Part shown: positions 1-64,000 of the stretch, one piece after another | Layout: each line of letters opens with the position of its first letter | How positions within the stretch are numbered: the first letter of the stretch is position 1 | The notes under the pieces: generated by a model | Seen by the model: only the letters and a program-made list of their open reading frames with translations | Databases searched by the model: none | What the model was told of the DNA's origin: nothing | Program-made: the position numbers and the translations under genes | Assembly: GCF_046119375.1 (NCBI RefSeq) | Contig: NW_027362771.1 | Span: forward strand, 529,604,001 to 529,668,000 | Direction: 5' to 3' | Source: Phyllobates terribilis | Lineage: Eukaryota | DNA: 64,000 bases

Positions 1-79
1 GCAGGTGTTTAGCCAAATCCTGAACCGACACCATGATGGAACAAAAAAAAAAAAAAATCTTTCCTTAGAGAATTTGCAG

Positions 80-88
80 GCTGGACTT
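80..88 (-). promoter_or_regulatory. Self-priming-type primer binding site
   Basis: AAGTCCAGC lies 2 nt after the LTR end and is complementary to GCTGGACTT at 424-416, which starts 30 nt from the TATA. Confidence 0.6.
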
Positions 89-90
89 AC

Positions 91-512
91 TGTTATGTTC
101 TGCTACCAAAGCTAAGGAAAGAGAGGAGATCTGTCCCTACTATAGGACTCAGCTGAATCCCTACGATGTAACAGGGAACCTGATCCTGCGATCAGACCTG
201 CTAAAGTCCTAATCTAGTCTGTACGGAGACCTATAGATGTGGGGAGGGAATCCCTACAAGTACTAAGGACTGGGAGGAATATGGGACACCTCCTAACAGA
301 AATAGTAGCAGACAGACGAACAAACAAAATAGATAGAACATAGAGGTCCGTAGACCAAGCAAACTAACAGAGCTAGATACAGAGCACAGGCTAGCTAGAA
401 AGTAGATATACAATGAAGTCCAGCAAAGCCAGAAGGGCGGAGCAGGATTAAATAGGCCAACAAGGTCATGTGACCAGCAAAGGAAAAAAAACCTAACAGC
501 AAGGTTCTAACA
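91..512 (-). mobile_element. 5' LTR of a minus-strand chromovirus-type Gypsy element (body runs off the left edge), abutting the RT of a plus-strand Gypsy
   Basis: TGTTA...TAACA termini at 91 and 512; TATTTAA on the minus strand at 454-448; RT coding sequence starts right after 512. Confidence 0.7.
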
Positions 513-1549
513 CCTTCCAGCGGTTGATGGAATGCTGTGTGGGACACCGGAATTTCGAGACGGTCCTGTTATACCTGGACGATATCATTGTTTATTCCAA
601 AACCTACGAGGACCATCTGAAACACCTGGCAGAAGTGTTTGACGCCCTGGCAAGCTACGGCCTAAAGGTGAAACCCTCCAAGTGTCACCTGCTGAAACCA
701 AAGGTGCAGTACCTGGGACACGTGGTGAGTGCTGACGGAGTGGCTCCCGACCCCGATAAGATCACCGTGATTAAAGACTGGCCAAGACCCTCCAGCATAA
801 AGGAAGTGCGGCAGTTTCTCGGGTTGGTAGGCTACTACTGAAGATTCATTCCCGGTTTCACCAAAATGGCATCTCCTATGCAGGACCTCCTGATAGGTCA
901 ATCCAGGAAGGCCAAAAACCAGAAGCCGCCCTTCAGGTGGGAAAAGCTGGAAGAGGAGTCCTTCCGCCAGCTGAAGATGGCCCTCACGGGGGATGAAATC
1001 CTGGCGTACCCTGACTACAGCCAGCCCTTTATCCTCCACACGGACGCGAGCAACATCGGGCTAGGAGCCGTACTGTCCCAGATCCAGCAGGAGAAAGAAC
1101 GGGTAATCGCTTACGCCAGCCGAAAACTACGGCCCACGGAGAGGAACCCTGAGAATTATAGCTCATTCAAGCTAGAGTTCCTGGCAGTGGTGTGGGCAGT
1201 GACCGAACGTTTCAAGCATTACCTTGCCTCTTCCAAGTACACGGACAACAACCCATTGACACACCTGGACACTGCAAGGCTTGGTGCCCTGGAGCAGAGA
1301 TGGATGGCCCGCCTGTCCAACTATGAATTCACCATCAAATACCGGGCGGGACGCTCAAATGCCAACGCGGATGCCCTGTCCAGAATCCCAAACTTACCGG
1401 ACGTAGGGGAAGATCCAGAAGAACTGGAAGAAGTCGAGCTCCCTGCGTTCCACCGTCATGGAATTACCCTGTATTCCCACCGTGTAAGGGACAGGCGCTC
1501 TGCTACGTTCAATCCCTTACCACAGCTGGGCCGAGACACAAGACAGTGA
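513..1549 (+). pseudogene. pol: Gypsy reverse transcriptase/RNase H, disrupted
   Basis: YLDDIIVYS, LHTDASNIGLGAVL, YTDNNPL, NADALSR motifs; in-frame TGA at 839-841 (likely CGA decay); frameshift near 1520-1560. Confidence 0.9.
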
Positions 1550-1565
1550 TCCCGCAGTCCGTCTG

Positions 1566-3194
1566 GTGAAGGAAATGCTGACACAGGCTGATGCCCATCT
1601 TGACCCAGACGCTCCGGAAGAGACCAAGCAACTGTGGAAGGAGAAAAGTAAACTGTTTCTTTACAAGGAGAAGCTGTGCCGGAGAATGGTCAACTCTAGA
1701 ACACATGAGCTGACCTGGCAGGTAGTGGTCCCAAGACGAGATGCGGCTATGGTTCTGGAGGCATACCACGACGGAGCAGGACACTTTGGTTGGAAGAAGC
1801 TGGAATTCCTGTTGTATGGACGGTTCTACTGGGTAGGCATGAGAGGAGCCATCGAGAGGTGGTGTAGAGACTGTGGCCCGTGCAACCTAAGAAGGAAGGA
1901 CCGCGCCAGCCAGAAGACTCCCCTGCAGCCCATCATCACCAGACAGCCACTGGAACTGGTAGCCCTGGACCATGTGAAACTGGTTCCAAGCAAATCTGGG
2001 TACGTCTACGCCCTCACCATCGTAGATCACTACTCCCGGTTCCTGGTGGTGGTCCCTGTCAAGGACTTAACGGCTCAAACAGCAGCTAGAGCCTTTCAGC
2101 AGCACTTCTGCCATCCACACGGGTATCCGGAGCAGGTGTTGACGGACCAAGGACCAGCCTTCGAAGCGGAAGTCTTCCAAGAGTTCTGCAATCTGTATGG
2201 CTGCAGGAAGATAAGAACAACGCCCTATCACCCTCAGACCAACGGACTATGTGAGAAAATGAACCAGGTGGTGATAGACTTGCTAAAAACGTTGCCCCTG
2301 GAAGAACGCAGTCTCTGGCCTGAAAAACTGCCTGATCTGGTGGACTTATATAATCACATCCCTGTAGGTTCCACCAACTGTACCCCGGCTTACCTAATGA
2401 GAGCAAGACCTGGTAAGCTGCCTATTGACCTGGATATGGGAGTCCTGACACCTGAGGACACCTCGCCAGAGGCAGACTGGGATACAGAACGGCAGCAGCA
2501 GTATCGGAAAGTACAGGAGAGCATCGAGCAAAGTCTGTCTCAAGCAACAGGAAGGCAAGAGAAGACTTATAACCAGCATGCTCCCGCTGTTCCCCTGGTA
2601 CCTGGAGAGCAGGTCTTTAAGAGAAAGAGGCGGCTCCACAAGTTGGACGACCAGTGGGAGAAGGACCCGTACACAGTACTGCCCTCAAGCCATGATAATC
2701 CAAAAGTCTGCATAATCAGTAAGGATGGAGGAGAGACCACAGCCATTGTTTCCAGAGACCACCTGAAAAAGTGTCCCGAGCAGCTGCAAAGCCCTGATGA
2801 AGATCAAGAGAACTCTCAACCCGCAGAGGAAAGGGAAGAAATGATCAGTACCGTACTCGGAGACTTTCCCCGGTCCTGGACTCAAATCAACAACGCAATC
2901 GTGGTACCCGTCCTCACCTTTCTCCAGCCAGCCCCTCAAGGGCCTACAGAAGAACAGGTAGTGTCGGAAGAGCAGCCGGCCCAGGAGGCAGAAGAATCCA
3001 TACCAGCAGCCCAGGTGAATCAACCCTCTGCTAGTAGCGAGCCTGCCATGCCCCTAGTAAGCCAAAGAGTACGCAGAAAGCTGCCAGACCTACCCGCAAC
3101 ACCTCCTACACCCTGTAGTGCAGAACCAGATAGTGGGTTACGTAGGTCCACCAGGAGCACTAGAGGACAGATGCCCGCTCGCTGGAGAATCTAA
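1566..3194 (+). CDS. pol: Gypsy integrase, open 542-aa segment with low-complexity tail
   Basis: HHCC (HDGAGH...CRDCGPC); DDE in ALDHV, LTDQG, GLCEKMN; TTPYHPQTNG. Confidence 0.9.
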   Translation: MKEMLTQADAHLDPDAPEETKQLWKEKSKLFLYKEKLCRRMVNSRTHELTWQVVVPRRDAAMVLEAYHDGAGHFGWKKLEFLLYGRFYWVGMRGAIERWCRDCGPCNLRRKDRASQKTPLQPIITRQPLELVALDHVKLVPSKSGYVYALTIVDHYSRFLVVVPVKDLTAQTAARAFQQHFCHPHGYPEQVLTDQGPAFEAEVFQEFCNLYGCRKIRTTPYHPQTNGLCEKMNQVVIDLLKTLPLEERSLWPEKLPDLVDLYNHIPVGSTNCTPAYLMRARPGKLPIDLDMGVLTPEDTSPEADWDTERQQQYRKVQESIEQSLSQATGRQEKTYNQHAPAVPLVPGEQVFKRKRRLHKLDDQWEKDPYTVLPSSHDNPKVCIISKDGGETTAIVSRDHLKKCPEQLQSPDEDQENSQPAEEREEMISTVLGDFPRSWTQINNAIVVPVLTFLQPAPQGPTEEQVVSEEQPAQEAEESIPAAQVNQPSASSEPAMPLVSQRVRRKLPDLPATPPTPCSAEPDSGLRRSTRSTRGQMPARWRI

Positions 3195-3667
3195 ACTATA
3201 ATGTAAATTTACCTGTAAACTGTAAATGTTGAAAATGGTTTATGTTTTGTTGCCTGTGTATTAATTATGTTTCTCTAGTTACCCTGCAGGTTTATTTGGA
3301 CTGACAGGTTATGGACACTGAGTAACCGGAACTACATTGTAGATAGTTGCACCTTGGTGCCTCTTGCGAAGATGGCCGCGGAAGAGAAAAACCTGTCTGG
3401 CATGGCCTCCTGGTGGCCCAAAGTAGCTAGCCTCAGCTTTGCAGCCACGCCCAGGGCCAACATTTGGGGTTTGCTTTGAACAGGTCCCCTACTCTGTTCC
3501 AAGACTTCACCTTGTTGGGTGACATGGACACCCGGTTACGGACACGCCGTGACCTCTAAAGACTAAAGCTTCTTGTACATATGTTGTTGTATTATTGTTA
3601 TACCCTGTATTTGTGTTTTCTTAAAAATGTGTTTAGTCCCGGAGTACTAAAATTTACTAGGGGAGAA

Positions 3668-4101
3668 TGTGGCACCCCAGGGGTCTGGTTACCACAGTAA
3701 TAGAAATATTACGTCTGAGAGCAAGTGGGAGGTTTCCTGGTCAGGAGCCCTTAAGCATGCAACACCTCCTGCCCAGACCTGGGAGGGGAGGAATCTGCCC
3801 TATATAAACTGGGTCTGGGGTGGGTTTAGTCAGTCAGAGCCTGGAGTGAAGTTCCAGACACAGGGAGAGTTACAGCAGGAGCTCTGTAGGAGCAGGAGCT
3901 GAGTGCCAGGGACTGGAAGCAGATATATTGCTCGTCCTGGCTGAAGAGACGCGTGTACACTCGGCCCAGGGGGTGCGTCAGTACAACATTACATATTCTC
4001 ACCCTTCCGCTGGCCCGCCTGGGATAGAACAGCTGTGACTTTGGGGACTTCCGGGGCCAACTACCTCAACCCGTGGCCACCCGCTTCTGGTGGGCCCCCA
4101 C
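3668..4101 (+). repeat. 3' LTR of the 513-4101 element (end uncertain, 3980 or 4101)
   Basis: Follows the PPT; TGTGG...CCACA at 3668/4101; GGGGGTGCGTCA ending at 3980 also resembles related LTR ends. Confidence 0.6.
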
Positions 4102-5777
4102 AGAGAGAAGATAGTGGCAAGCTTTGGAAGCTAGCAGTCCATCGAGGTACAAGGCCAGGAGACCCTATCCAAGAGTTTCCATGGGGCAAGATGACCGGCT
4201 GGTCCCAATCTGGCTTCTCTGAATGTCTCCATGGATTCCAGGTGACCGTACGGTCCCACCTGGCAACCCCAAACATATCCATGGGGCCAGGTGACTTCAT
4301 CGTCCCAACGTGGTCTCCCCAAATGTATCCATGAGTTCTTTGCTGGTCACTGGAGCGGATCCGTATCTTTCCAGTCAGGGCCATATACACTTAGGCCGGA
4401 ATCATGTAGAATCCAAATTTGTGTCTCTTTGTATGGAGCCGCCATGCTATCCATCTACTGTCCTGAAGGATGTCTCTCATTCTCCTTGTAAAGTCTTTCT
4501 TGATTCTCTATTTCAAGTCTGAATGCTACAGAAGCATATCTCCTTTGTAAGTACACATCCACAGGTCAAGGGTTAGGAATGATATCATTCCACAGGGCTC
4601 AGGTCTCATTCTTTGCTCATTTAATCAATTTACGTAGTTGGTATAGGAGGGGGCACCTTAAATCAACATCTAGCTGGTTTTTAGTGCAATATGTAATTAG
4701 CATATTATCAAACATCATTTTGCACAGACCCAAGAGGAGACAACAATCAGGGTTATACAAATAACAAGTATGTTCTTCTTGACCAGCCACAGAAATACAC
4801 ATACATTTACAAGTCAACATAAACACAATAGTGTATTTCTCTTGGCTTAACAAATCTAATCTTCTGGCTAATTAAGATTATAAGCTATATCATCACACCC
4901 ACTATGTAGAGGAAGACTACTGTTTGGGCGCACAAAAGGGCTTGCAACTAAAGGAGCGCCATTTGACTTTTTGAATGTAAAATTTGCTGGAATAATTAGC
5001 GGACGCCATGTTGTGTTTGGAGAGCCCCTGACTGCCTAAACAGTGGAAACCCCCCATAAGTGACACCATTTTGGAAACTAGACCCCTCAGTGAACTTATC
5101 TAGATGTGTGGTGAGCACTTTGAACCCCCAGGTGCTTCACAGAAGTTTATAACATTGAGCCATGAAAATAGAAAAAAAAACAAATTTTTCCCGCAAGAAT
5201 GTTTTGGAGCACAAAATTTTGCATTTTCTCAAGGGTAACAGGAGAAAATGGACCCCAAAATTTTTTGTGCAATTTTCTCTATGCAGATACCTCATGTGCG
5301 GTCAAAAACTACTTTTGAGGCATAGTGCAAAGCTCAGAAGGGAAGAAGTGCCATATTGCAGTTCAGATTTTGCTGGACTGGTTTGAGGGTGCCATGTCAC
5401 ATTGGCAGAGCCCCTGAGGTGCCAGATCAGCCGAACCCCCCCCCATAAGTGACCCCATTTTTACCACGAAAATTTTGTTTTAGCCCCAGGTTTTACATTT
5501 TCACACTGGGAAAGTAGAAATACCCCATGTGTGGCTGTACAGTACTGCTTAGCCACACGGCGGGAATCGGAAGGGACATAGCACTTTTTGCCTCCTTGAG
5601 TGCAGATTTTCGTAGAATACTTTGCGTACTTCATATACAGAGCTCCTACGTGCTAGAAGAGCAGAATCCCCCTCAAGTGACCCCATTTTGGAAATTATAC
5701 CCCTTTCTGAATTTATCTACAGGTGTAGTGACGATTTTGACTCCATGGGTGTTTTCCAGAAATAAGCAGCAGTGGAT

Positions 5778-6608
5778 CTAGAAGAGAGGTTAACTACCTT
5801 GAAAATCATTAAGGAAGGTGAAGAGTTCTTAGACAGAGCAGAATTATCTCTTCATGATTCAGAAAGAGAAGAAATTCGAACTGCACCTGACGAAACAGAG
5901 GAATGGAAGCATGTGACCCACAGAAGCAGGAGGATCGAGAGGCAGTCAGCACCCATACTGCTCAGGAACCAGTACCAGGCTCTCTCGCAGGAGAACCATG
6001 AAGAAATACAGCAAAATAAGACTTTGCCAGCAATGAATAACCTTGTAAGCCCTCAGAATCCTCCTGGATGGAGAAAGAACAATGTTGTGAAGAAAAAACG
6101 GAGAGTGGTGGTCATGGGGGATTCCCTGTTAAGAGGAACAGAGGCCGCTATCTGCAGACCAGACATAACCTCAAGAGAAATGTGCTGTCTTCCAGGAGCA
6201 AAAATTAAAGATGTGTCTGACAGGATATCAAGACTCTTCAGACCTACAGATCACTACCCATTCCTGCTAATACATGTGGGGACAAATGACACCGCAAGAA
6301 AGGACCTGGAAACCATCTGCAGTGACTTTGAAGACTTAGGCAAGAAAGTGAAAGAATTGGGAGCGCAGGTGGTCTTCTCATCCATCCTCCCAGTGGATGG
6401 CCATGGAACAATGATGTGGAATAAGATTCTACAGGTGAACAACTGGCTACGTCGATGGTGCCGTCAACAAGGATTTGGATTTCTGGATCACGGAATGAAT
6501 TACCTATACGATGGACTACTTGCTAGAGATGGGGTGCACCTTACGAAGACTGGAAAACATGTATTTGGAAGTCGCCTTGCTACACTCATCAGAAGAGCTT
6601 TAAACTAG
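5778..6608 (+). CDS. CR1 ORF1 C-terminal part with SGNH/GDSL esterase domain
   Basis: VVMGDSLLRG, HVGTND and DGVH blocks; the called GTG start lies in the flank, so the N-terminus is missing. Confidence 0.9.
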   Translation, partial: LEERLTTLKIIKEGEEFLDRAELSLHDSEREEIRTAPDETEEWKHVTHRSRRIERQSAPILLRNQYQALSQENHEEIQQNKTLPAMNNLVSPQNPPGWRKNNVVKKKRRVVVMGDSLLRGTEAAICRPDITSREMCCLPGAKIKDVSDRISRLFRPTDHYPFLLIHVGTNDTARKDLETICSDFEDLGKKVKELGAQVVFSSILPVDGHGTMMWNKILQVNNWLRRWCRQQGFGFLDHGMNYLYDGLLARDGVHLTKTGKHVFGSRLATLIRRALN

Positions 6609-6730
6609 AACAATGTGGGAAGGGAAGCAAAAGGCCAGAAAAAGCCATACAGCTGACAAATACTATTGAGATCTCTGCTACTGGAAGTGGAAAAGAAGAA
6701 CAAAGACAAAACAATTTAAATAATAAAAAT

Positions 6731-9517
6731 ATGGGAGGAAGAGAAACCAATCACAAACTAAAATGTTTTTATACAAATGCACAAAGCATGGGCAACAAAC
6801 AAGGAGAATTGGAACTACTGCAGGAAAAGGAATATGATGTCATTGGAATCACTGAAACTTGGTGGGACGATACACATGATTGGAATACAAGGCTAAAAGG
6901 ATACAACTTATTTGCAAGAAACAGACTTGATAAACGAGGAGGAGGTGTTGCATTGTATGTTAGAAAAGCGTATATCTGCACAGAGATTGAAGCTTCAGAG
7001 ACTGGGAGTTCTGTGGAAACTGTTTGGGTAAGAATACAAGGAGAGAACAACGGAAAGGACACCATTGTAGGCATTTACTACAGGCCACCTGGGCAAGCTG
7101 AAGATATGGATGAACTCTTTATGTATCAAATGACCAAGTTCTCCAAAAAATATGACGTAGTGGTCATGGGAGATTTAAACTATCCAGACATTTGTTGGGA
7201 ATCTCTCTCAAGTAAAGCTAACAGGTCAAGCAAATTCTTATCCTCTCTTGCTGACAACTTTATCTTCCAAAAGGTAGGGGAGAAAACAAGGGGATCTGCT
7301 ACTTTGGATCTAATCCTTATAAACAGGGAGGAAATGGTTGAGGAGGTAAAGGTGGCTGGGACCCTAGGAGGCAGCGATCATGCTATTATAGAATTTTGGA
7401 TAACTAGAGGAGGAAGACATGTGAAGACTCAAACTTCAAGGTTAGATTTTAGAAAGGCAGATTTTAAGAGACTCAGAAAGAGAATAGGAGGGATCCAATG
7501 GCTGGATGTCCTTAAGGACAAAAATGTCCAGGAAGGATGGGAAATTTTTAAAAATGAGATTCTCAAAGCACAATCGTTAACAATCCCGAAAAGTAGGAAG
7601 AATGGGAAGCATTTAAGGAAACCAGGATGGATGAACACAGAACTTAAACACATGCTAAAAAGAAAGAAAGAAATGTTTATTAAATGGAAAGAGGGAGGCA
7701 TATCTAAAGAAGATTATAATGCAGTCTGCAGATCCTGCAGGGCACGTATCAGGTTAGCTAAAGCTGACAATGAATTAAGGCTTGCAAGAGATGTCAAAAG
7801 CAATAAAAAAGGATTTTGGGGGTATGTCAAAAGTAAAAGAAAAGTCAAAGATGCTATAGGATTTTTACAGGATGAAAATGGAGAAATGGTAAGAGAGGAT
7901 GTTGAGAAGGCCGAACTTTTTAATTCCTATTTTGCATCTGTTTTCTCTCAGAAAGAAAATGTAACATCAACTGATCTTCACTGTCCTTTTAAAGGAATAG
8001 AGGAATCCAAGTTATCTGTAAACAGAAAGATTGTGAGGGAATATTTAGCTAACATGAATGAGTTCAAGTCTCCAGGTCCAGATGAATTACACCCCAGAGT
8101 ACTGAAGGAGATCGTAGAAGAAATTTTAGAACCACTCTCCATAATCTTTGAAAATTCTTGGAGAACAGGAGAAGTCCCAGAAGACTGGAGAAGAGCAAAT
8201 GTTGTTCCTATCTTCAAAAAGGGGAAGAAGGTGGACCCAGGGAACTATAGGCCGGTGAGTCTGACTTCTATACCAGGAAAGATCTTTGAACAAATTATTA
8301 AACAACATGTATGTAAGTACATGGATAAGAATGAAGTGATTAACCAGAGTCAGCATGGGTTTGTAACTAACAAGTCATGTCAGACTAACTTAATTTCCTT
8401 CTATGACAGAATCACTGACTGGGTGGATCAGGGAAATGCTGTAGATATAGTATATCTTGACTTCAGCAAAGCATTTGACAAAGTATCTCACACCATCCTT
8501 ATTGAAAAAATGACCAAGTATGCAATGGACCAGGCAACTGTTAGGTGGATTCATAACTGGCTTAGTGATCGGACTCAAAGGGTGGTTGCAAATGGCTTCA
8601 CATCCAGCTGGATGAATGTCTCAAGTGGGGTACCACAGGGCTCCGTCCTGGGACCTGTATTGTTCAACATCTTTATCAATGATTTAGATGAAGGAATTGA
8701 GGGTAAACTGATTAAATTTGCTGATGACACAAAGCTAGGAGGGATAGCTAATACTAGAGAAGAGAGAGAGAGGATTCAAAAAGACCTAAATAAACTGGAG
8801 CAGTGGGCAGCAACCAACAGAATGGTTTTTAACAGGGAAAAATGCAAAGTACTACATCTGGGCAATAAAAATGAAAAAAGCATATACAGAATGGGAGGAA
8901 TAGAGCTAAGCAACAGTACATGTGAAAAAGACTTAGGTATACTAATAGATCATAGACTGAACATGAGTCAACAGTGTGATGCAGCAGCAAAAAAGGCAAA
9001 TACAATTCTGGGATGTATTAACAGAAGCATACAGTCTAGATCACGTGAAGTCATTATCGGTCTTTACTCCTCTTTGGTCAGACCTCATCTGGAATACTGT
9101 GTACAGTTTTGGGCACCACATTTTAAAAAAGACATAGACAAACTGGAGCAAGTTCAGAGAAGAGCGACCAGAATGGTGACTGGTCTGCAAACCATGTCCT
9201 ATGAGGAACGGTTGCAGGATTTGGGAATGTTTAGCTTGCAAAAAAGAAGACTGAGAGGAGACTTAATAGCTGTCTACAAATATGTCAAGGGCTGTCACAT
9301 TGTAGAAGGATCATCTTTATTCTCATTTGCACAAGGAAAGACTAGAAGCAATGGGATGAAACTAAATGGGAGGAGACACAGATTAGATATTAGAAAAAAC
9401 TTTTTGACAGTTAGGGTGATCAATGAGTGGAACAGGCTGCCACGAGAGGTGGTGAATTCCCCTTCAATGGACGTCTTCAAACAGAGGCTGGACAGACATC
9501 TGTCTGAGATGATTTAG
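6731..9517 (+). CDS. CR1 ORF2, APE endonuclease plus reverse transcriptase, uninterrupted 928 aa
   Basis: ITETWW, MGDLNY, GSDH; YLDFSKAFD, GVPQGSVLGP, KFADD; HLEYCVQFWAP. Confidence 0.95.
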   Translation: MGGRETNHKLKCFYTNAQSMGNKQGELELLQEKEYDVIGITETWWDDTHDWNTRLKGYNLFARNRLDKRGGGVALYVRKAYICTEIEASETGSSVETVWVRIQGENNGKDTIVGIYYRPPGQAEDMDELFMYQMTKFSKKYDVVVMGDLNYPDICWESLSSKANRSSKFLSSLADNFIFQKVGEKTRGSATLDLILINREEMVEEVKVAGTLGGSDHAIIEFWITRGGRHVKTQTSRLDFRKADFKRLRKRIGGIQWLDVLKDKNVQEGWEIFKNEILKAQSLTIPKSRKNGKHLRKPGWMNTELKHMLKRKKEMFIKWKEGGISKEDYNAVCRSCRARIRLAKADNELRLARDVKSNKKGFWGYVKSKRKVKDAIGFLQDENGEMVREDVEKAELFNSYFASVFSQKENVTSTDLHCPFKGIEESKLSVNRKIVREYLANMNEFKSPGPDELHPRVLKEIVEEILEPLSIIFENSWRTGEVPEDWRRANVVPIFKKGKKVDPGNYRPVSLTSIPGKIFEQIIKQHVCKYMDKNEVINQSQHGFVTNKSCQTNLISFYDRITDWVDQGNAVDIVYLDFSKAFDKVSHTILIEKMTKYAMDQATVRWIHNWLSDRTQRVVANGFTSSWMNVSSGVPQGSVLGPVLFNIFINDLDEGIEGKLIKFADDTKLGGIANTREERERIQKDLNKLEQWAATNRMVFNREKCKVLHLGNKNEKSIYRMGGIELSNSTCEKDLGILIDHRLNMSQQCDAAAKKANTILGCINRSIQSRSREVIIGLYSSLVRPHLEYCVQFWAPHFKKDIDKLEQVQRRATRMVTGLQTMSYEERLQDLGMFSLQKRRLRGDLIAVYKYVKGCHIVEGSSLFSFAQGKTRSNGMKLNGRRHRLDIRKNFLTVRVINEWNRLPREVVNSPSMDVFKQRLDRHLSEMI

Positions 9518-9990
9518 TGAATCCTGCTTTGAGCAGGGGGTTGGACCAGATGACCCAGGAGGTCCCTTCCAACTCTACCATTCTATGATTCTATGATTCT
9601 ATGATTCTATGGATGCTGCTAAGTGAAGATTGCAAACTGCCGCTGTAGTGATCAGTACGTTGTAGTGACCAGTACGTTATGCCCAGCTCGTTCCTCTGGA
9701 GACATGAATCTGTAAATTAGGCGCGCTGTCATCGCTACAGGAATGCCAAACATGTGGACACTAACTGCAGTTTAGACACACACTGGAGCTCAGAAGGGAG
9801 TGCAGAATTCACTGGATTTCTTTTGGAGGGCGAGGAGCCATTTAATTTTTCCAGAGCCTTTGTGCTACCAGTAACGTGGAAGCCTCCTATATTTTCCTTA
9901 ACAGATGACGGACCTGAGTGGGGACTTGCTTTTTTGTGAATGGAGTTGAAGCTTTTATTGGGAACATTTTGCATAACATTTTGGATCACT

Positions 9991-10361
9991 TTTATCCTGC
10001 GCTTTACGCTGAGCACTTATATCGGGGTTTCCATCTAAATCTCCGAGTGATGTGATTCAGATGAAATTCCCAAGGGATCCACTCACTATAATGAGGCAGC
10101 AGAGTTACACTGGACTCCATCTGGCCTCTGTTCAGCAGTGTCGTTTTCAGAAGTGCACAAAACTGTGGCTGACGGCACTTTTATGCACGCCTAATAAAAA
10201 GACGGACACCTCGGGATCATAAGCCAGACGGGGTCCACAGTGTCTCCATCGGTCTGTCTCACTATAGGGAATCTTCTGCCGGGGGTTCCATTTGAATCAC
10301 GTATTTCACAGATTTACACGAAAACCTCGATGTAAGCACTCAGTGCAGATCGCAGGATAAA
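9991..10361. mobile_element. Foldback MITE-like element
   Basis: TTTATCCTGCG at 9991 and CGCAGGATAAA ending 10361; imperfect inverted arms cover most of the element. Confidence 0.65.
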
Positions 10362-11372
10362 TATGAGCGAAGCATTACTGCGATCTTTGAGAGGCAGAAA
10401 GAACCAATCAGCAGCAGGTGAAGAATTGGTTTTATTTATTTTTTTATGCCATTCCTCATGCAGTATAATTGATTAGACGACTTTATTCTTTGGGTCGGTG
10501 CGATTACAGCGATACCAAATTTATATTGGGTTTTTATGTTTGGCAGCTGTCACACACTAAAAGATGCTTTTTACTGTAAAAACAAGTTTTTGCATCACAA
10601 TATTTTGAGAGCTACAATAATTTTTCCATACTTCTGCCGACAGAGTGATGTGACGGCTTGTTTTTTGTGGGACGAGTTGACGTTTTTATTGGTGCCATTT
10701 CCGGGCAAATTACATTTTTTGATCACTTTCCATTCTGTTTTTTGGGAGACAGGATGAACAAAAAACAGAAATTCAGGAAATGTTTTTGGGGATTTTTTTA
10801 TGCCGTTCCGCGTGTGGTAAAATTGATAAGGTAGCTTTATTCTTTGGGTCAATACGATTACAGCGATACCACATTTGCATAGTTTTTTATGTTTTGCTGC
10901 TTTTTTTACACAATAAAAACTATTTTATAGAAAAAATAATTATTTTGGCATCGCTTTATTCTGGGAACTGTAATTTTTTTATTTTTCCGCTGATGGAGCT
11001 GTATGGCAGCTTGTTTTTTGCAAAACAAGATGACGTTTTCAGAGGTACCATATTCATTTACAGGCGTCTTTTTGATCACATTTTATTCCACTTTTTGTTC
11101 GGTGGTATGATGATAAAGCATTGTTTTTTGCCTGGTTTTTCATTATTTTTTTTCACGGTATTCACTGAAGGGGTTAACTATTGAGATAGTTTTATAGGTC
11201 GGGTTGTTACGGATGCGGCGATACCAAGTATGTCTACTTTTTTTTTTATACAGATAAATTTATTAGATTAATATTTATTCCCTTTTTTGGTCTTTATTTT
11301 GTGATTTTTTTTAATACTTTTACAATTTCTATTAACTTTTTTTTTTTTTCCCATTGTCCCACTATGGGACAT

Positions 11373-12486
11373 TGACTCGCCCTCCCTGAGCGGTGGTGTG
11401 TCGTCTTGGCCGTGACCCGGTCCGTGCCCAGGGCTGTCACCTAAAAAATGGGCTTTTGGATGAGTGGTTGTTCGACTACGCCACCTGTGGTTTCTGGTGA
11501 AGGCCACCAGCTTTGCAACAGTCCTCTGAGGCTGGTGTTCTGGCAGCTTGGTTGGTACTACTCCCCACAGGCGGAGTAGGCCTCAGGGCAGTGTTTGATG
11601 AACTGTGTGGAGGGATGGTGGGTGCAGTGCCGCGCGGGAATAACCAAGCGGAGGCGGTAAATGAAGTCATCCAGGTTTTTACTCACTTTAGATGCACTTT
11701 CAGCCGCAAAGCTTCTCTCTGCTACACACGGCGTACTGCGGCCACCAGGAAGGGGGTTCAGCACTTCCCAGGTAGATCAGGAGCACCTGTCAGGACCCCG
11801 GTGGTGTGTTCCTCTCCTTCTCCTTCTCCTCCCGCTTGTGTTCCTCCCTGGGATCCACTAAGCCGCCAGGCTTTTCCAACAGTGACGTGAAGTACACAGT
11901 CAGATATCGGGGGCCGGTCACCCCTTTTTGCAGCAGGAATCCCTCTGGCTAGGCCAGAGTGAAGAATACAGGGGGCGACTCCGCTCCGTCCGTATCCCCC
12001 TGGGATCCTTTTGCCTGTGGAGCTTATCTCCTCTGCTCCCCTCCAAGGCCTTCTTAGAACGGGACCTTGACCGGGCAGAGACACTGGTTAACTCTGACCC
12101 GCTCCTCGTCTCAAGGCCTGAGAAAGAGGACCGTGAATCTTCAGCCAGCTACAGACTCTTGCAGGACCCTGACAGAAGACCACAATCAAAAGACCTTGAA
12201 GATGGCCATATATTATATATGATTCTATAAGTGCTTCCTGTAAGTGTTTCCTTCACACTCACCCACTACTTGGTTCCCCTTATCTTTGGTTCCCCCCCCA
12301 TCTCCTCTATCCCGAAATGGGGCAGCACCCTGATGCATTTAGGCCCCCTGCCGGACAGGACTGGTGTAGTGTTGAGTGTGAAGTGGGGTCCTGGGTGATG
12401 CTCCAGCCTTACCTGGAAGAGGAGATACCACACCTCTTAATGAGGTGCAGTACCACTGTGGCGACTGAACCCTCAGGGGCGCCACA
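11373..12486 (-). mobile_element. Solo LTR of the CSD-associated LTR family
   Basis: TGTGGCGCCCC...GAGTCA on the minus strand; 4-bp TSD ACAT at 11369-11372 and 12487-12490. Confidence 0.9.
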
Positions 12487-12539
12487 ACATCAACTTTCTC
12501 TGCGCTGATCGCTGATCTAATACTCTGCAGTGAGCTGAA

Positions 12540-14235
12540 CACTTCCATGAGACAGTGTGGAGATGCTCGGTGACACTGCAGGTAGTGGTGGTACTGTCAG
12601 ATTCTCTCTTTGCGGAGAGGCAGGTAGCCGAGACCGCAGGAGGAAGCTCAGATATGTCATGCTTTTTAAGGTGTGTACTCCACTGCACCTCGTGCTTGCA
12701 ATTCTGATGCCTTGTCATGCAAGTGGTGCTCATGCTCAGGTTCAGAAGATTTATGCCTCGCTTCAGGCTCTTACAGCAAAGTGTGAAAACCACCAGTCAT
12801 TTGTCATCAGCACATTGCCTGAAGAAATGCCATGCCAGGGAGCTCCTTTGAGCTGTCTTTGGTGTGCTCATTTCATCAGCGCGGTGGGCATTAGCAGCCG
12901 ACGTACTGGCAAGGGGCCAGCTGCTGTGCTTTTGCACCCTCTTCCTCCGAACTGTGCACATCACTAGGATGGCCTTCGCTTCATGTGGGGTCTAGGACCT
13001 CATCATCCTTCACATCATCTTCCACCCATTCTTCACCCCTGCCCTCCTTGCCGGTCTGCACACTTCAGAGAGCCGCAGCAGTTGGCACCTGTGTTTCGTC
13101 ATCTTTGGGATGTGCTGCGGTGGTCCGCTGACCATGTGCACTAGCCCTCCCACGTACTCATCCTCCAACATAACAAGTAGTTTTGCATAAGAGCACTCAG
13201 TCTCTTCCACTTCTGAGGCAGGGCCAGGTGGATGGGCCAAGGAACCTCAGCCAGCGGAGTCATCAGAAAGAAGAGACTGCTGCATGACTTGGGGCTCAGA
13301 CTGCATGGCAGATTTGCAATGGGGTAAGGTGGAAGAAAGATGCCCATGGTACTCAGGTGCCAACTCTGCACTTTCTGCAGGGGACCGGGTGAAAGACAAT
13401 GCAAAGGAACTGAAGGCACTCTAAGCCATCCAATCTAACATCGCCTGTTTGGCCTCATCATTCGTGTACGGGTACTCTAGCCTACGAAACGACGCAGAAT
13501 GCCCTGTTGCCTGTGAGCACCTGAGGAGGGTGTTTCACTTGGGCATGTAACAGGCACAGATCAACCACGTCCTCTCCCTGCAGGAGCTATACCATCATCA
13601 CTAGCAGCACCACGTCCTCTATTTGATGCTCTCTTTGATGTTTTATCCCCTAAAAAAAATTCCCAGTAGATAATATGTTGCATTAGGGCACTCTGTAAAA
13701 GGCTGTTAGGACAGTATGCACCAGGCTCTTAGAGCAGTATGCACCAGGCTGTAAGGGCACTATGCACCAGGCTGTATGGGCACTATGCACCAGGGTATAT
13801 GGACACTATGCACCAGGCTGTATGGGCAGTATGCACCAGGCGGTACAGGCAGTGTGCACCAGGCTGTACGGGCAGTATGCACCAGGCTGTATGGGCAGTA
13901 TGCACCAGGCTGTACGGCCAGTGTGCACCAGGCTGTACGGCCAATATGCACCATGATGTTAGAGCACTATGCACCAGGCTGTATGGGCAGTGTGCACCAG
14001 GATGGACAGTATGCACCATGTTGGATTAGGGCACCCAACACAGACACTGTTTATGGCACCAGGCTCTGAACTCGCAAAACTTGGCATGGCTGTGTTGGGG
14101 CCGGAAGTGCCCACAGCCTTAAAGCCTGTTGATTGGCTGCGCTGCAGCCTTTCAACAAACTTTATTTGGCTGGTGAACCCAGACACTAACACGGACTTCC
14201 TTTTAGAAGTCTGTGTTCGGGCCTGAACTTTACTT
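12540..14235 (-). mobile_element. 5' fragment of a hAT transposon with degenerate BED-finger transposase start
   Basis: CCKSLKRG...TTCMTRHQNCKH BED-like motif (within 12473-12793); terminal-type sequence at about 14070-14235, ending at the chromovirus LTR junction. Confidence 0.7.
13715..14035. repeat. 23-bp minisatellite (TATGCACCAGGCTGTATGGGCAG), about 13 copies
   Basis: Direct tandem units with 23-bp period. Confidence 0.9.
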
Positions 14236-14585
14236 TACTAGGGAAGGGACCGAGCAGAGGGACCAGGTGCTACTCTGGGACCGACCTTGTATGACAGCAG
14301 GTGACTCCCACGGGTCAGAAGGCAGGGACTGACCGGTACAGCAGATGAGCACGGCAGGCAGGCTGACGGGTGATCCGGGCAGACAGACTGGCAGACATGG
14401 CAGGTAATAAGCAGGAGCCTCCAGGTAGGCTGGTTGGTAGGCACAGCAGGTAACAGGCAGGTGCTTCCAGGTAAGCAGGCTGGCAGGCACGGCAGGTAAC
14501 GGGCAGGTGCTTCCAGGTAAGCAGGCGGACAGAGCCCATAGACAGACTGGCGGACTGGACTGTAGACAGACTGTCGGGCTGGAGA

Positions 14586-14845
14586 GTAGACAAGCTGGCG
14601 GACTGCACTTGTAGTCAGGCTGGCGGACTGGACTTGTAGTCAGGCTGGCGGACTGGACTTGTAGTCAGGCTGGCGGACTGGACTTGTAGTCAGGCTGGCG
14701 GACTGGACTTGTAGTCAGGCTGGCGGACTGGACTTGTAGTCAGGCTGGCGGGCTGGACTTGTAGTCAGGCTGGCGGGCTAGACTTGTAGTCAGGCTGGCG
14801 GGCTGGACTGGTAGTCAGGCTGGCGGGCTGGACTGGTAGTCAGGC
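14586..14845. repeat. 25-bp tandem repeat in the 3' LTR
   Basis: GTAGTCAGGCTGGCGGACTGGACTT units, 11 GTAG anchors at 25-bp spacing. Confidence 0.9.
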
Positions 14846-15164
14846 TAGCAGCGGGACCTGAGGGCTGAAGCAGAGTATAACACACAAAGCTACAACCTTG
14901 CACGGGCACCTCCATTTTGGAGGAGGTGCCTTTTATATGAGAGGTCCTCCGGCCATTGGCCGGGGACTCCTTAGGACGGCGCGCGCGCGCGCCCTAAGCA
15001 CAGTGCCCGGAAAGCTGCGCGTGCCGGCAGCAACAGAGGCAGGAGAGCATGAGGACGCCGGGCAGGGTGTGCGGCTGTAAGTGGGACCGCGTCTCTGCCT
15101 GTCAGGGGGCAGAGACGCCGATACTACAGTAGCCCCAACTTTACGCCCCCTATTTTTTAGGCCT

Positions 15165-16742
15165 GAAAGAAATTTTTTAAGGAGAAGCGGGGCGTGGATG
15201 TTCTCCCTGGGTTCCCAAGTTCTCTCCTCTGGGCCAAACCCCTTCCAATCCACCAGAAAAAAAGGTTTTTCCTCTTACCCTCTTGGTGGCCAGAATGTTC
15301 TCTACCTCATAGATGTCCTCAGCGGAGACCGGAGCTGGGGAGGTACCTGGATTGTCGGAAAAAGAATTAAGCACAACAGGTTTGAGGAGAGATACGTGGA
15401 AGGAGTTGGGAATCCGTAAGGTGGCCAGGAGTTTTAACTTGTAAGCTACTGGGTTGATTCGTTGGAGGACTTCAAATGGGCCGATGAACCGTGGACCCAA
15501 CTTATAGGAGGGTATTTTGAGACGAACTTGTTTGGAGGAGAGCCAAACCTTGTCTCCCGGATGGAATTGAGGCGGATCCAGACGTCTCTTATCAGCATGT
15601 CTCTTCATCCGCTCAGAGGATTGAAGAAGTTCAGACCTAGTGTCCTCCCAAATGGTCGAAAATTCGCTGACCAGAGACTCCGCGGCAGGGTTGTCCACAG
15701 CAGCCGAAACGGGAAACGGAATCCGGGGATGTTGACCGCAGACCACAAAGAACGGGGACTTGGAAGAAGATTCGCTCTCATGGTTGTTGTAGGAGAACTC
15801 GGCCCATGGTAGGAGCTCCACCCAATCGGTATGGTGAGCGTTGACGAAGTGTCGGCGGTAGCTGGTAAGGATCTGATTGATACGTTCCACTTGGCCATTG
15901 GACTGCGGATGGTAAGCAGAGGAGAAATCCAGGGTGACATCCAGCAGTTTACACGTATCTCTCCAGAAGCGCAAAGTGAACTGGACCCCTCGATCAGATA
16001 CTATGTTGAGGAGTAGGCCGTGGAGACGAAAGATGTGATGGATGAAATCCTTAGCCAGCACAGATGCAGACGGGAGACCAGGCAGAGGGATGAAGTGGGC
16101 CATTTTAGAAAAGCGGTCAGCGACCACCCAAATGACTGTACAACCGGCAGAAACAGGGAGATCAGTAATAAAGTCCATAGCAATGTATTGCCACGGGGCA
16201 GCAGGTACGGGAAGAGGCAGGAGATGGCCGGCTGGAAGATGTCTGGGAAGTTTATTGCGAGCACAGGACGAACAGGCCGTGACGAAGTCTACCACATCCT
16301 GGCGCAGGGTAGGCCACCAGTAATGCCGGGTAATGAGCAGGAAGGTCTTCTTCTGGCCAGCATGGCCGGCTAGTTTGGATGAATGACCCCAGTGAAGAAC
16401 CTTCTTACGATCCGGAACCACTACAAACGTCTTACCAGGTGGGAGATGAGAAAGGTCCAAGGGGGCCACATTCATCACTTTGGAGGGGTCGATGATATGC
16501 ATAGGCTCCTCCTCTTGATCGGACGACAAGAAGGATCGGGACAAGGCTTCGGCTTTAACGTTCTTGTCCGCCGGGCGGTAATGTAGGGTAAAGTTGAAGC
16601 GGGCGAAGAACAAAGACCACCGGGCCTGACGCGGATTGAGTCTTTGGGCATTCTGTAGATAAGCCAGGTTTTTGTGGTCAGTATAGATGACCACCGGGTG
16701 CAGAGTCCCCTCGAGCAGGTAACGCCACTCCTCCAGCGCCAA
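15165..16742 (-). pseudogene. pol: Chromovirus RNase H end, integrase and C-terminal chromodomain
   Basis: HSSKLAGH...CSSC, IAMDFITDLP, IVSDRGVQF, HPQSNGQVERIN; chromodomain DIYEVENILA...WKGFGPEERTWEP split by a frameshift near 15255. Confidence 0.9.
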
Positions 16743-16760
16743 TTTGATGGCTAGCAGTTC

Positions 16761-18332
16761 TCAGTCTCCTATGGAGTAGTTGTGCTCAGACGAGGAGAAG
16801 AGCTTGGAGAAGAAGCCGCAGGTTACCATTCTCCCGGATGGAGATTTCTGGGTGAGCACCGCTCCGGCTCCGGCAGAGGAAGCATCAACCTCCAGAAAGA
16901 ACTGTTTGTTGCTATCTGTACAGTGCAGCACAGGGGCGGAAGAGAAGGCTTGTTTTAAGGAAAGGAAGGCCTCCTCCGCTTCGGACGGCCATTCCTTAGG
17001 ATTTGCTCCCTTTCGGATGAGTGCAGAGATGGGAGCAGTCCGGGAAGAGAAATGTGGAATGAAGAGACGGTAATAGTTGGTGAAGCACAGGAATCGCTGA
17101 ATCGCCTTCAACCCCTCCGGACGGGGCCACTTTAAGACGGCAGAGACCTTCTCGGGGTCCATCCGTAGACCAGTCTTAGAGATAATATAGCCCAGGAACA
17201 GAAGGGAGGTCTGCTCGTAGAGGCACTTCTCAAAGTTTGCATAAAGGTGATTCTGCTTGAGCCTAAGCAGGACCTGACGAACATCCCTCCGGTGTGTGGG
17301 AAGATCCAGAGAGAAGACCAAGATGTCGTCCAGGTACACCACCACGCAAGAATATAAGAGGTCACGAAAGATGTCATTAACTAATCCTTGGAAGACGGCA
17401 GGAGCATTACAGAGACCGAAGGGCATCACACGGTATTCATAGTGACCGTCCCGGTTATTGAATGGCGTCTTCCACTCGTCTTCTTGGCGGATCCGGACCA
17501 AGTTATATGCCCCACGAAGATCGAGCTTGGTGAAGATCTTCGCGCCTTTAAGGCGGTCGAACAGCTCAGAGATGAGCGGCAGGGGGTATTTGTTTTTGGT
17601 AGTGATTTGGTTGAGACCTCTATAATCGATACATGGGCGTAGTGAACCGTCTTTCTTTTTTACGAAGAAAAATCCGGCTCCAGCCGGGGAGGAAGATTTC
17701 CGGATGAATCCCCTAGCCAGATTTTCTTCGATGTACTCCGACATGGCCCGGGTTTCGGCCAACGACAACGGGTAAATACGCCCACAGGGTGGAGTGGCAC
17801 CGGGTATCAGGTCGATAGGGCAGTCATATGGCCTATGAGGTGGCAGTGTCTCTGCCTCCTTCTTGTTGAAGACATCAGCATAGGACCAGTAAGGTGCCAG
17901 TAGACCAGGTAAATTAGTCGGAGTAGATGGAGGTAGAGCCGGGCGAACCGGAACCAGGTAGGTCTTATGGCAATCCTGCCCCCAACGGAGCACCTCACCG
18001 GATTGCCAGTTCAGAATGGGTACATGTCTCTGTAGCCAGAGTAGACCTAGCAAAAGAGGGTGAGAGAGTCCGGAAAGCACATGGAAGGAGATCCTCTCTG
18101 AGTGCAGCATTCCCACCTGCAGGGTTACGGGCTCTGTGACGAGCAAGATGGTCACCGGAAGGAGTCTTCCATCCACGGAAGCGACTGCCAATGGTTCAGC
18201 CAGAGATTTGGTAGGAATCTGATATTTCTGTACAAGGGACTGGGAAATGAGATTCCCAGCGGCTCTGGAGTCCAGATGGGCGGTCTCAAAGAAGCGGTTC
18301 TCTCCACAGGAGATAGAGACGGACAAAGTCAA
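16761..18332 (-). pseudogene. pol: Chromovirus protease-RT-RNase H
   Basis: HLDSRAAGN (mutated DSGA), PCIDYRGLN, VVYLDDILVFS, LEVDASSAGAGAVL. Confidence 0.9.
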
Positions 18333-18379
18333 GAACGGAGAGGATTTACTCTTGCCTAGGACGACCTCTCCGAGCGGTC

Positions 18380-19155
18380 CTAGACACTGGAGTTTCCTGG
18401 CTTCATCGGGCAGGAACGGATCAGGTGCTCCTTACTACCATAGTAGAAGCAGCTCCCCTCGGCTCGGCGTGTTTCTTGGCGAGATTTGACCATCTTGGTC
18501 TGGTCAATCTGCATAGGTTCGGGCGAGCGTGCCTGGGGAGTTGCTGATTGGGAAGCCGGTTTCTGGAAAACAGGAGCAAGACGAGGAAATCTTCTCTCCC
18601 GAGGGTACGGAACCATATGGCATACTGTGCCACAATGAGACTCCCTTTGCGGAGACGGAGCAATGAGGAGGCAGTAGAAATCCTTTGTCCAGGTTCATCG
18701 AAGACCTTCCGGAAGGCAGTGAGGAAAGCTGGAAGATCGGACACCAGGGAATCCCCTCTCTCCCATAGAGGGTTTAGCCATACCAATGCTTCCCCGGAGA
18801 GGTGAGACATGACGAACGCCACCTTGGCCCGGTCAGAGGGAAACTGATGTGGCAGAAGTTCAAAGTGCAGCGTGCACTGGTTCAGAAAGCCCCGACATAG
18901 GATGGGGTCACCTCCAAAATGAGGAGGCGCAGAGAGTCGGGGTCCTAGGCTGGATGCCGTGGTATTGGTAGGCAGCGGCGCTGCCGGAGCGGGTGTCGCT
19001 CGACTTGAGGCGGACACAGGTGGAACAGACAGCGTGTCCAGGCGAGAGTTGACAGACCGCAGGTAGGTCAGGATGGTTTCCTGTTGGGATCTCTGATGAG
19101 AAACCTCCTGGCACAGGTCAGCAAGCGAATGGGACTGGGGGCCACTGGGTTCCAT
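18380..19155 (-). pseudogene. gag: Chromovirus gag (Ty3 capsid-like, degenerate zinc knuckle), frameshifted
   Basis: PPHFGGDPILCRGFLNQCTLHF...KVAFVMSHLSGEALVW; CFYYGSKEHLIRSC knuckle lacking one Cys. Confidence 0.85.
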
Positions 19156-19156
19156 G

Positions 19157-19166
19157 GCCCGTGCAA
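19157..19166 (-). promoter_or_regulatory. Self-priming-type primer binding site
   Basis: TTGCACGGGC lies 2 nt after the LTR and is complementary to GCCCGTGCAA at 14907-14898, 30 nt from TATAAAA. Confidence 0.75.
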
Positions 19167-19633
19167 ACTGTTACGGATTCGGGTGGTGGAACCTCTGTGC
19201 TGCGGTGCAAGGAGGGACTAGAGGGTCGTAACTAGGTATCAACTCGGACCGACCAAGGTCGTACGGCGGCTCAATCGACTCCATGACCAGGGAGGGACCG
19301 AGCAGAGGGACCAGGTGCCTCTCTGGGACCGACCTTGTATGAGAGCAGGTGACTCCCACGGGTCAGAAGGCAGGGACTGACCATTACAGCAGATGAGCAC
19401 GGCAGGTAGGCTGACGGGTGATCCGGGCAGACGGACTGGCAGACACGGCAGGTAACAAGCAGGAGCCTCCAGGTAGGCTGGCTGGTAGACACGGCAGGTA
19501 ACAGGCAGGTGCTTCCAGGTAAGCGGGCTGGCAGGCACGGCAGGTAACGGGCAGGTGCTTCCAGGTAAGCAGGCGGACAGAGCCCATAGACAGACTGGCG
19601 GACTGGACTGTAGACAGACTTTCGGGCTGGAGA

Positions 19634-19995
19634 GTAGACAAGCTGGTGGACTGGACTTGTAGTTAGGCTGGCGGACTGGACTTGTAGTCAAGCTGGCGGG
19701 CTGGACTTGTAGTCAGGCTGGCGGGTTGGACTTGTAGTCAGGCTGGCGAGCTGGACTTGTAGTCAGGCTGGCGGGCTAGACTTGTAGTCAGGCTGGCGGG
19801 CTGGACTTGTAGACAGGCTGGCGGGCTGGACTGGTAGTCAAGCTGTCGGGCTGGACTTGTAGTCAGGCTGGCGGGCTGGACTTGTAGTCAGGCTGGCGGG
19901 CTGGACTTGTAGTCAGGCTGGCAGGCTGGACTTGTAGACAGGCTGGCGGGCTGGACTGGTAGTCAGGTTGGCGGGCTCGACTGGTAGTCAGGCTA
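19634..19995. repeat. 25-bp tandem repeat in the 5' LTR
   Basis: 15 GTAG anchors at 25-bp spacing. Confidence 0.9.
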
Positions 19996-20449
19996 GCAGC
20001 GGGACCTGAGGGCTGAAGCAGAGTATAACACACAAAGCTGCAACCTTGCATGGGCACCTCCATTTTGGAGGAGGTGCCTTTTATATGAGAGGTCCTTCGG
20101 CCATTGGCCGGGGACTCCTTAGGACGGCACGCGCGCCCCCTTTAAGAGGGAGGGAGCGCGCGCGTGCCCTAAGCACAGTGCCCGGGAAGCTGCGCGTGTC
20201 GGCAGCAACAGAGGCAGGAGCGCCGGATGACGCCGGGCAGGGAGCGTGGCGGTAAGTGGGACGGCGTCTCTGCCTGTCAGGGGGCAGAGACGCCGATACT
20301 ACAGAGAACTTTTCTCATCTCTAGTTACAGCTACTGCTACTGTAATTGTGCATATCTACAAGAATTCAGCTTGAAAATTAACCTTCTTCTGGAATCTTCA
20401 TACGTGCCTCCTGCAGTCGAGTCAAGCTATCTGATGAAATCTGTTTGTG

Positions 20450-20723
20450 TGAGTAATGGTACATGGAGACAGCCATAGACACGGTGTCTCAAGCGCCCTA
20501 CATTCGCAGCCTAGTTATGGAGTCAGAATACCACCACTGCTGCTTTCCATTTCCACATACCCCCAGACCTGAGAGCAGACAAGGTGGAGTTATTGGTCTG
20601 CTCTTTATATCACAATGTGATTTCCAGATTACCCCTCGATACTCTCACCTATGTTTCCTTTCTTTGAAGTCCATACCGTTAGACTCTTCAAACCCTTCTC
20701 CCTGCGAGTGGCGATTGTGTATC
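20450..20723 (+). mobile_element. L2 LINE piece 1 (endonuclease start)
   Basis: FPHTPRPESRQGG...PFSLRVAIVY; continues in frame after the Gypsy insertion. Confidence 0.75.
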
Positions 20724-21797
20724 TGTAACATGTTGACATGTCTTTCTAGTAATGAGTTCATATTACTGACAGTATAAATTTCTCATGCAATGACTTAGTC
20801 CGGCCATTAGGGGTCAGCAAGAAACAAGTAAAGAAAAAGCCCGGGGATCTGTAAAAAAGCCCGGGAAACAGAGAACCAGGAAGTCCTCTGAGGAGACAAG
20901 ACCTGTCTGATGCCCAGGGACGTTTGGGAGCTTGCACAGACTGCAGCCGGATGGTGTGTCCAAGAAGAAGCTGTGCCTTGTGAGTAACTGAGATATGTGA
21001 CCGGTCACCAACTGTGTAGTCAGTTAGGGAAACCTAGTTGATGATTCCAGTAGTGCTGAGAACGGCCTGGTGTATATCACTGCTGATGGACTGATCAGGC
21101 TTGATCCAGAGATTGTGAAGGATCTGGTATACTTAGACTCTGTGTACGTGGATTCTAGAAAGGACCCCTGTTGTGAACTACACTTTGAGACTGACATTGA
21201 TTCTAATTCCTGCTTACACCTGGATGTGCTGAAGAGCTTGGTGAGAAGGAGAAGCTGATCAAACCGTGTGGCCAGAGATCAGGGTCTAATAAAAGGTTTA
21301 GTTTGTTAACTGTTTGTATATGTATTAAGTCTGAGAGATTTCTCTTTGCTTTTGTAAGAAGAGAAACTGTACACTGTATAGGTAACGCATTGACTAAATA
21401 TATATATATGAGTGTTCTCTAAGGGGAAAACAAGGGTACCCAGATCCCACTGTATTATTGTGGGAGGGGGGTGTAAGTTTATATTCCTGGGAGGACCACG
21501 TGCCACGTCCGCGATAACATCCTGGGTAGGCCCTGTACTGAATAAGGGTGGGAGCGGCATAGCCCAGGGGTAGTTTGGCTCATTCCCGCAAGAATGGCAC
21601 TTGGCCTCTCTCTTGTGCTGCTTAACTTGTATTTTGTGTTAGTGGCCGTTGTGGCCCATATTTTGTAGAATCATTTAACCCTGTCATTTGTGTGACCAGT
21701 ATAAAGAAAGTTATTTGCCACTATACGAGGTCGGAGTCATTCATTGCAGCGCCGTATCCCTCATACACATTCGACCGGTGTTCTGGTCGTTACATCT

Positions 21798-21815
21798 TGG
21801 CGTAGGCGGCAGGAT
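21798..21815 (+). promoter_or_regulatory. tRNA-Ser primer binding site
   Basis: TGGCGTAGGCGGCAGGAT, 17/18 match to the complement of the vertebrate tRNA-Ser(AGA/TGA) 3' end. Confidence 0.85.
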
Positions 21816-21827
21816 ACGGTGCTCGTC

Positions 21828-22803
21828 ATGAATGGTGACAGTAGCGCGGAAGGTGCTGCCGCGCCTGCTGTAGTAATCCACCCCTCTCCTCCTGTTATGG
21901 CCGTTAGAGACCGGTTAGTTGGTTGCTCTGCAACGGGCGCACTACTTCACCACCTGGCCAAGTTTGATGGGTATAACTTGCTGTTCAGTGATTGGGTAGG
22001 CAGGCAGGTTGAAGAATTCCATTGCCTTGCAAGGTGTCAGCTCTCAGCTGCAACCGAAAGTCGCGCTGAATGCTCTGGAGAGGGATGCCTTTCGCAAAGT
22101 TTTCTTGTTAAAATCCGAGGTGAGGCGAAAGACAGTCGACAACATCATCCGGATACTAGAGAAAGTATTTGATCACATGGCGGCAACAGGGCAACTACAA
22201 TTACAGTTTTTCGCCCCGACCCAGAGAAACAGAGAAAGCCTGATCCAGTATGCTATAGCACTGGAGGAACTGCATCAGGAGATCAAAAAGAAGTTGCCTG
22301 TAACCATGGGTACTGAGGCCGATGTCGACAGCATTCTTCAGGATCAGTTCATCTAGGGGATACGGAGTGAGGCGCTAAGGAGCGAATTGTTGCTGAAGGC
22401 GCGGAATACCCCTGGTGTCACCTATGCCGAAATACAGGAAGAGGCGGTAGCACGGACTTTGGAAGTGAAGCCTGCTTTGCAGTGGAGTAGCCTGCAAGTG
22501 GCTAACACAAGAGAGCCGAGACCAGACCCTGTTCAGGCACAGCTGGCGGCTTTGCAGAAAACCGTGGAAAACCTGACGGAACAGGTACAACAGATGCAAG
22601 TTCGGGAGACGCCTCCGATATGCTTGGCCTTGACGAACCCCCCTATTCCCCTTTATGGTCAACCCCCCTATACCTCAGGAAGGACGCCGACTGCTCCTAG
22701 ACCTGAGGCATCCGGAAGTAGGACAAGAAGACCGGTTCAATGTTGGCGATGCCGAGAACTGGGGCATATGCAGACGTTACTGCCCGAGGAACCTGCCGGC
22801 TGA
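21828..22803 (+). pseudogene. gag: Gypsy gag with zinc knuckle, broken
   Basis: ESLIQYAIALEEL, LQDQFI*GIRS, VQCWRCRELGHM. Confidence 0.75.
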
Positions 22804-22872
22804 AGTCCCGCCATCGGTAAAAGAGAGGCCCTCGCTGTAGTTTGGCATATGGTGAGGCAGGAATGAAAATCA

Positions 22873-25800
22873 ATGCCCAACGTCTGTTCCGAATATCTGA
22901 TTGCAGAGAGTCCCACGTTGGAGGTGCAGTTTGCAGGAAAGAAAGTGGCGTGCTTGGTGGATACCGGATCGGAGGTGACGACCATGCCGATGGAATTTTT
23001 AAAGACGCACTTCGAAGAGACTGTCAAAACAGAGTCAGGATACCTGCTAAGGCTGAAGGCCGCTAATAATGAAGGAATTCCAGTGGCAGGCATCGCCTGG
23101 ATGAGAGTACAGCTGTGCAGCCAGGAGTTGGGAACCAAAGGAGTGGTGCTCGTGAAGACTCAGGCGAGGCCGAATCTCCCGGTGGTTCTGGGAATGAATA
23201 TCCTGAGAGAGCTGGACACCCTTTTGTTTGAGCGTGATGGTCCGAGATACCTCAAACAAGCGACATCCCACAAAGCCACTCAGAGGGCCCTGCAACAGGT
23301 GATCCGTTCGTGCGGCATTCAAAAGAGTTCGGCTGAAGGAAGAGCAGTGGGAGCGGTGTATGTCCCACGCGGGTATGCCGTTGTAATCGCTCCGGGTCAA
23401 GAGAAGCTTGTGTTGATGCCGATAGGGACGCACAGGAAACTGAATGGTGTGGAGGTGATTCTGGAACCAGTGGGATGGTCAGAAGATATGGATAGCCCGA
23501 TGATAGCCCGAACAGTGGCCATTGTGCAAGATGGAAGTGTACCAGTGAGATGTCTGAATCTGCAGATTCATGAGGTGACTCCGGCAGTGGGCACGAAGCT
23601 GGCTGATGTGTATGTGTGTGGTGAAGGAGTCATCCCCAAAAGCCAGTTCACACTGAGGGCAGACCGCCTGAACGCCTGGACCCTGTCGATGCAGACGGCA
23701 GCTGAAGAATCCCCCACTCCCGAGTGGAATGGCAGAAAGATTATGGAAATCATGGGAGTGGATGAGTCCCAGCGGACTCCCGAACAGGCTCGCAGACTGG
23801 AGGCTGCGCTGTGGGAATATCAGGCTGCCTTCTCCAGGGGAGATGAAGACTTTGGTTGCACCAAGGCTGTGGAGCACGAGATACCCACGGGAAACCCCCC
23901 CCCCAATTCGGGAGAGATATCGCCAGATCCCACCGAGTCTTTATCAGGAGGTCAAAGGAATGCTGGCGCAGATGCTGGATAATGGGGTGATCCGGCCGAG
24001 TCAAAGTCCTTGGGCCGCACCGGTCGTGCTGGCCTGGAAAAAAGATGGAACCATATGGTTTTGTGTTGATTACCATAAGCTGAATGCGCACACAGTATGT
24101 GACTCCTACCCGTTGCCCCGGATCGAGGAATCTCTGTCTGCCCTGTGGAAGGTGAAGTACTTCTCCACTCTTGACCTGGCCAGCAGCTACTGGCAGGTGC
24201 CCGTGGCAGCTCTAGATCGGCAGAAGATAGCATTCTTCTTGCCAATGGGACTGTATGAATTTAATCGAATGCCCTTCGGACTGACTAATGCTCCAGGAAC
24301 GTTTCAGCGGTTAATGGAATACTGCTTGGGCGATTACAATTTCGAGTCCGTGTTGATCTATTTGGACAATGTGATTATATTTGGAGATTCGTTCGACGAT
24401 CACCTGAAGAAGCTCCGGCAAGTGTTGCACCGACTGAGGGACGATGGACTTAAGATCAAGCCAAAGAAATGTCACTTGTTCCGGACACAGATCGATCTGG
24501 GGCATGTAGTGTCGGCTGAGGGTGTGCGACCAGCACCGAGTAAAATTGAGGCCATTCAGGCGTGGCCCCGTCCCAAGACCGTGAGAGAAGTACGGGCATT
24601 CCTCGGTTTAGCCAGATACTACCGTTGGTTTGTGAAAGACTTTGCTAAGGTGGCTGAACCACTGAATGAGTTGTTGAGAGGGACGGCACAGGGGCCCAAG
24701 AATCAGCCGATTCGGTGGACGAACCGACAGCAACAGGAATTAGATCGGGTCAGGGCCGCCCTTGTACAGGCACCTTTATTGGCGTATGCTCGCTTTGACC
24801 AACCGTTCACCCTGTACACTGATGGAAGTCTCCATGGTCTGGGAGCAGTGTTAGTCCAAGAACAAGATGGGCGTGAGAGGGTCATCACCTATGCTAGCCA
24901 GTCTCTACAGGACACCGAGCAAAATCCAGGCAATTACAGCTTGTTTAAGCTGGAGATGTTGGCCCTGGTGTGGGCCATGACTGAGAAGTTTACAGAGTAT
25001 CTGGCTGGTTCTGAGATGCTCGTGATGACGGAAAATAATCCGCTTGCACACTTGGAAAACGCTAAGCTGGGAGCCCTGGAGCAGAGATGGGTGTTGCAGA
25101 TGTCCAAGTTTAATTACCGGATTCGGTTCCGTTCGGGTAAAGAGAACTCCAATGCTGATGCATTATCACGAGTGACCTAAGGCGCACCCGAGCATGGGTA
25201 CTGAGTTCCCCGATTTGAGGCGATTGCCTCATTTTGTGGACGTGGCACGTTCAAGTGGGGTGACGACACGGGTCGCCACATTGCTGGGCAAGACTCGTCA
25301 AGAGTGGGCTGAGTTACAGGATGCAGACTCTGAACTGTCACGAGTAAAGAAATGGCTGAGTCAAAAGTCCTGGCCTGACGGGAGAGCAAGAGCACGGCTG
25401 GGTGTAGAAGGACAAAAGCAGCTAAGGCAGTGGGATCGATTGGCCATAGCGGAGAGGATAATGTATCGCTGGATCTACATAGCAGCGGAGCTGGGGTACC
25501 GTTGGCAGGTAGTAATTCCAGCTTCAGTGGCTCTGGACATTGCCCAGGAAGCTCATACATGGGGTGCACATTTCGGGCCTGAGAAGACTTATCGTTGGCT
25601 GAACCGGTACGTGTACACACCTGGCTTAGAAGAAGTTGTGAGAGAGGTTGTGGTAGGTGCCGGGCATGTGAGCTGAATAAGTCCCCGGAGCAGAGGGCTC
25701 CTGTCCAGACAAGCGTGACGTCTGCCCCACTTGAAGTGCTAATGGTGGATTATTTGTCAATTGGGTACGCCAGAAGTGGTCATCATTCATGTCTGGTCAT

Positions 25801-26600
25801 GACTGATCACTTTACTAAGTTTGCCGTCGCTGTCCCCACCAAGGATCAGACTGCTAAGTCCGCAGCGGAGGCAATTTGTAAGCATTTCATCCAGGTTTAT
25901 GGGTGTCCTCAAAGGATACATTCAGATCAAGGTGCTTGCTTTCAAGGTCAGCTCATAACAGAACTGCTACAAGTCTATGAGATTCAGCAATCCCGGACAA
26001 CGCCCTACCATCCGCAGGGAAATGGGGCCTGTGAACGGTTCAACCGAACCTTGCTCTAGATGCTGAGAACGCTTGAACAGAGGCAGAAGGAGCAATGGAC
26101 TGAGTTCCTCCCAGAACTTATGTGGGCCTATAACAATCGGGTCCATAGCACCACAGGATTCACTCCTTACGCGATGATGTTCAGTCGGCCTGGGCGAGAG
26201 ATCGAAGAACTGAGTCTCACTGTACGCGATGAACTAGAATATCGTACAGCCAGTAAGTGGGTCCAGGATCATCGCCGAAGGTTGCGGGAAATCCACCGGA
26301 TAGTAAAAGACCGTGTGCAGGATCATCCCCACCGAGATCGGGGGCCGGTGCACCTAGATGAGTTCCGGGTGGGTGATAAGGTGCTATTGCGAGTCACGCG
26401 TCCGGGAGGGAAGTTGAGCGACAGGTGGGAGGATACGCCCTACACAGTAGTGGAAAGGGTATTCCCAGGGGGAAGTGTGTACACAGTGGTTCCCGAAGGG
26501 TGCATTGGACCCCGTCGCACAATGCACCAGAACTGGCTAAAGAGGTGTATGTCCGACACACCTGCCTGTCACCCTGAGTCACCTGTGCCACCTACGGCGG
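22873..26600 (+). pseudogene. pol: Gypsy protease-RT-RNase H-integrase, frameshifted
   Basis: CLVDTGSEVT; IYLDNVIIF (YLDD mutated); LYTDGSLHGLGAVL; MVDYLSIG, IHSDQGACF, GACERFNRT then TAG. Confidence 0.9.
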
Positions 26601-27964
26601 TTGCACCGAGCAATGTTGAATGCGACTGTTGGGATGACTTGGGGGTGAGACCCTCGGATGTGCAGAGTCCGATAGCGCAAGTTCCAGGTGTTCCAGGCAC
26701 CGCCCCTGATGTTACTGTTCCACTAGATGCGGTGGACCCTCTATCGAGCTCGGCAGGTACTGGTTGCGGAGATCGGAGAGGAACACAGCTGGTGTTTCCC
26801 CGATACGATATAATCCTGAGGAGTATGTGTTACATATGAGTGGTATGAAACCATTTGTCGGGGCGCCAAATTGTAAGTGGGGTGGAGTATAACATGTTGA
26901 CATGTCTTTCTAGTAATGAGTTCATATTACTGACAGTATAAATTTCTCCTGCAATGACTTAGTCCGGCCATTAGGGGTCAGCAAGAAACAAGTAAAGAAA
27001 AAGCCAGGGGATTTGTGAAAAAGCCCAGGAAACAGAGAACCAGGAAGTCCTCTGAGGAGACGAGACGTGTCTGATGCCCAGGGATGTTTGGGAGCTTGCA
27101 CAGACTGCAGCCGGACAGTGTGTTCAAGAAGAAGCTGTGCCTTGTGAGTAACTGAGATATGTGACCGGTCACCAACTGTGTAGTCAGTTAGGGAAAGCTA
27201 GTTGGTGATTCCAGTAGTGCTGAGAACTGCCTGGTGTATATCACTGCTGATGGACTGAGCAGGCTTGATCCAGAGATTGTGAAGGATCTGGTATACTAAG
27301 ACTCTTTGTACGTGGATTCTAGAAAGGACCCCTGTTGTGAACTACACTTTGAGACTGACATTGATTCTAATTCCTGCTTACACCTGAATGTGCTGAAGAG
27401 CTTGGTGAGAAGGAGAAGCTGATCAAACCCTGTGGCCGGAGATCAGGGTCTAATAAAAGGTTTAGTTTGTTAACTGCTTGTATATGTATTAAGTCTGAGA
27501 GATTTCTCTTTGCTCTTGTAAGAAGAGAAACTGTACACTGTATAGGTAACGCGCTGACTAAATATATATATATATATGAGTGTTCTCTATGGGGAAAACA
27601 AGGGTACCCAGATACCATTGTATTAGTGTGGGAGGGGGGTGTAAGTTTATATTCCTGGGAGGACCACGTGCCACATCCGCGATAACATCCTGGGTAGGCC
27701 CTGTACTGAATAAGGGTGGGAGCAGCATAGCCCAGGGGTAGTTTGGCTCATTCCCGCAAGATTGGCACTTGGGCTCTCTCGGGCTGCATAACTTGTATTT
27801 TGTGTTAGTGGCCGTTGTGGCCCATATTTTGTAGAATCGTTTAACCCTGTCATTTGTGTGACCAGTACAAAGAAAGTTATTTGCCACTATACGAGGTCGG
27901 AGTCATTGATAGCAGCACCATATCCCTCATACACATTCGACCGGCGTTCCGGTCGTTACATCTC

Positions 27965-28765
27965 ATTCTCCAGACAAAACCAACCAGTCCCTGGATCACT
28001 TTGTCACCTGGCTTCCACACTTTCTATCCTGTGACATTCCTACTCTCCTTATGGGGGACTTTAACATACCTATTGATGATCCACTTTCACTATTTGCCAA
28101 TCATCTTCTTTCTCTAACCTCCTCCTTTAGCCTTTTACAGCTTACTAACTCTCCTACACATGTAGATGGGATATATTATGGATCTGGTCTTCTCCCAGCT
28201 TTGGTCAAGGTATGACTTTACTAAATTCCCTCTCTCACTCTCCCACAAACTTATTTTCTTCTCTGTGAAGAACTTTCTCCATGCCCAGGACACCCCCAAT
28301 TATCACACATGCAGAAATCTACATGCCATTAACACCAAGCAGTTTATGAACAATCTAGTCATCTTTAGCTCCAATCTCTTTCCTCTCCTGTCCAGACTCT
28401 GCATTGTCACATTATAATAATACATGACAGAGTACACTGGATGGCGCAGCACTTGCTACATGCAGAAAAACCCGACAAAGAATACGGTAACCTTGGCACA
28501 CGCTGCAAACATGTTTTCTCCAGCGTTGCACAAGGTGTGCCGAGCATCAGTGCAGAAAATCATTTTCGGCAAAAGGCCTTCTCCACTATAAGCTCATGCT
28601 CAAAACCTATAACTCTGCTCTCCATCTGGCCAAACAAGTCTACTTCACCACCCTCATCACATCACTAGCCAACAATCCAAAATGACTCTTCAAAACTTTC
28701 CACTCCCTCCTGAGCCCTAAAGTACAGGCCCTGGTCACGAACCTTAGCGCTGATGATCTGGTCAC
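27965..28765 (+). mobile_element. L2 LINE piece 2
   Basis: WLPHFLSCDIPTLLMGDFNIPID endonuclease motif; ends DDLVT at the hAT TSD. Confidence 0.85.
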
Positions 28766-29329
28766 TAGTGATGGGTGAGCACTAAAATGCTCGTAGTCTA
28801 TGGGAAACTCAAGCATTTTTCAGGCGGCTCCCCCGGTGGTCTGCAGAGGGCCTAAAAATTGCCCAAATCGATGGGAACAGCGCTCAAATGACATGGGAAC
28901 AGCATGGGGAAAACCCCTGGAAGCATTTCTAACTCCCAGGTCACTGCTGTCAACAACGTTGTCAGAGGTATTACGCCACTTTTACGGACTCATGATAAAA
29001 CATACAAAAACTAAACCAAAATGGATTTTCCTGGGAAATATGTTAAGGAACATCATTTCCAGGGTAATGACTTGCAAAATAAATAACCAAAAACAAAAAT
29101 ACTCCTCCACACCTTGGGCTGTGTTCACATGTAGCGTTTTTGCATTGCTTTCAACCAAGACAAATGCATTCACTGGGAAATGCCATTTTAACATTTTACA
29201 ACCTTATCTGGCCATGTGGTGTGTGATACATCATCAGACACATGCATACAGTGCTGAAAAGACATGGGAACAGCATGGGGAGGACCCCTGGAAGCATCTC
29301 TGATTCCCAGGTCACTGCCTAAAAGTGTG

Positions 29330-30060
29330 CCCATCATAAGTGATCCTTGGCGCATGTGAAGATGCCTCCCACCATGCATCTGTCGTTGCAGACTTGCAAC
29401 AATCACCGTCCACATCCTTGTCCCAGTGCAGCGTTCAGTTGTCCCTACCCCATTCCTTGCAATGCAAGCGTAAGTATGCAGCCAGCCACCCACCCACCCA
29501 CAGGCTGCAATACTATACTGCCAAATTTTTGACAGCTGCTTGCACTTGAAATGTGGCCTTTTAGGCTCGTGGAGGCGGAAGCTGTCCACAACCTTATGGC
29601 GGCAGCGACCAAGTATCCATACTCGGTCTCCAGCCGCCACTATTTGTCCCGATGTCGTCTCCGCCTTCCACAAGCACGGGTCCTACAACATTACCCATGC
29701 CCTCTCCAGTGAACTTACTGGGAAAGACCACCTACCCACAAACACGTGGTCAAGTGAATGTAGCCAGGGACGGTACGGAGCCAGTCCACAGCTTTTTTTG
29801 CTGAGAGTTGTATTTCACCACAGCCATATTCTTTAGCTTGGTGAAAGGACTTGGGAAACCATATCTACTCCAGCTGTTATTTCTCTCAGGAAGTCCTCTA
29901 AAGCTGCTTTCACTTGAAATGTGGCCTTTTAGGCTCGTGGAGGGGGAAGCTTTTCACAACCTCATGCCAGCGGCGGCCGGGTGTCCATACTCGGTCCCCA
30001 TCCGCCACTATTTCTCCCGGTATTGTATCCGCCTTCTACAAGCGCGGGTCCCTGAACATT
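29330..30060 (+). pseudogene. Inverted, partly duplicated hAT transposase fragments
   Basis: SLSQCSVQLSLPHSL...EMWPFRLVE...RHY seen twice (about 29535-29700 and 29900-30060). Confidence 0.75.
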
Positions 30061-30314
30061 ACTGCTGGTACTTTTCAGAGGGAATCTGCTTGCCTCCTAC
30101 CAGCCTGGAATATTTCCAGTAAACTATGGTACGATGCCATGGTGTTAGCACTGTCCCGAGTACCAGTAGTGAAGCCATCCCCAATTTCCTTCTCAGGAAT
30201 TTTATTTGGTAGACTGAGTGGCTGCCCAAATACATTAGTTTCTCACAAAGGAGATGAAGATAGAGTGGCAGTAGGTGCAAGTTTCTCCAGCCTGTTAGAT
30301 ATTAGAGGGTGAAC

Positions 30315-30440
30315 TGCAGCACATTGGATCAGTGGTTAGCACTGAAGTCTTGCAGCGCTGGGATCCTGGGTTCAAATCCCAGCAAGGACAACATCTGCAA
30401 GGATTTTGTATGTTCTCCCCATGTTCGCGTGGGTTTCCAC
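30315..30440 (+). mobile_element. tRNA-derived SINE fragment (V-SINE-like)
   Basis: Pol III A box TGGATCAGTGGTTAGC, B box GGGTTCAAATCCC, then a TTTGTATGTTCTCCCC...GTGGGTTTCC core. Confidence 0.7.
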
Positions 30441-30584
30441 CTCAGTAAAAAAGCAGCCATAGAGTGTCCGGGAACCTTCCCACACACTTTTCTTAGCCAG
30501 GACTGCTTCTCGGCAGGGTTGGACAGTCCCACCAGAGTATCCTCTGGTGTGCCCTGGCTTCTGCATCAGGAGAGTTCATGATAG

Positions 30585-31766
30585 TGTGGGGCCCCTGCGG
30601 GTCCAGTAGCCACAGAGATAGTGCATCTCACCCAGAGGTGTAGTACCCCACTCTCGGGTAAGGAGGGAGTACTTCCCGGGACCCACACACCCACATTCAT
30701 TACACTCCACTTCAGTAGGGAAGGGCGAGATTGCTCCTAAGGGAGAGCACAGTCCCTGGTCCCTAGCTGGAGGGTGGAACTAGGTAGAGGAGGTGGGTGG
30801 AGGAAGAAGTTTAGTGCAGCACAGAGGGTAGGAGTATAAAAAGAAGGTAGAAGGTTCTAGATCAAGCCAGTCTCCTGCTCTAGTGCTTGGAGCAGGAGTG
30901 CAGAGTGAGTTGGGAGCTGGGAGCTCAGGAGGAGCTCTGCTCCGGAGATCAAGGAAGGAGAGAAGAGACGAGCAGTGAGAAGGGCTCCAGGAGGAACAGA
31001 GGGGATCCCAGGGGCACGGTGAGTGCGGATGCCACCCGTGCGCCCGAATCCATGCTGACGTGGAGGGATCAGGCCGCAGAGAGGGGACCGGCCCCTAAAC
31101 TAGTGGAGAACAACCAGGCTCAGCTAGCCAACAGGAGGCTGCAGCATTTGCAAGGTGTTGTAGCCAAAACCCACAATTATATCACCGAAAAGGTGGCCAC
31201 ATAGGGTCCAAGGGAATGCAAGTCGCCCAACAAGGCCCGAGGTCACTGGCTTGGGACACTGATTGTGAGGCGCAGGGCAGGAGGGTGAGAGCCAGCGCAG
31301 TGAGACGACCAGGAAAGGTACATAGAACGGGGTCCCATCCGAGTGCTCCTGAAATACCTGAGATTTTGCTGGATCACTACCCCGGAGGACACAGGATGAC
31401 GTTGGCGGTTAAAATCCGGAAAGTGTAACCTGAGGAACTTAACAACTGTGAGTAAAACCTGAAGATTGTACCCACTGTGTCCTTGAATAATTGCAGCGCC
31501 ACCAGCCCTGCACTACACAGCACCAGCAGCATCTACCTCATACAATTTATCATTTCCTGCCCTGGAGCTAAGCTCTGCCTGTGGAGAGCTGAACCAGCTC
31601 TGCTGCGTCACCATCAGCTCCAGTGGATCTGCACCGCAGCGGCGGCCCCCTATAGCCGCATACCACATTATCTCTAAAAACTTTATTCTCTTTTTCTTTA
31701 AATTATTTGACCACCCGGGGCCACGGACCGGCTACCGAGTACCCCACGGCCCCAGGGGGCGCTTCA
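30585..31766 (+). mobile_element. Solo LTR of the CSD-associated family
   Basis: TGTGGGGCCCC...GGGGGCGCTTCA; 4-bp TSD ATAG at 30581-30584 and 31767-31770. Confidence 0.9.
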
Positions 31767-31959
31767 ATAGCACAAACTATGCAGCTGCTATGGGGCTTTT
31801 GAGCAGGGAAGAAAGGTGAGCCCTCAGAATCAAATTCTCTGGACAGCTTCTCAGTGGGAGTTGTATTTCACCAAAGCCATATTCTTTAGCTCGGTGAAAG
31901 GACTGGCATAGAGGGAAACCATATCTACTCCGGCTGTCATTTCTCCATCACCAGGTTCC

Positions 31960-32276
31960 GCCCATTGTCACACACGACCATGCCTGGCTATATGTTCAGC
32001 GGTGAGAGCCACAGATCATGCTGCTGTGTTACAGCTTTCAACAACTCTGCAGCGCTGGGCGGTTTGTCACCTAAGCATTAAGCATGTTTTCTTCAGCACA
32101 GCATGTTGCCGCTTGGCCAAGGCAGTGCTGCAGTGCTTTCAGCTTGTGACTGATGTGGTCATTTCGGAGATGGAGGCTGAAGAGGAGGGGGAGGCTGAGG
32201 AGGATGAGGTGCAGGAGCTGTAGACTGTGGGGGCAACCCTGATTGACCTAGGGCCTTCGATCCTTGGCGTCGGGAA
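31960..32276 (-). pseudogene. Duplicated hAT transposase fragment with the empty site of the 35891 insertion
   Basis: GATTGACCTAGGGCCTTCGATCC is uninterrupted here; matches 35600-35890 joined to 40550-40580. Confidence 0.8.
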
Positions 32277-32659
32277 CAGCGCTCAAATGAGGAGGAGGAG
32301 GAGGTGAAGGAGCTGAACAATGTGATTACATTGAGGTTACATTGGCGACTCTGTTTTTTATACTACAGAAAGATCCTACTGTTTTGGGGTTTTTTTACGT
32401 TATTTTTTAAGACAAATGCATTTACCGGGAAATGTCATTTTAACATTTTATAGCCTTATCTGGCCATGTGGTGTGTGACACATCATCAGACACATCCTGT
32501 TTAATTTATGATGGAGGGACTGTGAAAGTCACGAAGCCTATTTTTATAGGGCCATCAGGCGGCTCTTACTATTCTTGAAAGGCCAGCAGTCGGCCTTCGC
32601 TATTGTTAGAGAGCCATAAGCCGGCTATGCTTTGTTGTTCCCATTATTAACAAGTGGGT

Positions 32660-33890
32660 CTCCTATACTGTTATTGCGTATGCAGTGACTGCAAGGGCTG
32701 CCACAAATTCGGACGCAACCCAATACCCCTTTGAAGAGACATAGAGGAGGGTGTCAGTAAAAAAAAATGTTCCCATTATAAAGGAGAAGGTCTCCTATAG
32801 TGGTAATGCCTATGCTGTGACTGCAAGGGCTGACAAAATTTGGGAAAAACCCCACTAACAATTTAAAGACACATCAAGCAGGGCCACAGTAATGAGTACA
32901 ACATATTGCCATTAGAAATGAGAGGGTCTGCTAAACAGTTATAGGGTATGCAGTGAGTCCATCGGCTGACAAAATTTAGTAAAAACTCCACTAACAATTT
33001 AAAGACACATAGAGCAGGGCCACAGTAATGACATATTTCCATTACAAAGGAGCGGGTGTTCTATACAGTTATAGGGTATGCAGTGAGTCCATCGGCTGAC
33101 AACATTTAGGAAAAACCCCACTAACAATTTAAAGACACATAGAGCAGGGCCACAGTAACGAGTATGACATGTTCCCATTAGAATGGAGAGGGTCCGCTAT
33201 ACAGTTATAGGGTATGCAGTGAGTCCAACGACTGACAAAATTTAGGAAAAACCCCACTTACAATTTAAAGACACATAGAGCAGGGCCACAGTAACGAGTA
33301 TGACATGTTCCCATTAGAAAGGAGAGAGTCTGCTATACAGTTATAGGGTATGCAGTGAGTCCAACGGCTGACAAAATTTTGGAAAAACCCCACTAAGAAT
33401 TTAAAGACACATAGAGCAGGGCCACAGTAACGAGTACGACATGTTGCCATTAGAAAGGAGGGAGTCTGCTATACAGTTATAGGGTATGCAGTGAGTCTAA
33501 CGGCTGACAAAATTTAGGAAAAACCCCACCAACAATTTAAAGACACAAAGAGCAGGGACACAGTAACGACAAATTCCCATTAGAAAGGAGAGGGTCTCCC
33601 ATACTGTTTGCCTATGCAGTGAAGCAACGGCTGTCAAAAATTTGGAGGAACTCCAATGCCCCTTGCAAGAGACGAAGAGGGCCTCATGAAAAAATGTTCC
33701 CATTATTAGGAAATGGGTCTCCCATTGTGTTGGCCTATGCAGTAAATGCAAGGGCTGAAAAAAAAATTGAGAGGCACTCCAATGCCCCTTGGAAGAGACG
33801 TAGAGGGCCTCATAAAACAATGTTCCCATTAGAAAGGAGCGGGTCTCCTATACTTGTAATGCCCATGCACTATGTGTATGGACTGACAAA
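32660..33890. repeat. 136-bp tandem repeat, about 8-9 copies, degenerate at both ends
   Basis: AGAGCAGGG anchors at 33011, 33141, 33277, 33413, 33549. Confidence 0.85.
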
Positions 33891-36221
33891 CATTTACCCC
33901 TGGGGGTATACATGAACATACTGTATAAAACAATTTTTTTACTGGCACCCTTTAAAAAATTATGTGGGTGTTGCATCACGGACCACGGTCACCCTAGTGA
34001 TATGGTGGTGGAAGATGAGGAGAAAGAGGAGGAAAGAGCAAATAGCCAAAATCAGGGAACGTATACCCATGTGTGGGTGTGAAAAGGTGCATGGGAATAC
34101 ACCTCCCAAAAAATACACTGGATTTGAGTTTATGTTACGCTGCTATCATTCGGTGGTGTTGAGAAGTCTGGCCCAATCCAGCCCGTGTTCATTTTTATAA
34201 GAGTCAGCCTGTCAGCATTTTCAGTTGACAGGCGGATGCGCTTATCAGTTATAATTCCACCAGCGGCACTAAAAACCTGCTCTGATAAAACGCTAGCGGC
34301 AGGGCAGGCCAGGACCTCCAAGGCGTAGAGAGCCAGTTTATTCCATGTATCCAGCTTGGATACCCAATAATTATAAGGCACAGAGGCATCACGGAGGAGG
34401 TTGGTACAGTCGGCAAGGTATTCCCTCAGCATCTTCCCAAACTTTGCACTCCTTGTGAGAGTACCCCGCGCCTCAGGGCCTGTGCGATGGGAGGGGCTGA
34501 GAAAATTCTCCCAGAACTTTGACAGTGTTCCCCTGGCTCTGCTGGATTGGAGTTGTGTCTCTCTCGCCTGTAGTCCTTGGTTATCCAACGAACCGTGACC
34601 TCTGCCGCCAGTGTTTTCAGATGGGAATTTTTTTAATAGTTCCGCAACAAGGGCTTTCTGGTACTGCCCCATTTTTGTAGACCTGTCCACCTCAGGATAA
34701 GAGATAAACAGTTCTCCTTGTAGCGTGGGTCTAGAAGTGTCACCAACCAGTAATGACTGTCACCCAAAATTTTGAGAACGCGAGGGTCATGGGAAAGGCA
34801 GCGTAACATAAACTCAGCCATGCGTGCCAGACTGCTAACAGGCAAGACTTCCGTGTCCTCACCAAGAGGATGAGTGACCATGCTCTTCTCCTCCTGTCTA
34901 TCCTCAGGCCATCCACGCTGAACAGACGTTATGACAGTTGTACACGTAGTACCGTCTATAGCGCATGAAACTTGCTCCTGTTCTTCCTCCTCCTCCTCTT
35001 CCTCATTGTCACCTAATCCACGTTGAGATGAGATGAGGCTGGGCTGTGTGTAATCACCCTGTATGGTTCCTTTCTCCATCTCATCGTGCTCCGCCTGCAA
35101 TGCATCCTCTTTGATTGTGAGCAGAGAGCGTTTCAGAAGACAGAGAAGCGGGATGGTGACGCTAATTATGGCGTCATCGCCACACACCATCTTGGTGGAG
35201 TCTTCAAAGTTTTGGAGGATGGTACATATGACTGACATCCATGTCCACTCCTGAGTTCTTATGTGTGGAGTCTGAATACCGACAGCCTTGTTGATGCTGG
35301 TACTCAACAACTGCCCTCTTCTGCTCACAAATCCGTCCCAACATCTACAGTGTAGAGTTCCAACGTGTGGGGACATCACACACCAGTCTGTGAGGCGGAA
35401 GCTGCAAACGCTGCTGAAACACGGCAAGGGCGGCGGAAGCTGTAGGTGACTTTCTAAAAGGGGCACACAGGTGGCGTACTTTAACAAGCAGATTCAGCAG
35501 CTCTGGGTAGGATTTGAGAAATCGCTGAACCACGAGGTTAAGCACATGGGCCAGGCATGGTATGTGTGTGAGCTCGTCTCGCCTCAGAGCCGCCACCAGG
35601 TTCCGGCCATTGTCTCACACGACCATGCCTGGCTGTAGGTTCAGCCGTGTGAGCCACAGATCTGCCAGCTCTTTCAGAGTTGTCCACAACTTTTCAGCAT
35701 TGTGCGGTTTGTTACGTAAGCATATTAGCTTCAACACAGCCTGTTGCCGCTTGGCCGAGGCAGTGCTGCAGAGCTTCCAGCTTGTGACTGATGTGGTAAT
35801 TTCGGAGATGGAGGCTGAAGAGGAGGAGGAGGCTGAGGAGGATGAGGTGCAGGAGCTGTAGACTGTGGGGGCAACCCTGATTGACCTAGGTGTAACATAC
35901 CTGGCGGCGTCCTTGCATGGTGGTCCATCTCCCACTGTGCAAGAGGGCGCACTTGATCTCCTGTCCAGAATGTCTCTCTGGCTTCCCTCCATGCTGTCTG
36001 TTTGTGTCTGTTTCTGCTGCTTAAGGGCGGCGCCCGATCACTTCCTGCCTTTTGTACCTGCTGTGGGTCACACCCCTTGTGCGTCCTCAGCCTATTGCTG
36101 TCTGTCACTTGGTATATAGCTCAGCAGCTCCCTTCTATCCCTGCCTGAGCATAGTGTTTCCTTCAGTGTGTGCTTGCACTCTGAAGGTGCCAGGTCCCGT
36201 CTCTTGTCTCCTGCTTTTTGT

Positions 36222-36490
36222 ATCAGTTCCCGTGTCTGAACTGAGTCCTGTATGTCTCCTGCTTTGCGGTATCAGCTCCCGTGTCTGAACTGAGTCCTGT
36301 ATGTCTCCTGCTTTGCGGTATCAGCTCCCGTGTCTGAACTGTGTCCTGTATGTCTCCTGCTTTGCGGTATCAGCTCCCGTGTCTGAACTGAGTCCTGTAT
36401 GTCTCCTGCTTTGCGGTATCAGCTCCCGTGTCTGAACTGAGTCCTGTATGTCTCCTGCTTTGCGGTATCAGCTCCCGTGTCTGAACTGAC
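36222..36490. repeat. 49-bp tandem repeat in the 5' LTR (6 anchors)
   Basis: GTGTCTGAAC at 36232, 36281, 36330, 36379, 36428, 36477. Confidence 0.95.
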
Positions 36491-37263
36491 TCCTTTCTGT
36501 GTTCTCTTGTCTGTCCTGTCTGAACACGCTCCTAGCCTGTTCCTCTCTGGGGGCCGTATTCCCAGACCCGCTCCTGTATCCCTCTGCAGTGTCGGTCTCC
36601 TCCGTACACTCAGTTCCAGTCTGAACTCTCTCCTGTCCTTTACCTGTTTTGCCTCTATGTCCGTTCCCTTCCTTTTTCTGCAGAGTCTGAACTCGTACCT
36701 AACTCCTGCTTGTTGTCTCTGCAAGTACTGTGTGAGTATCTGGCTCTGTCTTTCCCTTCCTGTCTGTTCCGTGTGAACAGAGCCTTGTCCTCCCTGCTCA
36801 GCCTTGTCTGCACTCTAGCTGTGCTTGCCTGTAACCCTCTGCCTGTATTGTTCCTGAGTCCCGGTGTGTACTGGGTCCTATCCCGCCTGTGTTCCTACCT
36901 GCTAGTGCCTCTCTGTCTGCACTCTAGCTGTGCTTGCCTTTACCCCCCTGCCTGCATACCCGCCTGCCTGCATACCAGTCGTGCCTGCCTATACCCACCA
37001 GTCTGTGTGCCAGCCTACCAGCCTGTTCCTGTATTCCCCTGTGTGGGTCAACAGCCGTGTCCGGGGTCTGTCCTGGAGTAGCACCTGGTCCCTCTGCTCG
37101 GTTCCTCCTTGGTGCACTGGCGTCGTATGCCGTCGTGCGACCCTGGTCGGATCGGGTGAATACTTAGTCACGCCCCTCCAGGCATTCACTCTCCGGCACG
37201 GTCCAGTGGAATCACTACCAATCACACGCACACGCCGCTTAGCCCGGGCGTGTGCATAACAGC

Positions 37264-37273
37264 ATGCTCAGGC
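37264..37273 (+). promoter_or_regulatory. Self-priming-type primer binding site
   Basis: ATGCTCAGGC lies 2 nt after the LTR and is complementary to GCCTGAGCAT at 36143-36152, 30 nt after TATATAG (36113). Confidence 0.8.
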
Positions 37274-37404
37274 CATGGTTCCCGTTGAGCCCCACGGCCT
37301 TCGCTCTTTGAGAAGTTTTTCCAGCGAATACATGCATTAAAATAAAATAAATACATTTTTTTCCCCCTTTAGCTGAGTTCCAGGCGAATTACGCACCCGT
37401 CCAG

Positions 37405-39309
37405 ATGGATCTATCAGCCCTCGTTCCTGCGGATCCGCCACGTTACTATGGGGATCCAAGACAGTGTCGTGCATTTGTGGAGCAATGCATGCTACACTTT
37501 AAGGCCTACCCTCTCTATTTTCCTTCCGATTGGGCTAAAGTGGCCTTTATGATTGACTACCTAGCGGGTGATGCCTTGAAATGGGTCACCCCCCTATGGG
37601 AAGCATGGGATCCTGTCATCCTTGACCTGCAGGCCTTCCTGGTGGCCTTTCGTATGGTCTTCGAGGACCCTAACTCTGAAGCCCCTGCTGAAGCTTCACT
37701 TCCCAATATCCCGGAGCAGCCCCGACGGGTAATGTGTGTGGGTAGCGCAATAGTCCTCCAGCCCAATGAGACTACTGCCCACCCAGAATCCTCACAAGGT
37801 GACTACGCTTTCCGGAATACTTCTCTCAACCTCAAGAGGCAGTCCAGACGTGCTAGACTTAGAGGCAAGCCGTCACGCCAGGGTCTGTCCTCCCTGAGAC
37901 CTCCTGACCCCAACCTTGAAGTCCCTACTGAAGCTTCATCTCCCTGTATCCCGGAGAAACCCCAATGGGTAATGTGCGTGGGTAGTGCACCAGTTCTCCT
38001 GGCCGAAGAGACTTCTGCCCATCCAGACTCCACACAGGAGAACTTCCTGCACCCGGCATCAGATGCTTCTTTCTCTTTAACCGGTGTGCATGTCCAAGGA
38101 TGCTCCAAAGCTGTGGTTACCTCAGAGTCTGTGCACCTCTACTACCTGGCGGAGGATCCCCTGTTGCCTCCTGAACCCTCCGGGATACCACTCGATGACA
38201 AATGGAGAGAGACTTCTCTACACCCGGTACTCAATACTTTGTCCGCTTCGTCCTGTGAGCCTGACAATGGGTACCCCAAAGTGGTAGTTACCTCCGAGTC
38301 TCTACACCCCTCCGACCAGGCGGAGGATCTCCAGTTGTCTCCTGAACCCTTCGGGGTGCTACCTGGTAGCGAAAGGACAGAGACTCTCCTATACTCTGTA
38401 CCTGATACCTCGCTCGCTTCGTCCAGTGAGTCCAACCTAGTGTACTCCGAAGCAGAGGTTACTCCTGAGTCTCTACACCCTTCCGACCAGGCGGAGGACC
38501 TCCAGTTGTGTTCAGAATCCTTCGGGGTGCCACCTGGTGGTGAATGGACAGAGACTTTCCTATATCCTGGATCTGATACCTCGCTTGCTTCGTCCAGTGA
38601 GTCCGACCTAGTGTACTCTGAAGCAGAGGTTACCCGTGAGTCTCTACACCCCTCTGACCAGGCGGAGGACCGCCAGCTGTCTCCAGAACCCTTCGGGGTG
38701 CCACCTGGTGGTGAATGGACAGAGACTTTCCTATACTCGGTACCCGATACCTCGCCTGCTTCCTCCAGTGAGTCCGACCTAGTGTACTCTGAAGCAGTTG
38801 TTTTCTCTGAGCCTCTGCACTCTTCTGACCCGGCGGAGGACCTCCAGTTGTTTCCTGAATCCTCCGGGATACCACCAGATAACAAAGAGACAGTGACTTT
38901 TCCTCATTATGTACCTGATAACCCGTCTATTTCTTCCTGTGAGCTTGACAAGATGTACCTCGAAGCAGAGATTACCCTTAAGTCTCTGTCCCCCTCCAAC
39001 CCAGTGAACGACTGGTCCTCGAATTCCCTGCGGAAGATTCTGGCAGGCCTGAAGAAGAGGGGGCGTAAGGGGGGAGGTACTGTAACATACCTGGCGGCGT
39101 CCTTGCATGGTGGTCCATCTCCCACTGTGCAAGAGGGCGCACTTGATCTCCTGTCCAGAATGTCTCTCTGGCTTCCCTCCATGCTGTCTGTTTGTGTCTG
39201 TTTCTGCTGCTTAAGGGCGGCGCCCGATCACTTCCTGCCTTTTGTACCTGCTGTGGGTCACACCCCTTGTGCGTCCTCAGCCTATTGCTGTCTGTCACTT
39301 GGTATATAG
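37405..39309 (+). CDS. 634-aa Ty3 capsid-like protein fused to acidic Ser/Pro/Glu tandem repeats, running into the 3' LTR
   Basis: PPRYYGDPRQCRAFVEQCMLHF...KVAFMIDYLAGDALKW matches the gag at 18421-19155; five 57-aa repeats; no stops. Confidence 0.8.
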   Translation: MDLSALVPADPPRYYGDPRQCRAFVEQCMLHFKAYPLYFPSDWAKVAFMIDYLAGDALKWVTPLWEAWDPVILDLQAFLVAFRMVFEDPNSEAPAEASLPNIPEQPRRVMCVGSAIVLQPNETTAHPESSQGDYAFRNTSLNLKRQSRRARLRGKPSRQGLSSLRPPDPNLEVPTEASSPCIPEKPQWVMCVGSAPVLLAEETSAHPDSTQENFLHPASDASFSLTGVHVQGCSKAVVTSESVHLYYLAEDPLLPPEPSGIPLDDKWRETSLHPVLNTLSASSCEPDNGYPKVVVTSESLHPSDQAEDLQLSPEPFGVLPGSERTETLLYSVPDTSLASSSESNLVYSEAEVTPESLHPSDQAEDLQLCSESFGVPPGGEWTETFLYPGSDTSLASSSESDLVYSEAEVTRESLHPSDQAEDRQLSPEPFGVPPGGEWTETFLYSVPDTSPASSSESDLVYSEAVVFSEPLHSSDPAEDLQLFPESSGIPPDNKETVTFPHYVPDNPSISSCELDKMYLEAEITLKSLSPSNPVNDWSSNSLRKILAGLKKRGRKGGGTVTYLAASLHGGPSPTVQEGALDLLSRMSLWLPSMLSVCVCFCCLRAAPDHFLPFVPAVGHTPCASSAYCCLSLGI

Positions 39310-39411
39310 CTCAGCAGCTCCCTTCTATCCCTGCCTGAGCATAGTGTTTCCTTCAGTGTGTGCTTGCACTCTGAAGGTGCCAGGTCCCGTCTCTTGTCTC
39401 CTGCTTTTTGT

Positions 39412-39778
39412 ATCAGTTCCCGTGTCTGAACTGAGTCCTGTATGTCTCCTGCTTTGCGGTATCAGCTCCCGTGTCTGAACTGTGTCCTGTATGTCTCCTG
39501 CTTTGCGGTATCAGCTCCCGTGTCTGAACTGAGTCCTGTATGTCTCCTGCTTTGCGGTATCAGCTCCCGTGTCTGAACTGAGTCCTGTATGTCTCCTGCT
39601 TTGCGGTATCAGCTCCCGTGTCTGAACTGTGTCCTGTATGTCTCCTGCTTTGCGGTATCAGCTCCCGTGTCTGAACTGAGTCCTGTATGTCTCCTGCTTT
39701 GCGGTATCAGCTCCCGTGTCTGAACTGAGTCCTGTATGTCTCCTGCTTTGCGGTATCAGCTCCCGTGTCTGAACTGAC
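39412..39778. repeat. 49-bp tandem repeat in the 3' LTR (8 anchors)
   Basis: GTGTCTGAAC from 39422 to 39765 at 49-bp spacing. Confidence 0.95.
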
Positions 39779-40865
39779 TCCTTTCTGTGTTCTCTTGTCT
39801 GTCCTGTCTGAACACGCTCCTAGCCTGTTCCTCTCTGGGGGCCGTATTCCCAGACCCGCTCCTGTATCCCTCTGCAGTGTCGGTCTCCTCCGTACACTCA
39901 GTTCCAGTCTGAACTCTCTCCTGTCCTTTACCTGTTTTGCCTCTATGTCCGTTCCCTTCCTTTTTCTGCAGAGTCTGAACTCGTACCTAACTCCTGCTTG
40001 TTGTCTCTGCAAGTACTGTGTGAGTATCTGGCTCTGTCTTTCCCTTCCTGTCTGTTCCGTGTGAACAGAGCCCTGTCCTCCCTGCTCAGCCTTGTCTGCA
40101 CTCTAGCTGTGCTTGCCTGTAACCCTCTGCCTGTATTGTTCCTGAGTCCCGGTGTGTACTGGGTCCTATCCCGCCTGTGTTCCTACCTGCTAGTGCCTCT
40201 CTGTCTGCACTCTAGCTGTGCTTGCCTTTACCCCCCTGCCTGCATACCCGCCTGCCTGCATACCAGTCGTGCCTGCCTATACCCACCAGTCTGTGTGCCA
40301 GCCTACCAGCCTGTTCCTGTATTCCCCTGTGTGGGTCAACAGCCGTGTCCGGGGTCTGTCCTGGAGTAGCACCTGGTCCCTCTGCTCGGTTCCTCCTTGG
40401 TGCACTGGCGTCGTATGCCGTCGTGCGACCCTGGTCGGATCGGGTGAATACTTAGTCACGCCCCTCCAGGCATTCACTCTCCGGCACGGTCCAGTGGAAT
40501 CACTACCAATCACACGCACACGCCGCTTAGCCCGGGCGTGTGCATAACACTAGGGCCTTCGATCCTTGGCGTCGGGAGGATGTGTTCCATTCCAAGGTCT
40601 GACTGGGTCCTGGCTTCCACTAGGTTAACCCAGTGTGCCATCAGTGAGATGTACCGTCCCTGCCCACAAGCACTTGTCCACGTGTCCCTGGTTAGGTGGA
40701 CTTTCCCTATAACTGCATTGTTGAGGGAACGGCTAATGTTTTCGGACACGTGCTTGTGTAATGCGGGGACGGCACACTGGGAGAAATAGTGGCGACTGGG
40801 GACCGAGTACTGAGGAACGGCCGCCGCCATCAGGTTGCGGAATGCATCCGTCTCCATGAGCCTTA

Positions 40866-41698
40866 GGCTATGTGCCCACGATGCAGAAATGAAGCAGAAA
40901 ATTTCTGCAGCATTTCTGCATCTCCCTGGCAGAAAAAACGCATGCAGATTGTGCATGCGTTTTTCCTGCAGAATACATGCGGATTCACATGCGTACCCAC
41001 ATGCGTTAACGCATGTGTTTCCGCATGCGGACTGACAAGCACTTTCCAAGCGATAGCATCACTTGGAAAGTGCTTGACAACTAGGTCACACTGTATAAAT
41101 CCATGCAAACAGCATGGATTTATATAGTGTGACCGTAAAAATAAAAAAATAAAGTTATACTTACCCCCGATACCCCGCCGCGTGTGCTGTCGCGCTCGTC
41201 CTGGCTTCTTCCGGGTTGCCGGCATCTCGCGAGACAGCCTGCGGTCACATGACCGCGACGTCATCTCAGGTCCTGGAAGGTAAGCGCTGCAGGGGCCGCC
41301 GGACAGGTGAATATAAACTTTATTTATTATTTTATTCTTTTTTTTACAGGTACAATGGTACCCAGGTCTGGATGAGAGTCTCCTCTCCTCCAGAACTGGG
41401 TACCATCCGCACATAGAGACGCATAAAATCCGCTTGTACAAATGTACAGACACGGATTCTATGCGTCTCAATGCAAGTCAATGGCGGCGCTTCCGCTGCG
41501 CTTCCGCAAAATTAATGAACATGCTGCGGATTTATTTGCGCTGTAGAAACGCTGCGGAAAAATCCGGAGCATGTGCATTGACATTGCGGAATGCCATTGG
41601 GGACCATGGGGTGCGGATTACCATGCGTTTTTGATGCGTTTCCGCTGCGGAAATTCCGCAGCATAAACGCATGAAAAACGCATCGTGTGCACGCAGTC
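40866..41698. mobile_element. PIF/Harbinger MITE
   Basis: TIR GGCTATGTGCCCACG with degenerate right copy; flanks TTA/TAA; transposase text resumes on both sides. Confidence 0.85.
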
Positions 41699-42984
41699 TA
41701 AAAGGCAACATTTTGAGCGCAAGCAGTCGTGAAATGTGGGAATTTAGTACTGTTGCCTCTGGGGCGTTGGCTGCGTATTTGCACTTGCGTTCCAAGGAGT
41801 GGGGTATGGACAACTGAACGCTGCGCTGGGACAAGGACGTGGACGTGCTTCCTGATGTTGCTACTTGAGAGTGTGCAATGACAGGTGCAGGGCAGGAGGC
41901 ATCTTCGCATGCACCATGGACAGGGGATTGGCTTGCATGTACAACAGCGGAAGAAGCAGTGGTGCCACCCGTAGACACTGTTCCTGGACCCTGGGGTTCG
42001 GCCCACAAAGTCGGGTGCTTTGCTGCCATGTGCCTGATCATGCTGGTGGTGGTCAGGCTGCTCATTTTGCCACCCCTGCTGATGCCAGCCTGGCAGGTGG
42101 TGCAAATGGCCTTTTTGAGGTTATCGGCAGAATCTTTAAAAAACAACCAGACTCGGGAAGACCTAACAGTTCTACTGGCAACTTCCTTCGTGTTGGTGTT
42201 ACGGGGAATGGTTGCCTGCCTTCTGTCTGCGGCCACCGCACTGCTTCTTCCTGCCTGTTGGGGTGCTCTGCCTCCCTCCCCCTGTGAGCTGCTCTCCTCG
42301 CTCTGCATGTCCTCCTGCCAGGTTGGGTCAGTTACTATATCATCCACCACCTCGTCTTCCACTTCCGCAGTCTGGTCCTCCTCCTGACTTTCTGGCAATT
42401 GTGTCTCAACATTGTCCACCTCTTGTGACACCTTCCCACGGTCGCCTTTGTGTGTCCGTGGCTGCTCAAATATTTGGGCATCGCTACATGCGATCTCCTC
42501 TTGCCCCGCTTCAAGTGGACCGGATGAGAGGCCCGAATCTATAAATGGGAAAGTGAACAGCATTTTGGAGTGTCCAAGTGTGGGATCAGTTGTCTCTGGG
42601 CACTCGGCATGGTGTGAGGAAGGAGGTTCAGGGTGAGGAATATGCAGTCCAGACTCACAGCTACTGAGACTTGACTGTGTGGAAGAGAAGGTGGTGGTGG
42701 TGGTGGCTAAGTGACTGGAAGCATTATCTGCTATCCAACCAATAACCTTTTCACACTGCTCTGTGTTCAATAGTCGTGTTCTGCGGTCCCCAATTAATTG
42801 GGACAGGAAGGCCGAGCAAGAAGATGTGTTTGTTGTGGCACAATTTCAGCTTGCCCACGGCCTCGGCCTCTGCATGCACCATCACCATCACGTCCAGTTT
42901 CCTGTCCCTTGCCACGTGCCTTGCCCATTTTACATGGAGGACAATATCTTCCACACTCACTACAAATGACTGAATTTGGAGCGA

Positions 42985-43335
42985 ACTTATATGTGATCTG
43001 TGTGACGGACAAACCACAGTTTTAAATACATGGCCTGTAGGTAACTATTTTGAACAGCAACCTGGTGTCAATAGCTTCACTGACACACTGAAAATTTTTT
43101 TAATGGAGGCCAGAAATGGCAGTATTTTCTGAAAACGTATATGTGATCCATGTGACGGAGAAAACACAGTTTTAAATACCTGGCCTGTAGGTAATTATTT
43201 TGAACAGCAAACTGGTGTCAATAGCTTCACTGACACACTGAAAAAAATTTTTAATGGAGGCCAGAAATGGCAGTATTTTCAGCGCAATTATATGTGATCC
43301 GTGTGACGGACAAACCACAGTTTTAAATAGCTGGA
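42985..43335. repeat. About 150-bp tandem repeat (2.3 copies) upstream of the transposase
   Basis: TGTGATC anchors at 42992, 43142, 43293. Confidence 0.8.
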
Positions 43336-43661
43336 TTTTTAGCGCTGTAATATGGAAAGGACGTGGCTGTGTTCTGCAGTGCCAAGAAGCAAATGGCTCA
43401 GAAAAACGGTGCTCTCTGGATTGCTTTTTAAGCAAATAATGAGGATTAAGATCCAAAAAAAATTATTCCTGGCCCCTGAGACCTGGGCCTATTTCTAGAA
43501 ATATCTGACAGCAGCAGCAGCAGACAAAAATGGAATGGAACCTCTTGTGCTATGTACACTGCAGTCTGCTATATACCCTGCCTGCCAGCCTATATACACT
43601 GCCTGCCAGATATCTCTGCAGATGGATTAGTCCTCAGAAGGACTGTTTGTTGAGATGAAGA

Positions 43662-44904
43662 TGACGAGCCCCCTGGGCCGTGGGGTACTCGGTGCCAGGC
43701 CGGTCGTTGCTAAGGGAGATGTCACAGTGACGGTGACCCAGTCCGTGACCCAGGGCGGTCATTCAAAAGGCGATTTTTATAGGGGATTTATGTACAAAGT
43801 TCGTGACCCCACCTGTGGTATGCAGCTAAAGGGAGCGGCTGCTGCAGAGCAAGTCCTCTGGAGCTGATGTTAGTGCAGCAAAGCTGGTGTGGCTCTCCAC
43901 AGGTAGAGCTTAGCTCCAGGGTAGTGTAGATGTAATAGGTGATGCTGGGCATTGTAGTGCAGGGGTGATGGCGCAGATAATAATCACAGAGACAGTGGGG
44001 TGCAGTCTTCCGAGTTTACTCACAGTTGTTAAGTTCCTCAGGTTACAGGTTCCGGACTACAGCCTCCCACGTCGTGCTGCGTTCACCAGGCAGGGGTTCA
44101 GCAATCCCTCAGGTAATTCAAGAGTGCCTGACAGGACCCCGTTCTATGTGCCTTCCTCAGTCGTCTTCCTGCGCTGGCTCTCAGCCTCCTGCCCTGCGCC
44201 TCACAATCAGTGTCCCAATCCGGTAGCCTCGGGTCTTGTCGGGCGACCTGCAGTCCCCTGGACCCTCTGTGGCCACCTTTTCGGCGATATAATTGTGGTT
44301 GTGGCCACTGCACCTTGCAAGTACTGCAGCCTCCGGTTCATAGCTGAGCCTTGTAGTTCTCCACTAGTTTAGGGGCCGGTCCCCTCTGCGGCTCGATCCC
44401 TCCACCGCCTGGCAGATTCGGGCGTACGGGTGGCCTCCAGCACTTCCCGTACCCCTGGGATCCCTTCTGTTCCGGGAGACTTTCTCCTGCTCCCTCACCT
44501 CTCTCAGTCCTAGGCCTCTCCTCAGGCCTGCTCCGGAGCAGAGCTCGTGCAGAGCCCCTGCTCCCCTCACTTTCCTCCTCCAACTGAACACACTGACTGG
44601 ACTGAGCTCACTCTCCAAGATGGTTCCCCTTTTTATACAGCTTCCTTTCATGCTCCCCTAATCTACTTCCTCCACCCACACCCACTACATGGTTCCCCCT
44701 TACTTGGTTCCCCTCCACTCCAGCCAGGGATCAGGGACTGTGCTCTCCCCTAGGAGCAATCTCGCCCTGCCCTACTGAAGTGGACTTTTTGGATGCAGGT
44801 GTTAGGGTCCCGGGCAGCACTCTATCCTTACCTGAGAGTGGGATACCACACCTCTGTGTGAGATGCAGTACCTCTGTGGCGACTGAACCCTCAGGGGCGC
44901 CACA
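43662..44904 (-). mobile_element. Solo LTR of the CSD-associated family
   Basis: TGTGGCGCCCC...GGGGGCTCGTCA on the minus strand; no clean TSD (AAGA vs GATA). Confidence 0.85.
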
Positions 44905-47098
44905 GATATGTGTCTCTAATATAGTTTGGTACACCTACACTAACTAGAAACAAGCAAATCTCTCCCTAGCTCAGTAGCACCTCTCCCTACACTGTCTGAT
45001 TCCAGAGTGACTGTGACGAGCATGGTGGCACCCGATCTTATATACACCTGCTCTCGCTGTGCGGCCAGCCAATCACTGTAATGCCACAACCAACATTGCT
45101 GCTGCATTACAGTGCGTGGCAGACGATCCCTGCATGTTCATTGGCTCTGTAAAGAGCGCCAAACATGCAGGGAGTGGACCCGAGCTCCTGCCGAGCAACC
45201 CCGGAAATACTCGGCAAGCGCCGAGCATCTCGAGCAGTGAGATCCTCGAGCAAGCACCGAGCAGTAGCGAGCATGTTCGCTCATCACTACTGGTGACGCG
45301 CCCCCTGGGGCCGTGGGGTACTCGATTGCCAAGCCGGTCCTTTTTGGGGTAGTCACGATGGCAGTGACCCGGTCCGTGGCCCAGGGCGGTCAATAATTAA
45401 AGTCAGTCAATTGGGGGAATAAAGAAAAGGGGAATAAAGTGTTTGGGGACAATGTTCGTGGCGCCACCCGTGGTATGCGGCAATATGTGGCCACCGCTGC
45501 TATTCAGATCCACTGGGGCTGTTGGTGACGCAGCAAAGATGGTTCAGCTCTCCATGGGCAGAGCTAAGCCCCAGGGCAGTATATAGGGCTTGATGAGGTA
45601 GATGTTGTTGGTGTATCGCAAGGCAGGTGGCGTAGTAATTAATTCAAGGACACAGCGGGGTGCAGTCTTCAAGTATTTACTCACAGTTATCAAGATGCTC
45701 CAGGTTACAACTGCCAGATTATAACCGCCCACGTCGTCCCGTGTCCTCCGAGGAAGTGATCCGGCCAACTCTCAGATAACTTGGGTGCACTTGAACGGGA
45801 CCCCTTTCTGTGTACCTCTCCAGGTCGTCTCTCTCTCTGCGCTGGCTCTCGCCCTCCTGCCCTGCGCCTCACACACAGTGTACCGAGCCAGTGGCCGCGG
45901 GCCTTGTTGGGCGATGTCCTGTCTGTCCCCTTTGTCCTGTATGGCCACCTTTTCAGCGATTGTGTGTGGACTGTGGCTACGGCATGTGAAGATACCGCAA
46001 CCTCCGGTTTGCTAGCTGAGCCTTAAAGTACTCCACTAGTCTGGGGCCGGTCCCCTCCTGCGGCCTTGATCCCTCCACGATCAGTGTGAACTCGGGCGCA
46101 CAGGTGGCATCCCGCACTCGCCGTGCCCCTATCATTCCTTCTGCTTCTGGAGCCCTCCTCACTGCTCCGGTCTTCTCTCCTCACTCTCCTCCTGGGCCTC
46201 TCTGGCTGGGCCCTACTCCTCACTCACTGAACTCCTCTGGAACTCCTAACTCCTTCTAGATGTTTCTACCCTTGCTTTTATACTGTTTCTTCAGTGCTCC
46301 CCTAAACTACTTCCTCCACCCACCTCTTCTACTTAGTTCCACCTCCAAACAGGGACCGGGTCTGTGCTCTCCCTCAGGAGTTATCTGGACCCTCCCTCAG
46401 GAATGGTGTAGTGTTGAATGTAAGCGGTTGGGTCCCGGGTAGTGCTCCCTCCTTACCTGAGAGTGGGGTACCACACCTCTGGCTGAGATGCAGTACTTCT
46501 GTGGCAACTGGACCCGCAGGGGCGGCACATTTCCCCCCCGTTAAACACAACACAGAGTAGAAAAACAAGAATTTAAGACATCCAAAATTTTCAGAATGCA
46601 TTCACAGGTAAAGCAGTAAATAGATAACTTTTTCTTCCCTTTATGGGAGGCACTTTTTCTTAAAAGTTACATATAAAACAATATAAGATCACTTTAAATA
46701 ACATTTTATCAAACAAGTCCAACAGGCTGCAGTGAGATCCTTTTCAGGGTGTCCTTCTCACTGGTGTAAGTGCAATGTGGGGGACCCGTCCACAAAAAAC
46801 CCCAACGTAGGCCCTGGGCGTGGCTGCAGGGTATAGCTGATCCACTCGTTGGATCACGTGTTCGGCCTCACCAAACTGTTTTTTGTTCAGTGGTCTATAA
46901 AACCAATAAGAAGCACCTTAAGAAGTGCTAACTTTTTACAATAAAAGTTTTTGGGTTAATCACTGTCCTTAACCATAATGTCCTTTTTCTTAACCAGGTC
47001 CACACAAAACAAACAAAAACTTTTCTTTAAACATACACGGATTATACCAGTACCCTTCCAGGTAACTATATACAGTTTTCTGATCATTTTAACTCAGT

Positions 47099-47257
47099 TC
47101 AGTGCTGGTGCTCCCTCTGGGGAAACATTTGTCCACCACTGGAAGGCCCTGCTGGGTCATCAGCCTCTGATGGCAGGGGCATGTTCTCCTCCACCACCAC
47201 CCTACGCACATGTAGGGTGTACCACCCCCCTTCTCCGTGGTGACGGGTGTAGGTGAC
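47099..47257 (-). pseudogene. C-terminal remnant of a CSD ORF
   Basis: VTYTRHHGEGGWYTLHVRRV, 14/20 identical to VTYTRHKGAKGPYTLHVHRL in 59723-60643. Confidence 0.8.
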
Positions 47258-47566
47258 CCTACTCGGTACTCGGTAGCCGGGCCGGTCCTTTTTGGGGTAG
47301 TCACGATGGCAGTGACCTGGTCCATGGCCCAGGGTGGTCAATAATTAAAGTCAGTCAATAGGGGGAATAAAGAAAAGGGGAATAAAGTGTTTGGGGATAA
47401 TGTTCGCGACGCCACCCGTGGTATGCGGCTATATGTGGCCGCCGCTGCTGTTCAGATACACTAGGGCTGCTGGTGACGCAGCAAAGATGGTTCAGCTCTC
47501 CACGGGCCGAGCTAAGCCCCAGGGCAGTATATAGGGCTTGATGAGGTAGTTGTTGTTGGTGTAGCG

Positions 47567-48839
47567 TGACGCGCCCCCTGGGCCGTGGGGTACTCGATAG
47601 CCGAGCCGGTCGGTGCTGGGGATGTCACGGTGGCAGTGACCTGGTCCATGACCCAGGGTGGTCAATTAAAGGGAAAGTAAAAGGGAATAAAGTTTTTAGG
47701 ATAATAATGATCGTGACGCCACCTGTGGTATGCGGCTATTTGGGGCCGCCGCTGCGGTGCAGATCCGCTGGAGCTGATGGTGACGCAGCAGAGTTGGTTC
47801 AGCTCTCCACAGGTAGAGCTAAGCTCCAGGGCAGGAAATGATAAATTGAATGAGGTACATGTTGTTGGTGCTGTGTAATGCAGGGCTGGTGATGGCGCAG
47901 CAATTATTCAATGACACAGTGGGGTGCAGTCTTCAGGTTTTACTCACGGTTGTTCAATTCTCCAGGTTACAATGGCCAGTGTGTAACCTCCCACGTCGTC
48001 CTGTGTCCTCCAGGGTAGGGATCCAGCAATCTCTCAGGTACCTCAGGAGCACTTAAACGGGACCCCGTTCTATGTACCTTTCCCGGTCGTCTCACTGCGC
48101 TGGCTCTCGCCCTCCTGCCCTGCGCTTCACAATCAGTGTCCCAGGCCAGTGGCCTCGGGCCTTGTCAGGAAACGTGCAGTCCCCTGGACCCTATGCGGCC
48201 ACCTTTTCGGCGATGTAATTGTGGATGTTGGCTGCAGCACCTTGAAAATGCAGCAGCCTGCGGTTGTCTAGCTGAGCCTGGTTGTTCTCCACTAGTTAGG
48301 GGGCGGTCCCCTTCTGCGGCCTGATCCCTCCACGTCAGCATGAATTCGGGCGCACGGGTGGCCTCTGCACTCACCATGCCCCTGGGATCCCCTCTGTTTC
48401 TCCTGGATCCCTCCTCACTTCTCCTCTCTCCTCTCTTCATTCTTTCTCCTGGGCCTCTCTGGCTGGGCCCTGCTCCTTTCTCCACTCCTCCTGAGCAGAA
48501 CTCCTCCTGAGCTCCTCCTCCCAGCTCTCTCTCCTCTGTACTGTCTCCTCACAACTGACTGCTTCTAGATGGTTCCCCCTCTTCTTATACTCTTCCTGTC
48601 TGTGCTCCCCTGAACTACTTCCTCCACCCACCTCCTCTACCTAGTTCCACCCTCCAGCTAGGGACCAGGGACTGTGCTGTCCCTTAGGAGTAATCTCGCC
48701 CTTCCCTACTGAAGTGGAGTGTATTGGATGTGGGGGTGTGGGTCCCGGGTAGTGCTCCCTATTTACCTGAGAGTGGGGTGCCACACCTCTGGGTGAGATA
48801 CAGTACCTTTGTGTCTACTGAACCCGCAGGGGTGCCACA
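47567..48839 (-). mobile_element. Solo LTR of the same family inserted in a related LTR
   Basis: TGTGGCACCCC...GCGCGTCA; TSD AGCG at 47563-47566 and 48840-48843; host LTR text resumes. Confidence 0.9.
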
Positions 48840-50163
48840 AGCGCAAGGCAGGTGGCGTAGTAATTAATTCAAGGACACAGCGGGGTGCAGTCTTCAAGTA
48901 TTTACTCACAGTTATCAAGATGCTCCAGGTTACAACTGCCAGATTATAACCACCCACGTCTTCCTGTGTCCTCCGGGGAAGTGATCCAGCCAACTCTCAG
49001 ATAACTTGGGTGCACTTGAACGGGACCCCTTTCTGTGTACCTCTCCAGGTCGTCTCTCTCTCTGCGCTGGCTCTCGCCCTCCTGCCCTGCACCTCACACA
49101 CAGTGTCCCGAGCCAGTGTCCGCAGGCCTTGTTGGGTGACGTCCTGTCTGTCCCCTTTGTCCTATATGGCCACCTTTTCAGCGATTGTGTGTGGACTGTG
49201 GCTACGGCACGTGAAGATACCGCAGCCTCCGGTTTGCTAGCTGAGCCTTAAAGTACTCCACTAGTCTGGGGCCGATCCCCTCCTGCGGCCTTGATCCCTT
49301 CTGTCTCTGGAGCCCTCTTCACTGCTCCGGTCTTCTCTCCTCACTCTCCTCCTGGGCCTCTCTGACTGGGCCCGACTCCTCACTCACTGAACTCCTCTGG
49401 AACTCCTAACTCCTTCTAGATGTTTCTACCCTTGCTTTTACACTGTTCCTTCAGTGCTCCCCTAAACTACTTCCTCCACCCACCTCCTCTACTTAGTTCC
49501 ACCTCCAAACAGGGACCGGCTCTGTGCTCTCCCTCAGGAGCTATCTGGACCCTCCCTCAGGAATGGTGTAGTGTTGGATGTGAGTGGTTGGGTCCCGGGT
49601 AGTGCTTCCTCCTTACCTGAGAGTGGGGTACCACACCTCTGGCTGAGACGCAATACCTCTGCGGCAACTGGACCCGGAGGGGCGCCACACTCGTCACTTA
49701 TTTCTGATAAAAAAATATCAACCATATCCATCAGTACATTTTTGCACGATCCCCTCAGCCTGGATCCCCTTCCGTTCTGCAACTCAAGTTCAATTTCCAC
49801 CTTCGAGCCTGTCACAGAAGAAGTTTCCAGGCTCCTTGCTTCTTCTTGGCCTACAACCTGCACCAGTGACTCTATTTCTTCACATGTCCTACAGCCTCTC
49901 TCTCCAGTTTTAACTACCTACCTAATTAAAATATTTAATCTCGCTCTCTCTTCCGGTATCTTTCCCTCTTCATTCAAACACGCCGTCATAATCCCTTTAC
50001 TTAAAAAACCACCCTCGTTCAGAAATGTACTGCAAACTACAGACCTGTCTCTAATCTACCCTTCATTTCTAAACTCTTGGAACATTTGGTCCACTCACGT
50101 CTAATCCGCTATTTTTCAGATAACTCTCTTCTTGACCCTCTACAATCTGGTTTCCGCTCTTTA

Positions 50164-50551
50164 GGCTGTGTGCCCACGTAGCATTTTTCAAGCGTATATG
50201 CTGCGGAATTTCCGCAGCGTAAACGCTTGAAAAACGCATGTATATCCGCACCCCATGGTCCCCAATGGGATTCCGCAAGTTCTATGCACATGCTGCGGAT
50301 TTTTCCGCAGCGTTTATGCCGCGTTCAAAAATCCGCAGCATGTCATTTAATTTTGCGTTTCCGCAAGCGGAATTGCCTTTGTCCAATGCATAAAAAACGC
50401 AAGGCAATTCCGCATGTGGAAAACGCGTGATAAACGCGCGAAAAATGCGCGATAAACGCGTGCGGAATTCCGCATGCGTTTTTCCGGGAGAGGACTTGCA
50501 TTTATGCAGCAAAAATTTTCTGCTTCATAAATGCAACGTGGGCACATAGCC
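50164..50551. mobile_element. PIF/Harbinger MITE (short)
   Basis: GGCTGTGTGCCCACG / CGTGGGCACATAGCC; TSD TTA. Confidence 0.9.
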
Positions 50552-51947
50552 TTAAACACTATTGAAACTGCCCTCAGTAAAATCTCTAACGATATACTGA
50601 CAGATAAATCTAATGGCCTCTACTCCCTGTTAATTCACCTAGATCTCTCTGCTGCATTTGACAATGTGGATTATCTGCTCCTTCTCACTGTGATCTGCTC
50701 TATTGGCCTCATGGACATCATTCACTCTTGGTTCTCCTCCTACCTCTCTGACCGCACCTTCACTGTATCTTCTGCCAGCTCTTACTCCTCTAATCTTCTC
50801 TTTGCTATTGGGGTTCCTCAAGGCTTTGTCCTAGGCGATCTCCTGTTCTCTCTATAAACCGCTCCTATTGGACAAACCGTGAACAGATTTGGTTTCCAGT
50901 ATCATCTCTATACTGATGACACTCAATTATACACATCGTCTCCTGAAATCACCCCCACCTTAAAACAAAATACCAGGGATTGTCTGTCCACTGTCTGTAA
51001 CATCATGTCCTCATTCTATCTGAAACTGAATCTCTTCAAAACTGAACTTCTCATGTTTCTTCCTCTAGTAAACCGACTTATACCCAATATTGCAATTGCC
51101 TTGGGTGGTTCAACCATAACTCCCCAGCAGCATAACCGCTGCCTTGGGGTTATATTTGTCACAGAACTTTCCTTTATCCCCTATATCCAATCACTCACTC
51201 GCATCTTAAAAACAACTACAGAATGCGACCGTTTCTTACCTTGAAACTGCAAAAAGGTTTACTGTTGCTCTTATTCATTTCCATCTGGAGTACTGCAACT
51301 TTCTACTGATCATTTTCCTTCTAATCAAACTTTCTCCTCTCCAGTCTATCCTTAATGCGACAGCCAGGCTTGTATTTCTGTCCATCCACTACACTGATGC
51401 CTCCACTTTGTGCCAGTCATTGCACTGGCTGCCCATTCGCTAAAGAATACAATGGAAACTTATCTTTCTCAGTCACAAAGCTCTCCATAGTTCTGCACCA
51501 CACTTTATCTCATCCTTCATCTCTATCACCCTATCCATTCTCTCCGCTTTGCAACTGATAGAAGACTACCATCCTTCATAATCCGAACCTCCCAATTCCG
51601 TCTCCAAGACTTCTCTCGTGCTGCGCCAGTTTTTTGTAATGCACTACTCCGAACAGCCTATTACCTAGCCAACACGTTTTTAAGGTTGCTTTAAAAACAC
51701 ATCTCTTTGGACAGGCCTTTCACCTCAATTCACTAACGTAACCCTCCCCTGTTCCCTCTTTCTAAATTTTAATCTGGTCCCTCCTATTCATCTGTGACAA
51801 CATCATTCATGCTCCCAATAGCACATTGTAACTGTACTTAGACAGATACTGCCTGATGACCGGAACATGCAGCTTTACATGAAAACTCCTATTTATTAAA
51901 ATGATGGCTGGACCATACATGTCACCAGCAGAGAGAGAAAACAATAA

Positions 51948-52834
51948 GGTTATGTGCCCACGATGCAGAAATGCTCCGGATTTTTCCTGAGCGTTTCTGC
52001 ATCTCCCCGGCAGAAAAAACGCATGCGGATTGTACATGCGGATTGTACATGCGTTTTTCCTGCCAGGGACATGCGGATGTGAAGCGGTCTTCACATGCAT
52101 TTTCGCATGCGGGTTGTCAAGCGCTTTCCAAGCGATTTTAGCATCACTTGGAAAGTGCTTGACAACTTGGTCACACTATATAAATCCATGCAACCAGCAT
52201 GGATTTATATAGTGTGACCGAAAGAATGTTTAAAAATAAAAAAATAAATATATACTTACCTTCCGATGGCCCCCTGTGTTTTGCTTCCCTCCGTTCTCCC
52301 TTGCCGGCAGATCGCGGTACACTGAAGGACCTGCCGACATCAGCATCTCGTGACCCGTCACATGACTATGACGTCAGTGCAGGTCCTCCAGTCCATCGCG
52401 ATCTGCCGGCAAGTGAAGACAAGGAGACCGCGGGCCGTCAGAAGGTAAATATAACATTTATTTTTTATTTTATTCTTTTTTTTACAGGTTCTATGGTACC
52501 TGGGTCCGGAGGAATGTCTCCTGTCCTCCACACCCGGGTACCATCCGCCATTAGAACGCATGGAATGCGCATCTACATATACTGTGATGCAGAATCCATG
52601 CGTTCCAATGCAAGTCAATGGCGGCGAAAACGCAGCACTTCCGCAAAATAATTGGTAGTGCTGCGTTTTTTTCCACAATAATAATTCGCAGCTAAATTTC
52701 CGCAGCATGTGCACAGTACATGCGGATTATCATTGGGGAACATGGCAGACCTTCTACCATGCGTTTTTTAAGCGTTTCTACAGCGTTTTTGCCGCTGCGG
52801 AAACGCTTAAAAAACGCATCGTGGGCACACAGCC
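51948..52834. mobile_element. PIF/Harbinger MITE related to 40866-41698
   Basis: GGTTATGTGCCCACG / CGTGGGCACACAGCC; TSD TAA; shared internal hairpins. Confidence 0.9.
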
Positions 52835-53814
52835 TAAGGGTGTACTATTAAAAGCTAACTTTTAATGACCCTCACTGCTACTGTAACTGTTAAACTATGT
52901 GTTATTTTGTGATGACTTTTTTGTCTTTACATGTCCCCGCTAAATTCCAAAGTGCTGAGGAATGAATATGTTGGCGCTATAGAAATAAAATTATTATTAT
53001 TATAAAAGTGGCTCTCCTTTATGAAGAAGAAAGCTGGTTCTCTAGTACTGCCTATTAAAACTAGTCCCACTATAAGTCAGTGTCCTCCGTTATTCCCATA
53101 GTTTACTCTGGGTCCATGCTGTAGCTCTATATACCCTTGCTTTTATAAATGGAATGCGTAGGGAAGAGAAATACTTTAATCCACCACCTCACTATGGCAC
53201 CCTATGATGGAACAGCTCCGTAATACCAATGTAAGGGTTTGCTAACACTCACGCTACTCCTTGCTTCTACAGATTTCCAAAATTGTAGTCTGCAGCACTT
53301 ATTATTTTTGAAACAGACATCCTGATGGAAATCTTAAATCAGCGTTGTAGGTTTTGTATTATAAGACCCCCGACATTATGTAGTACTTTATTCCCTAGTT
53401 TATTGCATTTTTTTTCTTTCTGCCGCAAACATGGTTAAAATAGGTTGGGTTTTACCATTGCGGTAAATATGGAAATAAAGCCAAAATTAATAATACCGTA
53501 ATTTACACAAAAGCAAAAATGATAACTTCAAAAAGTTCATTGATTGCAACTCTACCTATATAGTTTTACCTGATCATTTGCTCTATATGTGATAACAAGT
53601 ATGCAGCTGCACATTAAAAAAGAAAATAAATGAACATTTATGAAATGCAGATAATGAAAATGCCAGTAACCCCCTCTAACTTGTCAAAACATTTTTACTC
53701 TGATTACGTAGAAGTTTCAAGTTTCTTCTATGGATTTGAAAGAGCTAATTAGACTGATTCAAGGGGGTGATTGGAGACAAATATAATTAAACATGGATCT
53801 GTGGATGCATCAAA

Positions 53815-53946
53815 TTGTGTATAAGAGAGCTGTGGGGGAATGATACAGTGTTTAGGGGAGCTGAGGGTCGATCATACTGTGTATTAGGGAAACTGAGGGC
53901 CCATTGTATTGTGTAAAGGGGAGCTGATGGCCCATCATACTGTGCA
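53815..53946. repeat. Degenerate GGGGAGCTG...CATCATACTGTG minisatellite, resuming at 63962-64000
   Basis: The same unit flanks both ends of the 53947-63961 element. Confidence 0.65.
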
Positions 53947-54443
53947 TGTTAAAAGGCTCGGATGCCGCACACAGCACGCAGAGAGAATGGCAGAGGTTTA
54001 ATTCAAGATTTGGTTTCTCCACGCAGGGAGTGTAAATTTAAGTAACACAACAATAAAACAGTAAAATCGGACAATAAACAATTGTGGTTTAACTATAACA
54101 CGGAAAGGATGAACAATACAACAGTACCAAAAGTTCAGGCTGAATAAGAAAAGGTAGATTACTGGAGGCTTGCACTTATCTGTCCTTTAGCGATAACTAC
54201 GTCCGTCTTCAGACACTCACTCCGGAGGGTGTCCATCTTCTGGCGGCAGTGGGCGGTCTCGGGTCTCACCCACTGGGCCCCCAGTCCTTTGACCACACGA
54301 CAGCGGTCACGACTCCTTTAAGAGCCGTAGCAAACTCCTCCGGCGTACAACAAACTGCGTTAGGATCACTAATCCCGGGTGCGTCCTCACCCGTAGGTTA
54401 CCGTCAGATGTCTGGAAAACTGTGGTGATGCAGGTAACTGAAC

Positions 54444-55761
54444 CAGAGCCGGCTCCAGGTTTTTCTGGGCCCCGGGCGAAAGAGTCTCAGTGGGCCCCTA
54501 TAACACATACCACGATTCATGATGCACAGATACGGCGGAGAAATATATATATATATATATTACAATGCAAAGATTTCACCTCTTACATTACATGAGTGAA
54601 ATCTATTGTAAATTCCACAATAGCTCTGAAACCGGTGAATCGCTCCACACAGAATACTGGCCCTCATATAACGCTCCATACAGGATACTGGCCCCCATAT
54701 AAGGCTCCATACGGAATACTGGCCCCCATATAAGGCCCCATACGGAATACTGGCCCCCATATAAGGCCCCATATGGAATACTGGCCCTCATATAAGGCTC
54801 CATACGGAATACTGGCCCCCATGTAAGGCTCCATACGGAATACTGGCCCCCATATAAGGCTCCATACGGAATACTGGCCCCCATATAAGGCTCCATACGG
54901 AATACTGGCCCCCATATAACGCTCCATACAGGATACTGGTCCCCTTATAAAGCTCCATACAGGATACTGGCCCCCATATAACGCTCCATACAAGATACTG
55001 GTCCCCTTATAACGCTCCATACAGGATACTGGCCCCCATATAACGCTCCATGCAGGCTGTTACCCCCCACATAATGCCCCATACAGGCTGTCCCCCCTTT
55101 ATAATGCTCCAGGCTGTTACCCCCCACATAATGCCCCATACAGGCTGTCCCCCCCCTTATAATGCTCCATGCAGGCTGTTCCCCCCCACATAAAGCACTA
55201 TGCAGGCTGTCCCCCCCCCCTTATAATGCCTCATGCAGGCTGTTCCCCCCCTTATAATGCCCCATGCAGGCTGTCACCCCTACTCTTTATAATACCCCAT
55301 GCACGATGTACCCTCCCCTCTCTTTATAATGCCCCATGCAGGATGTCACCCCCTCTCTTTATAATGCCCCATGCAGGATGTCACCCCCTCTCTCTATAAT
55401 GCCCCATGCCCCCTCCTCCTCACCTGCAGCTGCTCGGGTCCGGACTCCAGCGTCGTCGGTATCTTCCCGCTTTGCGCTCCCTGTGATGGCTCAGGGGAGC
55501 GCGCGGTGGAAAGACGTCACCACACCCTCTGACCTGAGATGTCACAGGGAGCGCAGAGCGGGAAGACGGCAGATCTGCAGAGGCACGGGGAGAGGTAAGT
55601 ATCCGGCTGCCGGGGCCCTGAGCAAGCGGGAGAGAAGGGCGGGCGCTGACACCGCTCTCCTCGCCCATAGCCCGGCGGGGTGCGCGACTGCCAGTGGGCC
55701 CCTCTGCCTGCTCAGGGCCCCGGCACTTGCCCGGGTGCGCCGGGTGCTGACGCCGGCCCTG
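54444..55761. mobile_element. Non-autonomous hAT element inside the 3' LTR
   Basis: TIR CAGAGCCGGC / GCCGGCCCTG; 8-bp TSD AACTGAAC (54436-54443, 55762-55769). Confidence 0.9.
54650..55410. repeat. 31-bp minisatellite grading into an ATAATGCCCCATGCAGG-type repeat
   Basis: ATACTGG anchors at 54654, 54685, 54716 and onward. Confidence 0.9.
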
Positions 55762-56284
55762 AACTGAACGATCACTTTCTGTAGGCCCGGTACAGACCGC
55801 ACGTCCTTTGTTTTTGCGGCAAGCTGTGCCACCCGTTCGCCCGTCACCACAGACAGGTCAGCACGTCTCTATTTCACTGAGGACAGGGCAGCACGTCTCT
55901 CTCTCTTTGTTGGCAGGTCCGACTGTTACTCCCCAACTGCCGGTCTGCTCTCCACAACCAACTGTCTCTTTCGCGTGAGCCCAGACACCTGACTTCCTCT
56001 CTTCCGTCCCTCTCCTCTGTCCCCCAGCACTGTCCAGGAAGTCCCCCGTGCACTCTTAATCCCATCCCCTGGCACACTGGGCAGGACCCTGGCAGTTCCG
56101 GCACCGGAGCTCCGCACCTGGCCCTAGGCAAGTCTTCCTTCTTACACTCCCGCTCCCTTTGAGCTCGCCATTCCACGGGCGAGAGTTTTTTCACCAGGTG
56201 CTCACACTCTCTGACCTCTTGGATGATACGTTGCCAGATGAACTGATCCTGATTGTAGCGGATAGGCGGCACACCAGCCGTGGA

Positions 56285-57375
56285 TCATTCGGACCGGCGT
56301 AATGCAGTTGGAGCGCAGGGTACTTGAGAGTCGCTGGGGTTCCCAACTTCGCCCGGCCCAGCCTGACGGAGTGGTGGGCCCTCCTCTCTCGTGTGGAAAG
56401 CTGTGGACGATGTGGGACTGGGGATCGCAGCCACTATCGTCTCTTCCTCCTCATCATCGTAGACGGGCGCACTGGGTGTGGGATCTCCCATCCTTGTGCT
56501 GAGTTCTTCCTTCTTTTCCTCATCACTAGACAAACAGGGCCGTAACATGCTTCGATGAACAATTCTAGTTGGAGCCGCTTCTTCCCCCTCAGGCTGAACC
56601 TCATACACCAGTCCTTCAGGACTAACTCTCGGTTTCACTCGATGCGGGGTCGACTCCCACCGTCTACTCAGCTGCCCCGGGGTCTCTTGTCCCGTACCAA
56701 CATCCGTTCTCCCGACTTAAAGGCTGTCCCCCGAAGAGGTGGCGTTTCATGGTGCTTATGTTCCTTAAACTTCTGCTGCACCAACCTCCGAAGAGTCTGC
56801 AACCGGTGCCAATGCTCCCGGACCCAGGTAGATGGGCACGTACGGGGCAAGTCCTCCACAGGATCTAGTTCGAGCTCGGTTATCTCCCTACCCTTTTGTC
56901 CGAACAGCAGGGTGTAGGGGGGTGAACCCTGTGGCACTATGTAGCCATTTATTATAGACCCACACCAGCTCGGCCACAAACTCCGGCCAGCGTACCTTCC
57001 GATCTTCTTCCAAGGTTCGAAGCATCTGGATCAAAGTTCTGTTGAAGCGTTCCATTCCCTTGCGGATGGTAAGGGGTGGTCCTAGACTTCTCGATCTTGT
57101 ATAGCCGGTGCAGCTCCTCCATCACCCGTCCTTGGAAACAGGCTCCTTGATCGGAGTGAATTTTCTTCGGACAGCCATAGACCCTGATGAAGTCCTGCCA
57201 GATTGCCTGGGCAGCAGATTCAGCTGTCTGATCCCTGGTCGGAGTTACCACAGCGAATTTCGTAAAGTGGTCGATCATGACCAGGCAATGTCCATACCCG
57301 AGATGCGCCGGCCCGATGGTCAGGTAGTCGATCATCGACACCTCTAAGGGCGCAGCCGTCACAATGGTCTGGGCT
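56285..57375 (-). pseudogene. pol: Gypsy integrase core and tail, frameshifted
   Basis: SMIDYLTIG, DHFTKFAV, IHSDQGACF, TTPYHPQGNG. Confidence 0.85.
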
Positions 57376-58939
57376 CGTCCTTTACTTCGCCCGGGGGTCT
57401 CGGGTCAACTGTTCCAGCTCTCAATGATTGAGCCACTCGAATATTGTACCACTCTTCTCGCATTTCTTGGATCTCCCGCCGCATCTCTCGGGCCCATTCA
57501 GGTTCGGCCGTGGGCGACGGGGGGCACTGCATTGCCCTGGACCATCCCTGCCAGGGTCACTACCCCCATCTCCTGTTCCCTCACGTGGGCCTCTGCCCCT
57601 GCCTCCAGAAATGTCATACGCGGGTTGGTGTGCAAGCGCTCTCGCAAGGCATGTCTCTGTAGCGCCCCGAGGGTTCGGCCGCTACAGGGGTATTGCACGT
57701 CTGCCAGAGGTCTGATATTCCACTCCCGGGTAAGGATGGAGTATGGACCAGGGCTTAGGTAGCTGCATGCAGCACACACACACCATTTCCAGGGGACAGC
57801 TCAACGGTGCTCCCATTAGACAGTAATGCAGGCACGACAGACCATGTCCCTGGCTGGAGTGGGGAGGGGGGAAGAACACCCAGTGATGTAGGAGCAGGAG
57901 GGGACGGTACCTGAGCGTAGGTAGGAGCTCATTGGTTGCTGGTCACCTGGGCTCATGTTCTAGAGGGAAGTATAAAAGGTGGGCACCATCTTAGATCAGG
58001 GGTCAGTTCAGTCAGAGAGAAATACAGTGGAGAGGTGAGAGGGTGCAGAGGCTCTGTAGGAGCTCTGCTCAGAGGCAGGCCTAGAGAAAAGGCCGGGGCC
58101 TGAGAGGAGAAGGAACAGAGGAGAAGAGAAGGAACAAGAAAGGGAAAGAAGTGGCCAAGAAACAGAAGGGCTCAGGAACAAGAAGGTGGAAGGGACCCTA
58201 AGGACCAACGTGAATCGGGTGACGGGTCAGGCAAGAAGAGGGTACCGGATCCCGATTTGGTGGAAGCTAATAATCTTCAGCCAAGAACCGGAGGTCGCGA
58301 CCATCACTTGGTGCGACCCCTTGCTAAACCTTGCTAGGAAGGCATACCATATAGGGTAGCGGGAAACGGGGCCCACGTTTGCCCGCATAGACCCGCGGGA
58401 GCTGGACAAAAGCTTGGTCACTGGCGGGGCATGAGCCGAAGTAAGGATAGGAAGGAGCTCTGAACCATACTCCTGAAGTGCCTGGGGGTTGACTGAGTCC
58501 CTCACCTGGTGGACACCGCACGGCTTGGGTGGTCACTGCTGGCGCTGAAGTGACCCGGAGCATATGAACCGTGAGTAAAAGACATTGGACTGCAGTACGT
58601 TGTCTGTGTACTCCTTGCTCCTCCAGCACTAACGGCACTGGGACTCTCTACACCATCACCCCCCCACCATCCTCTACACTGCCCTGGGGCTGCACTCTTC
58701 CCGTGGGGAGTAACACTACCTCAGCTGCAAACACCATCAGCCTCAGCGGTCTGCACTGCAGCGGCGGTTAGCCCTGACCGCAATCCACGGGTGGCGTAGT
58801 CGGACATTACCTACTGCACATCATAGACTACCACTGGTCTGACCACCCTGAGCCATGGGACCGGGTCGCCACTACTACTCCCAGCATTGCCCTGAAGACC
58901 GGTCCCGAGTGCCCCACGGCCCAGGGGGCGAGTCAGCTT

Positions 58940-58957
58940 TGGCGTAGTCGGCAGGAT
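58940..58957 (+). promoter_or_regulatory. tRNA-Ser primer binding site
   Basis: TGGCGTAGTCGGCAGGAT, complement of the tRNA-Ser(AGA/TGA) 3' end, 4 nt after the LTR. Confidence 0.9.
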
Positions 58958-59311
58958 TGTGACCAACCCGCCACAAACGGGTATTGCGCGCCTGAAAAGA
59001 GACTGTTTTATCGAATTGACTGTGTTGAAAGATGGCGCCCGCCCCAGCAGAACGGACGCCATAATGTGCGTGCCAAAAGACAACAGGAGGCCACCTCCCA
59101 TCGTGGGCCAGGTCCCAGAATGGCGCCAAAGAAGGAGCCCACCCCTGCCAGCCATGAATGCGGGTGTGGAGATGTCCATCAGCGTGGGGGGCTGCCCCTG
59201 AAAGTGATTGTCACCAAGTTGCCCCAGGACCACCCCCAATGGGGACGGGAAAGGAAGAAAACTGTGGGGTAGGGCGCGGTCTGGATCAGTCTAGACAGAC
59301 CGCACCCGGGA

Positions 59312-59587
59312 ATGGAGGAAGCATTCAGCAGCACCAGTACCTTGACCTGGGGCCTGCTGCAGGCTGAACCGCCATGCAGCCTGGCGGAGATCCTGGCGCA
59401 GCTCCCCAGAGATCCGGAGCGTGCGCAAGCTGCACTGGAGGACCTGGATCGGAGGATGGTCCGGGCGCAGCGGGATGCGCTTGCCGGGTGGAGAGAAGAA
59501 CTGGCCGGCAGGCTGGAACCCGCCAGAGGCAGGCATCACCCGCACCCCGAAGTACGCCTGCCTCTGAGGACGGTGAAGGAGGAGTGA
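59312..59587 (+). CDS. 91-aa helical ORF, possibly the frameshifted N-terminus of the CSD protein
   Basis: ATG-initiated, amphipathic and charged (LAEILAQL...WREELAGRL); overlaps downstream Pro/Ala-rich frames. Confidence 0.4.
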   Translation: MEEAFSSTSTLTWGLLQAEPPCSLAEILAQLPRDPERAQAALEDLDRRMVRAQRDALAGWREELAGRLEPARGRHHPHPEVRLPLRTVKEE

Positions 59588-59722
59588 AGGCCGGAGACGA
59601 CGCCGCGGAGGGAGCCACGAGGACCAAGGCAGGTAAAGGGGACGTTACCACCCCAGGCCCAGCAGCTGCAAGCCCGCCCCAGCCTCCCGTCGCAGAGCCC
59701 GAAGCCCCACTCACCGTACCTG

Positions 59723-60643
59723 TTGCCGCGCCGTCACTACTGCCGGCTAGGCCTCAAGCGGCAGGAGCGCGGTGAAGAAGGAGGCGTCACCAGCCGGGTC
59801 GCAAGGCCTAGTGAACCCGGGCGCCGTTACCCCACCAGCGCCCCCCTCCTGGACCGGGCCGCCACCGGAAGACCCCCGGCCTGGTCGCAAGGCCGAGTGC
59901 CCCCGGGCGCTGCTCCCAAACCGGGGCCCTCCGCTATACCACCGCTGGGCGCAGACCTGTTTGCCCAGCACACCGGTCCGGATGGACTGCCGTTGGTGTG
60001 GCCGGCCGAGCTGGTCAGCGGTCGACCATGGAAGACCCAGCCCCCGCGCGAGCCCCTGATACCTGCTCCGGAGCCCGTAGAAGTCACCTTGCCCCCACTA
60101 GAGGACGCCCAATTTGAGTGGGACCCCACTGGCGAAAACCTAATGGGGTTCACTCAGGAGACCCGGGCAGATGCAGCCCGCCGTCTGGAGTCCTGTCGTC
60201 AGCAGCTGGTGACCTTTGAGCGGGAACGGCGACAGAGGCGCGTTAGGGAGGAGCGGCTTCAGGCCCAGAGTGCCGAGCAGAAACGCAAGGCCCGTCAAGA
60301 CCCCCGAGCCGCCCGCGGTCCCCGAGCCACCGGGACCGTGATAAAGTTCCAGATGGAGAATGGCTGGGGCTTTATAAGGGACCCGGAAACCGCCGGTGAC
60401 GTCTTTGTGACTCGCAGGGACGTCGAAAGCCATCTGCCAGAGGGACACCGTGGACGTGACCTATACCCTGGTGATGTGGTCACCTATACCCGGCACAAGG
60501 GCGCCAAAGGACCATACACCCTCCATGTCCACCGGCTTACTGAGGAGGAACTGCAGCACTACGGCTACGAGGAGAGCCAAGAGGACCTGGACGGGTCTGA
60601 AGACTATCCTGAGGAAGGTGCGCAAGGAGGACACCGCTACTGA
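59723..60643 (+). CDS. Cold-shock-domain protein: Pro-rich region, Arg/Glu helix, CSD (60326-60538), acidic tail
   Basis: TGTVIKF...NGWGFI (RNP1-like), DVFVT (RNP2-like), LYPGDVVTY...KGPYTLHV; the true start is uncertain (TTG call). Confidence 0.85.
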   Translation: MPRRHYCRLGLKRQERGEEGGVTSRVARPSEPGRRYPTSAPLLDRAATGRPPAWSQGRVPPGAAPKPGPSAIPPLGADLFAQHTGPDGLPLVWPAELVSGRPWKTQPPREPLIPAPEPVEVTLPPLEDAQFEWDPTGENLMGFTQETRADAARRLESCRQQLVTFERERRQRRVREERLQAQSAEQKRKARQDPRAARGPRATGTVIKFQMENGWGFIRDPETAGDVFVTRRDVESHLPEGHRGRDLYPGDVVTYTRHKGAKGPYTLHVHRLTEEELQHYGYEESQEDLDGSEDYPEEGAQGGHRY

Positions 60644-63078
60644 AAAGTGGCAGTGCGCAAGTGTAAATAGTTAGCCGTCAGGGTAAAGGAACTGTTATGA
60701 GACTGTTACCTGTGTGAAAGTTTCCCCTTATCCCTTATCTGGCTGGGGACTGAGAACAGCCATCCCCCTTCCCCTACCTGGCTGAGGACTGAGAGCAGCC
60801 ATTCCCCCTTTCCAACCGGCCGAGGACTGGGAACGGCCAATTCCCTGTAAATAGTTGCGCTTCCTAAAGCACCCACTACTGGTTTTATAACAAGACTGTA
60901 ACGTCTACCTCGGGACAGAGAGTCCCTCACGTTTAAAAGTTTACTGAAGTTTTGCACTTAAAAGAAGATTGAACACCTGGTCACAAGTTGCCCGGAGGCC
61001 AGAGTTCAAGAATGTGTTTTGAAAATGTTTTTCTTGCAAATGTTTTATGTAGAAAAAGTTTTATAGGCTGCTAAATAATAATGTGAAAGTTTTCTATAAT
61101 GTTTATATGACAAAAGAGTTCCGGAGGCATTAGCAAAGTGTTTTATAATAGTGTAACAAGTGAGGAAAGTGTTTCCCATAAAGGGAATTGAACTGTCGTC
61201 CATTTTCTAATGTGAAAAGTTTGAAAAAGTTTTGCATGTCCTGTACTTAATTGTCTTTGCTCTTTTCCAGCCCGAGGACGTGCTGTGGTTTACCAGGGGG
61301 GAATGTAGCGCCCCGAGGGTTCAGCCGCTACAGGGGTATTGCACCTCTGCCAGAGGTGTGATATTCCACTCCCGGGTAAGGATGGAGAATGGACCAGGGC
61401 TCAGGTAGCTGCATGCAGCACACACACCCCATTTCCGGGGGACAGCTCAACGGTGCTCCCATTAGACAGTAATGCAGGCACGACAGACCATGTCCCTGGC
61501 TGGAGTGGGGAGGGGGGAAGAACACGCAGTGATGTAGGAGCAGGAGGGGACGGTTCCTGAGCGTAGGTAGGAGCTCATTGGTTGCTGGTCACCTGGGCTC
61601 ATGTTCTAGAGGGAAGTATAAAAGGTGGGCACCATCTTAGATCAGGGGTCAGTTCACTCAGAGAGAAATACAGTGGAGAGGTGAGAGGGAGCAGAGGCTT
61701 TGCAGGAGCTCTGCTCAGAGGCAGGCCTAGAGAAAAGGCCGGGGCCTGAGAGGAGAAGGAACAGAGGAGAAGAGAAGGAACAAGAAAGGGAAAGAAGTGG
61801 CCAAGAAACAGAAGGGCTCAGGAACAAGAAGGTGGAAGGGACCCTAAGGACCAACGTGAATCGGGTGACGGGTCAGGCAAGAAGAGGGTACCGGATCCCG
61901 ATTTGGTGGAAGCTAATAATCTTCAGCCAAGAACCGGAGGTCGCGACCATCACTTGGTGCGACCCCTTGCTAAACCTTGCTAGGAAGGCATACCATATAG
62001 GGTAGCGGGAAACGGGGCCCACGTTTGCCCGCATAGACCCGCGGGAGCTGGACAAAAGCTTGGTCACTGGCGGGGCATGAGCCGAAGGAAGGATAGGAAG
62101 GAGCTCTGAACCATACTCCTGAAGTGCCTGGGGGTTGACCGAGTCCCTCACCTGGTGGACACCGCACAGCTTGGGTGGTCACTGCTGGCGCTGAAGTGAC
62201 TCGGAGCATATGAACCGTGAGTAAAAGACATTGGACTACAGTACGTTGTCTGTGTACTCCTTGCTCCTCCAGCACTAACGGCACTGGGACTCTCTACACC
62301 ATCACCCCCCCACCATCCTCTACACTGCCCAGGGGCTGCACTCTTCCCGTGGGGAGTAACACTACCTCAGCTGCAAACACCATCAGCCTCAGCGGTCTGC
62401 ACTGCAGCGGCGGTTCGCCCTGACTGCAATCCACGGGTGGCGTAGTCGGACATTACCTACAGCACATCATAGACTACCACTGGTCTGACCACCCTGAGCC
62501 ACGGGACCGGGTCGCCACTACTACTCCCAGCATTGCCCTGAAGACCGGTCCCGAGTGCCCCACGGCCCAGGGGGCGAGTCAGCTTAGCTGCGCATCTCTG
62601 AGGCCGAACTGGTCCCTAAGTACTAGGTCCGGGGGCCCCACTCCCACATCTTCTAGGTTCGTTTTCCTAGTGATGTAAGTGTACACACTCTGTAGGGCGT
62701 TGACATTTTGGGTCACAGTCTCCCCCTCCCTTTGTACCTGTTGGAACAGTCGCATCATTAACTTTAGTAGGGTCCCCATGCATTTCTTCTAGGATCCGTA
62801 CCACCTTTTCCACCGTATTTCGGTCAGTGGGGGAACGAAACATTACTGACTGTCGAGCTTCTCCTTCTAAAGCCAGCAAAGCTATCTCTTCTTGCATATC
62901 GGGGGTCATTGGGTGCATCCGTAACATGCTCTTAACCCTTTCTACCCAATCCCACAGCATCATGTTGTCTCCGGTAAACTTTGGGAGATTATTCAACATG
63001 GCGCCCAGGGGTAGGCTAGCTGTAGGGGCTCTCGCGTTGGCCTGGTCGGCCATGCCTGCAACTGCGTCTGGGGACGAC

Positions 63079-63096
63079 ATCCTGCCGACTACGCCA
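63079..63096 (-). promoter_or_regulatory. tRNA-Ser primer binding site
   Basis: TGGCGTAGTCGGCAGGAT on the minus strand, 2 nt after the LTR end. Confidence 0.9.
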
Positions 63097-64000
63097 AATG
63101 TTAAAAGGCTTGGATTCCGCACACAGCACGCAGAGAGTATGGCAGAGGTTTAATTCAAGATTTGGTTTCTCCACACAGGGAGTGTAAATTTAAGTAACAC
63201 AACCATTAAACCATAAAATCGGACAATAAACAATTGTGGTTTAACTATAACACGGAAAGGATGAACAATACAACAGTACCAAAAGTTCAGGCTGAATAAG
63301 AGAAGGTAGATTACTGGAGGCTTGCACTTATCTGTTCTTTAGCGATAACTACGTCCGTCTTCAGACACTCACTCCGGAGGGTGTCCGTCTTCTGGTGGCA
63401 GTGGGCGGTCTCAGGTCTCACCCACTGGGCCCCCAGTCCTTTGACCACACGACAGCAGTCACGACTCCTTTAAGAGCCGTAGCAAGCTCCTCCGGCGTAC
63501 AACAAACTGCGTTAGGATCACTAATCCCGGGTGCGTCCTCACCCGTAGGTCACCGTCAGATGTCTGGAAAACTGTGGTGATGCAGGTAACTGAACGATCA
63601 CTTTCTGTAGGCCCGGTACAGACCGCACGTCCTTTGTTTTTGCGGCAAGCTGTGCCACCCATTCGCCCGTCACCGCAGACAGGTCAGCACGTCTCTATTT
63701 CACCGAGGACAGGGCAGCACGTCTCTCTCTCTCGTTGTCGGCAGGTCCGACTGTTACTCTCCAACTGCCGGTCTGCTCTCCACAACCAACTGTCTCTTTC
63801 GCGTGAGCCCAGACACCTGACTTCCTCTCTTCCGTCCCTCAGCACTGTCCAGGAAGTCCCCCGTGCACTGTTAATCCCATCCCCTGGCACACTGGGCAGG
63901 ACCCTGGCAGTTCCGGCGCCGGAGCTCCGCACCTGGCCCTAGGCAAGTCTTCCTTCTTACATGTATGTGGGAGCTGGGGGGGCATCATACTCTGTGTAGG

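Follow-up and report, generated by a model that had tools for sequence, protein, structure and literature searches.

How do LTR elements start reverse transcription when no tRNA-type PBS follows their 5′ LTR? The question is raised by three elements, E1, E2 and E3, in a 64-kb stretch of frog DNA (the window), which is a nest of transposable elements comprising six LTR elements, one LINE and hAT pieces. From their sequences and those of their relatives, we consider it very probable that E1–E3 would use a Tf1-like self-priming without tRNA, in which the predicted 5′ end of the element's own transcript acts as primer on the PBS.

Three elements share one layout around the PBS

In each of E1, E2 and E3, the 5′ LTR is followed after 2 nt by a 9–10-mer that is perfectly complementary to a motif within the LTR (Table 1). 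This motif begins 30 nt from the first base of a TATA-like box in 3/3 elements (at 454 in E1, at 20085 and 14937 in the two LTRs of E2, at 36113 in E3), and the distance from the terminal ACA of the LTR to the PBS is 2 nt, again in 3/3. The perfect self-match measures 9 nt in E1, 10 nt in E2 (with the 3′ LTR copy of the motif) and 10 nt in E3; that of E1 is one below the cut-off of at least 10 given in PMC6317226. The first-pass annotation had listed the three motif pairs, the 30-nt distance and the 2-nt spacing, and all were confirmed. It had also noticed a single CpG-type mismatch in the 5′ LTR copy of the E2 motif. This mismatch is indeed present, at 20051; being one of the 9 CpG-type changes among 29 LTR–LTR differences in E2, it fits decay after insertion. 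A tRNA 3′-end-type PBS (TGG start) was not found in E1–E3, and the 64-kb window held no tRNA gene.

Table 1. Coordinates of LTRs, predicted primers, PBSs and coding parts of the LTR elements in the window
Element	Feature	Position	Strand	Description
E1	5′ LTR	91..512	-	422 bp, termini TGTTA..TAACA
E1	TATA-like box	448..454	-	TATTTAA
E1	predicted self-primer (predicted RNA 5′ end)	416..424	-	GCTGGACTT, read 424-416
E1	PBS	80..88	-	AAGTCCAGC, read 88-80; 2 nt (GT) past LTR
E1	U5-leader stem	58..122	-	11 perfect pairs, 122-112 (U5) with 68-58 (leader); encloses PBS
E1	possible gag start	2..34	-	ATG at 34 and 11 codons, open at the window edge
E2	5′ LTR	19169..20303	-	1135 bp; TATA 20085-20078
E2	5′ LTR tandem array	19587-19994		25-nt unit, 16.4 copies
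E2	primer motif, 5′ LTR copy	20046..20055	-	GCCCATGCAA; one CpG-type mismatch at 20051
E2	PBS	19157..19166	-	TTGCACGGGC, read 19166-19157; 2 nt past LTR; gag ATG at 19155
E2	gag-protease-RT-RNase H-integrase-SH3-chromodomain	15140..19155	-	Pfam; interrupted by stops and frameshifts
E2	3′ LTR	14237..15128	-	U5 end missing; TATA first base 14937
E2	perfect primer copy, 3′ LTR	14907-14898	-	GCCCGTGCAA
E2	3′ LTR tandem array	14539-14846		12.4 copies
E3	5′ LTR	35891..37261	+	1371 bp; TATA first base 36113
E3	primer	36143-36152	+	GCCTGAGCAT
E3	5′ LTR tandem array	36205-36494		49-nt unit, 5.9 copies
E3	target-site duplication	35886-35890 and 40550-40554		CTAGG
E3	PBS	37264..37273	+	ATGCTCAGGC; 2 nt past LTR
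E3	single long frame	37351..39309	+	gag-like domain and 57-aa repeats; no pol
E3	3′ LTR	39081..40549	+	primer copy 39333-39342; array 39395-39782, 7.9 copies
E4	TGG-type PBS	21798..21815	+	non-chromovirus; LTRs 20726-21797, 26890-27963
E5	TGG-type PBS	58940..58957	+	LTRs 57658-58939, 61304-62585
E6	TGG-type PBS	63079..63096	-	

E1 is inserted into the RT of another Ty3/gypsy element, on the + strand, whose frame resumes at 513. Since no target-site duplication follows the E1 LTR, E1 is not a solo LTR; its coding part lies beyond the window edge. The LTR end is placed by the TGTTA..TAACA termini rather than defined by a repeat. The 11 codons left in the window gave no convincing match among the proteins compared, so that the protein provides no classification and the class membership of E1 is judged on geometry only.

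E2 has the PR-RT-RH-IN order with a C-terminal chromodomain (Pfam Chromo, E 5.4e-9 on 15140-15259) that characterizes Ty3/gypsy chromoviruses, and the closest proteins to its RT are from frogs (79–89% in poison frogs), then from fish. The end of its 5′ LTR is placed by the TAACA terminus, by the start of gag 12 nt downstream and by homology of its U5 to that of E3 (78% over 119 nt). Two contig sets aligned over 14848-19430 (30/30 bins) gave a far deeper coverage of the LTR than of the internal part; the family is abundant in contigs, and the copy in the window has private differences. Among the 40 variant rows listed, of 1053, none fell in primer or PBS. Two raw RNA runs over the same interval gave 2 and 0 reads, too few to place the transcription start.

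E3 is the one element among E1–E3 whose LTR end is defined by a direct repeat together with a target-site duplication. Outside the tandem array, its two LTRs align over 1081 bases with 1 mismatch. The long frame includes a gag-like domain with 47% identity to E2 gag over 109 aa (E 5e-27), and in the lack of pol E3 must be non-autonomous. The likenesses of gag (47%) and U5 (78%) indicate that E3 is likely a young gag-only relative of E2; as related elements, E2 and E3 are not independent cases. Between the first ATG and the long frame lies an A/T-rich segment (37310-37374) that contains AATAAA and a run of pyrimidines closed by AG; it resembles a splice acceptor or an insertion.

The number of array units differs between the LTRs of a single element, from 16.4 to 12.4 in E2 and from 5.9 to 7.9 in E3, the latter despite otherwise nearly identical LTRs. 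The primer-to-PBS loop spans 334 nt in E1, 887 nt in E2 and 1119 nt in E3. AATAAA and ATTAAA are absent from all three LTRs (91-512, 19169-20303, 35891-37261). A further observation concerns E1 and E2 together: the E1 PBS with 4 additional nt (88-76, - strand) is identical to part of the 25-nt R/U5 unit of E2 (13-nt exact match, E 0.05), and the E1 PBS 9-mer has 8 exact copies in the E2 LTRs. This identity may reflect chance, a shared origin or a decoy array.

The other three LTR elements, E4, E5 and E6, carry an 18-mer TGG-type PBS, which we take to be of the tRNA-Ser type, and provide controls within the window. E5 (57658-62585) is nested in E6 and lacks pol. A frame of 351 aa (59588-60643) encodes a cold-shock domain, and the E5 LTR itself contains a PBS-like copy near 58793. 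The LINE (5766-9517) combines an esterase-like (GDSL/OSK) ORF1 with a 996-aa endonuclease-RT frame.

Pairing and letters in related elements

The metagenome scan covered 78 loci, from the best 80 of 547 confirmed stretches, plus one viral contig; viral contig searches gave 0 and 1 relatives. An unanchored scan of the 79 loci was noisy and was taken as a source of leads only. A quick RT tree covering 101 rows, computed without bootstrap and without a named reference element, places the E2 RT among chromodomain-bearing polyproteins of frogs and fish (SH-aLRT 98). Five loci (L001, L002, L003, L006 and L010) fall with fish proteins in this clade, their hosts being inferred from the tree only. Primer and PBS are both present in 4/5 of them and the geometry is found in 4/4 (L001, L002, L003 and L006), with a match of 9–10 nt at offset 2 and differing letters. 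L010 has a like PBS and its upstream LTR is missing; the LTR of L002 ends in ATA, not ACA.

Seven elements, E1–E3 and these four loci, were testable. In this set, 44/49 bases at positions −30 to −24 are A/T, the step from −1 to +1 reads T|G in 7/7, in keeping with a pyrimidine-purine transcription start, and pairing stops exactly at this step. The A/T box, the T|G step and the end of pairing are features that were not used in finding the motifs, and an end of pairing at the T|G step is expected if the motif is the RNA 5′ end. Eight of the first 9 pair positions vary in letters between families. When primer and PBS are taken from different elements, only 3–7 of 9 positions match; the 9/9 matches of cognate pairs are partly by construction, because primers were found by complementarity. 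Even the E2 and E3 pairs differ at three positions, on both sides. The earlier claim that motifs differ and pairing is kept, made for E1–E3, now extends to 7/7 testable vertebrate-clade elements.

Of 21 metagenome loci with repeat-defined LTR ends, 8 show the geometry and 5 are unclear. The remaining 8 form one distant clade, in which the match is limited to 8 nt, located about 88 nt upstream of the LTR end and without TATA box. Neither a TGG PBS nor a TATA+30 match is seen in L025, L037, L043, L056, L058, L068, L070 and L077.

These comparisons bear on the possibility that a host RNA (a tRNA fragment, an internal tRNA stretch or another small RNA) binds the PBS, the LTR complement being a structural or recombination by-product. 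Half-tRNA priming does exist in copia lineages, as described in PMC6317226. However, the 8 vertebrate-clade PBSs are mutually different and none carries a TGG at up to 5 nt from the LTR end (0/3 for E1–E3, 0/5 for the clade loci). In addition, 7/7 testable PBSs match their own LTR at TATA+30, which a host primer does not predict. We regard a host RNA primer as very unlikely and retain self-priming.

Predicted structure of the RNA around primer and PBS

A U5-leader duplex of equal stability was reached in at most 6/300 shuffles for 5/8 elements (E1, with 3/300, L001, L002, L006 and L010). It is weak in E2 (18/300), L003 (43/300) and E3 (166/300), and it is also present in 2/3 TGG controls (E4, 9/300; E6, 11/300). 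As a diagnostic of self-priming the stem was rejected, since it occurs in TGG controls and is weak in E2, E3 and L003. The data are compatible with the three-duplex 'pretzel'; according to 10.1101/2022.12.06.519325, Tf1 priming requires three duplexes.

In a cofold with the E2 5′ LTR copy, the full primer-PBS duplex did not form. A 9–10-bp duplex closing over 0.9–1.1 kb must compete with local folds. Two further complementarities were observed. TTGT or TGTT lies 2–3 nt after the primer in E1, E2, E3 and L002 and could pair with the last LTR bases. In E3, a U5 motif common to E2 and E3 (37170-37176) is complementary to a G-rich stretch immediately upstream of the 3′ LTR (39060-39068); this possible 5′–3′ RNA pairing amounts to 7 bp in E3 and 5 in E2, and was absent from 4/4 fish-clade loci examined.

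Could the primer-PBS pairing serve RNA folding, packaging or a translation control that hides the gag start, priming being achieved otherwise? Long-range 5′ pairings are frequent in retroelement leaders, and an ATG is found 2 nt after the PBS in both E2 and E3. Yet no other primer site is visible in these elements, and the complementary stretch sits exactly at the place required for a PBS. The identical layout is, moreover, one of proven priming in Tf1, according to PMC7175516. A role confined to structure or translation appears most improbable to us, and self-priming remains the preferred reading.

Chance expectation and TGG controls

The match test accepted a perfect complement anywhere in the LTR with any PBS offset of 0–5, and was applied to 2000 dinucleotide shuffles. 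The observed match length was reached in 29/2000 shuffles for E1 and 22/2000 for E3; for the E2 3′ LTR match, the analytic chance figure is 0.009. With its own 5′ LTR, E2 has only a 6-nt perfect match, because of the mismatch at 20051, and this was reached in 1795/2000 shuffles. When only the six sites at TATA+28..33 are considered, the chance is 1.7e-4 for E1, 6e-5 for E2 and 2e-5 for E3. In the controls E4, E5 and E6 (3/3), the best self-match is 5–6 nt and was reached in 920–1865 of 2000 shuffles.

A blind scan with a loose pattern gave 11 matches in the window, 4 of which belong to E1–E3, against 2–9 (mean 5.0) in 15 shuffled windows; with such a background the loose pattern is non-diagnostic unless anchored at a real LTR end. 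Chance matches selected post hoc, an explanation to which these roughly 5 matches per shuffled window and the inferred LTR ends of E1 and E2 lend something, are largely refuted by probabilities per element of 1e-4 to 1e-5 once the position is restricted, by 4/4 independent relatives and by 0/3 controls, and we give them hardly any credence.

A proposed priming route for E1–E3

Self-priming without tRNA, proposed in the first-pass annotation, is supported by four observations: the lack of a TGG PBS, the pairing kept in 7/7 elements, its end at the T|G step 30 nt from the A/T box, and TGG controls without a match. That annotation had also noted that self-priming was already proposed for vertebrate sushi-type chromoviruses, which PMC6317226 and 10.1101/2022.12.06.519325 bear out. 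Its description of the three elements as chromoviruses holds for E2, which has the chromodomain, and goes beyond what E1 and E3 display. The best explanation is that all three are frog members of the vertebrate Tf1/sushi chromoviruses, E2 by its domains, E3 by likeness in gag and U5, and E1 by geometry only.

In the route that we propose, the T|G step lies 30 nt from the TATA box and its G would be the first base transcribed by Pol II. The first 9–10 nt, which have the potential to pair with the PBS, would then fold onto it, possibly helped by the U5-leader stem. As in Tf1, where the first 11 bases pair with the PBS and the cut falls between bases 11 and 12 (PMC7175516), the RNase H of RT would cut near base 11–12 and free a 3′ OH, from which RT would extend the RNA primer to give minus-strand strong-stop DNA. 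E3 would depend on RT supplied in trans. Primer and PBS could covary under selection, or because each new PBS is copied from the primer during plus-strand synthesis; both routes require use of the motif as primer.

These points can be combined into a wider picture, unlikely as a whole, in which the frog primer-PBS pair would be a fast-changing, family-private key of 9–10 letters that each cycle copies from the primer into the PBS. This key would close over loops of up to 1.1 kb with variable tandem arrays and be kept by young gag-only parasites like E3. Copies of the E1 PBS in the E2 array could then capture E1-family primers as decoys or allow priming in trans.

The layout predicts, to the base, capped ends at 424, 20055 and 36143, and cleaved ends some 11 nt downstream of each. 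The families concerned are abundant, and one has nearly identical LTRs. Vertebrate self-priming appears to rest on sequence prediction, the literature speaking of it as proposed or implicated. Our literature search, which covered mainly openly accessible papers, found no experimental test of self-priming in vertebrates; the 'self-priming' of PMC4340606 is an RT-PCR artefact and irrelevant here. If the proposed route is true, the commonest frog LTR elements might escape silencing by PBS-directed tRNA fragments. Amn-san outnumbers every other LTR group in the Xenopus genome (PMC4131045), and the available text of that paper mentions neither PBS nor self-priming.

Comparison with known systems

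The Tf1 mechanism and its extension to vertebrates are described in PMC7175516, PMC4600332, PMC6317226 and 10.1101/2022.12.06.519325. Self-priming is already regarded as a general property of the Tf1/sushi group, with its vertebrate members. In Tf1/Tf2 (Schizosaccharomyces pombe) and Tj1 (S. japonicus), the primer is formed by the first RNA bases, the PBS lies just past the 5′ LTR, a TATA is located upstream and stems flank the pair. Self-priming is also predicted for Tcn1. Among the matches listed, 12 distant loci of fungal-like/moss Tcn1 type, picked by hand, have a 9–12-nt self-match at offset 1–2 and a TATA 30–35 nt upstream. These hand-picked loci start mostly with C|A (10/12), in contrast to T|G in the vertebrate clade (7/7).

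With vertebrate Tf1/sushi elements, E2 has in common the Ty3/gypsy order with C-terminal chromodomain, the lack of a tRNA PBS and a PBS complementary to the predicted RNA 5′ end. In the sushi LTR model of PMC3601003, the promoter stretch is AT-rich and an AATAAA is placed close to the 3′ end; E1–E3 have no AATAAA. The fish-clade loci L001–L003 have loops of 237–415 nt and an AATAAA shortly before the LTR end; the loops of E2 and E3 (0.9–1.1 kb, with tandem arrays and without AATAAA/ATTAAA) are two to three times longer. E3 is gag-only, unlike vertebrate Tf1/sushi elements, among which Amn-san and sushi-ichi are known here from descriptions, not from sequence.

E1–E3 probably add members to the known self-priming Tf1/sushi group, as confirmation and detail rather than as a new mechanism. 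What is added is a base-exact layout common to frog and fish-clade families, its retention in the young gag-only E3, longer loops, and the identity between the E1 PBS and the E2 array.

Follow-up and report, generated by a model that had tools for sequence, protein, structure and literature searches.

Copies of a non-autonomous LTR element in the 10.6-Gb genome of Phyllobates terribilis appear to spread only with a stop-free reading frame, and most of the protein sequence which that frame encodes seems irrelevant. Comparison of copies indicates that stops and frameshifts are selected against in the lineages that multiplied, that the N-terminal capsid lobe (N-lobe) is under moderate amino-acid constraint, and that outside this lobe amino acids evolve about neutrally. 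The depletion of inherited stops, together with this near-neutrality, argues that translation itself is selected in cis. We propose, at roughly even odds (about 0.5), that the element borrows capsid, reverse transcriptase (RT) and integrase from an autonomous family, yet is copied only when its own ORF is translated, with the nascent N-lobe tethering the RNA that encodes it to helper capsids. The usual view is that signals in cis, in DNA or RNA, are all that a non-autonomous LTR element requires; in this family, across thousands of natural copies, translating a mostly meaningless frame would itself be selected, which bears on how Ty3/gypsy elements choose RNA for packaging (cis preference versus decay). 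Since a single genome contains young copies of both kinds, open and stop-bearing, sequencing alone could address the question. By a rough estimate, the family contributes roughly 50 Mb to the genome, and annotation pipelines would label its ORFs 'uncharacterised genes'.

Structure of the element and its family

The element lies on the + strand at 35891-40549 of the window, the 64,000-nt stretch of DNA analysed here, and is a real, very young insertion. A perfect 5-bp target-site duplication (TSD, CTAGG) flanks it at 35886-35890 and 40550-40554. Its TG...CA LTRs (5' LTR, 35891-37261, 1371 nt, with a long U5; 3' LTR, 39081-40549, 1469 nt) differ by a single substitution (36785/40073) across 1371 aligned bases and by the length of a 49-nt minisatellite, present in 5.9 copies in the 5' LTR (36205-36494) and in 7.9 copies, i.e., two extra units, in the 3' LTR (39395-39782). 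The Tf1/sushi-type primer-binding site (PBS, 37264-37273) is complementary over 10 nt to a self-primer at 36143-36152, the inferred RNA 5' end, which lies about 30 nt below a TATA box (36113-36119), a spacing that the sister subfamily shares with it, as does the autonomous family. The two sides of this self-priming match covary, with compensatory changes between family A, family B and the autonomous family, and the polypurine tract (PPT, 39067-39077) is intact as well. The perfect TSD, the near-identical LTRs, the self-priming site and the PPT, which an earlier note on this DNA had listed, were borne out.

The single 634-aa ORF runs from an internal ATG at 37405 to a TAG at 39307-39309. The native gag start (37275) is now a 21-codon upstream ORF (37275-37340), split from the main ORF by a length-variable A/T tract (37336-37368; AATAAA, poly-T, YAG), and extends as far as the capsid lobe in none of 68 family-A copies; the internal ATG is kept in 99 of 101. 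Ten upstream ATGs precede the main one, which counts against the mechanism that we favor. The A/T tract also resembles a splice acceptor; none of the joints listed for contigs that span the stretch, from two runs of uncertain kind, ends at the acceptor-like AG, an observation with no bearing on splicing.

Residues 1-88 (37405-37668) match Pfam DUF4939 (32.1 bits, cutoff 29) and are predicted to fold as one capsid lobe (pLDDT 85), with weak best fold matches in the PDB to dArc1, PNMA2 and Ty3 (best E=0.24). They are followed by two blocks with a 240-nt period (37669-38109; 73% identical over 150 nt), the first of which starts at the place expected for the capsid C-lobe and is degenerate; a nucleocapsid (NC) region was not recognisable in the window ORF. 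Domain match and predicted fold thus indicate that the ORF keeps the N-lobe only: the capsid-like N-terminus of the earlier note stands, and its description as 'capsid-only' was overstated. Five acidic, Ser/Pro-rich units of 171 nt (57 aa; 38110-38964), mutually 68-90% identical, come next, with 54 D/E versus 8 K/R in 285 aa, and then a partial unit, an integrase-tail remnant and the PPT (38965-39080). The tail resembles the neighboring element at 15177 (79% over 47 nt), as previously noticed; the ORF does not end at KGGGTV, the proposed terminus, because the frame continues for 75 codons through the U3 of the 3' LTR and stops inside the TATA box. A 195-nt stretch of degenerate chromodomain, retained in frame by other copies (34% identical in those copies), is missing from the subfamily of the window, and in 10 of 11 copies of this subfamily the frame ends 24 nt short of the inferred R start. 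As the frame that enters the LTR depends on the PPT G-run, a constrained, LTR-encoded C-terminal tail was rejected at the level of the whole family; this variation also counts against our preferred model.

Searches restricted to proteins of near length found no homologues of the whole interior ORF or of residues 1-130, two repeat units gave no usable match in the ESM Atlas, and a PDB sequence search returned nothing better than E of at least 0.57. For the 171-nt unit, tblastn against autonomous pol gave nothing significant (best E at least 0.2) and blastn gave no match in three autonomous copies. The unit starts at the point where subfamily B's RT remnant stops, which makes derivation from RT a lead only.

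The genome holds 8,545 exact matches to PBS plus gag start. None of 74 sampled copies has an RT core, RNase H or integrase, a perfect TSD was found in 49 of 55 measurable ones, median LTR divergence is 0.6%, and no single conserved locus was seen. ORF length ranges from 408 to 902 codons, with the number of 171-nt units differing between copies in 57-codon steps. In subfamily B the space of the repeats is filled partly by a degenerate protease, and both B and most A copies keep degenerate NC, protease, RT start and chromodomain in frame. Against an autonomous copy, subfamily B is 45% identical in the N-lobe, 23% in the C-lobe, 26% in NC and 30% in both protease and RT start; between autonomous copies, the N-lobe usually diverges more than any other of these domains. 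The N-lobe shares about 61% nucleotide and 45-50% amino-acid identity with the nearest abundant autonomous family, and 44-50% amino-acid identity with autonomous N-lobes overall. The neighbor at 14242-20303 was rejected as the direct parent (N-lobe 67% identical in nucleotides, different U3); the U5 end is 78% identical to it over 119 nt. These features point to a large family of non-autonomous, mobile Tf1/sushi-type chromoviruses (Ty3/gypsy); the earlier note had likewise read the element as a mobile, non-autonomous chromovirus derivative. The literature searched, which included few subscription journals and no Repbase entries, listed no such family for amphibians.

Selection on the reading frame and on the N-lobe

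The earlier note had pointed out that both repeat periods are multiples of three, which on its own is weak evidence. Comparing inherited with private variants across copies supports retention of the ORF. Among 100 family-A copies, stops make up 1 of 482 inherited and 12 of 451 private variants (P=0.0013), and 1 of 392 versus 11 of 368 when the N-lobe is left out (P=0.0025). In a set made up of the window and 57 sampled copies, private stops are close to the number expected under neutrality (10 versus 13.1), and inherited stops are not (1 versus 14.7). The sister subfamily B (21 copies) behaves alike, with 1 of 203 inherited versus 23 of 453 private (P=0.0026), giving P=3e-7 for both pooled. 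Frameshifts, which the earlier note would have expected in most copies if the frame were not retained, are depleted among inherited indels of family A (0 of 4 versus 15 of 21 private, P=0.017), and 38 of the 57 sampled copies are open. Three exceptions count against our preferred model: an inherited stop in A (codon 122, 2-3 carriers), another in B (codon 4, 2 carriers) and, among three inherited indels of B, one frameshift near the PPT.

In three separate groups, the N-lobe has an omega of 0.45, 0.52 and 0.53 (P=0.0003, 0.033 and 0.035), values of about 0.5 that lie far above the 0.11 of autonomous copies; a count-based N/S test on the N-lobe was not significant (P=0.13), and codon models can be biased where two N-lobe alleles recombine. 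Over the initial 52 codons of the linker, omega is 0.64 across A and B (P=0.009). Amino-acid constraint was not detected on most of the remaining ~470 codons: omega in the repeat blocks is 0.75-1.03, and N/S outside the N-lobe is 2.43 for private and 2.43 for inherited variants. The suggestion that the acidic repeats form a sequence-constrained protein was therefore not upheld.

Proposed mechanism and competing explanations

In the mechanism we favor, ribosomes would reach the internal ATG past the short upstream ORF, and the N-lobe would fold co-translationally and dock onto an assembling helper capsid. The long low-complexity remainder would serve as a tether that keeps the N-lobe on its own RNA during translation, so that element RNA would be drawn into particles ahead of competitors; the length and openness of this filler would count, and its sequence would not. 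Since the N-lobe is only about 61% (nucleotides) and 45-50% (amino acids) identical to its autonomous counterpart, binding to helper capsids is not self-evident. More tentatively, with the odds leaning against it, the family may be a long-lived vertebrate LTR parasite in which one capsid lobe on a sequence-free translational leash hooks its own RNA to helper capsids, with in-frame repeats tuning leash length. If so, it would be an LTR version of co-translational hijacking, with copies numbering about 8,500.

The strongest competing explanation, serious though rather unlikely, is that translation alone shields the RNA from nonsense-mediated decay or from surveillance of long untranslated tails, the protein being inert. 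Such escape from decay would fit an omega of about 1 over most of the ORF, the degenerate domains that stay in frame, the clustering of inherited frame changes by the PPT and the near approach of the window subfamily's frame to R, and it has a precedent in coronavirus defective-interfering RNAs, as indicated in a passage of PMC8255065 that refers to de Groot 1992 and to van der Most 1995. It would have to attribute N-lobe conservation to an overlapping RNA packaging signal or to import by recombination; however, omega below 1 in each of the three groups is unexpected for an RNA-level signal, and the constraint on the first linker codons also speaks against it.

Less probable is that the whole protein, including the acidic repeats, is a functional cis-acting capsid variant (e.g., forming condensates or particles through charge and disorder), with composition rather than residues selected. 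The strong acidity of the repeat blocks and the omega of 0.61-0.77 in some unit blocks with private codons masked favor this explanation, and disordered regions often have an omega near 1. However, the number of units varies, subfamily B places a degenerate protease partly in that space, and N/S does not differ between private and inherited variants.

The idea that the product works in trans, as a dominant-negative capsid fragment holding the autonomous family in check like Ty1 p22 or Fv1, is already disfavored and very improbable. A single capsid lobe can restrict in trans, as in the Ty1 p22 mechanism, and Ty1 p22 CA-CTD structures occur among the fold matches. However, selection divides copies that multiplied from copies that did not, and therefore acts in cis; at 8,500 or more copies, a trans product would be a shared good, the family's own supply of particles would shrink too, and no single conserved locus was seen. 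Hence, the earlier proposal that the product may hijack or poison helper particles divides: hijacking fits if the protein acts in cis, whereas poisoning in trans is unlikely and leaves the failure of stop-bearing copies unexplained.

That the frame is a neutral remnant, open merely by inheritance and youth, is largely refuted and scarcely credible: at a median LTR divergence of 0.6% young copies are expected to be open, and this copy also has a long antisense frame, but hundreds of inherited substitutions brought almost no stops, all five other frames of the repeat region contain stops in 35 of 35 open copies, and the lengths of the non-coding leader are spread evenly over the three frames (20/17/15).

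Relation to known systems

Saito et al. are said to have described in 2008 the mouse IAP IΔ1, a non-autonomous ERV with an in-frame gag-pol fusion. The element likewise carries an in-frame fusion ORF that is retained by selection. A cis action of the IAP IΔ1 fusion protein is stated in passages of PMC6466679 and of PMC7411935; going by these passages, IAP IΔ1 also resembles the element in needing Gag and Pol in trans, in having one long ORF that appears to matter in cis, and in its very high copy-number success, and differs in being retrovirus-derived with a recent 1.9-kb deletion, whereas the element is a Ty3/gypsy chromovirus. The element has diverged deeply from its sampled autonomous relatives (N-lobe nucleotides about 61% identical), has a single capsid lobe, starts internally and carries a filler of tandem repeats that evolves neutrally, and here we infer cis action of the protein on mobilisation from sequence variation. 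The proposed tether would take the logic reported in those passages further.

Among plant elements, TR-GAGs have LTRs and a complete gag-derived ORF, no pol, and are mobilised in trans. The element shares the LTRs, the gag-derived ORF, the absence of pol and probably trans mobilisation, but is a vertebrate element with half a capsid, no zinc knuckle and frame-only selection on most of its ORF; a complete Gag with both capsid lobes and a zinc knuckle is not found, given the 23% and 26% identity of C-lobe and NC in subfamily B. Its gag and that of mammalian RTL/SIRH/PEG10 presumably stem from the same ancestral clade. As described in part of PMC11011659, those genes are single-copy, domesticated and immobile; the earlier analogy with them, which implies domestication by the host, fails for a mobile parasite in many copies, with 8,545 matches, intact LTRs and an omega of 0.5-1 in place of a single fixed locus, lost LTRs and strong purifying selection.

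Tf1/sushi chromoviruses (Tf1, sushi-ichi and the autonomous family in this genome) share the self-priming PBS, as portions of PMC6317226 describe for the lineage, as well as TG...CA LTRs, 5-bp TSD, PPT, post-chromodomain tail and a homologous gag N-lobe; unlike them, the element has no RT core, RNase H or integrase and no intact PR-RT-RH-IN-chromodomain array, and its C-lobe, zinc knuckle, protease and chromodomain have either degenerated or been deleted. The coronavirus MHV's defective-interfering RNAs are, in the relevant passage of PMC8255065, also parasitic RNAs that need a long open frame of mostly irrelevant content, but they belong to an RNA virus and do not integrate, whereas the element has one domain under amino-acid constraint. 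Defective bovine ERVK[2-1-LTR] D-type copies similarly dominate new insertions via trans-complementation and are without intact ORFs in the portion of PMC10924933 that treats them, the opposite of the frame retention seen here.

The antisense frame of this copy, open for 253 codons from stop to stop and put at 247 aa in the earlier note, was rejected as an ORF because the repeat region is not antisense-open in any of the 35 open copies; over the last 88 codons an antisense frame is open in 33 of the 35.

The element and its reading frame

The element at 35891-40549, in a host genome of 10.57 Gb, is bounded, as the earlier note claimed, by a perfect TSD (5 bp) and by near-identical LTRs, which are distinguished by a single substitution over 1371 aligned bases and by two 49-nt minisatellite units. 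It carries a PPT and a 10-nt PBS, the complement of 36143-36152; self-priming is presented as a hallmark of Tf1/sushi chromoviruses in PMC6317226. PBS sequences differ between family A (that of the window element), its sister subfamily B and an abundant autonomous gag-pol family of the same genome. Because these three families mostly carry the corresponding complement in the LTR, about 30 nt below the TATA box in most copies tested, the PBS-LTR pairing is genuine; no matching complement was found in two of 14 B copies or in the neighbouring element at 14242-20303. The insertion site falls within the transposase frame of a decayed hAT DNA transposon on the minus strand, split into 34133-35890 (dimerisation domain, 34133-34759, minus) and 40555-42845 (zf-BED, 41535-42845, minus); this frame runs on across the TSD.

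The main ORF (634 aa) starts at an internal ATG, 37405, and does not end at KGGGTV, as had been proposed, since its frame continues 75 codons further into the 3' LTR. Residues 1-88 (the N-lobe) match DUF4939, share 44-50% identity with autonomous gag and are predicted to fold as a single helical capsid lobe (pLDDT 85), whose best fold matches, dArc1, PNMA2 and the Ty3 capsid, are weak (all E>0.2). Downstream lie two blocks of 240-nt period, five acidic 57-aa units and an integrase tail. The native gag ATG (37275) opens only 21 codons and is cut off from the main frame by a length-variable A/T tract in 68 of 68 family-A copies, and the internal ATG is present in 99 of 101. Directly below the PBS, at 37336-37368, AATAAA, poly-T and YAG have evolved in family A, the YAG being kept in 46 of the 49 copies where it was located, behind variable bases. 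This tract may serve as a splice acceptor, as a poly(A) signal or as a slippery site; contigs of two runs of uncertain kind showed no splice there.

Family A and its relatives

The PBS plus gag start has 8,545 exact matches in the genome, one PPT-LTR junction 4,923 and the window element's own junction 3,140, with 0 for the reversed-sequence controls. We fetched 60 of the first 61 junction matches listed and, from the PBS matches, another 14 copies; the whole sample comes from the first 76 Mb of a single contig. RT core, RNase H and integrase are absent from the interior of all 74, and one retains a degenerate protease. Perfect TSDs flank 49 of the 55 copies in which they could be measured, and the two LTRs of a copy diverge by a median of 0.6%. 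After exclusion of three of the 60 (one subfamily-B, one interrupted, one without its 5' part), the frame from N-lobe to PPT is open in 38 of the remaining 57, ORF lengths mostly differing by steps of 57 codons. The window element's subfamily has a 195-nt in-frame tail deletion, and 10 of its 11 copies are open as far as the same LTR stop. Copies L001-L090 have subfamily-specific minisatellites in U5, and LTR lengths are often unequal within one copy (e.g. 2966 vs 1320 nt) at substitution divergence below 2%. Tandem LTR-interior-LTR-interior arrays of this family occur, as shown by L023-L025 and L055 and by paired junction matches ~3.4-4 kb apart. Since contig depth over U5 (36855-37154) exceeds that of the interior 10- to 100-fold and the U5 end is common to the autonomous family, many solo LTRs or related families are suggested.

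Subfamily B (3,335 first-look candidates) fuses gag, NC, protease, the RT start, repeats and a chromodomain remnant in a single frame, which likely reveals the history of the family. Identity to an intact autonomous copy is 45% in the N-lobe, 23% in the C-lobe, 26% in NC and 30% each in protease and RT start; when autonomous copies are compared with each other, conservation across these domains is usually lowest in the N-lobe, the exception being a protease variant at 76%. The B copies L091-L110, L049 and L125 are non-autonomous: their NC, protease and RT start are degenerate and fused in frame to the same repeats. In 5 of 18 B copies the frame from the native ATG extends to the capsid lobe. 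Two copies with a B-type PBS followed by no gag/pol homology and no long ORF (L127, L129) are possibly a further non-coding derivative.

There are 31,090 broader PBS matches, and of the first 100 of them 64 belong to the autonomous family; all 16 sampled copies show homology to gag and pol, and in 12 the pol frame exceeds 1000 codons. It is a candidate helper, and its nucleotide identity to the family-A N-lobe is only ~61%. The neighbouring element (14242-20303, minus strand) is a broken copy of it; its LTRs contain minisatellites of 25 nt and 46 nt, and one LTR is seemingly cut short near 14242.

Selection on the frame

We took private variants (in one copy only) as mostly post-insertion and expected to be neutral, and shared variants as having passed through replication, scoring the first 285 and last 145 codons. 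The 57 sampled copies plus the window's had 10 private stops where 13.1 were expected, but a single shared stop where 14.7 were expected. The set was enlarged to 100 copies by 29 of the 30 best genome matches (one of them from the window itself) and by the 14 PBS copies, with N/S/stop of 307/132/12 for private variants, 131/57/1 for those with 2-3 carriers and 203/90/0 for four or more (stop deficit in shared vs private variants, P=0.0013). Outside the N-lobe the deficit persists (P=0.0025), with N/S at 2.43 in private and shared variants alike. Subfamily B, represented by 21 copies of which 20 were picked for similarity to one copy, gave 309/121/23 private vs 131/71/1 shared (P=0.0026). Frameshifting indels in family A make up 0 of 4 shared vs 15 of 21 private; in B one of three shared indels shifts the frame, close to the PPT. 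Copies recombine, shared-variant counts are minimum events and not tree-based, and duplicated loci may mix private with shared variants, an effect that runs counter to the signal.

Probable translation in cis and its alternatives

Selection that separates multiplied from non-multiplied copies must act in cis, so it is most likely that the RNA which replicates is also translated. Fitted to 35 open copies, codon models put omega at 0.55 in the N-lobe, 1.56 in the linker and 0.97 in the tail, with values of 1.03, 0.75 and 0.90 in the repeat blocks. After masking of private codons, omega of the N-lobe was 0.45, 0.52 and 0.53 (two A alleles and B), compared with 0.11 in autonomous copies; a count-based N-lobe test was not significant (P=0.13). 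The constrained N-lobe and the unconstrained, stop-free remainder fit a nascent-chain tether, to which we give a probability of about 0.5: the N-lobe would join helper capsid while still attached to its own RNA. Reviews describe the IAP IΔ1 fusion protein as acting in cis in a like situation (PMC6466679, PMC7411935), and for Ty1, co-translational nucleation of particles by the RNA has been reported (PMC3945221).

The main rival, rather unlikely in our estimation, is that the open frame serves escape from RNA decay, for which defective coronavirus RNAs offer a reported precedent (PMC8255065); the protein would then be irrelevant. That the repeats function through their composition is improbable, N/S being the same in private and shared variants outside the N-lobe. 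A poison acting in trans and a neutral remnant are both very improbable, given selection in cis and the deficit of shared stops.

LTR elements that carry gag but are non-autonomous are already known, as is translation that acts in cis. In a literature search of incomplete coverage we found no report of a vertebrate chromovirus family combining half a capsid with repeat filler selected for frame only. A bolder reading, which we hold to be less likely than not, is a half-capsid chromovirus parasite with a sequence-free translational leash, whose nascent N-lobe would hook its own RNA to helper capsids.

Elsewhere in the window, direct repeats of 97% identity at 57658 and 61304 flank an ORF of 351 codons that encodes a cold-shock domain (59588-60643) and possibly lies inside another small LTR element. 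A LINE at 5766-9517, which we take to be CR1-like, has an endonuclease-RT frame open for 996 codons and a piece of an SGNH/esterase ORF1.

Follow-up and report, generated by a model that had tools for sequence, protein, structure and literature searches.

The window analysed here is a 64-kb stretch of repeat-dense Phyllobates terribilis DNA with Gypsy, L1/CR1-type and hAT-like pieces. It contains two LTR elements on opposite strands, designated A and B, both of which retain sequence for an RNA-binding type of domain, the cold-shock domain (CSD) (Table 1). Element A (49689-45294, minus) was inserted as a two-LTR element and has an internal deletion. Of the criteria for an LTR retroelement, A shows the LTR pair (95% alike, with 56 differences in 1150 nt, 4.9%), a polypurine tract (PPT) by the 3' LTR and an outer target duplication (three of 4 nt matching); the primer-binding site (PBS) after its 5' LTR is deleted. 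The LTR pair of element B has 23 differences in 1282 nt; compared with 56/1150, this makes A the older insertion.

Table 1. Features of elements A and B and of related sequences in the window
Feature	Positions	Strand	Details
Pol-bearing Gypsy fragment	497..4400	+	similar PPT, LTR 5' end and 3' UTR motif; no CSD frame; candidate helper lineage
3' LTR of A	45294..46529	-	1236 nt, TGT...TCA
PPT of A	46530..46539	-	adjoins 3' LTR
3' UTR of A	46540..47098	-	holds motifs 46777-46828 and 46635-46680
Stop codon TGA of A remnant	47099..47101	-	read 47101-47099
Remnant ORF 3' end of A	47102..47260	-	last 21 CSD residues and 32-residue tail
Deletion junction	47260..47273	.	tandem 7-mer: LTR end, 3-4-nt filler (47261-47264), first CSD base
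5' LTR of A	47265..49689	-	lacks last ~23 nt; 60-nt internal deletion; split by solo LTR
Solo LTR, related family	47567..48839	-	76% to A's LTR; inserted in A's 5' LTR; exact 4-nt target duplication
Element B	57658..62585	+	LTRs 57658-58939 and 61304-62585; PBS 58940; one broken ORF; PPT 61295-61303
Complete CSD of B	60329..60541	+	Pfam PF00313 33.5 bits (cut-off 27); Foldseek E 7e-7 to CspA

The PBS of B is presumably of the tRNA-Ser type. The ORF of B fills the space from PBS to UTR and is broken: a different frame (59494-59754) holds the part matching residues 14-100 of the related protein P0001, and a stop codon at 59585 interrupts the CSD frame. The identity to P0001 is 53% over 319 residues. 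No target-site duplication was seen around B (57650-57660, 62578-62595), both of its LTR copies end with four extra bases preceding the primer site, and the gag frame of its host Gypsy element appears to join cleanly across it; its insertion was possibly blunt and integrase-independent. At the start of its 3' UTR (60737-60840), a motif of roughly 35 nt occurs three times in near-tandem arrangement.

Elements A and B have common ends (TGT...TCA and the PPT), and their 3' UTRs have one 50-nt motif in common (46635-46680 in A). Out of about 1240 nt, the LTR matches comprise 80 nt at 75%, 127 nt at 71% and 31 nt at 90%, the common patches spanning 30-165 nt at 71-90% identity. Under the 80-80-80 rule, members of the same family have at least 80% identity over 80% of the LTR or internal region. 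Because their LTRs match in patches only, A and B are sister families and not one family. Four solo LTRs of the same clan were also seen (30585-31766, 43662-44904, the one inside A's 5' LTR, and about 11400-12486); the first three are 70-82% alike, exact 4-nt target duplications accompany two of them, and three LTR insertions crowd within 43.6-49.7 kb.

The CSD remnant and the deletion junction

The remnant of A consists of 53 open codons, followed by TGA, and represents the final two strands of a CSD plus the tail. The first-pass annotation described it as a minus-strand CSD C-terminus with 14/20 identity to the other copy, and this is confirmed: remnant codons 2-21 are identical to element B (60479-60538, plus) at 14 of 20 positions (tblastn within the 64-kb window, E 2.6e-6), and the CSD-derived part extends one codon beyond this block, to 47260. 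As a control, we used 100 trinucleotide shuffles, the best match in each being 7-10/20; the next best match in the real window is 8/20. Since the shuffles reach at most 10/20, a chance origin of the match is ruled out. Pfam gave no match for the remnant alone, a fragment too short to score. Compared with P0151, a Phyllobates protein with a whole CSD, the remnant is identical at 36 of 41 positions, i.e., 19/21 in the CSD end and 17/20 in the tail.

The order reported at first pass, CSD end, tail, stop, 3' UTR, PPT and LTR, is indeed the same in A and B, with tails of 32 and 34 aa and 3' UTRs of about 560 and 650 nt, respectively. The tail had been called different, which holds for the comparison with element B (the tails do not align, pN 0.79) but not for that with the P0151 tail. 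Thus, the tail is variable between subfamilies and conserved within a subfamily. Among the listed contig differences, five fall inside the remnant frame, all in the tail; three are synonymous and two nonsynonymous, which is uninformative.

The TACTCGG tandem noticed earlier lies exactly at 47260-47273, and there are only 18 exact 7-mer tandems in the 64-kb window. To read the junction, we used the intact LTR ends at 45294-45330 and 31728-31766 as references. The 5' LTR of A stops about 23 nt before the end seen in those LTRs; then follow 3-4 bases that belong to neither parent and equal the LTR bases immediately before them, and then the CSD codons. The TACTCGG repeat is therefore a repair scar, in which a 3-4-nt filler copied from the preceding LTR bases produced the tandem. 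A target-site duplication was rejected as its explanation, because the tandem is internal to the element and the LTR supplies half of its sequence. A deletion with a short templated filler is consistent with alternative end joining (PMC9303309), and we infer an end-joining enzyme at this junction: about 1.5 kb, a loss gauged by the dimensions of element B, would have been deleted by error-prone end joining, with a few bases of the LTR copied in where the ends were joined.

The losses in element A comprise the end of its 5' LTR, its primer-binding site and the larger part of the ORF. The deletion most likely came after insertion, since the primer site is gone and there is no in-frame ATG upstream of the remnant, and such a form cannot have moved; for want of the primer site, the deleted form was likewise rejected as a mobile miniature element. 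This copy is dead and the remnant inert. One contig tracks the remnant to exactly 47260 and continues with 19 other letters, as an undeleted relative would, and among the contigs listed none bridges the junction. Another scar of microhomology type was seen in the 5' LTR of A, where the 60-nt deletion has a 6-nt overlap (49294-49299).

Relatives of the CSD frame and the evidence for constraint

A profile search of 8000 candidates gave 20 matches (199-2000 aa), of which nine are frog proteins, all dendrobatoid: four from Phyllobates terribilis, three from Ranitomeya and two from Anomaloglossus baeobatrachus (three genera). The other 11 are unrelated multi-CSD proteins. There were 250 representatives with E up to 0.001, and among the 150 listed, five carry frog-type motifs. 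That no other frogs were found may be due simply to the masking of repeats ahead of annotation, and the Phyllobates relatives could be same-species paralogues of the window copies. A short-protein search matched one of 4229 candidates, a non-frog sequence; a search for related loci with the CSD alignment matched none of 111 metagenome candidates, none of 24 viral contigs and one of 108 prokaryote candidates, a weak bacterial Csp. PF00313 matched eight of the nine frog proteins, three of them above the cut-off, and no Gag family was found in the nine by Pfam. The gene models of P0151, P0152, P0154 and P0158 appear to join pieces of frog-type CSD to R3HCC1, a Harbinger-type transposase, a MIF4G protein and a UVS.2-like astacin; these fusions are annotation artefacts or exonised elements.

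The intact type of ORF encodes a short helix, a long disordered proline-rich linker, a long helix, the CSD and an acidic tail. The whole-protein model of P0001 shows a short helix, then about 250 residues of low confidence, a helix of 45 residues and the CSD; it was built from four sequences with pLDDT 54, so that a missed fold is possible. Neither capsid nor protease nor polymerase was found in the ORF, and the capsid search by Atlas and by the P0001 model (a shallow alignment) gave helices, disorder and the CSD only. Atlas feature searches yielded at best leads scoring below 0.9. The model of the CSD of element B combines a long helix with five strands (pLDDT 82), and its structural matches include CspA and YBX.

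Like YBX1/2 and bacterial CspA, the frog CSD has the five-strand fold and keeps the G-aromatic-G-F-I and F-V motifs; the aromatic core is partly kept, and the identity to both Y-box proteins and CspA is about 30%. The loop after RNP2 is of Y-box-like length (one-residue gap). At the matching columns of the alignment, the Y-box Trp and the RNP2 His are replaced, and the frog CSDs conserve a frog-specific loop and an aromatic last strand; together, these features suggest that the specificity may be altered. As to the donor, Y-box proteins score first with profile A1 (40 vs 35 bits) and tie with Csp with profile A3 (24 vs 25), and Foldseek ranks CspA first, with Y-box behind.

Mean identity is 55% for the CSD (42-79%, 36 pairs), compared to 27% for the helix region, 20% for the N-terminal part and 19% for the tail. 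It should be noted that this comparison includes nine sequences, with P0158 left out and chimeric parts trimmed, and that retrieval of the set with a CSD query is a bias toward CSD conservation. In the tree, P0151 is the partner of A (88/86) and P0001 that of B (80/67), neither pairing reaching starred support, and the ten frog rows are grouped against two non-frog rows (100/99); the tree has no Y-box row, as there is no YBX among the 162 stored proteins, and P0158 was left out.

Between A and B, 20 CSD codons gave pN 0.22 and pS 0.68, i.e., a dN/dS of about 0.14 (Fisher p 9e-4), with dS near saturation. The identity at the first, second and third codon positions is 15/20, 16/20 and 8/20, respectively. 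These values are indicative of the constraint proposed in the first-pass annotation, and the CSD is the best conserved part of the protein; the remnant itself being dead, it was its ancestors that were constrained. The suggested contrast of dN/dS in CSD versus tail is borne out between subfamilies, where the tails are unalignable, but not within a subfamily. Residual similarity after a single capture and neutral drift is a very improbable reading: the codon sample is small and the relatives were ascertained by a CSD query, but third codon positions are the most diverged, and the CSD of A and B aligns whereas their LTRs and UTRs barely do.

Contigs matching 46531-47566 at 80% identity or more numbered 3702-4948 in three DNA runs from two studies. 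The summed depth over the remnant is about 1000-4450, with a depth of 7-28 for most listed contigs, and LTR bins are mostly far higher. This depth shows many diverged copies, though it is not a copy number. Two contigs that are 84-87% identical (13-16% diverged) link UTR, tail and CSD end. A run guessed to be RNA has little depth on the remnant, which has no bearing on expression. An LTR context was seen for both CSD copies in the window, and both internal regions of this LTR type there hold the CSD; these counts cover the window only, with the nine database proteins outside it. Together with the nine poison-frog proteins and the many diverged contigs, this shows that the CSD is of long standing and conserved in a group of LTR elements, and not a single accident. 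The earlier claim of a stable trait is supported in part, but not as a trait of one family. The remnant of A, inert as it is, has its value as independent proof of a second subfamily.

Helper elements, known systems and competing explanations

No gag or pol (PR, RT, RNase H, IN) was found in the internal regions of A and B; the clan therefore needs a helper. Several cis signals are shared with Gypsy elements in the window. The PBS of B is identical to that of a gag-bearing Gypsy element at 63096. The PPT type and the LTR 5' end of A resemble those of the pol-bearing fragment at 497-4400, and the A motif at 46777-46828 matches 3440-3492 in this fragment over 53 nt at 83%. No helper with a matching whole LTR lies within the window. 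The 53-nt motif has very high contig depth and is a candidate packaging signal; the folding of its two copies agrees only in part.

As a rule, non-autonomous LTR elements retain Gag or no protein at all. Among known systems, a PF00313 CSD inside a vertebrate LTR retroelement is described in birds, where 46 ERVs carry one by repeated capture (PMC12287698). The bird elements are retroviruses, ERV-A/B and ERV-G, recognised by their RT, whereas the frog clan has Gypsy-type ends and no gag or pol, its CSD is the sole folded domain of its sole ORF, and this CSD forms a strongly diverged lineage of its own. Zebrafish Bhikhari (PMC12067270) and Xenopus 1A11/Xretpos (PMC4585706) are like the frog clan in having a single ORF bounded by LTRs, no pol or env, and many solo LTRs; the N-terminal coiled coil of the Bhikhari protein Bik-1 is a further likeness (PMC12067270). 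However, Bik-1 has a capsid domain and the 1A11 ORF is Gag-like (PMC12067270, PMC4585706), whereas in the frog clan no capsid was found and the nucleic-acid-binding part is the CSD. In the literature searched (Repbase, Dfam, supplements and subscription journals lie outside this search), we found no description of an LTR clan in frogs that encodes a CSD, and the main text of two poison-frog genome papers has no mention of a CSD or cold shock.

We consider it probable (roughly 0.65) that element A is a dead copy of a non-autonomous Ty3/Gypsy-type clan, whose own RNA-binding protein was kept by selection and aids its own transcript. To be copied, the clan would rely on autonomous Gypsy elements whose ends match its own and which supply enzymes and capsids. 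The CSD protein would bind single-stranded RNA, favouring the transcript of the element, which may be protected, stored, or loaded into helper particles through the helices. A bolder version, which we put forward tentatively, describes the clan as a capsid-less parasite across poison frogs of two families, with a captured Y-box-like cis adaptor as its sole protein. The CSD would grip the element RNA, while the helices oligomerise or dock on helper Gag, so that oocytes could store the RNA and autonomous Gypsy particles could package it. In these genomes, Gypsy elements reportedly amount to about 1 Gb and are expressed in ova (PMC6278860). If true, a host-type RNA-binding domain under purifying selection across many subfamilies would be a new way to parasitise helpers, parallel to CSD capture in bird retroviruses, and the question of why retroelements repeatedly capture CSDs becomes testable in these genomes.

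If the ORF of a non-autonomous element is under purifying selection, this would imply that the protein favours its own RNA, that the ORF is also present in autonomous elements, or that it serves the host. The second of these, with the CSD ORF as an accessory gene of an autonomous Gypsy element in which selection acted before A and B lost gag-pol, seems unlikely to us. Selection on the protein is easier to explain in an autonomous parent, A and B have PBS, PPT, LTR 5' end and 3' UTR motif in common with gag- or pol-bearing Gypsy elements in the window, and bird ERVs have CSDs beside normal genes (PMC12287698). Conversely, the span of B's ORF from PBS to UTR leaves no trace of gag or pol, tblastn of the nine relatives matched the CSD in A and B only, not the gag-pol elements of the window, and, as weak evidence, none of the 20 profile matches of 199-2000 aa is fused to gag or pol.

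Still more doubtful is a host gene family, domesticated or expanded, with decaying copies carried by LTR elements and constraint due to host function. The annotation gives several relatives as unbroken proteins of 380-550 aa, and Gag-only elements serve host development in zebrafish (PMC12067270), but the two subfamilies each reside in their own LTR family, the contig depth is high, and four relatives are fused in gene models to R3HCC1, astacin, MIF4G and Harbinger transposase, as scattered mobile copies would be.

Other Gypsy-like sequences were seen in the window. In the host Gypsy of B (56000-57650 and 62586-63150, minus), integrase follows gag almost immediately, and no RT was seen between the two. 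A 652-codon frame at 37351-39309 has a Gag-like start followed by repeats of about 50 residues, and lies inside duplicated LTR-like blocks (36419-37259 and 39707-40547).

Follow-up and report, generated by a model that had tools for sequence, protein, structure and literature searches.

A motif matching the tRNASer 3′ end within U5 of Barthez-like LTRs in Phyllobates terribilis is probably a selected, non-priming tRNA-binding site

A tRNASer-matched motif inside the LTR

What use does a retrotransposon have for a second complement to the 3′ end of its primer tRNA, placed inside its own LTR? This question is raised by the 5′ LTR of a non-autonomous Ty3/gypsy element in a 64-kb window (the whole stretch of DNA analyzed here) of the 10.6-Gb genome of Phyllobates terribilis. 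The element contains a short motif, designated motif I, upstream of its true primer-binding site (PBS), and is laid out as follows, with positions counted in the window.

57658..58935, + strand: 5′ LTR of the non-autonomous Ty3/gypsy element (TG...CA), 98.2% identical to the 3′ LTR
58574..58579, + strand: candidate poly(A) signal AGTAAA, from the sequence
58700..58706, + strand: 5′ strand of helix H1
58785..58791, + strand: 3′ strand of helix H1, adjoining motif I without a gap
58792..58803, + strand: motif I, complement of the CCA end and acceptor strand of tRNASer(AGA/TGA)
58840..58935, + strand: long U5 hairpin region up to the LTR end, from an alignment of real copies and single-sequence folds
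58858-58867 with 58897-58906, + strand: inner stem of the U5 hairpin
58868..58878, + strand: site A, in the hairpin loop, complement of tRNASer nucleotides 1-11 (10/11 in this copy)
58940..58957, + strand: true PBS, 18 nt, tRNASer(AGA/TGA), behind a 4-nt spacer
59588..60643, + strand: open frame with a cold-shock domain (Pfam CSD, E 3.7e-8), replacing gag-pol
61295..61303, + strand: polypurine tract, from the sequence
61304..62581, + strand: 3′ LTR of the same element, with H1 (62346-62352 with 62431-62437), motif I (62438-62449) and site A (62514-62524)

The end of the 57658..58935 LTR was set by many genomic copies with a 4-bp target-site duplication (TSD). From the candidate AGTAAA signal, which occurs with at most one mismatch in 168 of 182 collected LTR records, we infer that motif I lies in U5. 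The cold-shock frame encodes 351 aa and has relatives throughout many other copies and subfamilies; an RNA-chaperone domain on a retroelement may merit separate study. Behind the 3′ LTR, positions 62582-62598 comprise the 4 nt of the PBS spacer, 9 more nt and TCTC, which matches the 5′ flank; this is probably an unprocessed right end joined with filler, and locus L030 looks similar.

Autonomous relatives of the element are about 8 kb long, have 4-bp TSDs and encode a PNMA-like Gag followed by protease, RT, RNase H and integrase, an order found at loci L116, L118 and L120. PF14893 (PNMA) matched five of eight frames adjoining the PBS (E 8e-6 to 5e-4), two of them at the curated cut-off. PNMA genes have been placed in the Barthez lineage of Ty3/gypsy, as stated in the accessible sections of PMC3670739, which mention no LTR motif; since the Gag here is PNMA-like, we call the family Barthez-like, a likeness that extends to the protease-RT-RNase H-integrase order. 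This placement rests on Gag and domain order, the RT tree having contained no named Barthez element. In Gmr1-like elements the integrase precedes RT, which is not the arrangement in the autonomous relatives, and a Gmr1-like identity was rejected. The protease-RT interval of one pol frame (L125:2652-4241) gave a weak dUTPase match (E 8e-4, below cut-off).

The window holds further LTRs that bear on motif I.

11373..12486, − strand: solo LTR, AGA type, motif I at 11483-11473
30585..31766, + strand: solo LTR of a CGA-type subfamily, motif I deleted at ~31666, TSD ATAG
43662..44904, − strand: LTR, CGA type, motif I at 43811-43799
45294..46529, − strand: 3′ LTR, CGA type, motif I at 45466-45454
47402..47414, − strand: motif I of an interrupted LTR starting at 49689
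47567..48839, − strand: LTR, CGA type, nested inside another LTR, motif I at 47721-47709

Also present are a LINE (5766-9517) whose ORF1 is GDSL/OSK-like and whose ORF2, 996 aa long, is of endonuclease-RT type, another gypsy element (15177-19170, − strand) in which the integrase tail is of SH3 type, pieces of hAT transposase with BED finger and dimerisation domain (34130-35493 and 41532-42845, − strand), and two further Ser(AGA)-primed LTR families (20726-27189 and 53946/63098), both without motif I.

Seven copies of the motif had been predicted in the window, and each was found where it had been placed. The copies at 58792 and 62438 match the complement of the tRNASer(AGA/TGA) 3′ end over 12 nt and that at 11483 over 11 nt; the copies at 45466, 47414, 47721 and 43811, for which 11-12 matches had been claimed, each match the tRNASer(CGA) complement at 12 of 13 positions. 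The distance to the LTR end, predicted at roughly 110-175 nt, was measured at 111-173 nt: 144 (58792), 144 (62438), 111 (11483), 173 (45466), 155 (47721) and 150 nt (43811), the 47414 copy giving no value because its LTR end is lost. The attribution of the two forms to tRNASer(AGA/TGA) and tRNASer(CGA) also stands, as genes for both tRNAs are present in the host. A tRNASer(CGA) gene was found at one of six loci retrieved (L006) and tRNASer(AGA) or tRNASer(TGA) genes at five of 20 (L166-168, L170 and L176), the remaining loci being retroelement PBSs or tRNA-derived copies. PBS comparison indicated that both tRNASer types act as true primers within the Barthez-like family.

Exact 20-mers of the CGA form numbered 23,060 genome-wide versus 0 for a reversed control, indicating that motif I is not a product of chance. 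Conservation was then assessed in a motif-blind sample, in which upstream flanks served as query against 60 stretches of 10 kb (50 arbitrary and 10 adjoining the window) together with the window itself. This sample contained 43 LTRs, one of them cut at the locus edge, and motif I was present in 41 of the 42 evaluable. The single LTR lacking it was the 30585 solo LTR, whose clean deletion had been singled out in the original prediction; the deletion is real and, with 2-3 nt of microhomology at the join, looks like an ordinary microhomology deletion. The TSD of this solo LTR reads ATAG/ATAG. Among the motif-blind LTRs the match to tRNA was about 100% over nucleotides 1-11 of motif I and dropped after nucleotides 11-13, although nucleotide 11 deviates from tRNA in some AGA subfamilies (12/161). 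Motif I thus complements only CCA and the acceptor strand, over 10-13 nt, its conserved span being as long as NCCA and that strand together. Directly 3′ of it, the spacer is hardly alignable across subfamilies. A transcription-factor site was rejected by inspection; the resemblance to the CRE motif is confined to the CGA form.

The adjoining helix and a site matching the tRNA 5′ end

In 145 of 168 LTRs, the 7-mer preceding motif I can pair exactly with a stretch 78-112 nt upstream, and this helix (H1) occurs in three compensatory forms (67, 41 and 37 LTRs). In single-sequence folds its mean probability was only 0.2-0.5, and motif I was usually paired with something nearby. The base facing U1 of motif I is mostly A or G in CGA subfamilies (50/60), so that H1 may reach across the UGG and make it inaccessible.

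About 75 nt downstream of motif I, in or near the loop of the long hairpin, lies site A, which complements the 5′ end of tRNASer and switches with the isoacceptor. It is complementary to tRNA nucleotides 1-11, or in one subfamily to nucleotides 1-6 and 11-18, and its core was predicted to be unpaired with a mean probability of 0.44-0.78, depending on class (single-sequence folds). A duplex test on a fixed window gave a weak result (124/168) because the window took in the hairpin stem, and was redone on the loop. In the 62 of 78 rows with a parsable loop, three of them Y-CGA, the loop favored the 5′ end of its own tRNA over that of the other isoacceptor in 57, and it beat shuffled sequences (P≤0.05) in 48. 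Computed for isolated duplexes, energies were −21 to −24 kcal/mol for motif I, −18 to −24 kcal/mol for site A and −34 to −36 kcal/mol for the PBS, with the acceptor stem itself at about −8.6 kcal/mol.

Since the two strands of the acceptor stem complement each other, motif I and site A could pair together. This is the basis of an alternative that we consider unlikely, in which motif I would be an intramolecular lock: paired with site A or with a nearby anti-I sequence, it would keep site A off the PBS until the primer comes, mimicking the tRNA 5′ strand and binding no tRNA. Motif I and site A do have 6-7 complementary bases in common, as the pairing within the acceptor stem dictates, X-AGA copies carry a partial anti-I 25-35 nt downstream, and I-A pairs are possible at L216 and L299. 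What separates tRNA pairing from I-A pairing is the G7-U66 wobble of tRNASer(CGA), where motif I has A in 39 of 39 copies and site A has C in all 34 that could be parsed (five could not), so that each fits the tRNA and the two mismatch each other. In addition, predicted I-A pairing averaged 0.01-0.03 (in folds without pseudoknots), the isolated A:I duplex reaches −9 to −12.5 kcal/mol versus −13 to −21 kcal/mol for A:tRNA, the LTR end at L279 has no complement of the core of motif I, and a lock would have no need to keep the CCA complement.

Isoacceptor tracking and Ser-primed families from other organisms

We searched the whole genome for an exact motif I followed by an exact PBS 110-190 nt downstream and obtained 63,605 matches, with the CGA type accounting for eight of the first 100 listed. 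The internal motif agreed with the true PBS of its own element, a check that the original prediction had proposed for each subfamily, with 5 discordant cases among 63,605 exact pairs: CGA-type motif I with an AGA-type PBS once, and the reverse four times. On inspection, two of the five were recombinants, two had a PBS apparently rewritten by the other tRNA, and one was complex. Because the concordance reflects mostly shared descent, it is not independent evidence. A third form of PBS, found in three dispersed elements (L131-L133), suggests priming by another tRNASer(CGA) isodecoder; all three retain the usual CGA-type motif I, indicating that the primer rewrites the PBS and that motif I is inherited.

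Switches between isoacceptors were counted on a tree of the segment from motif I to the LTR end, with motif I and site A excluded (68 rows, 127 columns). The AGA type required two changes on this tree, and a single AGA origin was not rejected (AU p 0.267); only one or two independent switches are thus shown, and an earlier count of three independent routes for site A was dropped to this number after the same test. In the alignment, the intermediates L108 and L194 hold a CGA-type site A core beside a new AGA-type core, and the Y-AGA site A could be derived from an X-AGA intermediate by one short deletion. Two other trees were not used for counting: that of the upstream LTR, with five changes, was set aside for long branches and signs of recombination, and that of RT (38 loci, none an autonomous Y-AGA element) included five rows (L124, L127, L191, L198 and L203) whose RT belongs to a nested or adjacent element. 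The AGA and CGA groups are old; between them, Gag is 35-37% and RT about 80% identical.

At L073/L111, motif I has been overwritten by an 18-nt tRNA copy, which provides a non-selective route by which motif and PBS could switch together. Recombinants between subfamilies, including AGA with CGA types, were seen at L106, L110, L147, L160, L162 and L385/L386, and imply co-packaging. PBSs extending far beyond 18 nt, up to the anticodon loop, occurred at 11 loci (L007, L010-L012, L114, L115, L164, L165, L171, L174 and L175) in a search that selected for them, and may represent read-through of under-modified tRNA during plus-strand synthesis.

To look beyond the host, metagenome contigs were scanned for the 18-nt AGA PBS (at least 115 stretches), and a simple rule defined 23 LTR-like families among the matches listed, a few of which are probably not LTRs. 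An exact motif I of 10-12 nt, 37-86 nt before the PBS, was present in four of these 23 families versus 0 of 49 others, again among the matches listed. In all four it stands directly behind a hairpin stem of 6-8 bp; by background frequency, a helix so placed would be expected at 0.05, 0.16, 0.16 and 0.30 in the four families. The other 19 of the 23 listed families lack motif I, as do the two in the window, and motif I is therefore not generally needed. At 22 other Ser-PBS loci tested, two of them from the window, no match to motif I exceeded 7 nt. A scan of viral contigs gave a single match.

Three of the four families with motif I have PNMA-type Gags that are 36-45% alike and 18-26% alike to that of the host family, the fourth having too little flank for Gag. 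One of them has teleost proteins as its named Gag relatives, and these distant relatives are likely from fish. The three Gags, by which alone the metagenome families were placed, form a clade (90/96) whose sister lacks motif I and which did not join the host family, indicating that motif I arose twice or was often lost.

Pairing with the tRNASer 5′ end is stronger for the final 24 nt of the LTR than for upstream windows in 21 of the 23 LTR-like families (−15.0 versus −8.8 kcal/mol). The same preference was seen in 29 of 49 members of the non-LTR set, and the usual TACA end explains part of the LTR effect. Among the metagenome loci, U5 ends complementary to the 5′ end or D-stem of tRNASer, with or without motif I, were noted at L205, L216, L222, L241, L249 and L284. 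Complementarity of the U5 end to tRNASer is possibly a general feature of Ser-primed gypsy LTRs.

Traces of reverse transcription and the probable role of motif I

Duplications involving motif I were recovered with two patterns. The first, with two PBS copies, gave 90 matches; of 30 examined, 28 begin with a complete LTR, which is followed by an exact 18-nt copy of the tRNA and then by U5 again from near position I+18, one has the same join without the upstream motif I, and one is another rearrangement. The second gave 35 matches, and 16 of 30 examined were U5 duplications, five of them at the ends of 3′ or solo LTRs. Several products join different subfamilies. In these U5 duplications, at about 0.1-0.2% of elements, the direct repeat has misdirected a strand transfer; they show how motif I could have arisen, not why it was kept.

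Such events invite the explanation, already offered in the original prediction, that motif I is a fossil, left when the PBS was once duplicated and the LTR became longer, inherited since and occasionally rewritten from tRNA or PBS. The context of CA, 4 nt and PBS does resemble a true LTR end, duplications of this kind occur (the 90 two-PBS matches and the 16 of 30 of the second pattern), one motif I has been replaced by an 18-nt tRNA copy, and only one or two switches are shown. Against this, exactly 10-11 nt have been kept beside a spacer that can hardly be aligned and across Gags that are 36-45% alike, the match ends at the length of the acceptor stem whereas rewriting yields 18 nt, and the flush helix recurs in unrelated LTRs. 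We regard a fossil as quite unlikely; the idea may be right about the origin of motif I and does not account for its conservation.

The same duplications would be expected if motif I acted on DNA, providing strand transfers between co-packaged RNAs with a spare acceptor or jump point. Plus-strand transfer onto motif I in 28 of 30 cases, minus-strand jumps from motif I to the PBS in 16 of 30 (once in both LTRs of one element) and the joining of different subfamilies fit this role, which is nevertheless very unlikely, given that the products are aberrant duplications in ~0.1-0.2% of elements and that site A and H1 would be unexplained.

A further proposal in the original prediction was a decoy for 3′ tRNA fragments (3′-tRFs). 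Such fragments repress LTR elements via the PBS, according to PMC12853362, and motif I complements the 3′ half of a tRF. It lacks, however, PBS positions 12-18, with which the 5′ (seed) end of an 18-nt tRF would pair; it acts in cis, with one copy per RNA, and is weaker than the PBS; and it would leave site A, with its match to the tRNA 5′ end, unexplained. A decoy is highly improbable on these grounds.

Alternative priming, also proposed, would put 18 nt copied from the tRNA behind the 7-mer of the motif. This signature was found three times with CCAC and never with CAAC among about 64,000 elements; two of the three cases are deletions to the PBS, and in one motif I was overwritten beside a normal 3′ LTR. 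The short LTR variants that priming at the motif would predict thus amount to at most three candidates genome-wide, and none of these three loci has a 3′ LTR ending at motif I. Like a working PBS, motif I complements the 3′ end of a host tRNA including CCA; it does not set the LTR end, which lies 111-173 nt further on, and it is not copied anew from the tRNA in each cycle. Although 10-13 nt suffice for priming in some gypsy elements (an 11-nt PBS; PMC1635307), although three copies carry the full 18-nt tRNA copy at motif I, and although I-primed cDNAs might integrate poorly, counts of three and zero with no corresponding 3′ LTR make a priming site that yields short-LTR elements the least credible of these explanations.

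Of the idea that the motif pairs with tRNA, then, the tracking of tRNASer ends has held and is joined by a second tRNA-matched site and by LTRs from other organisms; the mechanisms offered with it are mostly unlikely. Judged from sequence comparison and folding, motif I is probably a selected site within U5 that binds tRNASer without priming, and it is likely part of a three-site U5-tRNA interaction together with site A and the PBS. The UGGC of motif I would give the free GCCA tail of the tRNA a toehold, from which the acceptor stem would open and pair with the motif, and the freed 5′ strand would be caught by site A. With the tRNA 3′-OH stacked on H1, extension would be blocked. The most likely use of such a site would be to capture the primer tRNA, open it and hand it to the stronger 18-nt PBS (about −35 versus about −22 kcal/mol); the next most likely would be to hold a second tRNA that bridges two RNAs. 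The rare U5 duplications between motif I and PBS would then be by-products of the direct repeat.

Related arrangements are known. In FIV, U5 reportedly pairs with the 5′ end of the primer, tRNALys3 (work of Miller et al. in 2001), which resembles site A; FIV is not known to have a second CCA-end site. In Ty1 and Ty3, a bipartite PBS lets several RNA segments pair with one primer tRNA (PMC5371799); judged by sequence, site A is of the same kind, complementing another part of the tRNA than the PBS does. Whereas the Ty1 and Ty3 segments described there bind different tRNA parts, motif I repeats the acceptor/CCA match of the PBS, in U5 and against a helix. Drosophila gypsy has a further tRNA site, about 11 nt long and dispensable for priming, and a tRNA bridge was shown in vitro; that site is located at the 3′ end of the RNA, where it pairs with the anticodon and T stems (PMC1635307), whereas motif I matches the CCA end. 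In the T-box antiterminator, UGGN is fixed beside helix A1 and the tRNA 3′ end stacks on the helix (PMC7583486). At motif I, likewise, UGG directly adjoins a helix, a likeness of geometry only for which no homology is claimed; the T-box pairs with NCCA only and reads the anticodon, whereas motif I would pair over 10-13 nt and open the acceptor stem. Multipartite tRNA binding is therefore already known, and the apparently new aspect, within the literature searched, is a second CCA-end site beside a helix: no description of one lying flush against a helix was found in the main texts of freely available papers, and PMC11181671, PMC3159445, PMC3185550, PMC3185528, PMC3675109 and PMC12220202 contributed nothing further.

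A bolder reading, drawn by analogy and with only a slim chance of being correct, is that vertebrate Barthez-like retrotransposons possess a T-box-like dock in U5. Its helix-flush UGG would take only uncharged tRNASer, the loop site would open the acceptor stem, and the tRNA would be passed to the PBS or would bridge genomes; the dock would have arisen twice or been kept since the fish-tetrapod split. If this were true, the charging state of tRNASer would determine primer choice and perhaps also the change from translation to packaging.

How a primer tRNA is selected, opened and held is known in detail for only a few yeast, fly and retroviral models. For genome annotation, PBS finders may call a false LTR end at motif I. 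For retroelement biology, the Barthez-like family offers a second CCA-end site that is seemingly blocked for priming, and a natural covariation experiment in which three sites switch together between two isoacceptors, over tens of thousands of copies; the sites are short, and a 350-nt RNA with two tRNAs would be enough to test the predictions.
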